Shown: in pieces, positions 1-64,000 of the stretch
Numbering within the stretch: the stretch's first letter is position 1
How the letters are laid out: every line of letters starts with the position of its first letter
Assembly (NCBI GenBank): GCA_021208685.1
Contig: JAJOJJ010000021.1
Coordinates: 46,353-110,352, forward strand
Length of the DNA stretch: 64,000 nt
Source: Saccharospirillaceae bacterium
GTDB lineage: Bacteria > Pseudomonadota > Gammaproteobacteria > Pseudomonadales > Oceanobacteraceae
Direction: 5' to 3'
Notes under the pieces: model-generated
The model's input: the letters and a program-made list of their open reading frames with translations, nothing else
What the model was told of the DNA's origin: nothing
The model's database searches: none
Translations under genes and position numbers: made by a program

Positions 1-2
1 AG

Positions 3-62
3 AATAATCCACAGCTGTTTGCTGGAATGTACCAGTTTTATGCACTCAAACCCGGTCGCTGA
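3..62 (+). CDS. Possible 3' end of a gene entering from the left edge (NNPQLFAGMYQFYALKPGR*)
   Basis: Frame 3 is open from the window start to TGA at 60-62, convergent with ung; too short to identify. Confidence 0.3.
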   Translation, partial: NNPQLFAGMYQFYALKPGR

Positions 63-80
63 AGATAATGGGGAGGCCTC

Positions 81-758
81 TTACAGTTGCCACTGTATCG
101 GTGCTTCACCGCGGGAAATAAGGTAATCGTTAATGCGTGAAAACTGGCGATTGCCAAAAAAGCCGCGATGGGCGGATAACGGTGAAGGATGCACCGACTT
201 CAGTACCAGATGCTTGTGCGAATCGATCACCGCACCTTTTTTCTGCGCATAACTGCCCCAGAGTACAAATACCAGCCCTTCACGCTGTTCATTCAGCGCA
301 CGGATAGCCGCATCGGTAAACTGCTCCCAGCCTTTCCCCTGATGCGAACCGGCATTGGCCTGCTCCACCGTCAGCGTTGCATTCAATAATAAAACGCCCT
401 GATCAGCCCATGGCGTCAGATCGCCGCTGCCGCTCATTCGGATACCAAGATCACCTTCAATTTCTTTAAAAATGTTCACCAGCGATGGCGGATTTTTTAT
501 GCCGGGCTGCACCGAAAAACTCAGCCCATGGGCCTGTCCCGGACCGTGATATGGGTCCTGACCAATGATCACCACGCGAACCTGTTGAAACGGTGTGTGA
601 TTAAAAGCCGTAAAAATCTGCGGCCCTGGCGGAAAAATCACTTTGCCCGCTGCTTTTTCTGCTTTCAGAAAATCGCGCAGGTTATGCATATAAGGCTGCT
701 CCAGCTCATGCCCGAGCACAGCCTGCCAGGATGGATGTAATTCGCCGGGTTTTCCCAT
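81..758 (-). CDS. ung: Uracil-DNA glycosylase family 1
   Basis: Motifs GQDPYH, PPSL, GVLLLN, LWG and HPSPLS. Start moved from 830 to ATG 758, which has an AGGA RBS. Confidence 0.96.
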
Positions 759-828
759 GAGGAATATCCTTAATAACGGTCTGTCAGCGGTACGGGGATG
801 ACCTGTCGGTGCAGCAACAGGCCCTAAC

Positions 829-856
829 AAAACAGGCAGCCGAAGCTGCCTGTTTT
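829..856 (-). terminator. Intrinsic terminator after lysS
   Basis: Minus strand AAAACAGGCAGC-TTCG-GCTGCCTGTTTT, 14 nt after the lysS stop. Confidence 0.8.
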
Positions 857-869
857 ATTCATCGTCAGC

Positions 870-2402
870 TCAGTCGGCCAGAGGCTTCATGTGCGGGAAC
901 AGAATAACGTCTTTAATGGTGTGGCTGTTGGTAAACAGCATCACCAGACGGTCGATACCAATGCCTTCACCAGCGGTGGGTGGCAGACCGTATTCCAGCG
1001 CGCGCACGTAATCTTCGTCGTAGTGCATGGCCTCGTCATCACCGGCGTCTTTTTCTTCAACCTGTTTGCGGAAACGGGCAGCCTGATCTTCGGCATCATT
1101 AAGCTCGGAGAAACCATTGGCCAGCTCACGTCCGCCCACGAAGAATTCAAAACGGTCGGTCACAAACGGGTTGTCGTCATTGCGGCGCGCCAGTGGTGAC
1201 ACTTCCCACGGGTATTCAGTAATAAAGGTCGGCTGATCCAGCTTCTCTTCAGCGGTGGCTTCAAAGATTTCACACACCAGCTTACCGGCACCCCAGCCGG
1301 CTTCTTTCGGCCCCAGATGAATCCCCACACTGCGGGCATACTCTTTCAGGGTTTCGATGTTATTTTCCGCATCGCGCAGAATAGCAGCGTCCATTTCCGG
1401 ATTATATTTGAGGATGGCATCGACCATGCTCATGCGGATAAATGGCTGCGCAAAGTCGTAGGTTGCCTCACCGTATTCCAGCGTGGTGGTACCCAGCACG
1501 CTTTCTGCCAGGAAGCGCAGCATGGCTTCGGTGGTATCCATCATGTCGCGGTAATCGGCATACGCCTGATAGAACTCGATCATGGTGAATTCAGGGTTGT
1601 GGCGGGTACTCAGACCTTCGTTACGGAAGTTACGGTTGATCTCGAACACACGGTCAAAACCGCCGACGATAAGACGCTTCAGGTACAGCTCAGGTGCAAT
1701 ACGCAGGAACATATCGATGCCCAGCGCATTGTGGTGCGTTTCAAACGGCTTGGCCGAAGCACCGCCCGGAATGGTTTGCAGCATCGGGGTTTCCACTTCC
1801 ATGAAGCCGCGCTGCGACAGGAAGTAGCGGATGCCTTCAATAATTTTCGAGCGGATCTGGAAGGTACGGCGGGTATCTTCGTTAATGATCAGATCAACAT
1901 AGCGCTGACGGTATTTCATTTCCTGATCGGCCAGACCGTGGAATTTATCCGGCAGCGGACGCAGTGCCTTGGTCAGGATGCGGAAATGGCTGAGTTCATC
2001 GATATCGACATACAGCTCGCCTTTACCCGACAGGTGTAACGTACCGGAACCGGCCACGATGTCGCCCAGATCCAGCATCTGCCAGGCTTCGCTTTCTTTT
2101 TGCATGCCTTTGGCCATGTAAATCTGAATCGAGCCGGTACTGTCCTGAATGCCCACAAAAGGACCACCACGACGCATCACGCGGCCAGCAACGGCAACAC
2201 GGATACCCGCGGCGGCAAGCTCTTCCTGGCTCTTGCTGCCGTGTTCGGCTTTCAGCTCACCGGCCAGGTGTTCACGGCGGAAATCGTTCGGGTGAGCATT
2301 CGATTTGCAGTTACTGCGCAGCTGTTCAAGCTTGGCGCGGCGCTCGGCGATCAGTTTGTTCTCATCCTGAGCTGGCTGCTCGGTCACGTTGTTGTCTGTC
2401 AT
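870..2402 (-). CDS. lysS: Lysyl-tRNA synthetase class II
   Basis: Motifs [38 protein letters not shown] and GIGIDRL; conserved prfB-lysS order. Confidence 0.98.
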
Positions 2403-2440
2403 GGTGTTACCCTAAAAATTAGATGATCCGAAGCGTGTGG

Positions 2441-3536
2441 TTACAGGCCTTTCTTCAGGCTGGCTTCGATAAACTGGTCAAGATCGCCGTCCAGAACCGC
2501 CTGTGTATTGCGGGTTTCAACCCCGGTACGCAGATCTTTGATACGGGCGTCGTCGAGTACATAAGAGCGGATCTGGCTGCCCCAGCCGATATCCGACTTG
2601 GTCTCTTCCAGCGCCTGAGCTTCCGCATTACGTTTCTGCATTTCCAGCTCGTACAGCTTGGCTTTCAGCTGCTTCATCGCCTGATCTTTGTTCTTATGCT
2701 GCGAACGGTCATTCTGACACTGAGTCACAATGTTGGTTGGCAAGTGCGTGATACGTACCGCCGACTCGGTCCGGTTAACGTGCTGACCACCGGCACCGGA
2801 GGCGCGGTAAACGTCGATACGCAGATCGGCCGGATTAATCTCGATGTCGATGTTGTCGTCCACTTCCGGTGAGACAAACACCGATGAGAAGGATGTATGG
2901 CGACGGTTGCCGGAATCGAACGGGCTCTTGCGAACCAGACGGTGTACACCGGTTTCGGTACGCAGCCAGCCGTAAGCATATTCACCCTCGACGCGAATGG
3001 TCGCGCCTTTAATGCCCGCCACTTCGCCTTCTGACACCTCCATCAGCTCGCCTTTGAAGCCATGCGCTTCGATCCAGCGCAGGTACATGCGCAGCATCAT
3101 ATTGGCCCAGTCCTGAGCTTCAGTACCACCGGAGCCGGACTGGATTTCAACGTAGCAGTTGTTCGGGTCCAGCTCACCGGAGAACATACGGCGGAATTCC
3201 AGCACTTCCAGCTCTTTCTGCAACGAAGCCAGCTCAGTGCGGATATCGTTGACCGCGTTCTCATCGTCTTCTTCAACGGCCATATCCAGCAGATCGCGGG
3301 CATCGTTCAGGCCGGTGTCCAGGGTATCAATGGTTTTGACCACGTTTTCCAGTGCAGAACGTTCTTTACCCAGCTCCTGCGCGCGCTCCGGGTTATCCCA
3401 GACATCACCCTGAGAGAGTTCCTGCTCTACTTCTTCCAGACGCTCAAGCTTGTTGGCGTAGTCAAAGATACCCCCTAAGCACATCGGTACGTGCTGTCAG
3501 GTCTTTGATGGTTTCGAGAATCGGATTGATTTCCAA
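2441..3536 (-). CDS. prfB: Peptide chain release factor 2, +1 programmed frameshift, about 364 aa
   Basis: GGQ and SPF motifs. Upstream frame TTG(3536)[23 protein letters not shown], then AGGGGG (3476-3471) and CTT-TGA-C (3467-3461), continuing as DYANKLER. Confidence 0.97.
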
Positions 3537-3622
3537 TGTAATACCCTGTTGTCATCCGGCAGACGGGCCGGTGGAGTCAGTACAGCCAGCGCTCAGGGCG
3601 CAGGCTACAAAAAAGAGGCCGT

Positions 3623-3651
3623 ATTTTACAGAAGTCGGGCGACGGATGCGA
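3623..3651 (-). promoter_or_regulatory. Candidate sigma70 promoter of prfB-lysS
   Basis: TCGCAT-N17-TAAAAT with an extended TG and a GC-rich discriminator; the -35 is weak. Confidence 0.4.
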
Positions 3652-3707
3652 GTATGTTCAGACCAGGCAGTACACGGCAAAACCACCCGAACAGAGCAGA
3701 TAAACCC

Positions 3708-3759
3708 GGCCAGAGGCGCTGCCACTCAGGCCAGAGACGCTGCCACTCAGGCCAGAGGC
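3708..3759. repeat. 21-bp tandem repeat, about 2.5 copies
   Basis: GGCCAGAG(G/A)CGCTGCCACTCA at 3708-3728 and 3729-3749, partial copy from 3750. Confidence 0.85.
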
Positions 3760-3837
3760 AGCCCTGAATGCCCTATCCGCTCACCGAACAGTCGACATTC
3801 AATAAAGCTATTGCAAATCCTTCGCATTAAGACTAAA

Positions 3838-3860
3838 TTACAAATCAAAGTTATTCGCAT
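3838..3860 (+). promoter_or_regulatory. Candidate Fur box upstream of bfd
   Basis: TTACAAATCAAAGTTATTCGCAT partly resembles GCAAATGATAATNATTCGCA-type Fur sites; bfd is usually Fur-regulated. Confidence 0.35.
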
Positions 3861-3875
3861 CCGGGTTTGATTACC

Positions 3876-4070
3876 ATGTACGTTTGTTTATGCAAAGCCG
3901 TTACCCAACAGCAAATCGAGCAAGCCGTCGGACAAGGCGACACCTACGCTCAGATTCGTCAAAAGTTGGGAGTCGGCACAGACTGTGGCTGCTGCGGGCA
4001 GAGCGCCAAGCAGATGATCCGTGAATACACATCCCGCCTTCCGGCCTGCGAGTTTGCTGCAGCCAGCTGA
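3876..4070 (+). CDS. bfd: Bacterioferritin-associated ferredoxin (2Fe-2S)
   Basis: MYVCLCKAVT...GVGTDCGCC, the typical Bfd cysteine pattern; start at ATG 3876. Confidence 0.9.
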   Translation: MYVCLCKAVTQQQIEQAVGQGDTYAQIRQKLGVGTDCGCCGQSAKQMIREYTSRLPACEFAAAS

Positions 4071-4083
4071 GCAGTGATTCTGT

Positions 4084-4126
4084 TGCAATAAAAAAAGAGC
4101 GCACTGGCGCTCTTTTTTTTATTGCA
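4084..4126. terminator. Bidirectional intrinsic terminator
   Basis: TGCAAT-A7-GAGCGC-ACTG-GCGCTC-T8-ATTGCA between convergent genes. Confidence 0.9.
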
Positions 4127-4144
4127 GACAGCTATGCGTCAGCG

Positions 4145-4582
4145 CTATCCCGCCGCCCTGACCGTACCATTTCCCCAGTCCTGAGCCATCTGTCGTTGCA
4201 GACCGGCCAGATCAACCAGCGTATTCTGGCTGCACACTCTTCCGCGTCGTATTTCCCAGGTGGATACCGCACTGAAACCAATAACCTTGTTATTCGGCGG
4301 AAAGCCAAACAGCGGCTTATTAAAAGATCCGCTGAACGTTGAAATGGTAATGACGCGATCTCCCTCTGCCATGATGTCTTCAATGGATACGTCGAGATCA
4401 GAAATAGCAGAACGGATACTTCCAACGTATTCGATGAAAGAATCAATGTTCTTAAAGCCTTCCGCAAAGGTGGTGTGATAGACAAAATCAGGGGTGGCTA
4501 TCTGGCGCAGAAGATTAAAGCGTCCGCTGTTCCAGGAAAGATTAATAAAGTGCTCAACAAGCTGTTTATTGTGCGCCGACAT
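4145..4582 (-). CDS. SnoaL-like ester cyclase family protein
   Basis: 145 aa with an NTF2-like pattern (IEDIMAEGDRV, FSGSF...GFPPNNK, EIRRGRV...DLAGLQRQM). Confidence 0.8.
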   Translation of the reverse strand: MSAHNKQLVEHFINLSWNSGRFNLLRQIATPDFVYHTTFAEGFKNIDSFIEYVGSIRSAISDLDVSIEDIMAEGDRVITISTFSGSFNKPLFGFPPNNKVIGFSAVSTWEIRRGRVCSQNTLVDLAGLQRQMAQDWGNGTVRAAG

Positions 4583-4759
4583 GAAGCATCCTTGCTATAA
4601 AAAGTCTAACGGCTCAGGAGCCGGCTGTTCCGGCTCCCCCAGAGGTATCCATCTTTTGTATGATCATGATTCTGTACCAGAGTGGCGCAGTTTGCCAATC
4701 TAATCTCATGTGCGATATATCGCACAGATGATGGCATCCTCAGGGCAGCGACGGACTAT

Positions 4760-7700
4760 TTATTTTTTCGAGTTATTCATTGCTTCAAACTGCTGTTTTA
4801 CGTAATCCAGCGTTGTATTCAGTGTGGAGATGATGGCGTCGTTGTACAGGAACTGTGATTTAAGCCGCGCCTCCTGAGCTGAAATACGGGCCTCCATCTT
4901 GGTACGTTCAGTATCAACACTGGTCAGTTCATCATCCAGACCAGCCTGCTTAACGCCGATGACACTTTTCTGACCATTCAGGAAATTATCCATGATGTCT
5001 TTCAACTGATCCCCAAAGCCGGTGATGTAGGTCACGCTGCCGCGCTCACCAACATTGCCACCGGTTACTTTCAGTCTTAATCCGGAGGCATCATCAATGC
5101 TTCCCACCTGATCTTTACCGGCTTCACCATCCCCCACTCCACGCACAAAACCGAACACAGTGGCCGCTGCAGCAGAAAAATCGGTCATTTCGACGGCGGA
5201 AGACTTGCCGGTAGAGGCCGAAATAATACCGAATTTATTATTGGCAAACGACGCAGGGTCATCGGTAAATTCAACTTTTACAGCGATGCCTTCTTCTTTA
5301 AAAGCGGCTGTATCGTTGATCGCCTGTTGCATTGCCTGCGCCAGAGTTGCACCGCTGTTATAGGTTGCGGGCTGATTCAATGTTACTTCGGCCTCGACAC
5401 CATCAATTTTGATTTTGAAGGTGTTATTAGTCGCATCAATATTCACCGGCGTCGAAAAATCTGCGGCTTCATTCCCCAGATAATACCCGTTGCTGGCTTT
5501 GACATTACCGTCTACCGCCCGCAGAAACTGACCACTGCCTGTGGCCGTAACGCCATTGATCGTCCCCGCAACATCTTTTCCTTTTGCGGCAACAGGCGAA
5601 TAAACGCTGACATCCTGTAACCCCAGAAAGGCAATCGAGGTACTGTCCAGACCGGTAAATCCAACCGATGTGCCTTGCCCGCCAATACTGATGTTCAATG
5701 AACCCAGATCCGTTTCCGGGTTATAGACGTAATCAACAACCGCATCCAGATCATAACCAAAGGTTCTGGAGTTATCTGTCAGGCCCAGACCATCGTAACC
5801 GTTGTTAACCGTTCCGGCAGATAAACCCAAAGCCGAAGCTGCGGTGCCTCCCAGATTTTTAATCTCAAGCGAAGCGCCCGCACCAAAGGTTGCAGCGGTT
5901 TTCACCCCATTTTTGCTTTGGGTTTCAAAATATAATTGTCCGCTGCCATTAACGCGGGCCAGAATATCTCCGGCAGCAAACTGCCCCGTCGCTACCAATG
6001 CGGTATCCAAGGCCTGTTGAATAACAATGAGATTGGAATCTGCATTGTTACTGCCGCTTGTTCCATCCGCATTCACATCAACATTAATATCAACGCCATC
6101 AACCGTCAGAGTAAACGCCGCATTCTGACCGCCGCTGAAATCGATGCCGGTTGAAATATCAGCAAAGCTGTTGCTTTTGGCTCCACGCCCATCACTGACA
6201 ACCTCAATATACTCTTCATGCCCGGTTGCTACGGTGGTTAACTTCAGGCCCGTTCCATCCTGACTGGCACTGACAACACCAGCACCAAAGGCGGCATCCA
6301 GTGCTGTTTGAATATCCGCAATATTATCGCCGGAGTCGGTATTCACCAGTACATCTCTCTCGACGCCGGAGACGTTAAGACGGAAACCGGCATTGGTCGC
6401 GGAGAAATCAATATTCGCACTGATGTCACGATTTCCCTTTGCCGTTTCAGCCCCCTTCACAACACCGGTAAAGTTGGCATCACCCGCCAGGGTGGTATTC
6501 AGCTGATTCTGAATTTCTGCCGCCAGCGCATCGCCTGTTGCATAGGTTCCGGCCGGCACTGAGACTTTGGTTGCACTGACAATACCGTCAACCTGGACAT
6601 TAAATTCAACAGCGGAGCCGAACGTTACCCCCGGGTCTTTACCATTGGATTGCACGCCCTGAGTGCGCTCAGACCAAGCTGAATATCTGAAGTACCGGTG
6701 CCAACAGCGGTCAGTTCGATAGTGCGCGCAGTGCCTTCAGCAACGGTTTCAAAAATCAGATAGCCATTTTTGTCGAATGCAGCGGTTACCTGGCCATTGA
6801 GCGCAGTGGCATCAATCGCCGTCTGAATCGCCTGTAATGTATCTTTACGATCACCAAAGGTACCATCGCCGTTCAGATCCTGACCGCTGGCATTCTGATT
6901 TACCACAACAGCGACCGGGCCATTGCCATCGACATCCAGAGAAAAGGTGGCATTACTGCTCTGAAAGTTAATTCCGGACGATGCCGGAATCACCTTGTTA
7001 CCAATCTGGGTAACGGCTCCTTTACCATTAAAAGCATCAGCATTCAGCGTTGTCAGACCTACGCCCTGATAAGTCCCCTGACCCAGGGTATTAAAGCCGA
7101 GTGTATTGGCAACATTGGGATCGACGGCTGCAAAATAGATCTGTGACTCTGCGCCGTATTTGTTTGAGGTTATTAAAAAATTCTTATCCGCTGCACTGTA
7201 ATCAACGGACACACTGTATCCGTATTTTGACAGTGTTTCACTGCTGTTAATCTGTAACGCCAATTGCTTTGCCAGTTCATCACCGGAGCTGTAACTGCCG
7301 TGCGTCAGCTCAATGCTGGCCGTCTGACCATTTACATTAATTCTGAAGTTATCATTACTTTCGTCGATTAAAACCGGTGACGAAAAATCCAGCACCGATA
7401 AGCTGCCACCGGCATACTTAGCCTGACTCGCCAGCTGAGTAATACTGACATCATAAGTTCCGGGTTTGGTATTAATGGAATCATTCACATAGGTGATCTG
7501 ACTGTCAGTTGTTTTACCGGACTTAGCCAATAAACCAACAACAGAGGCACGATCTTCGCTCATCGCCTTCTGAAACCGGGCTGTATCAAATTCCAGCTGA
7601 TACTTATTATCTTTGTTGGTATCAACCCCAAGCTCGGTCAGAGAGCGGTATTTACCGGTTAAGCCAATAATCGGCTCACTGATCATTGAGCGAATCTGAG

Positions 7701-8709
7701 ACATCATGCCACGAACGGTAGAATCACCCAGCAATAAACCGGCTTGTCGCTTATCGGCATCGTAACCGGATAAATCATCGACAAAGGTTTTCAACTCATT
7801 ATAGGCATCGACAAATCCCTGAATACTGTCGGTCAGTTTTTCTGTATCAGCCGAAACCGTTACACTGATATTTTTTCCGACATCGGCATTTTTAAGATTG
7901 AGCGTTACCCCTTTAATGACTTCATCCACCGCATTGCTGCTGCGGGTAATGGTCAGGCCGTTGACATTCAGCTGCGCATCTTCGCCTTTACTGGTCTGGC
8001 TCATATTGGCAGCGGTATTCTGATTTTCATTAAACGCCAATGCCGCCAGGCCACCATTTAACAGATTTCCGGAATCATCCAGCGCGGCAATACGCATGGC
8101 ATTTTCTTCACCGGTTTCTGTTGAGGTCATCAACAAGCGATAACCGCCGCCATCGTTGATGATGCTGGCATTGACCCCCATATCAGCATTATTGATCGCA
8201 TCGCGGATACCGCTGAGTGTGCGGTTAGACTCATCAATCGTAATGGTTTTCCCCAGACGATCAGGATTCAGATCCTGACTGACGAAATTACCACCGGCAC
8301 CATAAGTAATATCACCAAACGTAAAGACCAGTTTTCCGGTGCCAATAATTTCATCGAAGCTGCTGTAGGTTTGCGTGGCCAGAGAATGGGATTTTGCCGT
8401 ATTCAGCACTTCCACATTGTAAGTACCGGGCTCAGATAAACTGGAGGTTGTTGCGGTTAGAATATCTTCATCAGAGGATGTCGCCGTGGTTGAGCTGACC
8501 AGACTGGGACTGGACAGGCTATTTGCCGCAGACTGAACTTTGGCCATGATCGACTGGATTTCACCGTAGGCGGTTATTTTTGCCTCAACCAGTTTTTGCC
8601 GCCTGTCCAGACGCAGAGACACCGCCTCTTTCTCAGCGGTAATGATTTTCTCGACCAGATCCGTGGTCAGAACACCTGACCCCAATCCCAGCGATTCAAT
8701 GGACGCCAT
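4760..8709 (-). pseudogene. fliD: Flagellar filament cap FliD, about 1316 aa if joined; split by an apparent 1-nt deletion near 6665 into ORFs 6625-8709 and 4760-6655
   Basis: The FliD N-terminus (MASIESLGLGSGVLTTDLVEKII) is in the first ORF and the FliD C-terminus (EARLKSQFLYNDAIISTLN) in the second; the frames differ by -1. This may be a true mutation or a sequencing error. Confidence 0.8.
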
Positions 8710-8770
8710 ACGTCTTACCTCATATTGCCCGGGACGTGCTGCTTGCGGTATCGCAGGATGACCCCAAAAC

Positions 8771-8811
8771 AAAAAACCCTGTACTGGCTTTATCGGCCAA
8801 TGCAGGGTTTT
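8771..8811 (-). terminator. Intrinsic terminator after fliC-flaG
   Basis: AAAACCCTG-C-ATTGGC-CGATAAA-GCCAGT-A-CAGGG-TTTTTT on the minus strand. Confidence 0.7.
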
Positions 8812-8816
8812 CTGAA
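8790..8816 (-). promoter_or_regulatory. Candidate sigma28 promoter of fliD
   Basis: Perfect -10 GCCGATAA at 8797-8790; weak -35 TTCA at 15 nt spacing. Confidence 0.55.
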
Positions 8817-8847
8817 GGGCTGTTTACTCAACCCATACACGGATCAC

Positions 8848-9231
8848 CTAAACTTGCGCACTGAATAATAAAGATGGTTCCTCATCATTCAATTTCTGCG
8901 CCAGTTCCAGAGCCAGCTCACTGGGAATCTGCCGGATCAACTCCGATGATGCCCTGTCATAAACGCGGATGATGGTTTTGCCACTATCCTCGTCCAGCTG
9001 GAAGTCCAGCGTTCTTTCGGTTTGCTGCACATACTCGTTAATGCGGGAGATTGCCTCTCTGACCTGGTCTTTACTCAGTTCGGCAACCTTCTCAGCTCCT
9101 TGTGGCAATGTCTTGCCGCTGTCGGAACTCACCGCCGGTTCACTTGCCGCCTTGGCGTAAGCTTTTCTACCGGCAGTCGCTGAGGGTGATACAGCTGTGT
9201 GGTCAATCACATTCAGTTTCAGCTCATTCAT
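8848..9231 (-). CDS. flaG: Flagellar protein FlaG
   Basis: C-terminal RTLDFQLDEDSGKTIIRVYDRASSELIRQIPSE; located between fliC and fliD. Confidence 0.92.
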   Translation of the reverse strand: MNELKLNVIDHTAVSPSATAGRKAYAKAASEPAVSSDSGKTLPQGAEKVAELSKDQVREAISRINEYVQQTERTLDFQLDEDSGKTIIRVYDRASSELIRQIPSELALELAQKLNDEEPSLLFSAQV

Positions 9232-9264
9232 AAATCACCTCTCAGGTTCTTGGTTAAGCAGCCA

Positions 9265-9284
9265 GGGGAAGGCGAACCTTCCCC
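9265..9284 (-). other. Stable UUCG stem-loop 3' of fliC, no U-tract
   Basis: GGGGAAGG-TTCG-CCTTCCCC, perfect 8-bp stem. Confidence 0.7.
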
Positions 9285-9296
9285 GTCAGTCCGCTA

Positions 9297-12200
9297 TTAT
9301 CCCAGAAGGGACAGAACCTGCTGACCAGCCGCATTCGCCTGAGCCAGAACCGAAATACCGGCCTGCTGCAGAACCTGAGTCCGGGACAGCTCGGCGGTTT
9401 CAGCCGCGAAGTCCGCATCCTGAATCCGCGAGTTCGCAGAGTTCAGGTTCTCAGAGGTCACCTGCAGGTTACTTACGGTGGATTCCAGACGGTTCTGGAT
9501 AGCACCCAGATCGGCACGCTGGCTGGCCACCTGACCAATCGCATTATCGATCGCAGTGATTGCCGCAGTAGCGCCTTCGAAGGTGGAGATATCAATTTCA
9601 CTCAGGAACTGACCATCCTCACCACCACCATACTGCGCAACTTTGAAGCCAAGAGCTTCAATCTCATCTTTACCGTTAGAACCGGCCTCCAGAGAAATTT
9701 CTTTGGCAGAAGATAAGGTCACTGTGCCGTAAGTGGTTTCGTACGTTGCACCTTCTGTTGCAGTACCCCGGGTACCAATGTTGTCAGACACTGTTGCTGT
9801 ACCAATGTCAGCTTCGCCGATACCGTCAACGGATGAGTCCAGACCGATCAGTGAGCCGAAGCCGTTGGCACCTGCCGCAGCCGGGTTAACGCCGTTGTTT
9901 GCACCATCGTTATCCAGTGCAACGGAGATATTGCGGCCGTCTGCTGCACGCAGCGTAATTGATACACCGTTGTCTTCAGCGGTTACGCCAGTCTGACCCG
10001 ATTTCTGGTTAATCAGATCAATGGTGTTCGCCTTGGTCGCATCGGTATCAATATTACCGGTACCGTCATCAACGAGGCTCACCACACCGATATCAACACC
10101 GTTGATATACAGCTTGCCACTCTCACCAGCTTCATAACCGGCTGCTTTCGCCGCAGCCTGCTTCGTCGCCAAATCTGAGGATGAGCCCGAACCAATAACA
10201 ACGGTTTCATTAGCGGTTGCCGTAACACCGGTCTTATCCGACACCTTGTTGATGGTGTCAGCAATCGCGATAGCGGACTGAGATTTAACCGACGATTGAA
10301 TTACAGAGCCATCAGAAGCCACTGTGGCAGAGGCTTTATCAGAGTTCACATCGGCTGCCGCAATATTAACACCATTAATGGACAGATCGCCTTCTTTCAG
10401 GCCACGTACGGGTTCCTGACCGGCATCAACAGAAATACTGTTGACGTCCGTTGCACCTGTGTTGGTTTCACGGAAGTTGAAGATACTACCGCCAGTAACC
10501 GAGCCAGATGTTGCAATTCCGGCGACCGCCAGGTTACTGCTGAGACTGATGCTCTTCAGATCTTCACTGGTAACATCGACATCTTTTAGGTAGCCCGTAA
10601 CCAGAGCACCAGAGGTTTGTGTGCCACCAACAGCAGCGAGCTTGGCAGTAGAGGTACCTGTCGCATCGTATACAGTCAGATCGAAGCTGGATGTTGTGCC
10701 ACCTGCGGCAGCACCACCGGTTATGACCAGAGTGTCGCCATCCGCATCAGTGATAAACACATCACCATTGGTCGCACCACCTGTTGAACCAGCCACATAC
10801 GTCGCAACCAGACCTGAGGAAGGCGTAGCATTGATCGCATTGGCAATATCCTCCACGGTGGAAGCCGTAGACGACAGACTGATGGCAATCAGCGCATCAC
10901 CTTCTGTGGAACTGTCAAAAATCTGAATCTGTCCACCGGTAAAGTAACCATCACCACCGGCAGCTTCCAGCTTGACCTTGGTCTCTGCCGCTGCAGAAAT
11001 ACCATTGAAGCCATTAATCGCAGCAGCGATCTCTTTGGCACCCAGATTACCGGCAGAACCCGCACTGAAAGTGGCAGACTGACCATCATTCGTTGTTACT
11101 GTAACGGTTTCAGAAGTACCAAAGGCGATACGACCGTCAGAAACCAGGCCCAGAGCCGTTGAAAGCTGAGCACCTGCGGTGCCTGTCGGAAGACTGGTGC
11201 TGAACTCTGCACCTGATGTCAGTGTGGTTGCTGTCGAAGCAACCTGCGCGGCACCGGATTCATAAGTACCACGGTTGAGACCGGCATTGGCCAGATTACC
11301 GTTACCGGTACCATCACCACCGGTAATCACCACAGAATCAACATCACCATCAGCAACCAGTGTGTAGCCACCGTAGTAAGTATTTTCTGTTGCCAGACCC
11401 GTCGCCGCGGCGGCATCCGCATCGTTGGTGATGCTGCCAGTGGGAGAGCTGAAGGCGATATCAATATTACGGCCATCCGCTGCAACCAGTTTCACACCAT
11501 TGGCATCGGTACCGGAAGAAACGGCAGTAACACCTGTCTGATCAGCAACGGCGTTGATCGCTTCAACAACAGAGGCCCGGGTTCCGGCAGCATCGGTTGA
11601 TGTTGAAAGAGAAATTTCAACATTATTCAGCGTCAGCTTAACGGTACCGGCCTTCGCACTCATCTGCGAGCCGGAGGCTACGTTTTCATTAACAAACGCC
11701 TTAACACCGGTTTGATCGTACACATCATTGATTGCAGCTGCTTTTGCGATGGCGCTGAAAGAGGCATTTTTAGTGGAAGCGGTATCATCTGCGCCTTTGG
11801 ACGGGCTGACCGCAATGTTGTTGATGATCAAATCACCATTCTGCAGCGCCGCTCCCTTACCCTGAGCAGAAATACCTGCCTGATCAGACGCCCCCAGTTT
11901 GTTGGCTGTCAGTTCTGCAATGGAAACATCTACCGTCTGACCGGCATTTGCTCCGACCTGGAACGTGGCCGAAAAAGAACCATCCAGCAGTTTACGGCCG
12001 TTAAAATCAGTTTCCTCTGAGGTACGGCTGATTTCAGCAACTAACTGATCAACCTCCGCCTGTAATGCCTCACGGTCAACATCAGAGTTGGTAGCGTTTG
12101 CAGACTGCACAGCCAGTTCGCGGATACGCTGCAGGTTTTCGTTGATAGAACCCAGCGCACCTTCTGCCGTCTGGGCAAGTGCAATACCGTCGCCGGCGTT

Positions 12201-12398
12201 ACGCACAGCCACGTTCAGACCCTTGATCTGGGATGTAAAGCGGGTGGAAATCGCCAGACCGGCAGCGTCATCCTTCGCGCTGTTAATACGCAGACCAGAA
12301 GACAAGCGTTGCAATGCCTGTTGATTGGATGACTGGGACTTATCCAGGTTGCGCTGAGCATTCAGCGACGCAATGTTGGTATTAATAATTTGAGGCAT
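9297..12398 (-). CDS. fliC: Flagellin, 1033 aa, with a very large variable region
   Basis: N-terminus PQIINTNIASLNAQRNL...LSSGLRINSAKDDAAGLAI and C-terminus RADLGAIQNR...SRIQDADFAAE...VLSLLG; start moved to ATG 12398. Confidence 0.98.
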   Translation of the reverse strand: MPQIINTNIASLNAQRNLDKSQSSNQQALQRLSSGLRINSAKDDAAGLAISTRFTSQIKGLNVAVRNAGDGIALAQTAEGALGSINENLQRIRELAVQSANATNSDVDREALQAEVDQLVAEISRTSEETDFNGRKLLDGSFSATFQVGANAGQTVDVSIAELTANKLGASDQAGISAQGKGAALQNGDLIINNIAVSPSKGADDTASTKNASFSAIAKAAAINDVYDQTGVKAFVNENVASGSQMSAKAGTVKLTLNNVEISLSTSTDAAGTRASVVEAINAVADQTGVTAVSSGTDANGVKLVAADGRNIDIAFSSPTGSITNDADAAAATGLATENTYYGGYTLVADGDVDSVVITGGDGTGNGNLANAGLNRGTYESGAAQVASTATTLTSGAEFSTSLPTGTAGAQLSTALGLVSDGRIAFGTSETVTVTTNDGQSATFSAGSAGNLGAKEIAAAINGFNGISAAAETKVKLEAAGGDGYFTGGQIQIFDSSTEGDALIAISLSSTASTVEDIANAINATPSSGLVATYVAGSTGGATNGDVFITDADGDTLVITGGAAAGGTTSSFDLTVYDATGTSTAKLAAVGGTQTSGALVTGYLKDVDVTSEDLKSISLSSNLAVAGIATSGSVTGGSIFNFRETNTGATDVNSISVDAGQEPVRGLKEGDLSINGVNIAAADVNSDKASATVASDGSVIQSSVKSQSAIAIADTINKVSDKTGVTATANETVVIGSGSSSDLATKQAAAKAAGYEAGESGKLYINGVDIGVVSLVDDGTGNIDTDATKANTIDLINQKSGQTGVTAEDNGVSITLRAADGRNISVALDNDGANNGVNPAAAGANGFGSLIGLDSSVDGIGEADIGTATVSDNIGTRGTATEGATYETTYGTVTLSSAKEISLEAGSNGKDEIEALGFKVAQYGGGEDGQFLSEIDISTFEGATAAITAIDNAIGQVASQRADLGAIQNRLESTVSNLQVTSENLNSANSRIQDADFAAETAELSRTQVLQQAGISVLAQANAAGQQVLSLLG

Positions 12399-12471
12399 AA
12401 CCGTTCCTCCGACAGATTTCACAATCGCCGCCGGATCGTCCCGAACAGCGCGTTCGTGTTGTACATCCTTG

Positions 12472-12498
12472 TTAACGGCAACAACTGAAAGTCCTTTA
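12472..12498 (-). promoter_or_regulatory. sigma28 promoter of fliC
   Basis: TAAA-N15-GCCGTTAA, one mismatch to consensus. Confidence 0.85.
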
Positions 12499-12562
12499 AT
12501 GAGCGGAAAGAACTTTTAGGAATACAAAAAGCACCAGTTATAACCAAAGCGAAATTCCCAGG

Positions 12563-12578
12563 TGGCACAGTCTCTGCT
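12563..12578 (+). promoter_or_regulatory. sigma54 promoter of the maf-leg operon
   Basis: TGGCAC-AGTCT-CTGCT (GG-N10-GC), about 70 nt upstream of maf. Confidence 0.7.
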
Positions 12579-12647
12579 TTGTTAAGTTCAGGAAGTGCCA
12601 TCAAGTCATAAACTTGTCAGGGCCAGTCACACATCAGGAAACCGCTT

Positions 12648-14684
12648 ATGAACCTAGAGCGCCTTGCGGCACTGAAAGTCAAAAATTTGTCGTTTATCAG
12701 AGATAATTTTCCGACGCTTTTCCCGCTGCTGAATGAACACAGCCCCAAGAAAAAGCGGCTGAATGCGGATACCCTCGCAAACCAGTTCCAGCTGCTGGAT
12801 ACCGAGACCGGTCAGATACTGATCAACGATGCCGAAAAAAACGCCGAAGCGGAGGTGCTCTCTTTTATTAATCAATGCCACCGGAACAATCGGCTGATCA
12901 CGGTCGCAACAGGATTTCGCAATACCTTTACCATTCCACGATTTTCGGCTAAGAAGCTCGCTGAAATTGTGGATAACAGCCCGCTCACGCAAGAAAATTT
13001 TAATTTTTACCCTTTTGATCATCACATCCCAATGCTCTGCATTATGGGCATGGGCCTGGGCATTCATATTGAAAAGCTGCTGCAGAGTGTCACTGTTGAT
13101 CATCTGGTGATATGCGAAAGAGATAAGGATGAGCTTTATGCCAGCCTGTTTACCATTGATTGGGAGGAACTGTTTCTGCCCTTTCTGCAGGATCCTCATA
13201 AATCGGTGACGCTGATTGTTTTGCCAATCAACAATGACAATGCGGCATTCGGCATATTATGGAATCATCTGGTCAAGCAACCACCGTTTTTTCCTACCGC
13301 AACGGTTTTCTACAATCATCGCAGAACCAACCGTAACGAGAAAATTTTAGCGCGGGTCCGCAAAGACATAACGATGTACTACAGCCTTTGGGGTAACTAT
13401 GACGATGAGATCAACCAGCTGAATAATGCTCTGCATAACTTCCGGGCCGGAATTCCGAGGCTGAGGAAACCGCTCCGGGAATATACTGATACTCCGGTCT
13501 TAATCATTGGTTCGGGACCTTCGCTGGATGAACGAATGGAGTGGATTCGTGCAGTGCGGAATAAAGCCATTATAGTGTCCTGCGGCTCTGCACGTGACGT
13601 ACTGCGAAGAAACGGCATCCACCCTGATTTTCAGGTTGAGCTGGAATCAGACTATGTTGCAGCCGAAGCCTATTCCAGAACCGTTACCCGTGCCGATACT
13701 CAAGGAACAACGCTGATGGCTGCGGCTCAGGTTCCCCCAAAGATTTTTGCGCTTTATGAAGACAGGCAAATGTATTTTAAGGACTCCACGGCAATGGCCA
13801 GCCTGTTTTCTGAAAACAACGTTGTCTCCGGATGTACACCATCAGCCACCAATGCCGGACTGGGAGTATTCCTTCATCTCGGATTTGAAAATCTGTTCTT
13901 ATTTGGGATGGACTTTGGTTACATTGACCCTGAAAAGCACCACTCTAAAGACAGCATCTATTACACCGATGAAAACCCCGAAGATCTCATCGACAGCACC
14001 TGGGATAACCTCGATCAGGGTATGCCCACTCCGGGGGTACAGGGGCACGATATCAAAACCATCCCATTCCTCTACACCGGAAAACGACGAGTTGAAGTAG
14101 AAATAGCCAGTGTGATGCACATGCGCGCTCTTAATACATACAACTGTTCGTTAGGGGCAACCATTGATAATGCCGAATGGTTGGATAATTTCGATGCTTT
14201 CAGCGAAAAAGTTCTGAGCCTTCCCGGAGATCACCAAAGCGCATTAAACAGCATCAGGGAAGCAGGTGATCCGGTGACAAGGCAAGAACAGGATGAAAAA
14301 TTAAGGCTGCTCGAAGATGCGATTCGTCGTGTTTCAGAAAGGATTCTTGATGAACTTGATCATCTGGAAATCAGCATGGAAAGCCTTTCTGATACTACCT
14401 ATCGGATTGCACGCTTTATTGAAGAGGACATCTATCAGAAGCTGAAAACAATTTATTATATCTTCCGCGGCTCCGTTTGGTTTTTCCTTTCCATTGGTTA
14501 CGCTCACAGCTACGCCCTGACAGGCGATGAAAGAACAGAATTTATTAAACTGTGGCTTAAAACATTCCGGGAATTTCTTACCGAATGGCCAGAACACTAC
14601 TGCTCTATCGTATATCGTGATACTGACGCCGAAAATGATCCGATGCTGACTAAAATGATTACCGAAGCCGTTGATGGAGTATAA
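12648..14684 (+). CDS. Motility-associated factor (Maf, DUF115/MptE-like) flagellin glycosyltransferase
   Basis: IIGSGPSLD, IVSCGSA and FLFGMDFG motifs; divergent from fliC and first gene of a nonulosonate cluster. Confidence 0.88.
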   Translation: MNLERLAALKVKNLSFIRDNFPTLFPLLNEHSPKKKRLNADTLANQFQLLDTETGQILINDAEKNAEAEVLSFINQCHRNNRLITVATGFRNTFTIPRFSAKKLAEIVDNSPLTQENFNFYPFDHHIPMLCIMGMGLGIHIEKLLQSVTVDHLVICERDKDELYASLFTIDWEELFLPFLQDPHKSVTLIVLPINNDNAAFGILWNHLVKQPPFFPTATVFYNHRRTNRNEKILARVRKDITMYYSLWGNYDDEINQLNNALHNFRAGIPRLRKPLREYTDTPVLIIGSGPSLDERMEWIRAVRNKAIIVSCGSARDVLRRNGIHPDFQVELESDYVAAEAYSRTVTRADTQGTTLMAAAQVPPKIFALYEDRQMYFKDSTAMASLFSENNVVSGCTPSATNAGLGVFLHLGFENLFLFGMDFGYIDPEKHHSKDSIYYTDENPEDLIDSTWDNLDQGMPTPGVQGHDIKTIPFLYTGKRRVEVEIASVMHMRALNTYNCSLGATIDNAEWLDNFDAFSEKVLSLPGDHQSALNSIREAGDPVTRQEQDEKLRLLEDAIRRVSERILDELDHLEISMESLSDTTYRIARFIEEDIYQKLKTIYYIFRGSVWFFLSIGYAHSYALTGDERTEFIKLWLKTFREFLTEWPEHYCSIVYRDTDAENDPMLTKMITEAVDGV

Positions 14685-14686
14685 CA

Positions 14687-15670
14687 ATGCAACGACCGAT
14701 TCTGGTTACAGGCGCTGATGGGTTTATTGGTTCGCATCTGGCGGAGCAATTAATCAAAGCAGGATACCCGGTCAGAGCCATGACGCTCTATAATTCATTT
14801 AATTCCTGGGGATGGCTTGACAATTCCATTTACATCCATGATATGGAAATTATCAGCGGAGATATTCGCGATCCGTTCTTTTGTCAGCAGGCAGTTAAGG
14901 GCTGCTCATCCGTGTTTAATCTTGCTGCCCTGATCGCCATTCCATATTCCTATCAGGCACCTGCCAGCTATGTAGCCACCAATATTGAAGGTACGGTTAA
15001 TTTGCTTCAGGCAGCACGCTCTGAAGAAACTGAACACTTCATCCAGACATCCACTTCCGAGGTCTACGGAACGGCTCGCTACACGCCAATAGATGAAGAG
15101 CATCCACTTCAGCCGCAATCTCCTTACAGTGCCTCAAAAATCAGCTCAGACTCCATGGCTCTGAGCTATTACAACAGTTTCTCTCTTCCGGTTACGATTG
15201 CCCGGCCATTCAATACGTATGGCCCAAGACAGTCTGCCAGAGCCGTTATTCCAACGATCATTACTCAGATTGCAGCAGGACAAAAGACAATACAGCTTGG
15301 CGATCTATCTCCGACACGCGATTTTAATTTTGTTGAAGATACATGCAATGGCCTTATCAGTTTGCTTGGCAAAGAGCAGACCATCGGAGAAGTGATCAAT
15401 ATCGGCAGTAATACTGAAATATCCATTCTTGATACTGTCCAGAAAATCCGCAACATAATGAAGTCAGATGTAGACATCATTCATGACAGTAATCGTATCC
15501 GGCCGGAAAAATCAGAAGTTCATCGTCTGGTCTGTGACAACCGGAAAATGCTCCGCCTCACCGGATACAAGCATAAGGTATCACTGGAGGAAGGCCTGAG
15601 AAAAACCATCGAATGGTTCTCTCATCCCGAAAACCTCTCCCGTTATAAAGCAGACCGATACAATGTTTGA
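14687..15670 (+). CDS. legB: NAD-dependent sugar 4,6-dehydratase LegB
   Basis: VTGADGFIGSHL, LAALIAIPYSY, TSTSEVYG and YSASK. Confidence 0.88.
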   Translation: MQRPILVTGADGFIGSHLAEQLIKAGYPVRAMTLYNSFNSWGWLDNSIYIHDMEIISGDIRDPFFCQQAVKGCSSVFNLAALIAIPYSYQAPASYVATNIEGTVNLLQAARSEETEHFIQTSTSEVYGTARYTPIDEEHPLQPQSPYSASKISSDSMALSYYNSFSLPVTIARPFNTYGPRQSARAVIPTIITQIAAGQKTIQLGDLSPTRDFNFVEDTCNGLISLLGKEQTIGEVINIGSNTEISILDTVQKIRNIMKSDVDIIHDSNRIRPEKSEVHRLVCDNRKMLRLTGYKHKVSLEEGLRKTIEWFSHPENLSRYKADRYNV

Positions 15671-16805
15671 CCAGCTTAAAGATCTGATACTCGCCATGTA
15701 TCCCGGTGAACATACCATAGCACTGCACAGGCCTTTGTTTTCTCAGGATGAAGAATCTGCAGTAGCCGCCTGCATAAGAAGCAGCTACGTATCATCCATT
15801 GGTCCTGATATTGAAAAATTCGAGCAACATATTGCTGAATTTTGTTCATCGGGTTATGCAATATCAACCGTTAACGGAACGGCAGCCCTGCATCTTTCTT
15901 TACATGCTATTGGTGTGAGCCATAATGATATTGTGCTGACTCAGTCCCTGAGTTTTGCAGCTACTGGCCATGCGATCCTGCAAACCGGTGCAAAGCCTGT
16001 TTATATTGATATCACCATGCCGCAAGGCAGTATGTGTCCGGAGGCATTACTCCGGTTTCTGTCAGAAGAGTGCCGAAGACAGGACGATATCTGTACCCAT
16101 AAAATCAGTGGTCGCAGGATTGCTGCTTGCGTTCCTATGCATTCTTTTGGTGAACCGGCAAAAATATCTCAGATCGAAGCAATATGCAGAGAATGGTCAA
16201 TACCATTGATTGAAGATGCAGCCGAGGCACTGGGCAGCTTCATTGATGGCAAACATTGCGGAACCTTCGGCTTATGCGGAGTGCTGAGCTTTAATGGTAA
16301 CAAAATAATGACGACAGGTGCCGGTGGAATAATTCTTTGCAAAAATGAGGCATTGGCCAAGCGTCTTAAGCATTTATCAACGACAGCCAAAATCCCTGAT
16401 CCTTTTGAGTTTCGTCACAGTGAAACCGGATTCAACTATCGACTCCCAAACTTAAATGCCAGCCTTGGAATCGCTCAGTTCAGAAAATTACCCAACTTTC
16501 TGAACTCGAAAAGAGCAATTCACAGACAATACCAGACATTCTTCCAGCGTTTTGGCTACGAGCTTGTCAATAGCCCGGAAGCAGAGTCTAACCATTGGCT
16601 GAATACTGTCATCATGAACAGCCCGGATGAAAAGGAATCTCTGCTGAAATTTCTGAAAGCCTACGACATTCAGGCAAGACCAGCCTGGTACCCACTGCAT
16701 CGTCAAACACATCTTCAGTCAGTATCTGAACATCCGCTGCCTGAAACAGAATGGCTATACAGCCGGGCAGTCAGCCTGCCCAGCAGCGTCCCGTTGAGTG
16801 TATGA
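15663..16805 (+). CDS. legC: DegT-family aminotransferase LegC
   Basis: NGTAALHL, EDAAEALGS, SFNGNKIMTTGAGG and GFNYRLPNLNA. Confidence 0.88.
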   Translation: MFDQLKDLILAMYPGEHTIALHRPLFSQDEESAVAACIRSSYVSSIGPDIEKFEQHIAEFCSSGYAISTVNGTAALHLSLHAIGVSHNDIVLTQSLSFAATGHAILQTGAKPVYIDITMPQGSMCPEALLRFLSEECRRQDDICTHKISGRRIAACVPMHSFGEPAKISQIEAICREWSIPLIEDAAEALGSFIDGKHCGTFGLCGVLSFNGNKIMTTGAGGIILCKNEALAKRLKHLSTTAKIPDPFEFRHSETGFNYRLPNLNASLGIAQFRKLPNFLNSKRAIHRQYQTFFQRFGYELVNSPEAESNHWLNTVIMNSPDEKESLLKFLKAYDIQARPAWYPLHRQTHLQSVSEHPLPETEWLYSRAVSLPSSVPLSV

Positions 16806-16808
16806 TTT

Positions 16809-17948
16809 ATGATTAAAATCGCGTGTTTTACGGCAACGAGGGCAGAATATGGGTTACTAAAGCCCATTCTTAAAGCACTCTGCGCGAGTGGTGAATTTTC
16901 GGTAAGCCTTATTGTCAGCGGCACACATCTGGATAATACATTTGGCTATACATCCGAAGAAATCCGGATTGACGGAATTTCTTCCTGTATAAAATTACCC
17001 ATGAACTATTCAGACGACACAGCCAAAGGGAATGTCGGGCGTTCGGCTACCGTACTGACCGGACTGGCTGGCATTCTTCCTGAATTATCGGCAGATGCAA
17101 TGTTAATTCTTGGTGACCGATACGAAACTCTGGCGGTAGCCCAGGCCTGCTGCATGATGAATATTCCCGTACTGCACTTACATGGCGGCGAATTAAGCTA
17201 TGGCTCGCAGGACAACCAGTTTCGTCACGCAATCAGTAAACTGTCACATGTTCATCTGTGTGCTACAAAGGAATCCCGGAAACGACTGATGAAGATGGGG
17301 GAATCACCTGACCGGATATTTCTGGTCGGTGCGCCTGGGGTTGAAAACTGCAGACATCAGCCCCTGACTGATCTTAATATTCTTATCCGTGATCTTCACA
17401 TCAACTGGCAACCTGTCAATATTCTGTTTACCTATCACCCGGACAGTTTATCTCCGGAAAAGAGTGAGCGGGAATTGGATGAGATACTATCCGCTTTAGA
17501 AAAAATACCCGACCTCGGCATCATCATGACCTATCCAAATGCCGACTCCGGACACAAGGCAATTATAAGAAAAATCCGCGAGTTTCAGTCCAGACATCCG
17601 GAGCGTGTCAGCCTTCACAAAAGCCTTGGCACACAACGATATCTTACACTGATAAAAGCAGTCGATGCCGTGGTCGGAAATTCATCAAGCGGCATTATTG
17701 AAGCTCCATCAATGGGTACAAAAACGCTGAATATAGGAAACAGGCAAAGAGGCAGAGAGCGCGCCTTGTCTGTTATTGATTCTGAACCGGTTGAAAAGGA
17801 AATACTCGCTGCATTAAACGCCATTCTGAGCAGTGGTAATTCCTCTTTCAGTAACCCATATGACTGGGGAGATACCAGCATTAACGTCTTAAATGTTCTT
17901 AAAGAACTGGATTTTCCCGCTTTGCTTGAAAAGGATTTTTATGAGTAA
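16809..17948 (+). CDS. neuC: Hydrolysing NDP-sugar 2-epimerase (NeuC/LegG)
   Basis: TATRAEYG, LGDRYE, HLHGGE and GNSSSGIIEAP. Confidence 0.88.
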   Translation: MIKIACFTATRAEYGLLKPILKALCASGEFSVSLIVSGTHLDNTFGYTSEEIRIDGISSCIKLPMNYSDDTAKGNVGRSATVLTGLAGILPELSADAMLILGDRYETLAVAQACCMMNIPVLHLHGGELSYGSQDNQFRHAISKLSHVHLCATKESRKRLMKMGESPDRIFLVGAPGVENCRHQPLTDLNILIRDLHINWQPVNILFTYHPDSLSPEKSERELDEILSALEKIPDLGIIMTYPNADSGHKAIIRKIREFQSRHPERVSLHKSLGTQRYLTLIKAVDAVVGNSSSGIIEAPSMGTKTLNIGNRQRGRERALSVIDSEPVEKEILAALNAILSSGNSSFSNPYDWGDTSINVLNVLKELDFPALLEKDFYE

Positions 17949-19020
17949 TAAACCCAGTGTTCTGATCATTGCTGAAGCCGGAGTTAATCATAATGGGAGC
18001 CTCGACATGGCCATGAAGCTGGTCGATATCGCTGTAGATTCCGGAGCGGATATCGTCAAGTTCCAGATTTTTGACAGCAATATGCTGACAACCAGACACG
18101 CAGAAAAAGCCGACTATCAAAGAACCCTATCTGACAATAACCAGAACCAGCAATCCATGCTGAAGGCGCTTGAACTGAGCCATGAAGACTTTATAAACAT
18201 CAGCCGATACTGCAATGCAAGAGGCATTGAATTCCTTGCAACCGCCTTCGATGAAGTCTCACTTGAATTTCTGCTGTCAGAGCTTGACGTGAAACGACTA
18301 AAAATCCCTTCCGGGGAGCTGACTAATTTGCCGTTTATTATGCGTCATGCAAAATCCGGTCTGCCTCTGATACTGTCTACCGGAATGGCCTCGGAAAGTG
18401 AAATAACAGAGGCGCTGGCAACCATAGCTTTCGCGGTTCTGTACCCTGACAGGGAGCCAGCATCGCGCAACGAGCTGACGTCAGCCTTACAGAGCATTCC
18501 ACATGATGAGCTGGCCAGGCGCATTACCATACTGCAGTGCACGACGGCCTATCCGACCGCTGATATCGATGTGAACCTCCGGGTAATACCTGCCCTGAGC
18601 CAGCGCTTCCGTTGCGATGTCGGATTTTCTGATCATACGCCGGATATGTTTGCCGCACCGCTGGCCGTAGCGGCAGGAGCAACCGTTATAGAAAAGCACT
18701 TCACATTGAGTCGCAATCTTCCTGGCCCAGATCACAAGGCATCTCTGGAACCCGATGAACTCAGAACAATGATAAAGGCGATAAGACGATCCGAAATAAT
18801 GTTGGGAAAGGCTGTAAAAAGCATCAGTCCGACAGAAGCAAGCAACCTGCACGCGGCCAGAAAAAGTCTGGTTGCCACTCAACCCATTAAAGCAGGTCAG
18901 ATGCTGACAACGCAGAATATAACGGCCAAAAGACCCGGCAATGGTCTGTCACCGGCCTGTTACTGGGATATCATCAATACCACCGCCAGCAAGGACTATG
19001 ATCAGGATGAACTCATCTGA
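17941..19020 (+). CDS. neuB: Nonulosonate (legionaminate) synthase NeuB/LegI
   Basis: IIAEAGVNHNG, KIPSGELTN, GFSDHT, EKHFTL and a C-terminal SAF domain; start moved to ATG 17941. Confidence 0.92.
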   Translation: MSNKPSVLIIAEAGVNHNGSLDMAMKLVDIAVDSGADIVKFQIFDSNMLTTRHAEKADYQRTLSDNNQNQQSMLKALELSHEDFINISRYCNARGIEFLATAFDEVSLEFLLSELDVKRLKIPSGELTNLPFIMRHAKSGLPLILSTGMASESEITEALATIAFAVLYPDREPASRNELTSALQSIPHDELARRITILQCTTAYPTADIDVNLRVIPALSQRFRCDVGFSDHTPDMFAAPLAVAAGATVIEKHFTLSRNLPGPDHKASLEPDELRTMIKAIRRSEIMLGKAVKSISPTEASNLHAARKSLVATQPIKAGQMLTTQNITAKRPGNGLSPACYWDIINTTASKDYDQDELI

Positions 19021-19654
19021 CTTGCCCATTCTTATTCTGGGAACTGGCGGACACGCAAGAGTGGTCGCTGACACACTGTTATGCAGCGGCCTGCGCATAC
19101 AGGGGTTTTTAGATCCGGAACCTCAGTTTACTGAGTGGCGAAGCATTCCCTGTCTCGGCAGCGATGACATTCTCGCCAGCTTCTCTCCGGATGCCGTTTT
19201 GCTCGCAAACGGAATTGGCTCACTCCCCTTTTCGACCACACGGATCAGAGCCGTTGAAAAAGCCGAGAGCGCGGGATTTACCTTCTGTACGGCCATTCAT
19301 CCCTCCGCAATTGTTGCCGCTGATACAAAACTTGCCGATGGTGTGCAAATACTTGCCGGTGCGATCATTCAGACGGGTACCGTTATTGGCAAACACACCA
19401 TTATTAATACGGGTGCCCGCATAGACCATGACTGTGCGATCGCCGGTTTTTGTCACATCGCACCCGGAGCCACGCTATGCGGCTCAGTGCGTCTGGCACA
19501 AAGGGTGCATATAGGAGCTGGAGCGACCATTATTCAAGAAGTTGACGTTGGTGCCGATACCGTTATTGGAGCCGGTGCAACCATCACCCTGTCGGCAGAT
19601 TCAATGCAGGTGATTCGTAATCCGGAGGTCGTAAAAGAACCCAGGCGGAGGTAA
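19007..19654 (+). CDS. NeuD/PglD-family sugar acetyltransferase (LegH-like)
   Basis: ILGTGGHARV and hexapeptide repeats IINTGARIDHDC; start is either 18998 or 19007. Confidence 0.85.
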   Translation: MNSSDLPILILGTGGHARVVADTLLCSGLRIQGFLDPEPQFTEWRSIPCLGSDDILASFSPDAVLLANGIGSLPFSTTRIRAVEKAESAGFTFCTAIHPSAIVAADTKLADGVQILAGAIIQTGTVIGKHTIINTGARIDHDCAIAGFCHIAPGATLCGSVRLAQRVHIGAGATIIQEVDVGADTVIGAGATITLSADSMQVIRNPEVVKEPRRR

Positions 19655-19656
19655 TC

Positions 19657-20718
19657 ATGACCCATTGGCAAAGCGTGCTGCTTTCAGAAAAAGATACAAT
19701 AGAAGATGCCATTAAAGTCATTAACGATTCCAGCTTGCAGATTGCACTGGTTTGCAACGAGCGCCGTCAACTGCTTGGCACCGTCACAGATGGGGATATC
19801 CGTCGTGCGCTCCTGAACGACAAAAATCTGATATGCCCCCTCCATGACATTATGTGCAAAGAACCGGTTACAGCAACGCCTGTACAGTCCCTTGCACAGG
19901 TACGCGCATTGATGCGCCGTCACTCTGTGCAGCAAGTACCCGTCATTGACGATGGTGTCATTGTTGACCTTTACACCGCACGAGAACTGGATTCCGCAAG
20001 AAGAAAATCCAACCCGGTTTTCCTGATGGCCGGCGGATTTGGTAAACGACTTAAACCGCTCACAGACGACTGTCCAAAACCATTACTGAAAGTGGGTGAC
20101 AAGCCCATTCTGGAAACCATTCTGGAAAGCTTCATTGAGCATGGCTTTCATCAGTTTTATATATCCACCCACTATCTTCATGAAAAAATTACGGACTACT
20201 TTGGCAATGGTGAACGCTGGGGGGTCGACATTCATTATGTTCACGAGGAATCCCCCCTCGGAACAGCCGGGGCGCTGAGTCTTCTGCCGCAAGATTTGCA
20301 GGAACCTATTCTGATGATGAATGGTGACTTACTGACGAAAGTAAATTTCAATCAACTGCTTTCCTATCACGAAGAACATGAAGCAACAGCGACTATGTGT
20401 GTAAGACGCCACGAATATCAGATTCCCTATGGCGTCATACACAGTGATGGTCATCAGATAGAAAAAATTGTCGAAAAGCCGATACAGTCATTCTTTATTA
20501 ATGCTGGAATCTACGTAATCAGTCCGGAATTACGCGGCAAAGTATCTTGTGAAAAACCTACCGATATGCCAGATCTTTTGCAGAAGCAAATTAACTCGGG
20601 TAAAAACGTCTCACTATTTCCTATTCATGAATATTGGCTTGATATTGGTAAAATGCCAGACTACAACCAGGCTCAGCAGGATTTCCGGAATGATTTTTTC
20701 GGTCGGGAAAGGCATTAA
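19657..20718 (+). CDS. CBS-domain nucleotidyltransferase (LegX/PtmE-like)
   Basis: Two CBS motifs, then MAGGFGKRLKPLT, PLGTAG and MNGDLLT. Confidence 0.9.
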   Translation: MTHWQSVLLSEKDTIEDAIKVINDSSLQIALVCNERRQLLGTVTDGDIRRALLNDKNLICPLHDIMCKEPVTATPVQSLAQVRALMRRHSVQQVPVIDDGVIVDLYTARELDSARRKSNPVFLMAGGFGKRLKPLTDDCPKPLLKVGDKPILETILESFIEHGFHQFYISTHYLHEKITDYFGNGERWGVDIHYVHEESPLGTAGALSLLPQDLQEPILMMNGDLLTKVNFNQLLSYHEEHEATATMCVRRHEYQIPYGVIHSDGHQIEKIVEKPIQSFFINAGIYVISPELRGKVSCEKPTDMPDLLQKQINSGKNVSLFPIHEYWLDIGKMPDYNQAQQDFRNDFFGRERH

Positions 20719-21428
20719 TGATCAATGATAAGCGTGTACTTTGCGTTGTTCCGGCCAGAAGTGGCAGTAAGGGCCTGAAGGATAAAAACATCCGTCAACT
20801 GGCCGGAAAACCCTTGCTTGCATGGCCAGTGTGCTGTGCACGCGAAAGCAAGTACATTGACCGCGTTATTGTTTCTACAGACTGCGATGAATACGCCGCT
20901 ATTGCCCGCCAATATCTGGCGGATGTACCCTTTCTCAGACCAGCAAATCTTGCGCAAGATTCAACAACCACCTTCGAAGTTCTGGATCACCTGATTAATA
21001 ATCTCCAGGAAAACTACGACATTCTGGTATTGCTGGAACCCACATCCCCGCTGACCGAGGCAAAGGATGTTGATAGCGCTCTTGAAACATTGATACGTTC
21101 ATGGGAAAAAGCAGATTCCATCGTTGGGGTGACACAGGAAATAAAATCCCATCCGGCGTACTTATTAACCATCGATGCCGAGAAGAAAATTCAAAGCCTT
21201 AATGCCGATTTTTCCAAAGCGGTAAGAAGGCAGGAATTATCCGCTGTATACAGAATGGATGGCACACTCTACATCAGCAAAACAGACGCTCTGCAAAGAG
21301 AATTGGGGTTTTACCATCAGCGGACGCTTGGCTTTATAGTACCTGAATGGAAGAGCTATGAAATTGATTCATTAACAGATTTCATATGCATTGAAGCCAT
21401 TATGAATAACAGAGAGGTTCTGTCGTGA
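20718..21428 (+). CDS. CMP-nonulosonate synthetase (NeuA/LegF-like cytidylyltransferase)
   Basis: PARSGSKGLKDKNI, VSTD, PFLRP and EPTSPL. Confidence 0.9.
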   Translation: MINDKRVLCVVPARSGSKGLKDKNIRQLAGKPLLAWPVCCARESKYIDRVIVSTDCDEYAAIARQYLADVPFLRPANLAQDSTTTFEVLDHLINNLQENYDILVLLEPTSPLTEAKDVDSALETLIRSWEKADSIVGVTQEIKSHPAYLLTIDAEKKIQSLNADFSKAVRRQELSAVYRMDGTLYISKTDALQRELGFYHQRTLGFIVPEWKSYEIDSLTDFICIEAIMNNREVLS

Positions 21429-22768
21429 GCGCTATTCAGAAGCAAGCAGTCAAGAAAAGCTACCAGCAGCGCCTGAAAGACGTTATTCCTGGCGGTGCTC
21501 ACACATACTCGCGTGGTTCAGATCAGTTCCCATCAAATGCCCCTCAGATTCTGAGCAGTGGATCAGGAGTGTATGTAAAAGATGCTTCAGGGAACGAATT
21601 TCTGGATTTTGGCATGGCATTAAGATCCGTTGCGATTGGCTATGCTGAAAAGTCAGTGAATGATGCTGCAATCCAGCAAATCCTGGCCGGCAATAATCTG
21701 ACCCGTGCTTCGATGATTGAACTGGAAGCAGCGGAAAGGCTGACCGGCATGATAACCAGTGCCGACATGGTAAAGTTCACAAAAAATGGTTCTACAGCAG
21801 TATCGGCTGCGGTAAAACTGGCGCGGGCCTATACTGGCAGGAAGTTAATATTACGCTGCTCAGACCATCCGTTCTTCTCATTCGACGACTGGTTTATCGG
21901 ATCAACCGTGATTAACCGTGGTGTCCCTGAAGAAATATCCGGACTGACCATAACCTTTCCCTATAACGATGCCGTGACTCTTAAAACCATTCTGGATGAG
22001 CACGGTTCCAATATTGCCTGCCTTGTCATGGAGGCAGCGACAACCGAAGAACCCGCAGCATCCGTTTTTGAACCGGGAAAATCCTACCTGAACGATGTCG
22101 AATTCCTCTGTAAAAAGCACGGTATCGTGTTCATACTCGATGAAATGATCACCGGCTTCCGCTGGCACAAGTACGGCGCACAGGCACTGTATGGTATTCA
22201 TCCGGATCTGACGACTTTTGGCAAAGCCATGGCGAACGGATTCTCTGTTGCAGCGGTTGCAGGTAAGCGAGACATTATGAAGCTTGGCTCAATTGATGAG
22301 ACCGGACAGGAACGTGTATTTTTGCTATCCACTACTCATGGTGCAGAAATGAGTGGACTCGGCGCCTTTGTGGCAACAATGGATTTTTATGACAATCACG
22401 ATGTTACAGGACACATGTGGGCGTTTGGCAAAAAACTCAAGCATCTCATTAACCGTAAAGCACTTGAGCATGGCCTGAAAGAGAACCTTGCCGCATATGG
22501 TTTCGATTGCTCTCCCGGCATAATCCTTAAAGATCAGAATGCTCAGGTATCAATGCCTCTGCGAACACTGTTTATGCAGGAAATGATGAATAACCGGGTA
22601 ATGATTCCATGGATATCCATTGCTTACCACCATGGTGATAAGGAGCTTGAACAGGTCGAACACGCTCTGAATCGCTCACTACCCGTTCTTCAGAAAGCCC
22701 TGAATGAAGGAATCAGCCGTTACCTGACCGGAGATTCCATACAACCTGTATTCCGCAAATATAACTGA
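21425..22768 (+). CDS. Class III PLP aminotransferase (glutamate-1-semialdehyde aminomutase-like fold)
   Basis: PGGAHTYSRG, KFTKNGS, FILDEMITGFR and TTFGKAMANG (PLP lysine); context points to sugar modification rather than heme synthesis. Confidence 0.85.
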   Translation: MSAIQKQAVKKSYQQRLKDVIPGGAHTYSRGSDQFPSNAPQILSSGSGVYVKDASGNEFLDFGMALRSVAIGYAEKSVNDAAIQQILAGNNLTRASMIELEAAERLTGMITSADMVKFTKNGSTAVSAAVKLARAYTGRKLILRCSDHPFFSFDDWFIGSTVINRGVPEEISGLTITFPYNDAVTLKTILDEHGSNIACLVMEAATTEEPAASVFEPGKSYLNDVEFLCKKHGIVFILDEMITGFRWHKYGAQALYGIHPDLTTFGKAMANGFSVAAVAGKRDIMKLGSIDETGQERVFLLSTTHGAEMSGLGAFVATMDFYDNHDVTGHMWAFGKKLKHLINRKALEHGLKENLAAYGFDCSPGIILKDQNAQVSMPLRTLFMQEMMNNRVMIPWISIAYHHGDKELEQVEHALNRSLPVLQKALNEGISRYLTGDSIQPVFRKYN

Positions 22769-22776
22769 AGGTAAAA

Positions 22777-23541
22777 ATGTCGATCAAAAAGACTGTCGTA
22801 ATAACAGGTGCTGCCGGGTTAATTGGAACATCATTCTGCAATGCAGTTGCCAGCAATGGATATAATCTGGTGATAGCAGACAATAATGAAGAACGCTCAG
22901 AATTGCTTGCAGCGGAAATAAGATCACATGGTCACGAAGCACACGCCTGCATTTTTGATGCAACCAGAGCGGATGATATTCAACGACTCCTGAACGCCAG
23001 CCTGGAGCGGTTTGGTAACATCTACGCTCTGGTTAATAACCTCTACATCCGCAGCGGAAATTACGGTGCGGATTTCTTTGATGTTACCTACGAAGACTTC
23101 AGCAAAAATCTGTCGGATAATGTGACACCTTACTTTGAGCTTTCAAAGAGATTCGCCCGACATTTTTGCGATTCAAAAACGGGAGTAATCGTAAATATCG
23201 CTTCGGTATACGGAGCCATTGCCCCCAGGTTTGACATTTATGCCAATACAAACATGACCATGCCGGTAGAATATTCTGCGATAAAATCGGCAATACTACA
23301 CCTGACACGCTACATGGCAAAGAGACTGAAAGGCTACAACATCCGGGTCAATGCCATCAGTCCTGGTGGCATTCTCGATGGTCAGCCTGAAGCATTTCTG
23401 AACGCGTATAATGACAACTGTTTAAGCAAAGGAATGCTCAGTCCTGAAGATTTATGTGGTACATTGCTATTTTTGCTGTCAGATCAGTCGCGCTATATAA
23501 ACGGGCAAAACATCATTGTTGATGATGGATTTACGTTGTAG
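22777..23541 (+). CDS. Short-chain dehydrogenase/reductase, PtmA-like flagellin modification protein
   Basis: TGAAGLIG, YSAIK catalytic motif, RVNAISPGG and YINGQNIIVDDG. Confidence 0.85.
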   Translation: MSIKKTVVITGAAGLIGTSFCNAVASNGYNLVIADNNEERSELLAAEIRSHGHEAHACIFDATRADDIQRLLNASLERFGNIYALVNNLYIRSGNYGADFFDVTYEDFSKNLSDNVTPYFELSKRFARHFCDSKTGVIVNIASVYGAIAPRFDIYANTNMTMPVEYSAIKSAILHLTRYMAKRLKGYNIRVNAISPGGILDGQPEAFLNAYNDNCLSKGMLSPEDLCGTLLFLLSDQSRYINGQNIIVDDGFTL

Positions 23542-23549
23542 GAGCGAGA

Positions 23550-24221
23550 ATGAAAACAAGTATCAGCTCTGTGCAACTTGAACAATACCTCAAAGAACAG
23601 ATTTCCACTTTTTTTCCTGACAACAATAAAGATTGGCAAGAAGCCATACCCCTATGCTGCCCTATAGCACTGGAAAGACTTGAGCACTGCTTTAGCAACA
23701 TTGCGGGAAAGTACTACCAGATAAATGACCAGGCAGTATTCAACCACATGAATTCCGACCACTATGCGACGTTTCTCTACTTTATTGCGAATCAGGCATA
23801 CTCATACGGAAACCTGGCGCTTGCTGAAAGAGCATTTTATCTCAATAAAGCGCTCAACGGTCTGGACTTATTCTACAGCGTAAAAATGCCGGATATATTT
23901 CTTCTGGTACATCCGGTCGGAAGTGTAATAGGTAATGCTGATTTTTCTGACTATCTGGTAATTTATCAGAATGTTACTATCGGTTCAGATAAAGACGGTA
24001 TATATCCATCATTTTCAGGGTCAAATGTACTGTATTCAGGATCAAGTGTCATAGGACGCTGCCGGATAGGAAAGAATTCTGTCATCGGCGCCCGGGCGTT
24101 TATAAGAAAGCTTAACGATCCGGAAGATAATCGGATATACAGCGGTTTATACCCAAACATTCGTTCTACACCGAATATACGATCGGTTAATGAAGATTTT
24201 TTTATGGAGAATCCGGTATGA
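23550..24221 (+). CDS. Serine-acetyltransferase-like left-handed beta-helix acyltransferase
   Basis: HPVGSVIG, IYQNVTIG and SSVIGRCRIGKNSVIGA hexapeptides. Confidence 0.75.
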   Translation: MKTSISSVQLEQYLKEQISTFFPDNNKDWQEAIPLCCPIALERLEHCFSNIAGKYYQINDQAVFNHMNSDHYATFLYFIANQAYSYGNLALAERAFYLNKALNGLDLFYSVKMPDIFLLVHPVGSVIGNADFSDYLVIYQNVTIGSDKDGIYPSFSGSNVLYSGSSVIGRCRIGKNSVIGARAFIRKLNDPEDNRIYSGLYPNIRSTPNIRSVNEDFFMENPV

Positions 24222-25339
24222 CAACTGCCACCAACCAGCCAGCGTTATTCTGGTGTAAGACATGTCTGAATATGTCAACCAGGCCGCGCATCGAATTTGA
24301 TGAGCATGGCCGCTGTAATGCCTGCCAGTGGACGGAAGAAAAAAAGACATTTGACTGGTCATCAAGAATGCATGAACTGAAAGGCCTGCTTGAAAAGCAT
24401 CGCAGTAAAACCGGCGAGTTTGATGTCGTGGTTCCTGTCAGCGGTGGAAAAGATGGTTCGTACGTGAGCCATATGCTGAAGCATGAATTCGGAATGCATC
24501 CTCTGGCAGTAACAATAACACCACCTCTCAGCTTCTCAATTGGTGATAAGAACCTGCAGAATTATATTGCTTCCGGTTATGACACTATTCAGATTAACCC
24601 GAATCAGAAAGTAATGCAGGAACTTAACCGCCGCGGCTTTTTGGAACAAGGAAGACCATTGTATGGCTGGGTCATCGCAATCCTTGCCGGTGTTATCCGT
24701 ACAGCGGCTAACTTTGGTGTAAATCTCGTTATGTACGGGGAAGATGGTGAAATCGAATATGGCGGATCGACTGAAAGTAAAAACAGACCAGTATTCACTG
24801 CTGAATTTATGAAACGTGTTTATCTTGAAGGACAGTATGAACAAACACTGCGGGATTTGAGCAGTCAGCAAACCTACTTCTGGCGGTTTGATGCGGATGA
24901 TCAGAAATTAGGGAATATCGAATGTGCTCACTGGTCGTACTTTGAAAGCTGGGATCCTTACCGGAATTATATGATTGCCAAGGAACACTGCGGCTTACAG
25001 GAAAAGGAGGAGTCTAATACCGGAACTTATACCAATTTCGCTCAAAACGATACTTGTCTGTATGACCTTCATACTTACCTTATGTATCTGAAATTTGGTT
25101 TCGGCAGAGCAACTCAGGATGCTGGAATCGATATACGCCGTGGAGCAATGTCACGCGATCAGGGAAAAATGCTCGCCCAGATGTATGATAACAGCTACCC
25201 GGAAGCCTTTATTGAAAAATATCTCGATTATTACCAGATAAGCCGCGATCTGTTCGACAAAACCATCGATAAATTTGCCAATAAAGACCTGTTCTACAAA
25301 GATGGCGACCGCTGGATGCCTAAGTTTGAGATCGTATGA
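24218..25339 (+). CDS. N-acetyl sugar amidotransferase (PtmG/WbpG-like)
   Basis: CKTCLNMSTRP, CNAC, VPVSGGKDG and LKFGFGRAT. Confidence 0.9.
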   Translation: MTTATNQPALFWCKTCLNMSTRPRIEFDEHGRCNACQWTEEKKTFDWSSRMHELKGLLEKHRSKTGEFDVVVPVSGGKDGSYVSHMLKHEFGMHPLAVTITPPLSFSIGDKNLQNYIASGYDTIQINPNQKVMQELNRRGFLEQGRPLYGWVIAILAGVIRTAANFGVNLVMYGEDGEIEYGGSTESKNRPVFTAEFMKRVYLEGQYEQTLRDLSSQQTYFWRFDADDQKLGNIECAHWSYFESWDPYRNYMIAKEHCGLQEKEESNTGTYTNFAQNDTCLYDLHTYLMYLKFGFGRATQDAGIDIRRGAMSRDQGKMLAQMYDNSYPEAFIEKYLDYYQISRDLFDKTIDKFANKDLFYKDGDRWMPKFEIV

Positions 25340-25953
25340 TTATCACACTGATTGATTATGGCATGGGAAATCACCTGTCAGTGAGAAATGCACTGAAAAG
25401 GATTGGCCATGAATCATCTATCAGTCAAGATCCTGAAGATATAAAAGATTCAGATTTCATTATATTACCAGGTGTCGGTTCATTCCGGCGTGCCATGAAT
25501 AATCTTAATAGTCTTGGTTTCACTGAAGCAATAAAATCTGCGGCAGAAAACGGAATACCATTGCTTGGGATCTGTCTTGGCATGCAACTTTTTGGCTCAG
25601 AGAGCACAGAGGATGGTACATCTGAAGGACTTTGCCTTATCGACAATAAAATAATAAAGCTCGAACCTGCTTCGGGATTGCGGGTTCCACACGTAGGATT
25701 TGATAACGTTTACTGGAATTCTTCCAACAGTCTTATGAATGGAATTGATCAGAACAGTGATTTTTATTTTACTCACAGCTATGCAATGACACAGACCGAT
25801 GAAAGAGCTGACTACATTTACTGCGACTATGGCAGTTCTTTTATTGCCGGATTCAGAATAGAAAATGTATTTGGTGTACAATTTCATCCTGAAAAGAGCC
25901 AGAACAATGGCCTCCAGCTCATGAAAAATTTTCTGGAGACTAAACGTGCTTAA
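25336..25953 (+). CDS. HisH-like glutamine amidotransferase subunit
   Basis: DYGMGN, PGVGSF, GICLGMQ and QFHPEKS; a glycan-cluster paralogue. Confidence 0.88.
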   Translation: MIITLIDYGMGNHLSVRNALKRIGHESSISQDPEDIKDSDFIILPGVGSFRRAMNNLNSLGFTEAIKSAAENGIPLLGICLGMQLFGSESTEDGTSEGLCLIDNKIIKLEPASGLRVPHVGFDNVYWNSSNSLMNGIDQNSDFYFTHSYAMTQTDERADYIYCDYGSSFIAGFRIENVFGVQFHPEKSQNNGLQLMKNFLETKRA

Positions 25954-26728
25954 AAAACGCCTGATTTTTACGCTCTTGTATAAGAATGGCAGTTTTATGC
26001 TTAGCAGAAACTTCAGGCTTCAGCGTGTTGGTGATATTCACTGGCTATTCAGGAACTATCATTTTGAAACAATATCCAGTGCCATTGATGAACTCATCGT
26101 TCTCAATCTGGACAACGACGAAAGCAGAATTCCAGAGTTTCTGTCAACGCTTGAGGAAATGGTCAGGCATTGCATGATTCCTGTTGCTGCCGGTGGACAG
26201 ATCAGAAATTTAAAAACAGCTTCTGCCTTACTTGCTCATGGGGCGGACAAGCTGGTTATCAACACTGCATTTTTTGAACAACCCGAACTCATTACAGAGT
26301 TGGTATCATGCTATGGAAGCCAATGCATTGTCGCCAGCGTAGATTGGAAGGGAGGCGAACAAACGACAGTATTCAGCCACAACGCGACTCGTGAGCAAGG
26401 TCTTTTGAGTGATCATCTTCAGCATTTATCTGAACTTAATGCCGGAGAAATTTATCTGAATGCAATACATCGTGATGGAACAGGACAAGGCTATGACCTC
26501 AATGCTCTGAATTCAGTACCAGCCAGTTGGAAAACGCCAATCATTTATGCCGGGGGTGCTGGTCACAGCAGCCACCTCAGCCTTGCTTTAGATCATCCGA
26601 TGATTGATGCCGCCGCAACGGCAAACCTGTTTAACTTTGTAGCCGGTGGCCTGAGGAATGCAAGAAATGAATTACTCAGCAACGGTATTCCACTTGCAAT
26701 ATTCAATAAGAATCCGGAAATCATTTAA
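25946..26728 (+). CDS. HisF-like cyclase-fold subunit
   Basis: SRNFRLQRVG, PVAAGG, GADKLVINTA and IHRDGTGQGYD; GTG start. Confidence 0.85.
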   Translation: MLKKRLIFTLLYKNGSFMLSRNFRLQRVGDIHWLFRNYHFETISSAIDELIVLNLDNDESRIPEFLSTLEEMVRHCMIPVAAGGQIRNLKTASALLAHGADKLVINTAFFEQPELITELVSCYGSQCIVASVDWKGGEQTTVFSHNATREQGLLSDHLQHLSELNAGEIYLNAIHRDGTGQGYDLNALNSVPASWKTPIIYAGGAGHSSHLSLALDHPMIDAAATANLFNFVAGGLRNARNELLSNGIPLAIFNKNPEII

Positions 26729-26817
26729 AAAAAGAAGCTAATCTGTCAACGTGCGTTCTGAAGATCCTTGAACAGAATACTCCTCTATTTCATCTCTGAC
26801 CTCTGATTGAATCTGAA

Positions 26818-28056
26818 TCAAAGCTGATTAAACAATGACAACCTTGAGATGGTGGTATAGCTCTGCTGCGCAGCCTCCAGCAAAAAACTTTGCAGCGATA
26901 AGCGGCTAACGGCCTCGGCAAAATCAACATCTGAGAGTTTTGACAGCACTTCTTTGTTGACCAGACCGACATCTGCCGACAAATTCCGCGTATTTTCAAC
27001 CACATTCAGGCGCGCACCGACCTGGCTGCGGATTTCTGATACTGATGATTGGGCAAATGCAAGATTGGTCAGGGTGTCCTCAATCAGAATGTCCAGAGTT
27101 TCAGAATCAACGACATTATCCTGCAGCGTATTCAAACCCTCTGTCAGACGGAAAATTGTATCGGTAATACTTTGTTTAGGTGAGGATTTTGCCAGCACCT
27201 GATCTCCGGGTTCCGGATCGCCATTCAGGGTAATGCTGATACCGGCAACAACGATATCAGATCCCTGGCTGTATCCCATATTAACCATTCCTTCAAGCGC
27301 ACGATTATCAGAAGCACGGCGAATAGTGTAATTAGGGCCTGCCGGTGTTATCGCAGATTCCGGATTGAAGGTAATGATGACATCGTCCGGATAAAACGCT
27401 GCATATTTTTCTTCATCCACCACAAACCCTGGGTTGGCTCTCATTGTGCCTTTATTCAGCGGACTGAGCTCTGCCGTAAAGGTATTCTTTGCCGCTTCTA
27501 CATCAACAAAAAGGCTTTTGCCATTATCTCCGGTCGCGACATTGGTCGAGGCACCAATGGTCAGAAAGCGCTGTCCTTCATCTCCCTTATAGTCATAACG
27601 TCCGGTGCTGTTTTTCACAAAGGGTTCGCTGCTTCCTTTAAATCCGGCAAAAATAAATTCACCATTGGCATCACGGCTGTTAAATAAATCGGCCAGCCCT
27701 TCCTGAATCTGATAGACCTCGGCGGCAATCGCTTGCCGGTCGGTAAGGGTCAATGTACCGCCACCGGCTTTTACCGTCAGCTCTTTCAAACGTGTCAGGT
27801 TGTCGGTTATCGATCCAAGAGTCGCCTCTTCCAGTTTCAGGCGGTTATCAGCGGCGGTCATGTTGCGGTCATACTGATCGCGCAGGGCCTGATCCTGTTG
27901 CAGCTGCAGAATTTTTGTGGCGGCTATCGGGTCATCGGCCGGGGTTAAGACACGACGCCCCGTTGAAACCTGCTGTTGTGTTTTATTCACCGATGACTGG
28001 TTATCGAGAATACCATTGAGACCGGTATTAAAACTCTGCAATGTTGCAATGCGCAT
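26818..28056 (-). CDS. flgL: Hook-associated protein 3
   Basis: QQQVSTGRRVLTPADDPIAA; C-terminal DVDFAEA...LSLFNQL. Confidence 0.95.
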   Translation of the reverse strand: MRIATLQSFNTGLNGILDNQSSVNKTQQQVSTGRRVLTPADDPIAATKILQLQQDQALRDQYDRNMTAADNRLKLEEATLGSITDNLTRLKELTVKAGGGTLTLTDRQAIAAEVYQIQEGLADLFNSRDANGEFIFAGFKGSSEPFVKNSTGRYDYKGDEGQRFLTIGASTNVATGDNGKSLFVDVEAAKNTFTAELSPLNKGTMRANPGFVVDEEKYAAFYPDDVIITFNPESAITPAGPNYTIRRASDNRALEGMVNMGYSQGSDIVVAGISITLNGDPEPGDQVLAKSSPKQSITDTIFRLTEGLNTLQDNVVDSETLDILIEDTLTNLAFAQSSVSEIRSQVGARLNVVENTRNLSADVGLVNKEVLSKLSDVDFAEAVSRLSLQSFLLEAAQQSYTTISRLSLFNQL

Positions 28057-28077
28057 AAGCTTTCTCCTGTGCTGGCC

Positions 28078-31059
28078 TTAACGGAAGGTGGAAATCAGGG
28101 TATCAAAGATACTGCGGGCAACCTGTATTACCTGGGCACTGGCGTTGTAGGCCAGTTCGTATTTAATTAATGCCGCTGCTTCTTCATCGAGATTCACACC
28201 CGACAAACTGCTGACGGCACCTGCTGAATTGCGCAGCAGAACTTCACTGGAATCACGGTTAATCTGCGCACGGCTGGTGACGGAGCCAATCTCTTCAACC
28301 AGACGTGAATAAGATTCTGAATAACTGGTATTACCGCCCACAGTATCTTCATTCTGTAATGCTGCCAACGCCACACCATTACGACTGTCTGATGTGCCAT
28401 CGGTATTGAAGCCAACGGTAAATTCATCGCCGCTTTGCACCAGACCACTGATTTCCACATCAAAGCCAAAATGGAGAGGTTCACCCACCGGATTTTCCGG
28501 AAACAGGTTGTTACCCGGTGGCTCAATTGTCAGGCTGTATCCCGGATCAGCAATCACCTTAAGCTGGCCACCCATGGATATTTTTGACGAACCATGCACT
28601 CCGGTTGCATTCATCGGCAGCCTTGGCTGGAAGCTGATGGTGCCGCGCTCATCAATATCAACATCGAGATTTCCGGAAAAATTAAATCCGGCATTTTCCA
28701 GCTGTGTTCGGATGGCATCAACGACCTCTGATCCTGTTGCATAGCTTTCTGTCAGCTCAATATTAAATGTTCCCTGACCGGGGACATCAAACTCATAGGT
28801 ATATGGGCCACCCTCGCTGAAGTCATAACCATCAAATTCTGTCAGCGGGGTAAAAGGTGCTTCTCCGGTTTCACGAAGAATAATATCCTGGCCATTACTG
28901 ACTCTGAAGCCATCACCATTATCACCGGATATCTCCAGATTTATGTCATCGCCATTCAGAGCCGTTATAACCACTTTACCGCCGTCACTGCGGGCTACGA
29001 TTCCTGCATCCTGAAGATCACGATTCGCGTTAATGCGGTCGGCAATAAATTCCGGCGTCATCGGGTCCGGGACTTCTTGCGGGTAATTCGCGTCGTATTT
29101 GGTTTGATTCGGGCCAAGGGTATCCGTCAGCACAATACCATTCAGGCTGAAGGTCAGTGGCTGAAATGAATTGCTGTCGCTGGTGAAATCACTCAGTTCT
29201 ACCGTGGTACGCGCCAGCGCTTCAATGCCTTCGCGTTTACTCAGCTCCGCAGCAATTTCTTTTGCCGAAGCATTGGCTTTGGTAATTAACGTTGGCTGTG
29301 TTGTTACTTTACCGCTGACAGGATCGGTATAGTTGATCGCAATACGCTCGGGAAAGAAGCCATTTTTGGGCGCTATATTGGCCGCTGGCGGTGGTGCCTG
29401 ATAGGTTGTATTAACCGGCAGGTAACCACCAAAGCTGGTAAAGGCAGTTTTACCTTCATCCGCCGGTAAAATCGAATTACTGATACCCGGAACATAAGTC
29501 TGGTTCATTAATGGCGGAAACAGCGGAATCGGTTTTCCCGGATCACTGTTATCCAGTACATCGTACGTGGTTGGTGAGGTAAAGCGAATTAACAATGGTG
29601 GGTTCAACTCACCTTCGCGGGCGAAATATGGCGTATTAATATCGTATACACCGCCTTGCGAAATTGCCGCATTACCCCGGTTGCCAATAGCAGCATCGGT
29701 AACAATAGGGGAAGCAACGGCAACCTGTTCAGGACGGGTAATATTCACATGAAGTCTGGTCGATTCATTGCGCGTCGGCATGATGCGGAAGTCGTCCCCT
29801 TTCTGAAAGCTTCCTGCTTCAAAGCGAACCTCAAAACCATCAACGTCTACAGAATCCGGAAAACTGCCACTTAATGCTCCGCTGCTGACGATTTTATTGT
29901 CATCAAGGCGTTTAATCCGGTAGGTATAATCATCCGGGCCCGGAAATTCCAGTTGGTATTCACTCAGCGTCAGAGCACCCGCATCCTTAATATGAATACT
30001 CAGAAGGCGATCATTGGGGCGTGCGTTCTGGCTGTCACCCAAAGCACGGTTGTAGACTTTTTCAGCGGCGTTAATGTCGGTGAAAAAGTTTTCACCCATT
30101 TTGCCGTCGAAATCGATACCCAGTTTATGCTGATCGTTAAAGGTCTGATTGATGGCCAATGCCAGTCGCCCCATGCCATTCAGCACCGGGTCCAGAACCT
30201 CTTCACGAAACTGTAAAGTGCCCCCTAACTGGCCACCGGTAATTTCCTGGGTTACGTTCTGGACAACATCTTCTTTGCGAAAATAAATATCTTTCCGTGA
30301 GGGGTCTGATGCACCTGCGTCAGCAAATACTTCGTTAAAATCATTACCGATTACCAGTGCCTGACCATTACCGATAAACACATTCCAGACAGAATCGTCC
30401 TGCTCAACCACATTGACTTTTACCAGTTCAGAAAGGTCTTTTACTAATTTATCGCGGGCATCCAGCAGGTCACTGGGTTCAATACCGTTCGCGGAGGCTG
30501 TTGCAAACTGAATTTGCTCATTCAGCTCGGCGATACCTTCTGCAATCGTGGTAATCTGACCAGCCATTACCTCCATCTGGCCATTAATAATTTCGTTCTG
30601 GGCATATAAGCGGTCACTGATTGAAGTAAAACGATCAACCAGACCATTGCTTTCCGAAATCAATACCGCACGGGCGGGTAACGATGAAGGATCATCCACC
30701 ACCGCCTGCAACGACGAAAACATCCGCTCCAGACCTGGCTGAATGCCGGTTCCGGCATCAGCCAGCAAACTGTCTATTTGCTCAGCGTTTAACGCCAGTG
30801 TGTCAAAATCGTTAAACGTTGAAGTATCACGCCAGAGCTGTTCCGTCAGGAACTGATCATAAACACGGTTAACGGTGTCCACATTCACACCTGAGCCAAC
30901 CCAGACGCCACCTTTATTTTGCGGACTGACCGCACTCTGGCCCAACACCTGACGACTGTAACCTTCGGTGCCGGCATTGGTAATATTGTGGCCGGTAACC
31001 GTTAATGCTGTCTGACTTGCCCGCAGACCGGAAATGCCGATTTCGAGAATACTAGCCAT
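28078..31059 (-). CDS. flgK: Hook-associated protein 1, 993 aa
   Basis: TGHNITNAGTEGYSRQ; C-terminal SGVNLDEEAAALIKYELAYNASAQVI. Confidence 0.96.
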   Translation of the reverse strand: MASILEIGISGLRASQTALTVTGHNITNAGTEGYSRQVLGQSAVSPQNKGGVWVGSGVNVDTVNRVYDQFLTEQLWRDTSTFNDFDTLALNAEQIDSLLADAGTGIQPGLERMFSSLQAVVDDPSSLPARAVLISESNGLVDRFTSISDRLYAQNEIINGQMEVMAGQITTIAEGIAELNEQIQFATASANGIEPSDLLDARDKLVKDLSELVKVNVVEQDDSVWNVFIGNGQALVIGNDFNEVFADAGASDPSRKDIYFRKEDVVQNVTQEITGGQLGGTLQFREEVLDPVLNGMGRLALAINQTFNDQHKLGIDFDGKMGENFFTDINAAEKVYNRALGDSQNARPNDRLLSIHIKDAGALTLSEYQLEFPGPDDYTYRIKRLDDNKIVSSGALSGSFPDSVDVDGFEVRFEAGSFQKGDDFRIMPTRNESTRLHVNITRPEQVAVASPIVTDAAIGNRGNAAISQGGVYDINTPYFAREGELNPPLLIRFTSPTTYDVLDNSDPGKPIPLFPPLMNQTYVPGISNSILPADEGKTAFTSFGGYLPVNTTYQAPPPAANIAPKNGFFPERIAINYTDPVSGKVTTQPTLITKANASAKEIAAELSKREGIEALARTTVELSDFTSDSNSFQPLTFSLNGIVLTDTLGPNQTKYDANYPQEVPDPMTPEFIADRINANRDLQDAGIVARSDGGKVVITALNGDDINLEISGDNGDGFRVSNGQDIILRETGEAPFTPLTEFDGYDFSEGGPYTYEFDVPGQGTFNIELTESYATGSEVVDAIRTQLENAGFNFSGNLDVDIDERGTISFQPRLPMNATGVHGSSKISMGGQLKVIADPGYSLTIEPPGNNLFPENPVGEPLHFGFDVEISGLVQSGDEFTVGFNTDGTSDSRNGVALAALQNEDTVGGNTSYSESYSRLVEEIGSVTSRAQINRDSSEVLLRNSAGAVSSLSGVNLDEEAAALIKYELAYNASAQVIQVARSIFDTLISTFR

Positions 31060-32125
31060 CGTTACGGCCTCCGCTCAGTCGTTCTGATGAACGCAATTGT
31101 TCAAGTGCGGAATTCAGCGTTGTACTTTGCGAAATACGCTGAATTTTTGCGCCGTATTGCGGATCGGTTGCATAGCCCGCCTGCTGTAATGCATGGCCAT
31201 AATGGCTGGCGCTCAGGTTCTGACCGATGGCGGATTGATAACGCTCTGTCCCCTGCAGGAAATTGGCGTAATCGCGCAGTCCTTCTTCCATTGAGGTGTA
31301 TGAACGGAATTCAGCCCGTTCTTTAACCGACTGGCCATCACGGAATTCGTGAGTAATCACCTCAACCTTATCCCCCTGCCAGCGCTTATCGGCTTTGATG
31401 CCAAAGAAATTAAAGCTGTTACGCCCCTGCTCATCCGTGATCATGTATTTTCCCCAGCCAGTTTCCAGTGCCGCCTGGGCAACAATGGCTTTCGGTTCAA
31501 CGCCGAGTTCGGCTCCGACTTTTTCAGCCAGCGGATACAAAGCGGCAACGAAGTCAGCAGGGGTGGCAAATTGTTGCCCTTTATTTCCGCTGCCACTGGC
31601 AGCAACCAGAGGTATTTCAATCGTTTTTTCCGCGGCTGCCGGTAATTGGTGTAATTCTGTATCCACTTCATCCATCGTGGCACTCAGGGCGGTGGCCGTC
31701 AGGGGAGAGGTACGGATGTGAGAAGGCTCTGACACGGATAGCGGTGAGCGTGCCCGACGGTCAAACAGCTTGCTTTGATCGAGTTCTTTGGGGCTGTTGT
31801 TATGATCACCATAATTCGCCATCAGCTGACGATAAATCACCTGAGAAAGCCCGGTTCCCTGCTGTCCGGAGAGTGACAGTGCCATCTGGTCGTCGTACAT
31901 TTTCCGGTAAAAATCCGTTTCCGGAGAGTTAAACATTGAATCTTCTTCAAACACTTTATTGGCGTCACGCATAGACGACATCATCATGTTCATAAACATC
32001 GATTCAAACTGTTTTGCGACTTCCATTAACGCAGCGCTTTTATCGTTTTTTCCCAACGTGCGAATGCCCTGCAGGGCATTCAGGTCGGTATAAATCTGGG
32101 CGCTTTGTGGCTGAGTCTGGATCAT
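31052..32125 (-). CDS. flgJ: Rod assembly protein / peptidoglycan hydrolase
   Basis: VAKQFESMF rod-binding domain plus AQAALETGWG, NFFGIKA and GYATDPQY. Confidence 0.95.
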   Translation of the reverse strand: MIQTQPQSAQIYTDLNALQGIRTLGKNDKSAALMEVAKQFESMFMNMMMSSMRDANKVFEEDSMFNSPETDFYRKMYDDQMALSLSGQQGTGLSQVIYRQLMANYGDHNNSPKELDQSKLFDRRARSPLSVSEPSHIRTSPLTATALSATMDEVDTELHQLPAAAEKTIEIPLVAASGSGNKGQQFATPADFVAALYPLAEKVGAELGVEPKAIVAQAALETGWGKYMITDEQGRNSFNFFGIKADKRWQGDKVEVITHEFRDGQSVKERAEFRSYTSMEEGLRDYANFLQGTERYQSAIGQNLSASHYGHALQQAGYATDPQYGAKIQRISQSTTLNSALEQLRSSERLSGGRNDG

Positions 32126-32149
32126 GGCAATCTCCTTTGTTATGGAAAC

Positions 32150-32165
32150 TGCAATATGCTTGCCA
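32150..32165 (-). promoter_or_regulatory. sigma54 promoter of flgJKL
   Basis: TGGCAA-GCATA-TTGCA, followed by an AAAGGAG RBS. Confidence 0.75.
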
Positions 32166-32198
32166 CTATCACCGGTGGGATGTTTCGGTGTATTTCCG

Positions 32199-32370
32199 CA
32201 TCAGCGGTTTTTTTGTTCTCAGGCTCCGCGTGGGAATGCAGCGGGGCGGGCAAAGACTACCACGCAGAGCGTGGGAGCCAGATGGAGCGTGGGAGCCAGA
32301 TGGAGCGTGGGAGCCAGATGTTTTCACATCAGCGTTTTTTGTTCTCAGGCCATGCGTGGAACTGCAGCGG
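32199..32370. repeat. REP-like repeat cluster: three 18-bp tandem copies flanked by a 44-46 bp imperfect direct repeat
   Basis: GAGCGTGGGAGCCAGATG at 32267, 32285 and 32303; CCACGC-AGA-GCGTGG palindrome; CATCAGCG..TTTTGTTCTCAGGC..GCGTGG..TGCAGCGG at 32199-32244 and 32327-32370. Confidence 0.85.
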
Positions 32371-32376
32371 TTTTGA

Positions 32377-32670
32377 TCAGTGCTGCAGGTACTGGCTGGC
32401 TTTGCGCTGGCCGCTCTGACGGCGGCTGATCGCCTTTTGCTCCAGCTGCAGGTCTGTCAGTAATTGCTGTTCTTCCTGCAGAAGCTGTTCAAGAAACAGC
32501 TGCTGCTCATTGGTCAGGTTGATCAGTTCATTGATCTGGCTGAACCATTGCTGCAGTAACCCGTTACGCTGCTGAATCCGTTCCTCAACCCCTTCGCGGA
32601 CGCCCTGACGGATCAGGGAGCGGATTTCCAGCGACAGGTTTCTGACCTGCTCAAACAATTCAGCACTCAT
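32377..32670 (-). CDS. Small helical Q/L/E-rich protein, FliT-like flagellar chaperone
   Basis: 97 aa, all-helical composition, C-terminal RKASQY resembling FliT termini; co-oriented within the flg operon. Confidence 0.6.
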   Translation of the reverse strand: MSAELFEQVRNLSLEIRSLIRQGVREGVEERIQQRNGLLQQWFSQINELINLTNEQQLFLEQLLQEEQQLLTDLQLEQKAISRRQSGQRKASQYLQH

Positions 32671-32698
32671 AAATGTCTGTTCTCATTTTTTATTCGTG

Positions 32699-33796
32699 TC
32701 AGATGACGATCAGCTCAGCTTTCAACGCACCGGCCTGCTTCATCGCTTCAAGAATTGCCATTAAATCCCCCGGCGCAGCCCCCACTTCATTCACGGCTTT
32801 GACAATGCTGTCGAGCGATACTCCGGGACCAAATTTGAACATGCGGCTTTCACCGCCGTTGTCGATATTAATATTGGTCTGCGGCACAACAACAGTCTCA
32901 CCGCCTGCCAGCGCATTAGGCTGTGCAACCTGAAAATCTTCGGTAATGGTGACCACCAGACTGCCATGGGTCACGGCAACCGGTTCAATCATGACATTCT
33001 GCCCCATCACAATGGTCCCGGTACGGGAATTAATAATGACTTTAGCCCGCTCTTTACCGGTTTCAATTTCCAGATTTTCAATAATGGATAAATAACTGAC
33101 CCGCTGACTGGTATCGCGCGGAGCACTCACACGGATGGATGTTGCGTCCAAGGCTTCAGCCGTACCCGGGCCAAGCAAAGTATTAATTCGCTCAACCATC
33201 GCCCGTGCGGTGGTGAAGTCTGGCTGATCAAGGTTAAAAATCAGGCTGTCACCGCGGGAAAAGTGGCTGGGAACGGTTTGCTCCACAGAAGCACCGTTAG
33301 GAATCCGGCCAACGCTGGGAACATTCACGGTAATTTTGGAGCCGTCGTTACCTTCTGCGCCAAAACCACCCACCACCAGATTACCCTGCGCAACGGCGTA
33401 AATATTGCCATCAGCACCTTTCAGCGGGGTAAACATCAGTGCGCCGCCGCGCAGGCTTTTGGCATTCCCCAGAGAGGCAACCGTTACGTCCACCCGCTGG
33501 CCGGGTTTGGCAAAGGCCGGTAATTCTGCGGTCACCGATACTGCCGCTACGTTTTTTAATTTCGGATCAACTCCGGCGGGCAGGGTAATACCGAATTCGG
33601 CCATCATGTTGCGGAATGTCTGGGTGGTGAACGGGGCTTTATCGCCGGTGCCATCCAGACCCACCACCAGACCGTAACCCACCAGCTGATTGGTCCGCAC
33701 ACCGGAAATACTGGTAATGTCTTTAATCCGTTCGGCCTGAACGACGGGGGCTGCCACAACCAACGCCAGCACAAAGGCACTCAGAAAACGTAACAT
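32699..33796 (-). CDS. flgI: Flagellar P-ring protein
   Basis: [22 protein letters not shown] and [15 protein letters not shown]; start at ATG 33796 after AGGAG. Confidence 0.96.
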
Positions 33797-33816
33797 ATCG
33801 GCGCTCCTCATTCTGT

Positions 33817-34515
33817 TCACAGCGGCCACCAGGGCGAATTAAGAATACGGTCAAACCAGCCCTGCTTGGTGGCATTGTTCAGATTACCGCGACCGCCGAA
33901 GGAAATACGGGCATCGGCCACCTTACTCGATGGTACGGTATTATCCGGCGTAATATCCTGCGGGCGGATTAAACCGCTGATGCGGATATATTCTTCCCCT
34001 TCACTCAGGGTCAGCCATTTTTCACCACGGATGCGTAAAATGCCGTTGGGCATAATTTCCGCCACCGATACGGATATCTGACCACTCAGACTGTTAGAGC
34101 GGTCGGCCTCACCTTTGCCATTAAATTTACGGTCAGCCGAGGTATCCGAATCCAGACCCAGATTTTTCCAGCCCGGTACGGTACCCATCACACTGTTGGG
34201 CACAATGCTGTTGCTGGAGGTTTTATCCGACTTGGTCTGCGCCGATTTTGACGATTGATACTGCTCATCAAAAATCACGGTAATAATATCGCCGACCCGA
34301 CGCGCCTGCTGATCGGTGTACAGACCAAAACTGTAGCGCGCCTGAAATAAAGAGCCATTGGCCATTGGTGGTGGCTGCAGGCTTTCGGCTGATACCGGAG
34401 CATAATCCGGATCATCCGGATATACCTCAGGCTCCAAAGGCACCGAAGTACAGGCCTGCAAGGTCATCAGCATCAGCACAGCCAGGGATAAACGCGATGA
34501 AAACGGCGTATTCAT
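33817..34515 (-). CDS. flgH: Flagellar L-ring lipoprotein
   Basis: Lipobox [12 protein letters not shown] and IRGEKWLTL. Confidence 0.95.
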
Positions 34516-34525
34516 AACAACCTCC

Positions 34526-35311
34526 TTACACGTTCTGCGTCAGGAACTGCAGCATCTGGTCGGCAGCAGATACCACTTTCGAATTCATTTCGTAGGAACG
34601 CTGCACCGTGATCATTTTGACCAGCTCTTCCACCACCTCGACGTTGGAATTTTCCAGTGCGCCCTGTTCTACCGTGCCGAATCCATCTTCATTGGGTACA
34701 CCTACCTGCGGGGCACCGCTGGCGGCGGTCTCATAAAATACGTTGCCGCCTACGGCCTGCAAACCCGCCGGGTTAATAAAATCAACGGTTTCAATCTGGC
34801 CCAGTTCCTGTGGCGTCGGGTCACCAAACAGGGTGGCCTGCACAATCCCGTCTTTGCTGACGGTGAGCTGATTGGTCTGCTCCGGAATGGTGATCTGCGG
34901 TTCCAGCGGATAACCGTTCACGTTCACCACGACCCCTTCATTGTTGATATGAAAGGTACCATCACGGGTATAACCGATGGTGCCGTCCGGCATCGCGATC
35001 TGAAAAAATCCGCGACCGTTAATCGCCATATCCAGTGGCTGATCGGTCAGTTGCAGAGAGCCGGTGGTAAAAATCTTTTGCGTACCGGCGGTACGCACCC
35101 CCGTACCCAGCTGCAGGCCGGAAGGCAAACGACTGTCGGCAGACGAGTTGGCACCCGGCTGACGCTGAATCTGGTAGAGCAGGTCTTCAAACACCGCGCG
35201 GTCTTTTTTAAAGCCGGTGGTCGATACGTTGGCCAGGTTGTTGGAAACCGTTGTCAGTGCAAGATCCTGTGCTTCCAGTCCGGTTTTACTTACCCAAAGT
35301 GCATTTAACAT
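34526..35311 (-). CDS. flgG: Distal rod protein
   Basis: NNLANVSTTGFKK, TRDG and LENSNVEVVEEL. Confidence 0.97.
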   Translation of the reverse strand: MLNALWVSKTGLEAQDLALTTVSNNLANVSTTGFKKDRAVFEDLLYQIQRQPGANSSADSRLPSGLQLGTGVRTAGTQKIFTTGSLQLTDQPLDMAINGRGFFQIAMPDGTIGYTRDGTFHINNEGVVVNVNGYPLEPQITIPEQTNQLTVSKDGIVQATLFGDPTPQELGQIETVDFINPAGLQAVGGNVFYETAASGAPQVGVPNEDGFGTVEQGALENSNVEVVEELVKMITVQRSYEMNSKVVSAADQMLQFLTQNV

Positions 35312-35324
35312 AGGTCAGCTCCTG

Positions 35325-36071
35325 TTACTGGTTGGCCAGAATCTGGGTGGTTGCGGCGGTGTTTTCATCCACCCGTTTCATCAGTTTTACCTGCATTTCG
35401 TACTGACGGTTAAGGGCTATCAGGCTGGTGAGCTCGCTGACGGCATTGACGTTGCTGCCTTCAACAAAGCCGTTCACCAGCGTGATATTCGGGTCGGCAA
35501 CCGCTGGCGGTGTGGCCGGATCGCGGAAGCGGAATAAACCGTCTTCGCCTTTTTCCAGTGCCTGCAGATCCGGACGTACCAGCTTCAGCTGCACCGGCTC
35601 GGCCACGGCAGCCGGGTTTTCCCCCAAAGGCTGAATCGTCACGATCCCGGCACGGCTGATTTCAATGCTCTGAAATTCCGGCAGAACCACCGGGCCACCA
35701 TCGCCGATCAGTTGCAGACCGCTGCCATTCACCAGCCGCCCATCAGCGTCAACACTCAGATCCCCGGCACGGGTATAGGCTTCTTTGCCATCCGGCCCCT
35801 GCACGGCAAACCAGCCATCGCCTTCAATGGTGACATCCATGCTGTGCCCGGTTTCCACCAGTGGCCCCTGACGAAAATCACTGGCCGGACGCTCAGTCAT
35901 GGCATAAGCACGGGTGGGAAAGTAATCACCAAATACCCCCATGGCCCGGCTCTGGGTGTAGTCGGAGCGGAAGCCGGTGGTGCTGGCGTTGGCCAGGTTG
36001 TTCGCATGCGCCGCCTGCCCCAGCGTGTTTTGCTTGGCACCCGACATAGCAATGAATAAAGCGCGGTCCAT
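35325..36071 (-). CDS. flgF: Proximal rod protein
   Basis: MDRALFIAMSGA, NNLANASTTGFR and EGSNVNAV; start moved to 36071. Confidence 0.95.
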   Translation of the reverse strand: MDRALFIAMSGAKQNTLGQAAHANNLANASTTGFRSDYTQSRAMGVFGDYFPTRAYAMTERPASDFRQGPLVETGHSMDVTIEGDGWFAVQGPDGKEAYTRAGDLSVDADGRLVNGSGLQLIGDGGPVVLPEFQSIEISRAGIVTIQPLGENPAAVAEPVQLKLVRPDLQALEKGEDGLFRFRDPATPPAVADPNITLVNGFVEGSNVNAVSELTSLIALNRQYEMQVKLMKRVDENTAATTQILANQ

Positions 36072-36134
36072 AATGCTGCCTCTGTTCTTACGGGTAAGGC
36101 GGAAACCCCTTACCGAATGCGTTAACAGGAACAT

Positions 36135-36150
36135 TGCAGAGGGCGTGCCA
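36135..36150 (-). promoter_or_regulatory. sigma54 promoter of flgF operon
   Basis: TGGCAC-GCCCT-CTGCA; IHF-like site TTTCAA-N4-TTA at 36170-36182. Confidence 0.8.
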
Positions 36151-36272
36151 AATCCATAAAAGTTATAACTTTCAATAAGTTATGATTTTTTCGCTGCATC
36201 AGGCGAAGAATGGCGCGGGAAAAACGGCAGCCTCTGCCGCGACAGGGGAAGAGGCTTGCCGCCGGTCGGTCA

Positions 36273-39200
36273 TCAGATATTCAGAATGGTCTGCGTTACC
36301 TGATCGGTGGTTTCAATGGTTTTGGCACTGGCCTGGAAGTTACGCTGGGCAATGATCAGCCCCACCAGCTCTTCCGACAGATCCACGTTGGAATCTTCCA
36401 GCGCCGATGAGCGAACCTGACCAAACGAAGCCGTCCTTGGTGAACCAATGGTCGGATCACCCGATTCAAAAGACTCTGCCCAGGCAGTGTCGCCCAATGG
36501 CGTCAGACCTTCCGGGTTACGGAAGTTTGCCAATGCCACCTGCCCCAGCGTCTGAGCCTGTCCGTTGGTGAAACGGGCAAAAATAATCCCTTCCTGATCC
36601 ACTTCCAGACCGGTCAGACGGCCTGTGGTGTAACCGTTCTGGCTCACTTCGTTGACGGCAAACGCACTGCCGAACTGCGTAGAACCGGTCAGGTCAATCT
36701 GGAAGTTGGAGTTGCTTGGCGGATCGGACAGTGGCAAGCCACCTTCCAGCACGTTCACCGAACTCAGCGCGCCGGTCGGATTGCCATCCACATCCTTTGG
36801 ATCCCAGTTGGTGATATAGATCTGGCCGGTCGATAACGGATCAAAGCTGCCATCCTGATTAAAGAACAGTTCAAAGCGTGCCATGGTTGGCTCAAGATTC
36901 TGCGGGAAGGGCAGAGTCGGGTCCGGATCACCGACATCATAACCATCCACCTGTACATACATCGCCCACAGATTGGCCTCATTCGGCCGGCTCGGATCAA
37001 CCGGCTCCTTAACAAAATACTGCGTCATGACATGGGTATTGCCCAGGCTGTCGTAGATATTCATCGAGGTTGCGTGGTTGTAGGTATCCTGATCTTTCGG
37101 ATCAAAGGCATTCAGGGTGTAAGGGGTAAACTCATCCGGTGTCAGCGCACCGAAAATACCGGATACCACCGGATCAGGCTGGCTCAGGGTGTAGTTCTCA
37201 TTGAGGATAAAGGTCACCACACCGCCTACCGCCGCCGACAGATCGGCGCTGGTACTGCCGCCCAGCACGACCGGCCCGGTGTTGGCCGCCCCCTGCACCA
37301 CCAGCGAGTCAGAGACCACCGGGCTGGCAATGCTGAGTTTAATATCCCGGCCGATTTCGTTGGTGATCACCAGATCACCCGCCGCCGTAATATCGGCATG
37401 GAACCCCGGCAGAGTGGTACCACGGAATGCGTTAATCTCGTCGGCAATGTCAGCCAGCGATGTGGAGGTCAGCACCTGACCGTTCAGCGTAAGGCGCATG
37501 TCATTGCCGGGGCTGTTATAACCCGACAGCGGAATATTCATGGTGGTGAGTGCCGACGCCGTTACGCCTGGCTGCTTATTAAACAAGGCCACAATGGCAT
37601 TGGCTTCACTGCGTTCAGGAATCACGATTTCGGTTTCTTCACCGTCCGGGTTGGTCAGCACCACCGTTTGCTCCGGATATTCGTTGCTGACGCCTTCAAT
37701 ACCGGTGGTCAGCAGCGTACTGTCGGACGGATTAGCCTGTAACAGGCCGTATAAATCGGCGGCGGTAATATCCGGGCCTGAAGCACTGATATTACTGATC
37801 GAGATGATCGATGCTTCACCGGCTTCGGTGGCGCGTAATTCCAGCTGATACTGTGGCGGAACGACATTCGGCTCAATCTCAACCGCCGTCGCCTGTACAC
37901 CGATATAGTTTTCAGAATCCTGGCTGTTCAGCTGACGGTTAATACTGGCCGCCAGTTGCTGCACAGAACGGTATTCTTCATCCAGGGTAATCAACACCGA
38001 ACCGCTGCGGTTCTCGCTATCCGGTGCCGGTACGGTGAGGTTAATACGGAAGCTGTTGGACTTATCCACTTCATCCTCACCGGTCACCACGAACAGGCTG
38101 TCAAAACCGAGTGCAGCCACCGCCTGAGGCTCAGCAACGGTCGGTGTAATCGAAATGCCTTCGCCGGAGCCCACATTGGTATTGGTAAACACCAGCTGAC
38201 CACCGACCGCATCCACGGTGACTTTACCGGCAATGCCGCTGGCGCCGATATACACATCAATCTGTTGCTGAATCGCCACGGCCAGATCATCCAGCGAGGC
38301 ATAACTCGCCGGTGGAATGGTGATATTGAACGGGCCACCACCATTGCCGGTTGTGCTGGTGACTTCTAACTGGAACACGTTATTGGCCTGCACCGGCTCA
38401 ACGCCATTATTGAACCGGTTGCCACTAAGGAAGCCGATGCTGTCGAGCGTCAAACCAACCGAAGAGACCGCATTGGTAGCGATCTGCAGGTAATCGCCCT
38501 GCGTTGCCGGCGCCTGCACCCGGAACTCGATGCGTCCGGCATTATTCACGGCCAGCACTTCTTCGTTACCCGCACCTGCCGTCAGGGTGATCTGAGCATT
38601 AATCTGCGCCACGGCATCGGTAATGTTCAGGGTTGCATAACCGGAACCCGGAGCCGCACCCTGCCAGGCAGCTTCACTCAGGTTGATCTGGTACGTGGCT
38701 CCGGTTTCAGTCGCAATGGTAAAGGCCAGCACATTACCGCCACCGGCACTGATATCCAGCGCGCCATAGAGGTTGCTGGCGGTCAGCTGGGCAAACTGGC
38801 CCGGGTCGGAAGAAACGATGTTCAACGAGGGGGTGGCGGTCGTCCGGGTCGTCGTAGACGTTCCGGGAATACTGCGGAAGTCAGCGGTTAAGGCACCGGA
38901 ACCAACAAACAATAAAGATCCCTGAGTGCCCGCGGTGACGGCACCTGCGGCACCAAAGGCCGCCAGCGTAGCCGAGTTGCTAAAAACAAAACTGGAACCA
39001 TCGGTCGCGCGGTAGCCCGCGCGCTGGAACACCAGGTTACCACTGCCATCCACCGTGGCGGTTAACTGCTGAGACCCCAGCACCGCATCAACGGATTGCT
39101 GTATCAGCGTCAGTGCTTCCGCCTGTGTCGAGCCGGCCGGAATGGCCTGCAGGGTTATGGTCTGAACGCCATTGCCATCCCCCAGATCAACATCAAAGGT

Positions 39201-39908
39201 TTCACCACCGGCGGTACCTGCTGTTGCCACGTTGGCTACGGTATTACCACCACCGCCAACACCGTCAAAGGCCACGGCAGCGGGTGTGCCGCCGGTTGTC
39301 GGTTGCCCTGCCGCATCCAGAACGGTGCGCGTCGATTCGGCAATGCCGGAATCCGCTGCGCCGATGGCCAGACCATTAGAAATCAGTTGCAACCCCTGCT
39401 CCTGCAACACCGATTCACTGGCATTGAGGTTGAGGATGGCGGTCGCCAGATTGGTCAGCCGTGGCGGCTGGTTGGCAATCTGAATACGGATATCGTCTAA
39501 AACGCCGTTGACCACACCGTTTTCATTGGCGGCATAGCCCTGCAGACGCGAGCCATTGTTAGCAACCACAAACCCGTCTTTATCGAGTGAGAAAATCCCG
39601 GAACGGGTATACGACACACTGCCGCGGTCTTCCAGAACAAAAAAGCCATTACCGTCAATCGCCATATCCAGTGCGTTTTCTGTACCACTGATATTGCCCT
39701 GACTGAATTGCTGACGGACGTTATCCACCATCACCCCGCTGCCAACCGGTTTAATACCGGTTCCCAGCAACGTGGTGGTGTAGACGTCGGAAAATTCCGC
39801 ACGCGATTGTTTAAAGCCAGTGGTACTGGCATTGGCAATGTTATTACCGGTTACCTCAAGGTCGGTCGAGGCAGCCCGAATACCACTTAAACCAATATTA
39901 AAAGCCAT
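36273..39908 (-). CDS. flgE: Flagellar hook protein, 1211 aa
   Basis: GNNIANASTTGFK, LDMAIDGNGFF and C-terminal LEDSNVDLSEELVGLIIAQRNFQA. Confidence 0.96.
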   Translation of the reverse strand: MAFNIGLSGIRAASTDLEVTGNNIANASTTGFKQSRAEFSDVYTTTLLGTGIKPVGSGVMVDNVRQQFSQGNISGTENALDMAIDGNGFFVLEDRGSVSYTRSGIFSLDKDGFVVANNGSRLQGYAANENGVVNGVLDDIRIQIANQPPRLTNLATAILNLNASESVLQEQGLQLISNGLAIGAADSGIAESTRTVLDAAGQPTTGGTPAAVAFDGVGGGGNTVANVATAGTAGGETFDVDLGDGNGVQTITLQAIPAGSTQAEALTLIQQSVDAVLGSQQLTATVDGSGNLVFQRAGYRATDGSSFVFSNSATLAAFGAAGAVTAGTQGSLLFVGSGALTADFRSIPGTSTTTRTTATPSLNIVSSDPGQFAQLTASNLYGALDISAGGGNVLAFTIATETGATYQINLSEAAWQGAAPGSGYATLNITDAVAQINAQITLTAGAGNEEVLAVNNAGRIEFRVQAPATQGDYLQIATNAVSSVGLTLDSIGFLSGNRFNNGVEPVQANNVFQLEVTSTTGNGGGPFNITIPPASYASLDDLAVAIQQQIDVYIGASGIAGKVTVDAVGGQLVFTNTNVGSGEGISITPTVAEPQAVAALGFDSLFVVTGEDEVDKSNSFRINLTVPAPDSENRSGSVLITLDEEYRSVQQLAASINRQLNSQDSENYIGVQATAVEIEPNVVPPQYQLELRATEAGEASIISISNISASGPDITAADLYGLLQANPSDSTLLTTGIEGVSNEYPEQTVVLTNPDGEETEIVIPERSEANAIVALFNKQPGVTASALTTMNIPLSGYNSPGNDMRLTLNGQVLTSTSLADIADEINAFRGTTLPGFHADITAAGDLVITNEIGRDIKLSIASPVVSDSLVVQGAANTGPVVLGGSTSADLSAAVGGVVTFILNENYTLSQPDPVVSGIFGALTPDEFTPYTLNAFDPKDQDTYNHATSMNIYDSLGNTHVMTQYFVKEPVDPSRPNEANLWAMYVQVDGYDVGDPDPTLPFPQNLEPTMARFELFFNQDGSFDPLSTGQIYITNWDPKDVDGNPTGALSSVNVLEGGLPLSDPPSNSNFQIDLTGSTQFGSAFAVNEVSQNGYTTGRLTGLEVDQEGIIFARFTNGQAQTLGQVALANFRNPEGLTPLGDTAWAESFESGDPTIGSPRTASFGQVRSSALEDSNVDLSEELVGLIIAQRNFQASAKTIETTDQVTQTILNI

Positions 39909-39935
39909 AATTTAGTCTCCGTTGCCCGTTCCGAA

Positions 39936-40727
39936 CTACTCATCCAGAATCTGTTTAATCTGATCCAGCGAGGCACTGCGGCCACCCGCCAGGTTCAGAG
40001 TGACTTTTCCACTGCCGCTCATCGTCACACTGTCAACCCGTGAGCTCATCTGCAGTCCCAGCTCTTCCGATTTGCCACCGATCATGCCGGTGACCTTAAA
40101 CACGTACTCACCTGCCGGATAAGGCACAGGCACTTTGTTGCCGTTAGCATCCAGCACAAACTCCCCGTCTTCATCTTTGTAATATTCCTGGCGGTTGAGC
40201 TTATTCACATCGATATCGATAATCTCACCATCCACCATCATATTCAGACCATCCCAGCGGACCGACATCGGCCCTTCGCTGCGGTTGCCCAGAGGCATCT
40301 GCTCCAGCAGCACGCCGTTCTCATCCTCAATACTCAGCTGCAGGTTCGTAGCACTTTCCGGCACCTCGGTATAACCGCTGACCACGCCCCCGCTCAGCAA
40401 CAGACCGGTTTCGTTACCTTCAACAATGACCGACTGCCCCACCAGACTGGAGGCCTGCAATGCCGAAACCGAGTTAAAACGCGAAAACATGTTTTCACTG
40501 GTGGTATTGAGCTTGTCGATACCTTCTACGGTGGAAAACTGCGCCAGTTGCGCCACAAACGCCTGGTTATCCGTCGGCTCCAGCGGGTTCTGATTGTTCA
40601 GCTGCGCCACCATCAGTTCGAGGAACGCGTCCTGCCCTAATTCGTTCTGCTTCGGTTCGGTACTGCTGGCCGGCTTGCGGTACTGATCCAGCGCAGCAGT
40701 GTTATTACTGACTTCATTAATGGCCAT
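39936..40727 (-). CDS. flgD: Hook capping protein
   Basis: FLELMVAQLNNQNPLEP and AQLAQFS. Confidence 0.95.
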   Translation of the reverse strand: MAINEVSNNTAALDQYRKPASSTEPKQNELGQDAFLELMVAQLNNQNPLEPTDNQAFVAQLAQFSTVEGIDKLNTTSENMFSRFNSVSALQASSLVGQSVIVEGNETGLLLSGGVVSGYTEVPESATNLQLSIEDENGVLLEQMPLGNRSEGPMSVRWDGLNMMVDGEIIDIDVNKLNRQEYYKDEDGEFVLDANGNKVPVPYPAGEYVFKVTGMIGGKSEELGLQMSSRVDSVTMSGSGKVTLNLAGGRSASLDQIKQILDE

Positions 40728-40737
40728 AACCTGCTCC

Positions 40738-41187
40738 TTACTGTCCCAGACTCAACGTACGCTGCAGCATCTGTTTGGCGGTTTTCAGTACCTCAACATT
40801 CATCTGATAGCTGCGCGATGAAGACATCATGTCGGTCATTTCTTCAACGATATTGACGTTCGGGTAGTACACATAACCATCGTCATTGGCCATCGGGTGA
40901 TCCGGCTGAAAACGCTGCTGTAACGGGGCGTCTTTTTCCACAATTCCCATCACCTGAACGCCAGCGCCGGTGCCGTCTTCAATACTCTGAAATTCGTTGT
41001 TGGCGTTCACTTCCATAAAGGTTTTATGCATCACCGCAAACCAGGGCTTGCGCGCACGGTAGGTTTCATCGACCGAACTGGACGCACTTTCCGCATTGGC
41101 AATGTTACTGGCGGTGGTATTAATCCGGATCGACTGGGCATTCATGCCGGAACCGGCAATATCAAAAACATTCGATAACGACATCAT
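40738..41187 (-). CDS. flgC: Rod protein FlgC
   Basis: ASNIANAES, PDHPMAN and YYPNVN. Confidence 0.96.
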   Translation of the reverse strand: MMSLSNVFDIAGSGMNAQSIRINTTASNIANAESASSSVDETYRARKPWFAVMHKTFMEVNANNEFQSIEDGTGAGVQVMGIVEKDAPLQQRFQPDHPMANDDGYVYYPNVNIVEEMTDMMSSSRSYQMNVEVLKTAKQMLQRTLSLGQ

Positions 41188-41585
41188 TATTCTCCCCGGA
41201 TCGCGCCTTTCATGCCCTTGAACTTGCCGCTGAGAAATTCAAAGCTGGCGTTGTAATTCATGCTGTTGCGGCTAAAAAGAGCCTGCTCCATCTGAGAATC
41301 CACGGTATTGCCGTCAATGGATGGCTGAATCGGATTACGGTACAGCAGCTCATCATCACGCTGGCTGCGCCCACTGAGGTGACCCGTGTGGGTACGCTGC
41401 ATGGCAACGCTGTTGCGGGAACTCACCTCACCGGCGAGAACGGCCTGAAAGTTGATGTCACGGGCCTTAAATCCCGGAGTGTCGGAGTTAGCCAGATTAT
41501 TGGCCAGAATCTCGGCTCTTGCCGCACGCAACTGCAGTGCAGAAGAATGAATGCCAAGCGCATTAGTGAAATTGATAGAAGCCAT
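41187..41585 (-). CDS. flgB: Rod protein FlgB
   Basis: NNLANSDTPGFKARD and DGNTVD. Confidence 0.96.
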   Translation of the reverse strand: MASINFTNALGIHSSALQLRAARAEILANNLANSDTPGFKARDINFQAVLAGEVSSRNSVAMQRTHTGHLSGRSQRDDELLYRNPIQPSIDGNTVDSQMEQALFSRNSMNYNASFEFLSGKFKGMKGAIRGE

Positions 41586-41620
41586 AATCCGATTCTCTTA
41601 CGTGACTATGACTGGATGTT

Positions 41621-41636
41621 AGCAACGGCTGTGCCA
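41621..41636 (-). promoter_or_regulatory. sigma54 promoter of flgB operon
   Basis: Consensus TGGCAC-AGCCG-TTGCT; IHF-like site TTTCAA-N4-TTG at 41655-41667. Confidence 0.9.
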
Positions 41637-41671
41637 AATAAATTTATTGTTATTTTTCAATGACTTGAAAA

Positions 41672-41695
41672 TAAAAAGCCGCCTTATAAGGCGGC
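41672..41695 (-). terminator. Terminator after cheV-cheR
   Basis: Perfect 18-bp palindrome GCCGCCTTATAAGGCGGC followed by TTTTT on the minus strand. Confidence 0.7.
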
Positions 41696-41746
41696 AACAG
41701 AGCGGCAATTTAACGGCAACGGCAACGCTTTACCGACCGGCGGCAA
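41692..41746. promoter_or_regulatory. Candidate enhancer: five CGGCAA copies upstream of the flgB promoter
   Basis: CGGCAA starts at 41692, 41703, 41714, 41720 and 41741. Confidence 0.6.
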
Positions 41747-41751
41747 AGCGC

Positions 41752-42588
41752 TTACACCGCTCCGGTTTTCTTCGCCCGGTACACAATACCCGGATGGCAC
41801 TGCACCATTTCAAAATACTCACCTAAGTTATTCATCGCTTCAGAAGCGCCCAGCATCAGATAGCCACCCGGATTCAGGCTGCCATGCATGCGCCGGAGAA
41901 TGTCGTGCTTCAGATCCGCAGAAAAATAAATCAGGACGTTACGGCAGAAAATGATGTCAAATTTGCCCAGCAACGAAAAACTCTGCTGCAGGTTCTGGGC
42001 ACGGAAATCGACCCGGCTGCGCACCTGCGCATTAATTCGCCAGCGGTCAGAATCCACCTCATCAAAATACACCTTCAGATGCTGATCGTTCATACCACGG
42101 CGTATCGCCAGTTGCTGATAAACGCCTTCTTTTGCCGCCGCCAATGAACTCGGTGAGATATCCGTTGCCGTGATCCGCTCACCCGTCACCAACTGACCAG
42201 GATTCTTTTTTCTGAACTCCTCAATCTCAATGCTGAGCGAATACGGCTCCTGACCGGTAGAACAGGCCGCCGACCAGATTTTTAAAGGCCGCCGCTGCTG
42301 AGCCATTTCCGGCAACAACTTTTCACGGAAAATACGGTAAGGATGCTCATCACGAAACCACAGGGTTTCATTGGTGGTCATTGCATCAATCACACTTTCC
42401 TGCAGATTGCGGTTGCGCTCCATGGCGATCAGCAAATCCGAAATACTGGCCACCGACTCGCGCTCCATCATGCGCCGCAGACGGCTGGTCACCAGATATT
42501 CTTTCCCCTCTCCCAGCATGATGCCACTGCTTTTCTCCAGCATATGACGGAAGCGGTTATATTCATCCACTGACATATCTTTGGTCAT
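41752..42588 (-). CDS. cheR: Chemotaxis methyltransferase
   Basis: MTTNETLWFRD, IWSAACSTGQEPYS and FDIIFCRNVLIYF. Confidence 0.97.
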   Translation of the reverse strand: MTKDMSVDEYNRFRHMLEKSSGIMLGEGKEYLVTSRLRRMMERESVASISDLLIAMERNRNLQESVIDAMTTNETLWFRDEHPYRIFREKLLPEMAQQRRPLKIWSAACSTGQEPYSLSIEIEEFRKKNPGQLVTGERITATDISPSSLAAAKEGVYQQLAIRRGMNDQHLKVYFDEVDSDRWRINAQVRSRVDFRAQNLQQSFSLLGKFDIIFCRNVLIYFSADLKHDILRRMHGSLNPGGYLMLGASEAMNNLGEYFEMVQCHPGIVYRAKKTGAV

Positions 42589-42606
42589 AATTTTATCCAG
42601 ATAACC

Positions 42607-43533
42607 CTAACCTGCTGCATTCACTTGTTTGACTACCCGTTCTGCCAGAATGTCCGGATCAAATTTGGCAATAAAATCATTGGCTCCCACTTTCTCCACC
42701 ATCGCCTTATTAAAAACACCGCTGAGTGACGAATGAAGAACGATAAAGAAACCTGCCATCCGGCTGTCTCCCCGGACACGGGTTGTCAGGGTATAACCAT
42801 CCATTTCCGGCATTTCGATATCTGAAATCATCATCATGTAATGATCACTGACATCCTCCCCCGCCTCAGCGATGGCATACAGATGCTCCCAGGCCTGACG
42901 TCCGTCATTGAGCGCGATCACCTCAACACCCACATTTTCCAGACAACGGCTGACCTGCTTGCGGGCAATTTTGGAGTCATCAACGATCAGGACTTTTTTG
43001 GCCCGCGCTCTTTGCTGAACATCGTCAGTAATCACACCTTCACTGATCTGCTCATTCACCGGCGACACTTCAGCCAGAATTTTTTCCACATCAATGATTT
43101 CCACCAGCTGCTTATCGACTTCGGTAACCGCTGTCAGATAATGCTCCCGGCCAGTTCCCTTCGGTGGCGGGTGAATATCACCCCAGTTCATATTGATAAT
43201 CCGTTCCACACCAGCCACCAGAAAACCCTGCGTTTTCAGGTTGTATTCGGTAATGATAACGAAGGCATTCTTCAGATCCTGCAACGGCATATTGCCGGTT
43301 GCCATACTCATATCCATAATCGGAATCGTGCCCGAACGGATGTGCGCAACCCCCCGCACCACCGGGTTACTGCCCGGCAGAATGGTGAGTTTCGGGCATT
43401 GCAACACCTCTTTCACTTTGAAGACGTTGATGCCATAAATCTGCCGTCCATTGACGCGAAACAGCAGCAGCTCCAGCCGGTTTTCACCAACGAGCTGCGT
43501 GCGCTGATTCACTGTGTCTAACACACCTGCCAT
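42607..43533 (-). CDS. cheV: CheW-receiver hybrid
   Basis: NRLELLLF, YGINVFKVKEV and receiver motifs SDIEMPEMDGY and SSLSG. Confidence 0.96.
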   Translation of the reverse strand: MAGVLDTVNQRTQLVGENRLELLLFRVNGRQIYGINVFKVKEVLQCPKLTILPGSNPVVRGVAHIRSGTIPIMDMSMATGNMPLQDLKNAFVIITEYNLKTQGFLVAGVERIINMNWGDIHPPPKGTGREHYLTAVTEVDKQLVEIIDVEKILAEVSPVNEQISEGVITDDVQQRARAKKVLIVDDSKIARKQVSRCLENVGVEVIALNDGRQAWEHLYAIAEAGEDVSDHYMMMISDIEMPEMDGYTLTTRVRGDSRMAGFFIVLHSSLSGVFNKAMVEKVGANDFIAKFDPDILAERVVKQVNAAG

Positions 43534-43556
43534 AACAAGCTCCCCAAAAATCGATC

Positions 43557-43572
43557 CGGCATGACCTTTGCT
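43557..43572 (+). promoter_or_regulatory. sigma54 promoter of flgA
   Basis: CGGCAT-GACCT-TTGCT (GG-N10-GC). Confidence 0.6.
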
Positions 43573-43630
43573 GTACCTGTTGAACCCTTGGATTCAACGC
43601 CAGATAAATGACATTCAGTATTACGTGTTT

Positions 43631-44341
43631 ATGAGCATAGTAGAGAACCAGCACCATCGTCGGATATTTGCTGCAATTTTCCTTGGCAGCACCATCCTGC
43701 TGTGTTCCCGGCAGGTACTGGCCGATGACTGGCAGAACAGGGTTGAACAGCGCTTACTGACACGCTGGCAGGAAATCAGTGGCGAAAAGACCGACAGCGC
43801 CATCTCATTTCCCGGCCTGCAAACGAACTACGCCTTACCGGAGTGCAGCAGCGGTTTTGAACTGACACTGGTCAAACCACTGCAGGCCGGACGTAACGGA
43901 CTGGAAATCAGCTGCAGCACCCCCTACTGGAAGCAGCATCTGGCCATACAACTCCATGTTTACAAAAACGTAGCCGTGCTCAGAAACGCCGTCGCCGCTG
44001 ATCAGCCACTGACCGCAGACGACATATCCATGGTGCGCCATGATATTGGCGAACTGAGTAAAGGCTTCTACAGCCGCAAAGACGATGTTACTCATCAGGT
44101 TTCACGGCGCAGCCAGCGCGCAGGCACAGTCCTCAGCCCGGACATGCTGGACCCGCCAATCATCGTCAGCCGTCATGAGCCGGTGAAGATTCAGGCTCAG
44201 AGGCCAGGAATAACGATACAAATGAACGGCACAGCACTGGAAAATGGCCGTCTGCATGAGCGAATCCGCGTGCGCAATGAACAGTCTGAGAAAATCGTCT
44301 TCGGGCGGGTAGCAGGCCCCGGCTTAGTACAGATCGAATAA
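43631..44341 (+). CDS. flgA: P-ring assembly chaperone
   Basis: Signal peptide, SAF domain and GTALENGRLHERIRVRN; start moved to ATG 43631. Confidence 0.92.
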   Translation: MSIVENQHHRRIFAAIFLGSTILLCSRQVLADDWQNRVEQRLLTRWQEISGEKTDSAISFPGLQTNYALPECSSGFELTLVKPLQAGRNGLEISCSTPYWKQHLAIQLHVYKNVAVLRNAVAADQPLTADDISMVRHDIGELSKGFYSRKDDVTHQVSRRSQRAGTVLSPDMLDPPIIVSRHEPVKIQAQRPGITIQMNGTALENGRLHERIRVRNEQSEKIVFGRVAGPGLVQIE

Positions 44342-44357
44342 AATTTCAAAAAATGGC

Positions 44358-44384
44358 TAAAGTTCCAATAACCGCCGCCGATAA
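44358..44384 (+). promoter_or_regulatory. sigma28 promoter of flgMN
   Basis: Perfect TAAA-N15-GCCGATAA. Confidence 0.92.
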
Positions 44385-44431
44385 CACCTATGCAGGAGTG
44401 TAAAATGCCCAACTGGCTTGGAGATTTATCT

Positions 44432-44731
44432 ATGAATATCAATAAGTTAACTGGTGGAGTGGACAACAGTGCCCGCCCCCGGAATGAACCCGTCAACAAA
44501 GATCCGGCACCCACCGCCAAAGCGCAGGAAAGTGCAGCATTCACCGATCAGGTAAAGCTGAGCGCCAGCAGCAAAAGCATTCAGCAGGTTGAAGCTGAAA
44601 TCCGCGATATGCCCGATATCGACGACGCAACCGTTGAACGTATCCGCAGCGCGATCGATAAAGGCGAATACAAAATTGACTATGAAAAGCTGGCAGGAAA
44701 AATGCTTGATTTCGAGGACCGCCTCAACTGA
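44432..44731 (+). CDS. flgM: Anti-sigma28 factor
   Basis: DQVKLS, VERIRSAIDKGEYKID and AGKML; start at ATG 44432 after GGAG. Confidence 0.94.
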   Translation: MNINKLTGGVDNSARPRNEPVNKDPAPTAKAQESAAFTDQVKLSASSKSIQQVEAEIRDMPDIDDATVERIRSAIDKGEYKIDYEKLAGKMLDFEDRLN

Positions 44732-44745
44732 AGCCGTGATCCGTT

Positions 44746-45216
44746 ATGAGCACAGACATCGCACAATTTTCAGCTTTCCTGCAAACCGAGCTGGAACTGA
44801 CCTCAGGAATTCATGCAATTCTTGAACGGGAACGGGATGCTCTGGCCACCACAGATCTGCCGGGCCTGCAACAACTCCAACAGGAAAAAACACTCTGCCT
44901 CCGCCAGTTGCAAGAACACGCTGAAAAACGCCTGCAATGGATGAAAGACTCCGGGCTGCCACAATCAGCACAGTGCCTCCGGCATCCGGATATTGCCGCT
45001 GCGGCAACTATTTCCCCCCTGTGGCACGCACTTGAAAGCCAATACCAAAAGAATCAGACCCTATCGGTTCAACTGTCCGACATCGTGATTCAGGCACGTC
45101 ACCGCACCCAGCAAAAACTTAAAATCTTGCGTGGTCAGCATAATGATCCACACTTATACAACGATAAAGGGAAAGCAAGCAGCCTGACGCAGGGACAAGG
45201 GTATATTCAGGTCTGA
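44746..45216 (+). CDS. flgN: Flagellar export chaperone
   Basis: Helical protein following flgM; C-terminal LYNDKG. Confidence 0.85.
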   Translation: MSTDIAQFSAFLQTELELTSGIHAILERERDALATTDLPGLQQLQQEKTLCLRQLQEHAEKRLQWMKDSGLPQSAQCLRHPDIAAAATISPLWHALESQYQKNQTLSVQLSDIVIQARHRTQQKLKILRGQHNDPHLYNDKGKASSLTQGQGYIQV

Positions 45217-45238
45217 TCATGTCTGGGAACCAAGGGCA

Positions 45239-45979
45239 ATGTCTGAGGAAAATAATCAAGAATACCTGCTCGATGAAGCGGAAGACATTTACGGAGCATT
45301 GCGCAAAATCGTCCTGATGGGCACACCGGTAAAAGTGCGGATTGACGGCAGCGACGAAGAATTTACCTCCGCCATTCCGCAAACCGATTTCAAGAGCCGC
45401 AGCTTTTTCATGGACAAAGTCATTCCGCAACAAGGCAATGATCTTATCCGTGCAGGAAAACGCTTTCATATCGAATGTGACAGCCAGGGCGTACGTATTG
45501 AATTCCGCATGACCGGCCGGCTGAAATACCAGCCACAAAAAGAACAATACCGCGCTGAATTTCCGGATCAGGTACTTTACCTGCAACGTCGCACCGCGTA
45601 TCGCGTTGCTGTTCCGCCCGCCCACAACATATTGTTGAAAATAAAAATGAACGACGACGAAGGCGACCTGCTGGGTCGTTTGCTGGATTTATCCTCCAGC
45701 GGTTTTAAAGCTCACTTTAATACCAATGCCAAAAAGCGTCTGGAAGAGCAGCGTCATTTTCCAATCGCACGTGTTCGCTTTAATAAAGAAAATACCATGG
45801 ACTGCAGCCTGGAAGCCCGCCACATCATCAATGACGACGAAGGCAACACCATCTGCGGCTTTGCATTTACCATGATATCCGCCACCGCCCAGCGTTACCT
45901 TGACCGCCTGATTACGGAATTCCAGTGGGAAGAACGCCACCATAAAGACCTCGAAGAAGAATCCATCGGCGACGTTTAA
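45239..45979 (+). CDS. ycgR: c-di-GMP-binding PilZ flagellar brake (YcgR/FlgZ family)
   Basis: QRRTAYR (RxxxR) and DLSSSG (DxSxxG) PilZ motifs after a YcgR-N domain. Confidence 0.88.
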   Translation: MSEENNQEYLLDEAEDIYGALRKIVLMGTPVKVRIDGSDEEFTSAIPQTDFKSRSFFMDKVIPQQGNDLIRAGKRFHIECDSQGVRIEFRMTGRLKYQPQKEQYRAEFPDQVLYLQRRTAYRVAVPPAHNILLKIKMNDDEGDLLGRLLDLSSSGFKAHFNTNAKKRLEEQRHFPIARVRFNKENTMDCSLEARHIINDDEGNTICGFAFTMISATAQRYLDRLITEFQWEERHHKDLEEESIGDV

Positions 45980-45988
45980 CAACAAAGG

Positions 45989-46017
45989 CTGACATCACGG
46001 TCATCAGCCGTTAAAAT
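45989..46017 (+). promoter_or_regulatory. sigma70 promoter of tRNA-Arg
   Basis: CTGACA-N17-TAAAAT followed by the GC-rich discriminator GCCCGGCC. Confidence 0.7.
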
Positions 46018-46026
46018 GCCCGGCCT

Positions 46027-46102
46027 CTCCCCATAGTTCAACCGGATAGAACGGATGCCTCCTAAGCGTCAGATTCAGGTTCAAGTCCTGATGGGGAGGC
46101 CA
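46027..46102 (+). tRNA. tRNA-Arg (anticodon CCT)
   Basis: 76 nt: acceptor CTCCCCA/TGGGGAG, D arm GTTC/GAAC, anticodon arm GATGC-CT-CCT-AA-GCGTC, T arm TCAGG-TTCAAGT-CCTGA, encoded CCA. Confidence 0.96.
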
Positions 46103-46213
46103 GAAAAACCTTTATATATCAATGCTTTACAAAGAAACTCCAGTAATAACAGTGCATGTCACTGGCGTGTCAAATCAGGTTTTTCAGGCCTTCCGTGTCA
46201 AATTTTGTGTCAA
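46103..46213 (+). promoter_or_regulatory. Prophage attachment arm: IHF site plus integrase arm-type repeats
   Basis: TATCAA-TGCT-TTA (46117-46129) matches WATCAANNNNTTR exactly; (G)TGTCA(A) repeats at 46157, 46167, 46195 and 46207. Confidence 0.7.
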
Positions 46214-46601
46214 CAATCTACGTCTGATTTGCTTGTATCCGCACACTTGTGCAATTCGCAAAACTGACCGGAACCCCACGTATTCCCTGACGTTCTTCGC
46301 GCCCCCCTTATCCGGTATCCGCGCTGCTTTGCACTTTTCCGCACTTCGTGCAATTGAGTATTTCCCCTATCAGCCCCAGTACTGGCGCGGCTTTTGTCTC
46401 ATTTGCACACACAATAAACCGCACAAACTCGCTGAGTAAGGCCCGCAGGTTGGTGTGAGGTGGAGTGATTTTTTTCGCGGGAAGGTTTTTTATGTGTGGT
46501 GACTGGGCTGGCGGCCTGTTTGCAGATACAAAGTGTTATGAGCCCATGCGCACTGCGGCTTTGCGGCACTTCGATCATTTTTTTTGTTGCGTATTTTGAA
46601 C

Positions 46602-46637
46602 AATAAAAAATCCCGCGGGCCACGAATGGCCGGCGGG
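46602..46637 (-). terminator. Terminator of the phage late operon
   Basis: CCCGC-C-GGCCA-TTCG-TGGCC-C-GCGGG-ATTTTTT, downstream of the last tail gene. Confidence 0.8.
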
Positions 46638-46660
46638 CTTCAGTGCGGATGGTTTTCTGG

Positions 46661-47665
46661 CTACTTTTTGAAAGCGTCCAATGAGGTTTTCAGGCTATCA
46701 ATCGCTGCCTTTGCGCTTGCGAACGCAGCGGCGTTTACCGGCACTGATGACGAGCTGCCAGGTGCTGTGCAGGTTACCGTCATTGTGGTTATGGCAGTCA
46801 GTACTGTTGATACCTGGGCCAGTGTATCGCTGATGATGGCCAGCAGGTTTGTGGCGTCATTACCGATGTAAATCTTTTCCGCTGTCAGCACATGATCACC
46901 TACCACGCTGTGAGTGCTGCTGTTTGCCTCTACGCTGTGTTCACCAGGTGTTTTCTGGCTGATGGCTTCAGTTGCCTGCTGTCGTATTTCTCCGCCCGCA
47001 TTGTGTGTGATGTGCTCCCCCGCCAGCGTATTAACTGACCCAGCCGCCAGTATGTTGGCCACGGTTTCTGCCAACAGGTGAATGGCGGTTGCCTCGGTTC
47101 GCTTTTCGCCGTCAATGTCTTCCCGGCTGTGACCGAATACGCGCCGCGATTCATGGCCCACTGTCGTGTTAAGCAGGCGGGCAATTTGTTCTATCCGGTC
47201 GGCGCTATCTGTAATTTTCTGATCCGTCTCGCGCGACCAATTACCTGACCGGTCTATAATCTGGCGCTGATGATTGGCCTGCTGCCATGTCATTGCGCCC
47301 TGATCAATTTCAGGCAGAGCCTGACGCTCCCCCAGAATGCCGCGAACACATGGACGTTCAGGGGATCCGCCCAACCACTCGATAGTTACCATGGTCCCCG
47401 GTACCGGCAGCGCAAAAAATCCCCGCTCATGGCCACCACCTGCCGGTAGCTCAACCGGTACTCCGTCCAGTTGGATACCGGTTGCTTCACCACGTGAATT
47501 AATCATCTCCACATCCACTGCGTAGCGCGGCCGGAAATTATCGTTTATTCCCCCTGCTATCGGTGAATCCGGTACAGCTTTAACCACGGCCATTTGTGCA
47601 ACGTGGTAACCAGCGGCCAGTTCTGGAAACTCGCGGATTATCTGGCGGCGAAAATCTTCGTTCAT
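46661..47665 (-). CDS. Baseplate spike / puncturing protein (C-terminal half of HP1/K139 Orf35-like)
   Basis: FPELAAGYH, FRPRYAVDVE, GHERGFFALPVPGTMVTIEW (OB-fold) and a beta-helix region; ATG 47665 overlaps the upstream stop (ATGA). Confidence 0.8.
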   Translation of the reverse strand: MNEDFRRQIIREFPELAAGYHVAQMAVVKAVPDSPIAGGINDNFRPRYAVDVEMINSRGEATGIQLDGVPVELPAGGGHERGFFALPVPGTMVTIEWLGGSPERPCVRGILGERQALPEIDQGAMTWQQANHQRQIIDRSGNWSRETDQKITDSADRIEQIARLLNTTVGHESRRVFGHSREDIDGEKRTEATAIHLLAETVANILAAGSVNTLAGEHITHNAGGEIRQQATEAISQKTPGEHSVEANSSTHSVVGDHVLTAEKIYIGNDATNLLAIISDTLAQVSTVLTAITTMTVTCTAPGSSSSVPVNAAAFASAKAAIDSLKTSLDAFKK

Positions 47666-48393
47666 GGCAATGCCTTCAGCGCTGTGTTTATTGTTGGACG
47701 CCACTGCAGCCGCATGGTGTCGCCAGTAATGTCGATGGTGTGAACGATTTGCGCAGGGCCATCACTTACTTTTATTGCCACCCCTGGGCGTAACCTTGGC
47801 ATCAGCGGCAGCAATCCGCCCAGGCTGGTCAGATCGCTGAACGCACTGGCTGGCAGTTCAATTATCTTTTTGCCATTACTACTCAGCGAACGCTCACCAA
47901 CATATACACGGCCATCCGGCTGTTGCTGCCATATTCCACCCGCTACCGCCCACACCTTCAGCAGGTTATCCAGAGCCCCATACCCGCCGCCAATATGCTG
48001 AAATCGTGGTACTTGTTCCTTGATCCATTCGCTATCGGGCATGATGAATACCAAGCCGGTTGCATCTGCCAAAGCATTCAAAACATCCACCGGCAATGGG
48101 TGCCGCAGATTAAGGGTTATTCGCCTGTTCAACAGTGCCGCTGGCTCTCGTGTGATTAACTGCCATGCACCGGTATTTAATTGCTGCGCGGATTCAATCC
48201 AGCCAAAAAATACAGGCCGCCAGTCGAACCCTGACAACCTTGCATCCAGCAATACTGGCTGACCTATTTCCGGCACATCATCCATTAATGCCGTAATGAT
48301 TGAACGCCCTGGTGTTTGGAGTTGAAGCCTTATCTGATGATCTACCAGTTCAGCGGCTTTGCTGTTCACTGTTAACGCTTTATCAATGCGCAT
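47662..48393 (-). CDS. Baseplate hub protein (N-terminal half of Orf35-like)
   Basis: LNLRHP, GGGYGALDNL, WQQQPDGRVYVG and MPRLRPG. Confidence 0.75.
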   Translation of the reverse strand: MRIDKALTVNSKAAELVDHQIRLQLQTPGRSIITALMDDVPEIGQPVLLDARLSGFDWRPVFFGWIESAQQLNTGAWQLITREPAALLNRRITLNLRHPLPVDVLNALADATGLVFIMPDSEWIKEQVPRFQHIGGGYGALDNLLKVWAVAGGIWQQQPDGRVYVGERSLSSNGKKIIELPASAFSDLTSLGGLLPLMPRLRPGVAIKVSDGPAQIVHTIDITGDTMRLQWRPTINTALKALP

Positions 48394-48954
48394 TTAATCG
48401 GCGTCCAGTGTTGCAAGGTAGTCATCGACTTTGCGGAATAATTTATAAACGAACCCCTCTTTATCCATTCCGCTTTCACTTATCGGAACACCTGCCACTT
48501 CAGTACCTGATGCAGAATCAGCGGTAACTGATGAACTTGTGTATCCGGCATTGCGCTGTGCCTCTACCCTCTCAGCAGTACTAAGATACTCAGATAAAAT
48601 GAAGGTAACAGACCATGCCTGTAAGTCCGGAATTTTTCGCGCATCCAAATCGCCGTTAAATTGCACCGTAGTAATATCGGCTGCGTCTGCAGTGTCATCA
48701 ACGATTGTGTAAATGGCTCGTGTACCATCACTGTTCAGAGCTTCGGCCAGTTTAATCAATGCCGTCAGATTATCCGCCGAAGAAAAGGGTATTCGCCCGG
48801 CTACGCTCAGAGTTTTTGCTTTTGTACCTGTATTCAGTGTCGCGGTATTTGATCCGTTACCACTGACATCCTGATTTTTAATCGGCAGCTTCAGCGATAC
48901 AGACAAATCCATTAAGCCAATATCTTTTGTTGTTCCTTCGCGCTCCAGAATCAT
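48394..48954 (-). CDS. Baseplate-associated protein (HP1 Orf34-like)
   Basis: DVSGNGSNTATLNTGTKAKTLSVAGRIPF, WSVTFILSEYLS and synteny. Confidence 0.7.
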   Translation of the reverse strand: MILEREGTTKDIGLMDLSVSLKLPIKNQDVSGNGSNTATLNTGTKAKTLSVAGRIPFSSADNLTALIKLAEALNSDGTRAIYTIVDDTADAADITTVQFNGDLDARKIPDLQAWSVTFILSEYLSTAERVEAQRNAGYTSSSVTADSASGTEVAGVPISESGMDKEGFVYKLFRKVDDYLATLDAD

Positions 48955-49757
48955 AAACCCAGCTCCTGCTTTAATGTTGCGAGTGCGTCAGCCTTACCCA
49001 TAAACGCAAACGCCGCCGAATACGGTGCGGCAGCATTGGGGGTATCAATTTCAGACAGAAGAGTTGGCAAATCACCCTGAAGATAAACAGCCCATTCAAC
49101 ATGCCCACTAATTGAATTAAGTCCTGATATCTGATCTGCACGACGTTGCGCTCTGGACTGGGCAAAACTTGATAGCAATGCTAATGGTGATGTATCACTG
49201 GCAACCGCTTCAGACACACTGATGACGTAATCCTGCTCCCGGTATTCTTCTCGCAATGCCCCATCCACTGTATTCAGAACTTCTGTATCTGCTTGAATAA
49301 GAAATTTTTCTGTGTCATGCATTGCAATTGCTTCAGCAATGCGTATGGCTTGAGTTAATTTCACACTTGGGATAACAGTATTCAACGCTGCCAGCTTTTG
49401 CGCTAACTGATCGGCATTATCTGCAGGAATAATAAAAGCGATCATCGCCGGATAACCGGCTGACGCATTGGCTAACAAATCTTGCGCTGCTTCAGCAGAA
49501 AAACTTCCAGATAGGCTTCTTCCATCGTCATTATTTCCAGAATGCCAGGGTAAAATAGCGACTGAATCCAACCCGATACTTTCAGCATCAATATAAATCC
49601 GGTTCTTAGCACTATTCTTAGCGATCTCTGATAGACCGCTAATAATTGATATATCCGACGGCAATACCAATGTATTCAAAATATCGCTTTGTTGATTGCA
49701 TATTCCGGGATCAACAACCCACGGCGACAGCGACCGATTTACTTTATTCCACATCAT
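48951..49757 (-). CDS. Conserved phage tail-module protein (HP1 Orf33-like)
   Basis: Position between the fibre and Orf34-like gene; overlapping starts and stops. Confidence 0.6.
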   Translation of the reverse strand: MMWNKVNRSLSPWVVDPGICNQQSDILNTLVLPSDISIISGLSEIAKNSAKNRIYIDAESIGLDSVAILPWHSGNNDDGRSLSGSFSAEAAQDLLANASAGYPAMIAFIIPADNADQLAQKLAALNTVIPSVKLTQAIRIAEAIAMHDTEKFLIQADTEVLNTVDGALREEYREQDYVISVSEAVASDTSPLALLSSFAQSRAQRRADQISGLNSISGHVEWAVYLQGDLPTLLSEIDTPNAAAPYSAAFAFMGKADALATLKQELGL

Positions 49758-50968
49758 AAAATAAAATTCAGATAAAATTCAAAATCCTGCTCACCCCCAG
49801 CTGTGTTTGCAGTGACAATATCAAAATAATTTGGCTCATTAGCCAACATATTAGCAACGATATCTTGATCATAACTGCTAATTTTAACTGTCGCTGACGC
49901 GAACTTAACACGCTGGTTGCTATTATGTGTAACCCTGAACTGACCGACTGGCCAGCCTGGAACATCGGAAACCGTCAAACCCTCAAAATCCGTTTCTAAA
50001 ACTGCATTGTCAGATCCTATTCTCGCCGTAAAAATACCCAACATTCTCCTTAGATCATGGCTTTGAATTGAGAGATTCGACAAATCAGAATTCATCTTCG
50101 AATTTGCAGCATTCAGTGCTTCAGCGGCACTATTTTCAGCATTACTTGCTGCTGTTGCTGCTGCGCCTGCACTGGTTGCAGATTCAGCAGCACTTGCCGC
50201 TGCATTATTGGCTTCTGTTACAGCGGTTTGCGCATTATTGGCAGAACTGGATGCAGCGTCACTTGCTGTTACCGCTGCGTTACTTGCTACTGTTGCTGCG
50301 TTACTGGCAGTATTTGCAGCATTTACCGCTTCATTGGCATTCTGAGAAGCCTCTGTTGCTAACTGCTTTGCTTCGGATGATTCTTGCGCAGCAGAGTTGG
50401 CCGTCTGAACGGCACTCGCTGAATTCTGCTCAGCAGTCGTGGCCGCTTCTAATGCCTGTTCTGAATTGTGTTCAGCAGCCTGTGATGCTTGCAGCGCCTG
50501 CATGACAGACGCATGGTAATCAACCTGCCAACTTTGAACGTCTACGGTAATGCCGGTAACAGCACCGGCATTAGCAATTTTAAGGGCGAAGGCCTTATTC
50601 AGAACATTACCCAGGCGCTGACCGTCTGTTTTCCACTTTTGTTGTGTTGGTTCATATGCAACAGCAATCAGTACATTATGTTCACTGTTGTATAAGCCCA
50701 GCCAGTTAAATGAAAAATCGCCAACATCACTGCGCAGCAGTGCATTGAACACCGCCACGCTGTCACCGTTCAAGCCCGATCTATCAACAGGTGCAGAGTG
50801 TAAAATATCCACCGGCACAGACTGTATAACATCCGGTGGCTGAGTTACGTCTAAATCATCGATATACGTGATCAATATCGTATCAGCAAAGCCTGAGGTC
50901 AGATTTACACTGCCAGAGGCCACATCACTTATAAATGCTTCGCCCGCCATTGTTACTGTTGCTGACAT
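49754..50968 (-). CDS. Tail fibre protein
   Basis: N-terminal tail-collar (DUF3751-like) segment DVGDFSFNWLGL...QQKWK...GNVLNKAF, Ala/Ser/Asn-rich coiled stalk, short C-terminal domain. Confidence 0.85.
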   Translation of the reverse strand: MSATVTMAGEAFISDVASGSVNLTSGFADTILITYIDDLDVTQPPDVIQSVPVDILHSAPVDRSGLNGDSVAVFNALLRSDVGDFSFNWLGLYNSEHNVLIAVAYEPTQQKWKTDGQRLGNVLNKAFALKIANAGAVTGITVDVQSWQVDYHASVMQALQASQAAEHNSEQALEAATTAEQNSASAVQTANSAAQESSEAKQLATEASQNANEAVNAANTASNAATVASNAAVTASDAASSSANNAQTAVTEANNAAASAAESATSAGAAATAASNAENSAAEALNAANSKMNSDLSNLSIQSHDLRRMLGIFTARIGSDNAVLETDFEGLTVSDVPGWPVGQFRVTHNSNQRVKFASATVKISSYDQDIVANMLANEPNYFDIVTANTAGGEQDFEFYLNFIL

Positions 50969-50980
50969 ACGCTTATCACC

Positions 50981-51841
50981 TTAAATTCCATACTCTGACT
51001 TAAAATCAGATACAAACTTATTAAACTCAATATCAGTAATTATTTCCCTCGCCTTAATATAAAGCACAGGATATAGATCATTACCGGCATAGCACTCTGA
51101 TTTTGCATTATTATTAATACCTGATGACAGTCGATTCTCTGTCGCACTGACAGTCATTGTTTTGAAACCTTTGATACTATTAATTGCATTGCTTTCCGCT
51201 TCATACCCATATGCTTTTACAGATAATGTTAGCTGATCACCAACATAGCTAGTAACAGAATGCAGAAACAAAAATCCGTCTTGAACATCATTAATTCCAA
51301 GACTTGCATCAATAGGGCCTTTGTTATGAATATAGTTTCCAACAATAATACGCCAATCTGAATAACTATCACCAGCATATACAACTCTAAAACCTTGATA
51401 GTTAGCCCCAGCAGAACAATAATTATTATACGACGAATTATTACTAATTCTGGAATCACTGCCAATATAAAAAACTGCTATTTCGCTACGCTCTATAGAT
51501 GTCTGATCATGCTGTATTGCCTGAAAAGCTAAGTTTCCTAAATTGACATATCTTGCCGTATATACAGGTACTCCATTTCTTTCAACAACAAGTGGCAGTA
51601 CGGCGAGACTGTTTGATACTACCGCTGTTAAATTCGATTTTTCTAAAACTGAAACAGGAATTTTACCTGGCCACCAAATCTGAGTTATACGAGGGTCTTT
51701 CATAAGCGAACTAAATAAATCAAATTTTGATTTTAGAAAGAACCACTCACCACCTACCGTCCGGCAAGCCATTCCAACTTCCGCGCCGTCCGGCAACTCA
51801 TCCAGATACTGAGCCTGACTTAAATCAATCTGCTGAACCAT
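50981..51841 (-). CDS. Low-GC tail-module protein, possible LamG/concanavalin-like lectin domain
   Basis: Translationally coupled between gpI-like and fibre genes; beta-rich; the C-terminus VLYIKAREIITDIEFNKFVSDFKSEYGI resembles LamG-type termini. Confidence 0.55.
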   Translation of the reverse strand: MVQQIDLSQAQYLDELPDGAEVGMACRTVGGEWFFLKSKFDLFSSLMKDPRITQIWWPGKIPVSVLEKSNLTAVVSNSLAVLPLVVERNGVPVYTARYVNLGNLAFQAIQHDQTSIERSEIAVFYIGSDSRISNNSSYNNYCSAGANYQGFRVVYAGDSYSDWRIIVGNYIHNKGPIDASLGINDVQDGFLFLHSVTSYVGDQLTLSVKAYGYEAESNAINSIKGFKTMTVSATENRLSSGINNNAKSECYAGNDLYPVLYIKAREIITDIEFNKFVSDFKSEYGI

Positions 51842-51843
51842 TA

Positions 51844-52491
51844 TTAAGCTCCTGTATAAAGGCTGCCGGTGCTGTCTGTCATATAGAAACCACCGTCTGT
51901 AAATTTTGTATCGCCGTCTTTCAAATACATCAGTATCTGCACAACGCCATCAAAGGTACTTTCTGCACTGCTTGTTGTTATTGCAAAGTCGAATACACAT
52001 GATGCTACGGACGTTTGAATATCGGCCTTTGTGCCCAGGTAATAGCGCCGACACGTGCGGCCATACTTTTCAATAAGCAGGTTCATAAGTTCGGCATTGT
52101 CAGCTATTTGCTGCGCTTCAACTGTAAGCAGCACAATATCCCAATCCCAACTATCTACCCGTTCCGATACTTCAACGCCCCCCAATCCCAGACGCTGCCA
52201 GATAGCCTTAAACCCGGCTACCGTTCCGGCATCTTTAGCATTAGCGTGTGCATATTTAACCCGTTGCCGGTAAAGCTCTTCTGGCTCCCCTGTAAAGCGT
52301 TGTACATCGCGCTCATAGGCCAGCAGATCGACCATGAACAATGGCGCATTTTCAACCGCTAAAATATTGAGCGGCCATGAAAGCCATGCTTCACACTTTG
52401 CCCACCAGGCACTGATAAAAGCGGAAAATCCCCTGGCATCCGCCTTATTACCAGAACCTTTCAGCCAGAACGGCAGATTCACCTTGTTCAT
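51844..52491 (-). CDS. Phage tail/baseplate protein (P2 gpI-like)
   Basis: LPFWL, LLAYERDV, KDAGTVAGFKAIWQRLG and YGRTCRRY. Confidence 0.85.
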   Translation of the reverse strand: MNKVNLPFWLKGSGNKADARGFSAFISAWWAKCEAWLSWPLNILAVENAPLFMVDLLAYERDVQRFTGEPEELYRQRVKYAHANAKDAGTVAGFKAIWQRLGLGGVEVSERVDSWDWDIVLLTVEAQQIADNAELMNLLIEKYGRTCRRYYLGTKADIQTSVASCVFDFAITTSSAESTFDGVVQILMYLKDGDTKFTDGGFYMTDSTGSLYTGA

Positions 52492-53705
52492 CAGTAAGCA
52501 TCCTCCGTTATGGTCAGCGTCAGTGACTGAAGACGGGGAATGGTATCAGCGCTGACGATATCGCCTGCTGAGAATTCAACCGACGAAAGAACAGGCACCA
52601 ATGCCATGATTTCTGACGCCAGATTTGCCATAGAGAAGCGGCTGTAGTGCCATGTTTTGGCAACGTCATATGCTGAGTTCTGACGGAATGCACAGCGTAT
52701 AACCTGCTCGGCTATTGCCTGAGCTGCGGCCATTTCCGCGCTACTGGTTCCGACCTTTGCATGCAGCAATGCGCTGATATCATGTTGTGTTTCCGGAAAC
52801 GCCTGAACCTGCAAATCATCCCCAAGACCGTGAAACCCCTGACCGCCGATGTAGTCGTTAACCGTATCCAGATATGGGCCGGTTGCTACGCCATCATCGA
52901 ACAGCACATAAGCGTCCGCGCTGCCCGGCCCCCGTGGTGCGTCGCTATATCCAATATGGATTCGGCTGAATTCGATTCCGATTTGCTCTGCAATAATTGA
53001 TTTATAAACTGCTGTTACATGCCAATCTGAAGACGCCGGAAACCGGGCGCGGATACGCTGGCGGTAATCATCATCCTCTTCATCATCTGCGCCTGGCGTT
53101 ATGATCCAGCCATCGGCATTGGTAACCCCGGTAATGCCTGTAATGGGTGTTTCAAGTGACGTAAAATACCCGGCAGCCAGATTGTATTCTGCCCCCTCAT
53201 TTTCGGCTTTAACCGGTATGACAATACTGGTGTCATCCGTGCCGAAGGTTCTTTCCTCTGTCGTAACTACCCGATAAACCTTGCCACCTATTGCCGGTGT
53301 TTTGATAACAGTGCCGACTGAGATCGTCTGACTGGTACCAGTTGTTATACGATAAAATGTAATGACACCGACCAGCTTGGTTTTACCTTTACGTTCAACG
53401 TCGCGGCTCCAGCCAATCAAATCCAGATACTGTTTTGATGCTGTTTTTAGAAACAGATTCGGCATCACGCTCGTGATAACAAACGCAATCAGCTGCTGGA
53501 ATGGATACACAGCAACTGAACGCAGAAAGCGCCAGAACGGTGAAAAGGCGCTGTTGTTATTAAACGTCAAGCTCTCCGCATCAGCGCTTTTCTGAAACTC
53601 GGCTTCAATCTCGTTCTGCGTCAGAGGAATACCGGCTTCTTTTGCCCGGTCATAAAAAAATTGCTGAGCATCATCCAGCGCTGAACGATTAATATCACCC
53701 ATCAA
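52491..53705 (-). CDS. Baseplate J-like protein
   Basis: NNSAFSPFWR, AENEGAEYNL, PGADDEEDDDYRQR and PRGPGSADAY. Confidence 0.9.
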   Translation of the reverse strand: MMGDINRSALDDAQQFFYDRAKEAGIPLTQNEIEAEFQKSADAESLTFNNNSAFSPFWRFLRSVAVYPFQQLIAFVITSVMPNLFLKTASKQYLDLIGWSRDVERKGKTKLVGVITFYRITTGTSQTISVGTVIKTPAIGGKVYRVVTTEERTFGTDDTSIVIPVKAENEGAEYNLAAGYFTSLETPITGITGVTNADGWIITPGADDEEDDDYRQRIRARFPASSDWHVTAVYKSIIAEQIGIEFSRIHIGYSDAPRGPGSADAYVLFDDGVATGPYLDTVNDYIGGQGFHGLGDDLQVQAFPETQHDISALLHAKVGTSSAEMAAAQAIAEQVIRCAFRQNSAYDVAKTWHYSRFSMANLASEIMALVPVLSSVEFSAGDIVSADTIPRLQSLTLTITEDAY

Positions 53706-54031
53706 TAAATCCCCACAGTAATAGGCCCGAACTCTGTTTCGGCAGATATTGTCAGGCTGATGGTTTTTGTATTCGTCATGGCTTCTTTTACGATACTGCT
53801 ACCGGGAACAATCCGGTTATCACGTTCGATTACCATGCGCATTTTCTTACGAATGAGCGCCCTTTTCTGGGCATTCCTTTCGCCGATAAAATCCGTTAAG
53901 AACCCGCTTTCACGGATTGAGTGATTAACATCCTGGGCAATCACGTCACGGTCAGTCACCAGCAGTGGCTGACCGGCTGCATCTGTGCTGATATCGTCAT
54001 TGTCTACTTTCAGGTCGATGTACTTAGCCAT
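53702..54031 (-). CDS. Baseplate wedge protein (DUF2590-like)
   Basis: MAKYIDLKV...IAQDVNHSIRESG...RIVPG; ATG overlaps the tape-measure TAA. Confidence 0.8.
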   Translation of the reverse strand: MAKYIDLKVDNDDISTDAAGQPLLVTDRDVIAQDVNHSIRESGFLTDFIGERNAQKRALIRKKMRMVIERDNRIVPGSSIVKEAMTNTKTISLTISAETEFGPITVGIY

Positions 54032-55953
54032 TATCCACCCTGCATCATTGACCAATGCTCAAGGTCAGCTGGAGACATTCCATTTTCAGCGTTAATGACA
54101 ACGCCGCCCCAATGGTTTCCGCCACTGCCTTTCATCATGCCAATCACCGATTCCCGCGCACTGGGTACATAAGAAACCGTACTGTTAGCGTCCACTTCAG
54201 GAATATCTGATGACGAAGAGAATGGATTTAAATCTGACCAACTGAAATCAGCTGACCAATTGGCGAAGTCAAAGCTGAACAAGTTTTTGAGCTTATCAAT
54301 CAGTCCATTGATTTTATCGCCGACAATATCGAATATCCGCGTATCCAGTCCTGACCAGTCAAACTCAAAATCTGCAAGGTTGTCAAAGCTGCTGAACAGA
54401 TTACCGACAGCCGAAAATAAGCTATCAAAAAAGGCTAATAGTGGTTCGCCCCAGTCGGTGTTTGTTGTCAGCCAATTAGCGATCTTATCCCACCACCCCA
54501 GCCACTTACCCAGGTAATAAATACCGGCTACTACGGCTGCGACGATTAATCCGATTAACAGCACTGTGGCCCATAAAGGCGCAGACCCCATCACAAACGT
54601 GAATATCAGCTGTAACAGCTTGATCCGCATAAACGATAACGCCGATATTAATTTCCCACCCGCAAACGTCAGGGCCATCCATATCGCCGGGCCTGCCATT
54701 TTAACCGCCAACAACCCAGCCCATGCAGCCCGTGCTACACCAACGATGATCGACATAGCCCCAACAACACCGCCCAAAAGCAATACTCCCAGCGTTGCCA
54801 GCCCTATCCACTTTGTCAGGTGCGGGAATTCCTGAGTCCATCCCATTACCACCGTTAAACCGTCGGTCAGGCTTTTAAGTACGTCATTCACTGCTGGCAA
54901 AAGCGCACTGCCAAACGCGATACGCAGGCCTTCAGTGACTGCCTGAAATTGTTCCCACGGGTCTACCATGGCTTTTGCCATATCCCTGGCATTATCCATA
55001 CCCGTATTGCGGCCCAGTTTCGTAATACTGGCGTTTAGTCCATCGGTCTGATTCATCAGCAATTTAACCAGGCTGACGGCCTCGTCACTGCCGAAGGCTT
55101 TTTTCAGTGTGTCAGATTCTGCAACGCTTAATGACTCCCCGAACTTACCCTTCAGTTTGTCCAGAATATTCAGCATTGGCAGCATTCGCCCGCTGCTGTC
55201 CGTAAATTGCAGGCCCAGCGCTTTCTGCGCATTGCCGACACCGGCCAGAAACGCCTTGTACTTTGTACCGGCTTCACTGCCGCTCATGGTCGCCTGCAGC
55301 GTACCCAGCACCGCCATCTGCTCTGCCAGACTAATACCTGCTGCCTGGGCGTTGGCACCTACGGCGGTGAACGCACCTGACATTTCCTGCCCGGTGGTTT
55401 TAAACATCTGCACCGCCAGCGCGGTCTGGCCTGTGAGCATTTGCACCCACTGCGCCTTGCCCATTTTGTTGGCGGAGTCGGCAAAGATGCCGTACATGGT
55501 GCCCATGTAGTTTGTGATGGTGGCCGCGTCGGCCTTGGTGGCTTTTGCCAGTATATTGCTGGCTTCTGTAAATGTGGCCAGCTCACCATTCACCAGACCG
55601 CCAATAGCGGACTGGATGTCATAGGATGAACGCACAAAATCGGTGGCGCTCTCACCATAGGCAATGGAAAAGCTCAGCGCTGTACGCTTCAGCGTTTGCA
55701 GCTCTTTTTCTGCAACGCTCAACGAACGCACTTCGCCCAGCGCTGCTTCCATGTTGTACACCGGTTTCATCAGTGTTTCTATCGCAAGATAAGACGCACC
55801 CAAACCGAAAGCACCGCCACGGATAGAATCAAACCCGGCATTGGCGTTTTTCTTAACGCCGGTCAGCGTATTATTAATTCTGCTCAGCGGTTTGCTGACG
55901 TTATCCGTCATGCCCACCGTGAACATTAATTTTTGCAACGCTGAAACATTCAT
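54031..55953 (-). CDS. Tail tape measure protein
   Basis: 640 aa; DFVRSSYDIQSAI, AGTKYKAFL and AFGSDEAV; hydrophobic C-terminal half. Confidence 0.93.
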   Translation of the reverse strand: MNVSALQKLMFTVGMTDNVSKPLSRINNTLTGVKKNANAGFDSIRGGAFGLGASYLAIETLMKPVYNMEAALGEVRSLSVAEKELQTLKRTALSFSIAYGESATDFVRSSYDIQSAIGGLVNGELATFTEASNILAKATKADAATITNYMGTMYGIFADSANKMGKAQWVQMLTGQTALAVQMFKTTGQEMSGAFTAVGANAQAAGISLAEQMAVLGTLQATMSGSEAGTKYKAFLAGVGNAQKALGLQFTDSSGRMLPMLNILDKLKGKFGESLSVAESDTLKKAFGSDEAVSLVKLLMNQTDGLNASITKLGRNTGMDNARDMAKAMVDPWEQFQAVTEGLRIAFGSALLPAVNDVLKSLTDGLTVVMGWTQEFPHLTKWIGLATLGVLLLGGVVGAMSIIVGVARAAWAGLLAVKMAGPAIWMALTFAGGKLISALSFMRIKLLQLIFTFVMGSAPLWATVLLIGLIVAAVVAGIYYLGKWLGWWDKIANWLTTNTDWGEPLLAFFDSLFSAVGNLFSSFDNLADFEFDWSGLDTRIFDIVGDKINGLIDKLKNLFSFDFANWSADFSWSDLNPFSSSSDIPEVDANSTVSYVPSARESVIGMMKGSGGNHWGGVVINAENGMSPADLEHWSMMQGG

Positions 55954-55966
55954 TGATTAATCCGGC

Positions 55967-56161
55967 CTATTTTTTCGCAAATGCTTTACCGATACCCGCC
56001 GCCACCATATCGCTGATCTGCTCCATGGTATTGCTGTACAACCAAACGGCACTGATTACTTCTTCATCCGTTGGGCTTTCCGTCTTCCAAATCAGCCGGG
56101 CCAGTATCAGCGCCTGCGCAAGTCTGTCATCACGCAGACGCTTAACGCCCCGGCTTATACC
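55967..56161 (-). CDS. Unannotated -1 frameshift extension of the tail assembly chaperone (64 aa, DUF6890-like)
   Basis: -1 frame reads GISRGVKRLRDDRLAQALILARLIW...AVWLYSNTMEQISDMVAAGIGKAFAKK*, has no own start for 40 codons and fills the gap to the tape measure gene. Confidence 0.75.
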   Translation of the reverse strand, partial: GISRGVKRLRDDRLAQALILARLIWKTESPTDEEVISAVWLYSNTMEQISDMVAAGIGKAFAKK

Positions 56162-56424
56162 TTTACCGAGATTTCCAGCGCTGGCTTAAATTCGGTTGAA
56201 ACAAAACCGGCCAGATCGATGGCATAGCCCTGATCCAGATACCCTTCCAGCACCTTTTTATCTTCCGGGTGTACAGTGCGCATCAGAAAATTATTGGCCG
56301 GTGCCACTTTGTTATCAGGCATCATTTCATTCTGAAAGCTGTTAAACGCCAGCATATCCACCTTAAAGCGGATTACGTCTTTACCCACGTTCAGGGTGAT
56401 GTTTTTACCTTGTGCATCTGCCAT
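56155..56424 (-). CDS. Tail assembly chaperone
   Basis: NEMMPDNKVAPANNFLMRTV; immediately upstream of the tape measure gene; ATG 56424 with AGGTG RBS. Confidence 0.85.
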   Translation of the reverse strand: MADAQGKNITLNVGKDVIRFKVDMLAFNSFQNEMMPDNKVAPANNFLMRTVHPEDKKVLEGYLDQGYAIDLAGFVSTEFKPALEISVKV

Positions 56425-56443
56425 TTTATTCACCTGCTTACCG

Positions 56444-56698
56444 TTATTTATTCAGCGCATGCTGTGCGCCGATGACCATTACCGTGACCGCGCCCGATAT
56501 AAACAGGCCGATCAATGAACGACGAACCACAACAGCTACCTGCTCACTGGCTTGTCTTTGTTGGCGTAAAAATGCCATATCTTTTTGGGCGTCCAGATGG
56601 TTTTCAGTATCAAACCCCAGCCGCATCAGTGCGTTATTGGTTCCATCCTCGGCGGCTTTCTTTACGAGTTTTTCCAGCCTGTCCTCGTTTAATTCCAT
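56444..56698 (-). CDS. Putative holin-like membrane protein
   Basis: 84 aa with a single C-terminal hydrophobic helix (SLIGLFISGAVTVMVIGA), within the lysis position. Confidence 0.5.
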   Translation of the reverse strand: MELNEDRLEKLVKKAAEDGTNNALMRLGFDTENHLDAQKDMAFLRQQRQASEQVAVVVRRSLIGLFISGAVTVMVIGAQHALNK

Positions 56699-56708
56699 AA
56701 CGCCCCCG

Positions 56709-56939
56709 CTATTCCCGCGCTTTTTTCAGCCCGTCTTTCAACAACTGGTTTACAATTTCTTCCACGGTTTCTTTCATCAGAGTATTGGTCGTCATACTTG
56801 CCAGTTTCCGCAGTCCGGCAACCACCAGGCGTGTAATCAACCGCTCCACGATGATTTTCCAACCAATCCGCCCTATCAGAGCGCTGATGGCATCAACCAA
56901 CAATTTCCATGTCAGAGAATTGAATATCGCCTGAATCAT
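56709..56939 (-). CDS. Small cationic amphipathic lysis-cassette protein
   Basis: 76 aa, 12 K/R versus 7 D/E, no Cys; overlaps the endolysin stop. Confidence 0.6.
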   Translation of the reverse strand: MIQAIFNSLTWKLLVDAISALIGRIGWKIIVERLITRLVVAGLRKLASMTTNTLMKETVEEIVNQLLKDGLKKARE

Positions 56940-57415
56940 GCGGTGTGCTCCTCTGTTGTTCCCCAGGCTTCCATGTACGCTTTAAGGTAGTCATCCACCG
57001 TGGCGGCACCGGCTTCTGTGTTCCAATGACGTTTTGCGTACTCTGCCAGTCCCTTCAGATCGTCGGCCTCAGGTAACGGCTCTGGTATTGAAAACAGGTA
57101 TACCCGCGCCATTGCCGCAGCCAATACAGAATCGGTCACCAGTCGCGCTGGCATGCATTTGCGTGGCACTGTCGGGAATTTCCCGGTGCGGCTCAGATAC
57201 TCGATACAAAATTCATAGGTCGCCGGTTCCATCTGGAACAGCCCCAGCGCCGGGCCTCGCACCTGGCGGCAGAATGAAAACATGCCGCTTTCGTGAGCGG
57301 AGATCATCATCAGCAGGCGCACGGCGGCTTCTGAATCCGGCAGATTAAATCGAGACAAAGCCTGTTCAATGGTGGCCCGGACTGCCAGTGCAAGATTGCG
57401 GTTTGATACGCTCAT
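56936..57415 (-). CDS. Putative lysozyme-fold endolysin
   Basis: AHESG (catalytic Glu candidate), GPALGLFQMEPAT and KRHWNT; follows the tail tube gene. Confidence 0.7.
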   Translation of the reverse strand: MSVSNRNLALAVRATIEQALSRFNLPDSEAAVRLLMMISAHESGMFSFCRQVRGPALGLFQMEPATYEFCIEYLSRTGKFPTVPRKCMPARLVTDSVLAAAMARVYLFSIPEPLPEADDLKGLAEYAKRHWNTEAGAATVDDYLKAYMEAWGTTEEHTA

Positions 57416-57424
57416 AATGCCCCC

Positions 57425-57886
57425 TTAAATCAGGCCGAAGCCTGCGCCTTTCACATAAGGCACACCGTTAATTTTCACGAAGTCTTCACCGGTTACGTCA
57501 TAAGGAATCGTGACCGTAGATTTATCCGTGCTGGTCGGATCGATGTTCAGAAGGCTTGAAATTTTCATTTTGCAGCCATCTGCATACACCGCCATATTCT
57601 CGGCAACTGCACCGCCGCCCACCGCGTAGGTGTGAATCGGGAACGGTGGCAGTTCCTGCCAGCTTCCTGCAGCCGCTGCGGCAGTCGTCAGCAAATTAAA
57701 CTGCGAAATATCCAGCACCAACTCACCACTAGCGGCTACGTCGCCCTCGATAAAGCCAGCAGGAACACCTTTGTTTTTTGCTACGGTGGTGTTGTCTTCA
57801 ATATCCAGCGTCATGCTTTCCACATGCACCAGAAACCCCATAATGCGCACGTCAAACGACTTGCCGCTGATGCGTTGTCCGCTCAT
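57425..57886 (-). CDS. Tail tube protein (DUF2597-like)
   Basis: RISGKSFD, GDVAASGEL and DFVKINGVPY. Confidence 0.85.
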   Translation of the reverse strand: MSGQRISGKSFDVRIMGFLVHVESMTLDIEDNTTVAKNKGVPAGFIEGDVAASGELVLDISQFNLLTTAAAAAGSWQELPPFPIHTYAVGGGAVAENMAVYADGCKMKISSLLNIDPTSTDKSTVTIPYDVTGEDFVKINGVPYVKGAGFGLI

Positions 57887-57888
57887 TG

Positions 57889-59061
57889 CTATTTCTCCAG
57901 CCGGTTCAGATCAAGACTGATGTAATTGGTAATTTTTTTCGGGCTGTTTTTTGGAGCCACTTTGGTTGCCAGCACAACTTCCGTGGTGCTCGTCCATGTG
58001 ATAACCATGTCGCCGTCTTCAGGCTCCTGCACCAGCCCCGCTGCAGGCTCTCCGTTAATGGGTACCGCTTTCGCCGCATCACGTACCGGGGCCATAAAGT
58101 GTTCGGCGTAATACGCTGTGCTGCTGGCGCTGGCATTAAACGCGCGGTTACCGATTTGATTAATCATCAGCAGGCGCTGGCGGCGGCTCACATAATCGAT
58201 AACGCGGCGGTTTTCATACACGCGGAAATCACCGTCTTCAGCATCAAGGCTGCAATGGTCGGCCCAAAAAATGCCGTCTTTATCCGGGTACCACCAGGGC
58301 ACACTGAAACCGGCGTTCGCCAGTTCTTTCAAATGATCCAGCTCCAGCGCCACACCATCACTGTCTGCGGGAATTTCGCCCAGCCCGGCCACTGCTCCGG
58401 TTTTAACCCGCATGGGGCTATCACCGATGCTCACATACTCGCTGCACAGGCGGCCAATAACCACGCCCAGATTGGTACCCATTAATTGCGGTACCAGATG
58501 CACCCGGTCATGCGTGTTTGCATCCAGAATGGCTTTGGTTGCTGTGATGTACGCCGCCCAGGTGCTGCCACTGTTGCCCGCTACTGGCGCATGAATAGTG
58601 ATGTACTTGGCCCAGGTATTAATCGCGTTGGTTGTTGCTGCCTGCATTGCAGCAAGCTGTGCGGCGGTGGTTACTGCGTCAGTAAGAACCACCATTTCCG
58701 GGTAAAGGTTATTCGGCTGACCCAGCGCAATTTCCAGCGCCGCTTCCCAATCCGAAAATGGCGTACCGGTTTCGCCGTCACCCAGGGCCGAATACAGTGG
58801 CACAACATACGCGGTCCAGTTTGGCCCCACGTTTTGTTGTGCTGCTTTGATCTGCATTTTCAGCGTGCTGTCTGCGTCGCCCAGAATGGCGTCCAGATCG
58901 GTGGCCGCACCGATTGTATGAATGGTGGCGGCGGTGGTATCTGTCACGGCACTATCAGCGTTCTCCTGATTCAGGCCGATAAACAGTACGCGGCGTTCGA
59001 CTTCTGCATTTCCGCCCTGGCTAAGGTTATTTTGATAAATACTGATCGATGGTGTTGCCAT
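57889..59061 (-). CDS. Tail sheath protein (DUF2586-like)
   Basis: ERRVLFIG, DSPMRVKTG, FSVPWWYPDKDGIFWAD and ENRRVID. Confidence 0.88.
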   Translation of the reverse strand: MATPSISIYQNNLSQGGNAEVERRVLFIGLNQENADSAVTDTTAATIHTIGAATDLDAILGDADSTLKMQIKAAQQNVGPNWTAYVVPLYSALGDGETGTPFSDWEAALEIALGQPNNLYPEMVVLTDAVTTAAQLAAMQAATTNAINTWAKYITIHAPVAGNSGSTWAAYITATKAILDANTHDRVHLVPQLMGTNLGVVIGRLCSEYVSIGDSPMRVKTGAVAGLGEIPADSDGVALELDHLKELANAGFSVPWWYPDKDGIFWADHCSLDAEDGDFRVYENRRVIDYVSRRQRLLMINQIGNRAFNASASSTAYYAEHFMAPVRDAAKAVPINGEPAAGLVQEPEDGDMVITWTSTTEVVLATKVAPKNSPKKITNYISLDLNRLEK

Positions 59062-59073
59062 TGTGGCTCCTGT

Positions 59074-59763
59074 TTACGCAGCTTTGCGCACGTCGTTCAA
59101 AATGTCGTTAATAAGATGGTTCGTAATGTCCTGCACATCGGCTTTATTCAGGCCGAAGAATTCACGCTGCGGCAGCGGAATATCCCATTGCTGCTGTGTC
59201 TCTTTCTTTTCGCGCAACAGCCGCAAAATTAATCCAGCCTGTCCAACGGTCATGTTTTCCATAATCCAGCGCTGGCTAACACGACGGCTTTTTGCAGTGC
59301 CTTTTTTCTTACCGCCTTTGAACTTACCGGCAGGCTGTCGGTAGCCTTCTTTAATCAGGGCTTTTGCCTGAGCTGCAGTGGCATCAGCGTTATAGTCAGG
59401 TTCACCACGACGGCGTGCTGATTGTGCCGCTTTTGCCGCCGTCATGGTGGTGGTAATACCTTCCTGATGAGCCCGCGCTATCTGCCCGGTTCTGTTTTTT
59501 GAAAATGTCACCGTCGCTTTGTTCGCGCCGATAAATGCTTTCAGCTTTGATGGCATTTTCCGCAATACCGGTTTATTTCCGCGCTTACGCGGTGCAAACG
59601 ACCGGCCGTTAATATCGCGCTGCTGCTTTACGTTTTCCTTCGCTCGGCGGATAACCGTTTTTGCCACGTAGCGGTGATGTCGAACCCGCGCCCGTTTCGG
59701 CATACGCAGCACATCAATCTGCTGTTTCAGCGTTAAATCACCGGACAGCTTTAATGTCAGCAT
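59074..59763 (-). CDS. Virion morphogenesis / tail completion protein (gpS-like)
   Basis: QQRDINGRSFAPRK, IARAHQEG and PQREFFG; basic protein. Confidence 0.82.
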   Translation of the reverse strand: MLTLKLSGDLTLKQQIDVLRMPKRARVRHHRYVAKTVIRRAKENVKQQRDINGRSFAPRKRGNKPVLRKMPSKLKAFIGANKATVTFSKNRTGQIARAHQEGITTTMTAAKAAQSARRRGEPDYNADATAAQAKALIKEGYRQPAGKFKGGKKKGTAKSRRVSQRWIMENMTVGQAGLILRLLREKKETQQQWDIPLPQREFFGLNKADVQDITNHLINDILNDVRKAA

Positions 59764-60239
59764 CAGCGCACACCAACCGTATAACCAATGGATTCCGCAA
59801 TCCCCATGCTGTGCTCGCCGAATGTCCAGCGCTCGCCGTTGGCCACCACCGGTCCGTTACTGCTGCGCGTTAAATAAATTCCGTCGCGTACGTCCAGTGT
59901 GTATTCCACCTGCAGTACCTTGCCGCCGCCGCTTTGCTTTGTGGTACTACTGGTAATCACCTGCGGCGCACTCAAATCGCGGCGGGTGCATTCATCCAGC
60001 GAGCATTCCCAGTTGTGCAGCATCGCCAGCAACAGGCCGCCCCGGTGTGCGTGCATGGCTTCAATGCTCAACGCCAGGCGATACTGGTAATCACAAAAGT
60101 GAAGCCCGTCTTCCGTCTCCTTTCCGCTGCCGCTTTCTATCGTTCCCTGGTCAATCCACAGGTCGAACGATTGCCGGTTAATACCCAGTACATTCAGGTT
60201 TTCCAGCAGTAGCGAATTCAGACTTTCCAGTGTTTTCAC
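59763..60239 (-). CDS. Tail completion/terminator protein (gpR-like)
   Basis: Position after head completion; size and YRLALSIE pattern. Confidence 0.65.
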   Translation of the reverse strand: MKTLESLNSLLLENLNVLGINRQSFDLWIDQGTIESGSGKETEDGLHFCDYQYRLALSIEAMHAHRGGLLLAMLHNWECSLDECTRRDLSAPQVITSSTTKQSGGGKVLQVEYTLDVRDGIYLTRSSNGPVVANGERWTFGEHSMGIAESIGYTVGVR

Positions 60240-60247
60240 CGCGCCCC

Positions 60248-60694
60248 CTAAATCAGATACACGCCGGTGGCACTTTCGCCGCTGATATTGGCGATTGCAG
60301 CGGTGGATTGCGCGGCGTACTGGTCGGCCACTTCGTTTCTGTCGTCGTCAGCCTGCATAGGTCGGCGGCTTAATAAATCGGCCATAGCGGCTGAATAAAC
60401 GGCGGTCTGGTACAGAACCACTAAAACAATGGACGCGCCGATTGTGTGGCCGTCCACGTCGGCCAGCCTTGTATATCCAGCGGCCTCTGACTCTGTTTTA
60501 AATCCGGACAAGCGCCGGTTTGTTTCGGCAGCGGCAAGAATCAGCGCATTGCTGATCATGGCGTTGTCCAGTTCTGCCGGTACCGCGTACTGCTGGCAAA
60601 ATGCAGCCGCATTCAATGGCGGCCAGAACGGCGCGTTGGCAATGTCGTCACTGCTGCGCTGTTGTTCCTGTGCGGCTGCCCATGAATACGTCAT
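60248..60694 (-). CDS. Head completion/stabilisation protein (gpL-like)
   Basis: NAPFWPPL, LYQTAVYSAAMA and terminal GVYLI. Confidence 0.85.
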   Translation of the reverse strand: MTYSWAAAQEQQRSSDDIANAPFWPPLNAAAFCQQYAVPAELDNAMISNALILAAAETNRRLSGFKTESEAAGYTRLADVDGHTIGASIVLVVLYQTAVYSAAMADLLSRRPMQADDDRNEVADQYAAQSTAAIANISGESATGVYLI

Positions 60695-60719
60695 TTAATC
60701 GCCCTCAGCGTTAATAGGT

Positions 60720-60783
60720 GGGCGGCTTACTTAACCCTTTCAGACAGGCCTCTGCCTGAGCTGCTGAAGGTTAAGGGCCACCC
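60720..60783 (-). other. Nested intergenic stem-loop between terminase small subunit and head completion genes
   Basis: GGGTGGC/GCCGCCC, CTTAACC/GGTTAAG and TCAGGCAG/CTGTCTGA stems. Confidence 0.65.
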
Positions 60784-60800
60784 GGTGGTGCGTGAGTCTT

Positions 60801-61565
60801 TTATTCGGTGTCAGCGTCCGTGCTGTCGTTGTCCACACTGGGCAGGGGAATTCCCTGCTTTTCCAGTTCTTTAACCACCTGCTTTTTCAGCGTGGTTACT
60901 TTGGCCGGGTGCTTTGGTGTGCCCAGTAAATCGGCTTTGGTCAGCTGCACATAAGCGCTTTCCCATTCACCGTTATCCGTTGCCAGCTGTCCGGCCATCT
61001 TGTGGTATTTCATTTTTACGGCTTGCGGTACCGGCCAATCCGTAATCAGTGCAGCAATTTCAGAAAATAGCGGTTCCGGGCTATGTGATAACTTCACTTG
61101 CTGCTGGGCCCACTGCATGACGGCATCGGCGATGAATGTGGCAATATTTTTGGTGGTAAAGCGTGGCGGTAAGCGCTGGCCTTCCTCTACGCATTGCAGT
61201 GCCAACTCTTTGAACAGCACCGCATTACCCGCTGCGTGACCGGCAACCAGCAAGTCAAAGCACCAGATCATCATTTCCACAAGAATCGGGTTGGCGTACA
61301 CGTCGCCCTGCGCTTTGTAGGTTTCGACGTGTTCCATATAAATGGCAAAACGCTCAGCTTTAATTGCCGCTTTTTCTTCCAGTGACTTACCGGATAACAG
61401 CACCAGATCCTGTTCCAGATTCATGCACAGGCTTTCAAAGCCTGACGCTGTTGTGGTCAGTTCGTTAACGGCTTCTGCGTCAGCAGATTCAATGGCAGCG
61501 CGTGTCTTCGCCTGCTCTCGTTCTTTACGTTTACGTTCTGCCCAAATGCGTGCTGGTGTAGTCAT
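60801..61565 (-). CDS. Terminase small (endonuclease) subunit, gpM-like
   Basis: ILVEMMIWCFD, QRLPPRF, VKMKYHK and KVTTLKK. Confidence 0.85.
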   Translation of the reverse strand: MTTPARIWAERKRKEREQAKTRAAIESADAEAVNELTTTASGFESLCMNLEQDLVLLSGKSLEEKAAIKAERFAIYMEHVETYKAQGDVYANPILVEMMIWCFDLLVAGHAAGNAVLFKELALQCVEEGQRLPPRFTTKNIATFIADAVMQWAQQQVKLSHSPEPLFSEIAALITDWPVPQAVKMKYHKMAGQLATDNGEWESAYVQLTKADLLGTPKHPAKVTTLKKQVVKELEKQGIPLPSVDNDSTDADTE

Positions 61566-61649
61566 GGTGGTTATCCTGTGTATTTTCTTTTGTGCATTTA
61601 ATGGCCCCGGTTAGGGGGCCATTAATTCATCGGCTATTACCGCAGCCGA

Positions 61650-62714
61650 TCAGGCGAAATCGCCAGCTGGAGTATTTTCGTTAACGATAACGACAGACTC
61701 CGGCTCAAACGCTGCAATGGCAAAACGATCACCGATGGCATAGGCATCGTTCGAGCTGATCCAGTCGTTAATGCGGTTACGTTTCGGCTCGTCCTGATTC
61801 TGGCGACGGGTGCGGTCTTCCTGGTAATACAGGTGCAGGTTTTTCAGGTCGGTTACCACCAGGCCGTTATCCGGAAAGTTCGGCACCTGCACGGCTTTCA
61901 GACCGCCATAGGTTGCAGACAGGGTGGTGATACCCAGTTTCTTTTCAGAAGGTGTTCCTGCATGTTCAGTCAGTGCCTTGCCGACGTCAGCGGATACGAG
62001 GGCGGCACCTACAATCACCACTTCATCACCGGTACGACGCTCGACAGGAATCATCTGGTACAGGTCATACGCTGCTGCATCCAGATTCTGGTAATCCTTG
62101 TTATTGGTGTTTTTACCAATGAAGATTTTACCGGTACCGGTGTGCTTACCTTCGCCCACAATGTTTTCTGGCACCTGATCACGCATGACCTGCAGCCAGC
62201 CTTTGTTCACATCCTGCCCCAGCGGATAGGTTGCTTTATTGGTTGTCGCCGCAGCATGTGTGCCGTACCAGCCAATGGTGATACGGGTCAGCGCAATGGC
62301 TTTAAAAACCGCCTTCATATAACGGCTGTAAAAGTCTTTGTAACGAGCCCACAAATCGAGCGTTGGATATTTGATGTACACATCAAAATCCGTCTGTGCC
62401 ACTTCCCAGGTGGTGCCATCCGGTGCGCCCAGTTCGGTACCAGAGCGCTCACCAGATCCACTGGTATCGGTACGGCCACCAATCATGCCTACTGCGGCCA
62501 TATCCAGCGCCTGACCTTTCATATCAACAACCGGAGCCATGCTGATCATGGTCAGAAATTCAGATGATTTCTGCACACTGTCATTCAGCTTGGTTTCAAT
62601 CGGTTCCGAGACAGCAAACTGCTTAGCTGCAGCTACATCAGCAAAAGCAACAGCATTGACGTTAGCAATGGCAAACAGCAGTTTGTTAAATTTATTTCGT
62701 GTTTCAGTACGCAT
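61650..62714 (-). CDS. Major capsid protein, P2 family
   Basis: IGWYG, PLGQDVNKGWLQ, VPNFP, NLHLYYQ and SSNDAY. Confidence 0.95.
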   Translation of the reverse strand: MRTETRNKFNKLLFAIANVNAVAFADVAAAKQFAVSEPIETKLNDSVQKSSEFLTMISMAPVVDMKGQALDMAAVGMIGGRTDTSGSGERSGTELGAPDGTTWEVAQTDFDVYIKYPTLDLWARYKDFYSRYMKAVFKAIALTRITIGWYGTHAAATTNKATYPLGQDVNKGWLQVMRDQVPENIVGEGKHTGTGKIFIGKNTNNKDYQNLDAAAYDLYQMIPVERRTGDEVVIVGAALVSADVGKALTEHAGTPSEKKLGITTLSATYGGLKAVQVPNFPDNGLVVTDLKNLHLYYQEDRTRRQNQDEPKRNRINDWISSNDAYAIGDRFAIAAFEPESVVIVNENTPAGDFA

Positions 62715-62766
62715 ATCGGTTTCCCTTTTCCAGCTATTTAGCCGTTGCTTGCAATGATGTTTTTAA

Positions 62767-63639
62767 TTAACAGACGCCGCTTACATCGTCGTCTTCAGAT
62801 GGACCGGTAAATTCGGTGAACTGAGTGTTATTGCCCGGTGTTTTTTTCAGCTCTGCGAACTGCTCTTCAAGGTTCTTTTGACCGTCCTGAATCGCTTTCA
62901 GAGTTTTAGAAAGTTCAGCAGCACTGAATTGTTTATCGTTTCCTTCATCGCCAGCCGGTGGTGTTGCCGTGTCCGGTGATTTTTTCAGCTCAGCAATGGC
63001 TGCGGTGAATTTTTCGCCCTGAGCTTCAATGGCTGAAGTAAAGGCGGTGGTCAGTTGTTTCATTTGTTCAGGTGTCATAGCGTCTTCGTCCTGTTCAGGT
63101 TCTTGTGTCTGTGGAATGGGTGAGTGGGTGCTGAAGCGGTCCATCAGACTGCGCAAACCACCCATAAAGCTGGTGAACTTATCGCTCTGGTTATCCTGCA
63201 CGGTAAACTCCAGCGGCTTTGGTTCGGTGAACAGCGGCTTTTCACCATTAGGCAGCGCGCTGAATTTCATCATGTCGGTGCCAATGCTTGATGGTTTATC
63301 GGTAACCGCGAGACGGAACAAATACCACTTACCTTCCACTTCTTTCGGCCAGATGCTGAACCATAAGCGTTGCCCCATTCGGTTCATTTCCATTAGCCGG
63401 AAATTAGCGTTCAGTTTTCCTTCCAGCGATACCCGTCCGACTTTGTTACCCAGCCGAACCTCAGCCACATGGCCATAAGCTCCGAAGTAATCCAACTCAT
63501 GGTCAGCATCAATAACAGCGGTGTAATAATTCGGGTCATAGCGTTCCGCCATATCGTGCAGCCATTGCTCTTCAATTACCCGCCCGTCTACGGTTTCACC
63601 TGCTGTTGCCAACGTAAACCACTGATCAATTACCGGCAT
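62767..63639 (-). CDS. Capsid scaffolding protein (gpO)
   Basis: ATAGETVDGRVI and YLFRLAVTDKPSSIGT; start moved to ATG 63639. Confidence 0.92.
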   Translation of the reverse strand: MPVIDQWFTLATAGETVDGRVIEEQWLHDMAERYDPNYYTAVIDADHELDYFGAYGHVAEVRLGNKVGRVSLEGKLNANFRLMEMNRMGQRLWFSIWPKEVEGKWYLFRLAVTDKPSSIGTDMMKFSALPNGEKPLFTEPKPLEFTVQDNQSDKFTSFMGGLRSLMDRFSTHSPIPQTQEPEQDEDAMTPEQMKQLTTAFTSAIEAQGEKFTAAIAELKKSPDTATPPAGDEGNDKQFSAAELSKTLKAIQDGQKNLEEQFAELKKTPGNNTQFTEFTGPSEDDDVSGVC

Positions 63640-63863
63640 TACATATCCCCGCCCTTTATTCGTTTTCGCTTCTGCGTTCGGCTCAGTGCCTTTCGATATG
63701 TGCAGACTAGCCATTTAAAACGCGGTTTTTTAGCGGCAAAAATTCGCTATTTTTCTATTTGCTTATATCCAGAAGCCTTTAAAAATATTCGGCGCGTTTT
63801 TATATCACCGGGTTTATACACTGCAGAAAATCACCGCATTAACCGGCACAGAATTCTGCAGAT

Positions 63864-64000
63864 ATGGCGAAACGATATTCAGACGATACAAAGGCGCTGG
63901 CGCGTACCCTGTTTATAAAGCGGGTAACGGTTCCGGATATTGCGCGGGAAACCGGCGTTCCCCGCCGCACACTTTATGACTGGATTGAAAAAGACGGCTG
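63864..64000 (+). CDS. Terminase ATPase subunit (gpP-like), 5' partial
   Basis: MAKRYSDDTKALARTLFIKRVTVPDIARETGVPRRTLYDWIEKDG: N-terminal HTH, divergent from gpO as in P2-type phages; missing from the ORF track. Confidence 0.85.
   Translation, partial: MAKRYSDDTKALARTLFIKRVTVPDIARETGVPRRTLYDWIEKDG

Follow-up and report, generated by a model that had tools for sequence, protein, structure and literature searches.

The window is a 64,000-nucleotide stretch from a Saccharospirillaceae bacterium with a Thalassolituus-like genome of 4.0 Mb, and it contains an operon flanked on both sides by flagellar genes. A class III aminotransferase gene (here AT3) and a short-chain dehydrogenase/reductase gene (SDR) lie in this operon among the following features.

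9297-12422, minus strand: giant flagellin of 1041 aa, the presumed glycosylation substrate (Pfam Flagellin_N, 5e-45; Flagellin_C, 4e-27)
12648-14684, plus strand: Maf-type flagellin glycosyltransferase (Pfam MptE-like and Maf_flag10_N)
14687-15670, plus strand: LegB-like NDP-sugar 4,6-dehydratase (Pfam GDP_Man_Dehyd, 1e-74)
15663-16805, plus strand: LegC-like DegT aminotransferase (Pfam DegT_DnrJ_EryC1, 2e-81)
16809-17948, plus strand: NeuC/LegG hydrolysing 2-epimerase (Pfam Epimerase_2, 4e-73)
17893-19020, plus strand: NeuB/LegI nonulosonate synthase (Pfam NeuB, 1.5e-83, and SAF)
18941-19654, plus strand: NeuD/LegH N-acetyltransferase (TIGR03570, 201 bits; cut-off, 160.8)
19657-20718, plus strand: PtmE/LegX, CBS domains and sugar-1-P nucleotidyltransferase (Pfam CBS and NTP_transferase)
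20718-21428, plus strand: NeuA/LegF CMP-nonulosonate synthetase (Pfam CTP_transf_3, 2e-28)
21425-22768, plus strand: AT3, HemL-like class III PLP aminotransferase of the PRK06209 family (NF004856), a proposed keto-nonulosonate transaminase
22777-23541, plus strand: PtmA/ElaC-type classical SDR (NF006619), proposed to oxidize a Leg hydroxyl
23550-24221, plus strand: CysE/EpsC-like hexapeptide acyltransferase, putatively for sugar O- or N-acetylation (weak EpsC/CysE matches)
24218-25339, plus strand: WbuX/PtmG-type N-acetyl sugar amidotransferase for acetamidino formation (TIGR03573, 323 bits; cut-off, 203)
25336-25953, plus strand: HisH-like glutaminase subunit of the amidino module (TIGR01855, 219 bits)
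25946-26728, plus strand: HisF/WbuZ-like subunit of the amidino module (TIGR03572 WbuZ, 197 bits)

The AT3 open reading frame (447 aa) starts with a GTG that overlaps the NeuA stop codon as GTGA and has AGAGAGG upstream, and the SDR open reading frame (254 aa) starts with an ATG with GAAGG 4 nt upstream. The two genes are translationally coupled and lie downstream of a complete legionaminic acid (Leg) gene set. No promoter or terminator signals above chance were found inside the operon. In Pfam searches, AT3 matched Aminotran_3 (1e-35) and SDR matched adh_short and adh_short_C2 (1e-35 to 1e-39). All seven genes of the CMP-Leg pathway by the GDP-GlcNAc route (LegB, LegC, LegH/NeuD, LegG/NeuC, LegI/NeuB, LegF/NeuA, and LegX/PtmE) were identified with Pfam and NCBIfam, confirming the sequence-only reading that the core set upstream of the pair is complete; the same search of the window found no PseB-type (Polysacc_synt_2) or PseG gene. 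All three components of the acetamidino module, WbuX/PtmG with HisH and HisF, are adjacent. The claim that AT3 and SDR are accessory to the minimal pathway also held, since seven Leg genes without PtmA, PtmF, and AT3 are enough for flagellin glycosylation with Leg in the heterologous host Caulobacter (bioRxiv 10.1101/2022.03.25.485807).

AT3 scored 619.7 bits against NF004856 (PRK06209), above the cut-off of 486, and was the only match to this profile in the genome. The NCBIfam label of the family is 'glutamate-1-semialdehyde 2,1-aminomutase', and our literature search found no function assigned to it. Against TIGR00713 (hemL), AT3 scored 193.5 bits, below the cut-off of 527.3, whereas a true hemL elsewhere in the genome scored 629 bits. 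K267 (the PLP lysine), D239 (the cofactor aspartate), and the P22-G23-G24...R30 motif are invariant in the family alignment. Compared with the genome's own HemL, the gating loop carries a deletion of 8-9 residues in 66/66 aligned family members, and this region had low pLDDT in the AF2 model of AT3. AT3 also carries extra residues at 290-303 and is extended at its C terminus (QPVFR). To judge from the deleted gating loop, AT3 is not an aminomutase. A HemL function, with formation of ALA, was rejected on the basis of the missing loop, the score below the hemL cut-off, and the true hemL elsewhere.

The AF2 model of AT3 (pLDDT 88) was nearest in fold to GSAM, D-PhgAT, FumI, and PctV, with identities of at most 26%. 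Its PDB relatives include class III aminoglycoside C-6' aminotransferases and NeoN, which transaminate sugar carbonyls. KdnA had been invoked as a class III precedent, but it belongs to the DegT family: its structure (PDB 5k8b) matched LegC (1.9e-24), whose PDB relatives also include PglE-like enzymes and perosamine synthase, and was absent from the best 60 of the 175 PDB matches of AT3. Homology between AT3 and KdnA was rejected on this pairing, and because KdnA is not a class III enzyme, the analogy with Kdo8N holds at the level of chemical logic alone.

SDR scored 316 bits against NF006619 (PRK09186), above the cut-off of 255, and 221 bits against NF050062 (FlagModPtmA), below the cut-off of 350. 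Asp35, which follows beta2, suggests that the cofactor is NAD. In Acinetobacter baumannii KL49, ElaA/ElaB/ElaC is a proposed C8-epimerase system for CMP-Leg5,7Ac2, and the ElaC residues Y91, Y97, S145, Y147, I156, Y157, M164, P165, Y168, K172, Q205, F209, and Y213 were named for catalysis and for binding of CMP-8-keto-Leg5,7Ac2, the substrate pose being a docking model (PMC13656337). By the published numbering and at a fixed offset, SDR matches 13/13 of these catalytic, pocket, and elongated-loop residues (PMC13656337) with Y90, Y96, S143, Y145, I154, Y155, M162, P163, Y166, K170, Q203, F207, and Y211. As the sequence-only reading had stated, SDR has no Gfo/Idh/MocA (PtmF/ElaA-type) partner: none was found in the window and none convincing genome-wide, where the only match was a marginal one of 24.6 bits on an unrelated contig. 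Because the genome lacks an ElaA/PtmF-type oxidoreductase, SDR itself is the candidate oxidase of (CMP-)Leg5Ac7Ac.

The implied rarity of the pair did not survive comparison: of 80 loci drawn from many phyla, most have the same pair at the same position. More than 8000 proteins were found by the first homologue search with AT3, and the top matches listed were at ~60% identity. Neighborhoods were counted in the 64 AT3 loci, again from many phyla, whose flanks extend at least 2.6 kb each way. NeuA was located within 2.6 kb upstream of AT3 in 57 of these loci, and a PtmA-type SDR and/or a Gfo/Idh/MocA gene adjoined AT3 in 59 (both in 25, SDR only in 28, and Gfo only in 6). Four of the other five had a more divergent SDR or an offset Gfo nearby; the fifth was L020. 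The conserved gene block is PtmE-NeuA-(PtmF)-AT3-SDR, and AT3 of the window has the arrangement counted in these loci, directly after the CMP-nonulosonate synthetase and with a redox partner next. These results indicate that Leg clusters in many phyla carry the AT3-SDR pair as a conserved module. In addition, a YafV/Nit2-type omega-amidase lies directly 3' of AT3 in 15/64 loci. Omega-amidases of this type are partners of glutamine transaminases, and the neighbor therefore suggests a glutamine-driven, aminating direction for AT3. Hexapeptide acyltransferase homologues adjoin SDR/PtmF/NeuA without AT3 in two loci (L088 and L090), and in AT3 loci they occur with WbuX/HisH/HisF in 14/16 cases. A trio for oxidation, amination, and acetylation that includes this transferase was thereby weakened as a candidate.

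Furthermore, AT3 has a sister subfamily with 32-36% identity and NF004856 scores of 364-414 bits, which shares the gating-loop deletion and a C-terminal PxF tail. Its members are found in Pse clusters of canonical layout (PseB-PseC-AKR-PseF-AT3'-PseG-PseI). The Leg-type enzyme was present in ~1.5% of the sampled Gammaproteobacteria genomes and a sister type in a further 2-3%; among sampled Bacteroidota genomes, a sister type reached roughly 14-15%. Fusions recur in both the Leg-type enzyme and the sister subfamily: NeuA::AT3 in Chromobacterium (L065), PseF::AT3' (L112), and, within the sister subfamily, dozens of AT3::SDR and several cytidylyltransferase::AT3 fusions. Members of a third subfamily have transketolase as a neighbor or fusion partner; they lie in clusters with NeuB and a HAD phosphatase, and no DegT enzyme was found nearby. 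Gene identities, operon coupling, family membership, conserved neighborhoods, and fusions are direct observations, and AT3-SDR is a further case of a known, uncharacterized module in sialic-acid-like clusters rather than a singular discovery.

These observations bear on the possibility that SDR is only a component of a C8 (or C4) epimerase and that AT3 is unrelated, either a spare HemL/ALA-forming enzyme or an inactive paralogue. This explanation draws on the NCBIfam family name and on the genetic and structural work behind ElaABC (PMC13656337), but we regard it as very improbable. AT3 is almost always adjacent to the cytidylyltransferase and SDR genes and is repeatedly fused to them, which speaks for one common pathway; its catalytic Lys, Asp, and Arg are intact, and the hemL score, the missing gating loop, and the bona fide hemL elsewhere speak against a HemL role. 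ElaA, needed to begin epimerization, is also absent from the genome.

In the best explanation, the pair would perform back-end tailoring of Leg itself, most likely in its CMP-activated form. The mechanism that fits best would be an oxidation of (CMP-)Leg, probably at C8, with transamination as the second step; its substrate, position, reaction direction, and step order are what we infer. Our best reading, to which we give somewhat less than an even chance, is that SDR oxidizes a Leg hydroxyl, probably at C8, and AT3 then aminates the product. The NAD-type SDR would oxidize a secondary hydroxyl of (CMP-)Leg5Ac7Ac, probably converting the C8-OH to a terminal methyl ketone, and AT3 would transfer an amino group from Gln or Glu to this ketone, giving an 8-amino-8-deoxy derivative, a 5,7,8-triamino-3,5,7,8,9-pentadeoxy-nonulosonate. 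WbuX/HisH/HisF would turn one N-acetyl group into acetamidino, the hexapeptide transferase may attach an O- or N-linked acetyl group, and Maf would transfer the product onto the giant flagellin.

Alternatively, AT3 and SDR (with PtmF elsewhere) may supply PtmE with an amino-sugar phosphate. In one such route, AT3 would transaminate the C2 ketone of fructose-6-P and SDR would oxidize C1, giving GlcN-6-P. Schoenhofen et al. reportedly gave the amino-sugar phosphate step to PtmA/PtmF with glutamine in 2009. That in vitro assignment uses L-Gln (repeated in PMC4481668), a donor consistent with the omega-amidase neighbor, and Leg-dependent flagella are absent in ptmA mutants (PMC4481668). PtmE also belongs to the conserved block, and the third subfamily, without a DegT enzyme nearby, is tied to transketolase, a ketose-making enzyme. 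However, we consider this supply role unlikely. The seven-gene Leg set functions without AT3 and SDR (bioRxiv 10.1101/2022.03.25.485807), the fusion partner is a cytidylyltransferase and not PtmE, and in three Leg-type AT3 loci (L009, L032, and L075) no PtmE was found within ~10 kb. The sister subfamily adjoins PseF in Pse clusters, where no special precursor is required; because Pse starts from UDP-GlcNAc, supply of a GDP-sugar precursor fails to explain this association. The SDR pocket, moreover, matches ElaC residues modeled on a CMP-nonulosonate. The cell, being a peptidoglycan-making bacterium, is expected to have GlmS and GlmM already. GlmS is a classic contaminant of E. coli His-tag preparations, and such contamination could account for the 2009 activity.

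A role in side-chain chemistry, in which the pair alters an N-acyl substituent and not the sugar backbone, appears quite unlikely. Here a lactyl or 3-hydroxybutyryl group would be converted through an oxo-acyl group to alanyl or aminobutyryl, as in Leg5Ac7AcAla of Vibrio vulnificus, or the pair would make a D-amino or hydroxy acid donor. D-phenylglycine aminotransferase, a stereo-inverting enzyme, is among the closest solved relatives of AT3, and the AT3-SDR loci of Campylobacter concisus have FemAB-family genes 3' of the pair. Clusters of the type that makes N-acetyl-D-alanyl-Leg, a known sugar, reportedly include a 'second aminotransferase' (PMC7371886). By contrast, the loci surveyed show no conserved acyl-activating enzyme, ACP, or ligase alongside the pair, NeuD of the window is an ordinary NeuD/PglB-family acetyltransferase, and the ElaC pocket residues that bind the two N-acetyl groups are conserved in SDR. 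Formation of the C5 amine by AT3 through a GDP-mannose/perosamine route was rejected for this window, as NeuC-type hydrolysing epimerases require a 2-acetamido sugar and LegB of the window is not Gmd-like (252 bits versus 526 for a real Gmd).

Several points count against oxidation and amination at C8. PtmA and PtmF occur in C. jejuni, C. coli, and Plesiomonas, from which plain Leg is nevertheless reported. The 2009 work of Schoenhofen is also said to assign PtmA/PtmF to the start of the Leg pathway. Flagella are lost in ptmA knockouts (PMC4481668). In the published proposal, ElaC forms the 8-epi alcohol by reducing the 8-keto group (PMC13656337), and an ElaC-like SDR working in reverse would be expected to prefer this alcohol over the native C8-OH of Leg. 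The genome of the window lacks ElaA to produce the 8-keto form. No capping N-acyltransferase is conserved with AT3 in the loci, the hexapeptide transferase being found without AT3 as well, and our literature search found one report of a triamino nonulosonate, versus a module present in thousands of genomes.

That report gives a 5,7,8-triamino nonulosonate a precedent: the O-antigen of Tenacibaculum maritimum contains an 8-amino-3,5,7,8,9-pentadeoxy-nonulosonic acid in which the 8-amino group is free (PMC3210612). A search under 'triamino' nonulosonates returned nothing, and the main text of the O-antigen paper names no NulO genes. The HemL-like clade of nonulosonate clusters, with SDR, AKR, or Gfo, may be the missing route to 8-amino-8-deoxy (5,7,8-triamino) nonulosonic acids, a generalization that we hold as doubtful. 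If it is correct, genes would be assigned to the orphan T. maritimum sugar, and 8-amino nonulosonates would be widespread across phyla and present on the giant flagellin of a Thalassolituus-like bacterium. A third amino group added by the AT3 family would create a class of cationic or zwitterionic nonulosonic acids on flagella, capsules, and O-antigens, with bearing on phage recognition, immune recognition, and serotyping, and would help settle the conflict over PtmA/PtmF between precursor synthesis and CMP-sugar tailoring. Thousands of AT3-family genes auto-annotated as 'glutamate-1-semialdehyde aminomutase' are plainly members of sialic-acid-like sugar pathways, and for the window itself the result is a correct annotation of the pair.

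Among known systems, ElaABC and Campylobacter PtmF/PtmB/PtmA resemble the window in having a PtmA/ElaC-type SDR after a NeuA-type cytidylyltransferase, in the position at the 3' end of the Leg cluster, and in the full match to the 13 ElaC residues. Unlike them, the genome lacks Gfo/Idh/MocA (ElaA/PtmF), a class III aminotransferase stands between NeuA and SDR, and SDR reaches 221 of the 350 bits set by the PtmA equivalog model. Shewanella KdnA/KdnB, which converts Kdo to 8-amino-Kdo, likewise oxidizes and then transaminates a hydroxyl of an ulosonic acid, but the counterpart of the DegT-family KdnA (PDB 5k8b) in the window is LegC and not AT3. KdnB is an iron-type alcohol dehydrogenase and not an SDR, and the target of KdnA/KdnB is the primary C8 alcohol. 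AT3 shares its fold and subgroup with HemL (Foldseek TM ~0.8, 20-26% identity) and keeps the PGG...R motif, PLP lysine, and aspartate; it differs in the gating-loop deletion, the insertion at 290-303, a 25-aa C-terminal tail, and a score below the hemL cut-off. WbpB/WbpE/WbpD, GenQ/GenB, and NeoQ/NeoN also combine a dehydrogenase with a PLP transaminase on a sugar hydroxyl, although their substrates are UDP-hexuronates or aminoglycosides, their dehydrogenases belong to other families, and identities are low. In group I flagellin glycosylation islands of Aeromonas and the LPS locus of Legionella pneumophila Sg6/12, a HemL-like class III aminotransferase with a redox partner also adjoins the cytidylyltransferase within a nonulosonate cluster (PMC7874193 and PMC3694923; loci L107-L109), but the pathway there is of the Pse type, the partner is an aldo/keto reductase instead of an SDR, and identity to AT3 is 32-36%.

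AT3 is encoded in a single, tightly packed operon on the plus strand (12648-26728; gene calls and Pfam/NCBIfam assignments in the window), flanked by a giant flagellin gene (9297-12422, minus strand, 1041 aa) on one side and by flgL-like, flgK and flgJ genes on the other.

Gene order of the operon
5' part, plus strand: Maf glycosyltransferase, then LegB, LegC, NeuC/LegG, NeuB/LegI, NeuD/LegH, PtmE/LegX and NeuA/LegF, followed by AT3
21425-22768, plus strand: class III aminotransferase AT3
22777-23541, plus strand: short-chain dehydrogenase-type protein (SDR), next after AT3
23550-24221, plus strand: CysE-like hexapeptide acyltransferase, next after the SDR
3' end, plus strand, after the acyltransferase: acetamidino module WbuX/HisH/HisF

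The NeuA stop and the GTG start of AT3 overlap in GTGA, and the SDR and acyltransferase each start 8 nt past the preceding stop, with GAAGG and GGAG ahead, respectively. The junctions at AT3, SDR, and acyltransferase show translational coupling, and no promoter- or terminator-like motifs beyond those of shuffled controls were found within the operon. In the nearest loci, from Thalassolituus pacificus and T. alkanivorans, AT3 identity was 83-84% and gene order was identical. The longest open reading frames of NeuB and NeuD run 56 and 80 nt into the genes ahead of them (17893-17948 and 18941-19020 in the window, respectively); their true starts probably lie further downstream. Besides the flagellin, FlgK (993 aa, 28078-31059, minus strand) and FliD (at least 715 aa, 6625-8772, minus strand) are also unusually large, in line with the "giant flagellin" type described for relatives such as Oleibacter and Bermanella.

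AT3 scored 620 bits against NF004856 (PRK06209, named "glutamate-1-semialdehyde 2,1-aminomutase"; cut-off 486) but reached no more than 193 bits with the hemL equivalog model (cut-off 527); a canonical hemL of 431 aa is present elsewhere in the genome (G000:C26, TIGR00713, 629 bits). When 66 family members were aligned with the genome's own HemL as reference, the PLP lysine K267, D239, and the PGG...R30 motif were found to be kept in AT3, and the aminomutase gating loop of 8-9 residues was absent. A family-specific insertion (residues 290-303, ERxFLLSTTHGAE) and a C-terminal tail of 25 residues ending in QPVFR were also observed. The nearest folds to the AlphaFold model (pLDDT 88) were GSAM, D-phenylglycine aminotransferase, FumI, and PctV, at no more than 26% identity, and structure comparison found no solved structure of an AT3-family member. 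The sequence-only reading had taken Shewanella KdnA as its class III comparator, which was mistaken: PDB 5k8b matches the DegT-type LegC of the window (1.9e-24) and does not appear among the best 60 of the 175 PDB matches of AT3.

A first homologue search returned at least 8000 candidates, all at E <= 0.001, the top ones among the matches listed having ~60% identity. Eighty genome loci with AT3 were recovered, from Gamma- and Betaproteobacteria, Campylobacterota, and Legionella as well as Bacteroidota, Verrucomicrobiota, Synergistota, Actinomycetota, Nitrospinota, CPR, and one archaeal MAG. Gene-order clustering gave a conserved block, PtmE - NeuA - [Gfo/Idh/MocA] - AT3 - [C-N hydrolase] - SDR. 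Among the 64 AT3 loci with full flanks, NeuA was located within 2.6 kb upstream of AT3 in 57, and a redox partner adjoined AT3 in 59 (both types in 25, SDR only in 28, Gfo only in 6); a C-N hydrolase immediately 3' of AT3, a nearby hexapeptide transferase, and a nearby WbuX occurred in 15, 16, and 18 loci, respectively. AT3 and an oxidoreductase are thereby shown to act jointly near the CMP-activation step of nonulosonate pathways. Gene order and domain calls in the window agree with the earlier observation of two genes beside a complete core Leg (legionaminic acid) pathway, and the pair is indeed additional to the minimal pathway. It is not unusual, since the same arrangement recurs in most of the 64 flanked loci and the exact gene set of the window is present in several Legionella species. 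The AT3-SDR module is a common, named accessory of nonulosonate clusters and is not peculiar to this genome.

The SDR scored above the cut-off of NF006619 (PRK09186) and below that of the PtmA equivalog model. Crystal structures of Acinetobacter baumannii ElaA (Gfo/Idh/MocA), ElaB (cytidylyltransferase), and ElaC (SDR) were reported in 2026, with ElaC residues named for catalysis and for docked CMP-8-keto-Leg5,7Ac2 (PMC13656337). By the published numbering, the window SDR carries every one of these 13 residues, shifted by a constant offset and with the elongated S-to-Y loop included, which places it in the ElaC/PtmA type. Its presumed oxidizing partner, an ElaA/PtmF-type Gfo/Idh/MocA protein, is missing from the whole genome. 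The SDR, alone here, would oxidize a secondary alcohol of (CMP-)Leg, and AT3 would convert the resulting ketone to an amine. This scheme had been put forward from the window sequence, possibly at C8; its logic was reasonable, and the gene pair on which it was built is real. C8 is favored because the SDR has the same pocket as ElaC, whose substrate pose is docked, and because HemL-type enzymes handle a terminal two-carbon unit similar to an 8-keto-9-deoxy terminus (CH3-CO-CH(N)-). We hold the oxidation-amination reading only tentatively, because ElaC is proposed as a reductase yielding the 8-epi alcohol (PMC13656337), so that running it backwards on native Leg is not what would be expected, because ElaA is absent, and because organisms with PtmA and PtmF are reported as plain-Leg makers.

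The C-N hydrolase found after AT3 belongs to the YafV/Nit2/Nit3 omega-amidase branch. Omega-amidases clear the 2-oxoglutaramate produced by glutamine transaminases, and this neighbor suggests that glutamine is the donor and amination the direction. Hexapeptide-transferase homologues also lie beside SDR, Gfo, and NeuA in loci without AT3, which rules out this transferase as a private partner of AT3. A side-chain role for AT3 and the SDR is quite improbable. In Campylobacter concisus (L028, L030, L034, L037, L038, and L080), a FemAB-family gene lies immediately 3' of AT3-SDR; because FemAB-family enzymes attach amino acids to amines, the amine formed by AT3 may carry an aminoacyl group in these loci. 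Pairs of a formyltransferase and an LmbE/BshB1-like deacetylase within Leg clusters (L013, L021, L028, L057, and L064) suggest putative N-formyl legionaminic acid variants, and two complete WbuX/HisH/HisF sets per nonulosonate locus (L087 and L016) may reflect either a second acetamidino group or a second, different sugar.

A sister subfamily (364-414 bits on NF004856, 32-36% identity to AT3) likewise lacks the gating loop and carries the C-terminal tail; among 400 Gammaproteobacteria searched, Leg-type AT3 was found in 6 genomes and the sister type in 9. In three fetched loci (L107-L109), the sister-type AT3' lies inside canonical pseudaminic acid (Pse) clusters, PseB-PseC-AKR-PseF-AT3'-PseG-PseI. 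Fusions were found in both settings: NeuA::AT3-type in a Leg-type locus of Chromobacterium vaccinii (L065:9269-11350, 693 aa) and PseF::AT3' in a locus with PseB-, PseF-, and PseI-like genes (L112:8470-10614, 714 aa).

A third subfamily contains many AT3::SDR (~725 aa), transketolase::AT3 (transketolase-C, ~750 aa), and cytidylyltransferase::AT3 (~690-714 aa) proteins (sizes from P0244-P0363), and a 940-aa open frame spans aminotransferase through SDR at L139:8221-11043 (minus strand). Its architecture (L140:6821-14683; also L139, L141-L144, L111, and L113-L116) comprises cytidylyltransferase, split transketolase (N and C subunits), aminotransferase, SDR, HAD phosphatase, a short NeuB (290 aa), and fatty-acid hydroxylase; L140-type loci have neither a DegT enzyme nor a dehydratase nearby. 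Of the 351 Bacteroidota genomes sampled, roughly 14-15% had sister-type matches of this score class, and the third architecture itself was verified in 6 of those. Its product may be an ulosonic acid with an amino group or a longer carbon chain.

The transketolase-linked subfamily hints at a supply role at the front end of the pathway, in which a ketose phosphate is transaminated and then oxidized at C1. Such a role is chemically coherent, and PtmA/PtmF were reportedly assigned in vitro (Schoenhofen, 2009) to the conversion of Fru-6-P to GlcN-6-P with glutamine. Pse biosynthesis, however, begins from ordinary UDP-GlcNAc; no special GDP-sugar precursor enters the Pse clusters in which AT3' adjoins PseF, and such supply for Leg therefore cannot explain the AT3'-Pse association. 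We regard front-end supply as unlikely and keep it in view because of PtmA/PtmF in plain-Leg organisms, the in vitro assignment, and the abolition of flagella by ptmA disruption in Plesiomonas (PMC4481668).

The interest lies in the AT3 family as a whole, as an inexpensive and decisive biochemical target by which an orphan sugar of Tenacibaculum (Flexibacter) maritimum could be given its genes and the PtmA/PtmF question settled. An 8-amino product of the proposed kind has a precedent in the O-antigen of T. maritimum, which contains a 5,7-diacylamido-8-amino-3,5,7,8,9-pentadeoxy-nonulosonic acid whose 8-amino group is free (marine-antigen review, PMC3210612); according to a genomic study from 2022, the genes behind it are not known (PMC9796276). 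In Caulobacter, seven Leg genes without PtmA, PtmF, and AT3 are enough for Leg-dependent flagellin glycosylation (bioRxiv 10.1101/2022.03.25.485807). Loci described in Aeromonas and in L. pneumophila Sg6 (PMC7874193, PMC3694923) have the same sister-type arrangement as L107-L109.
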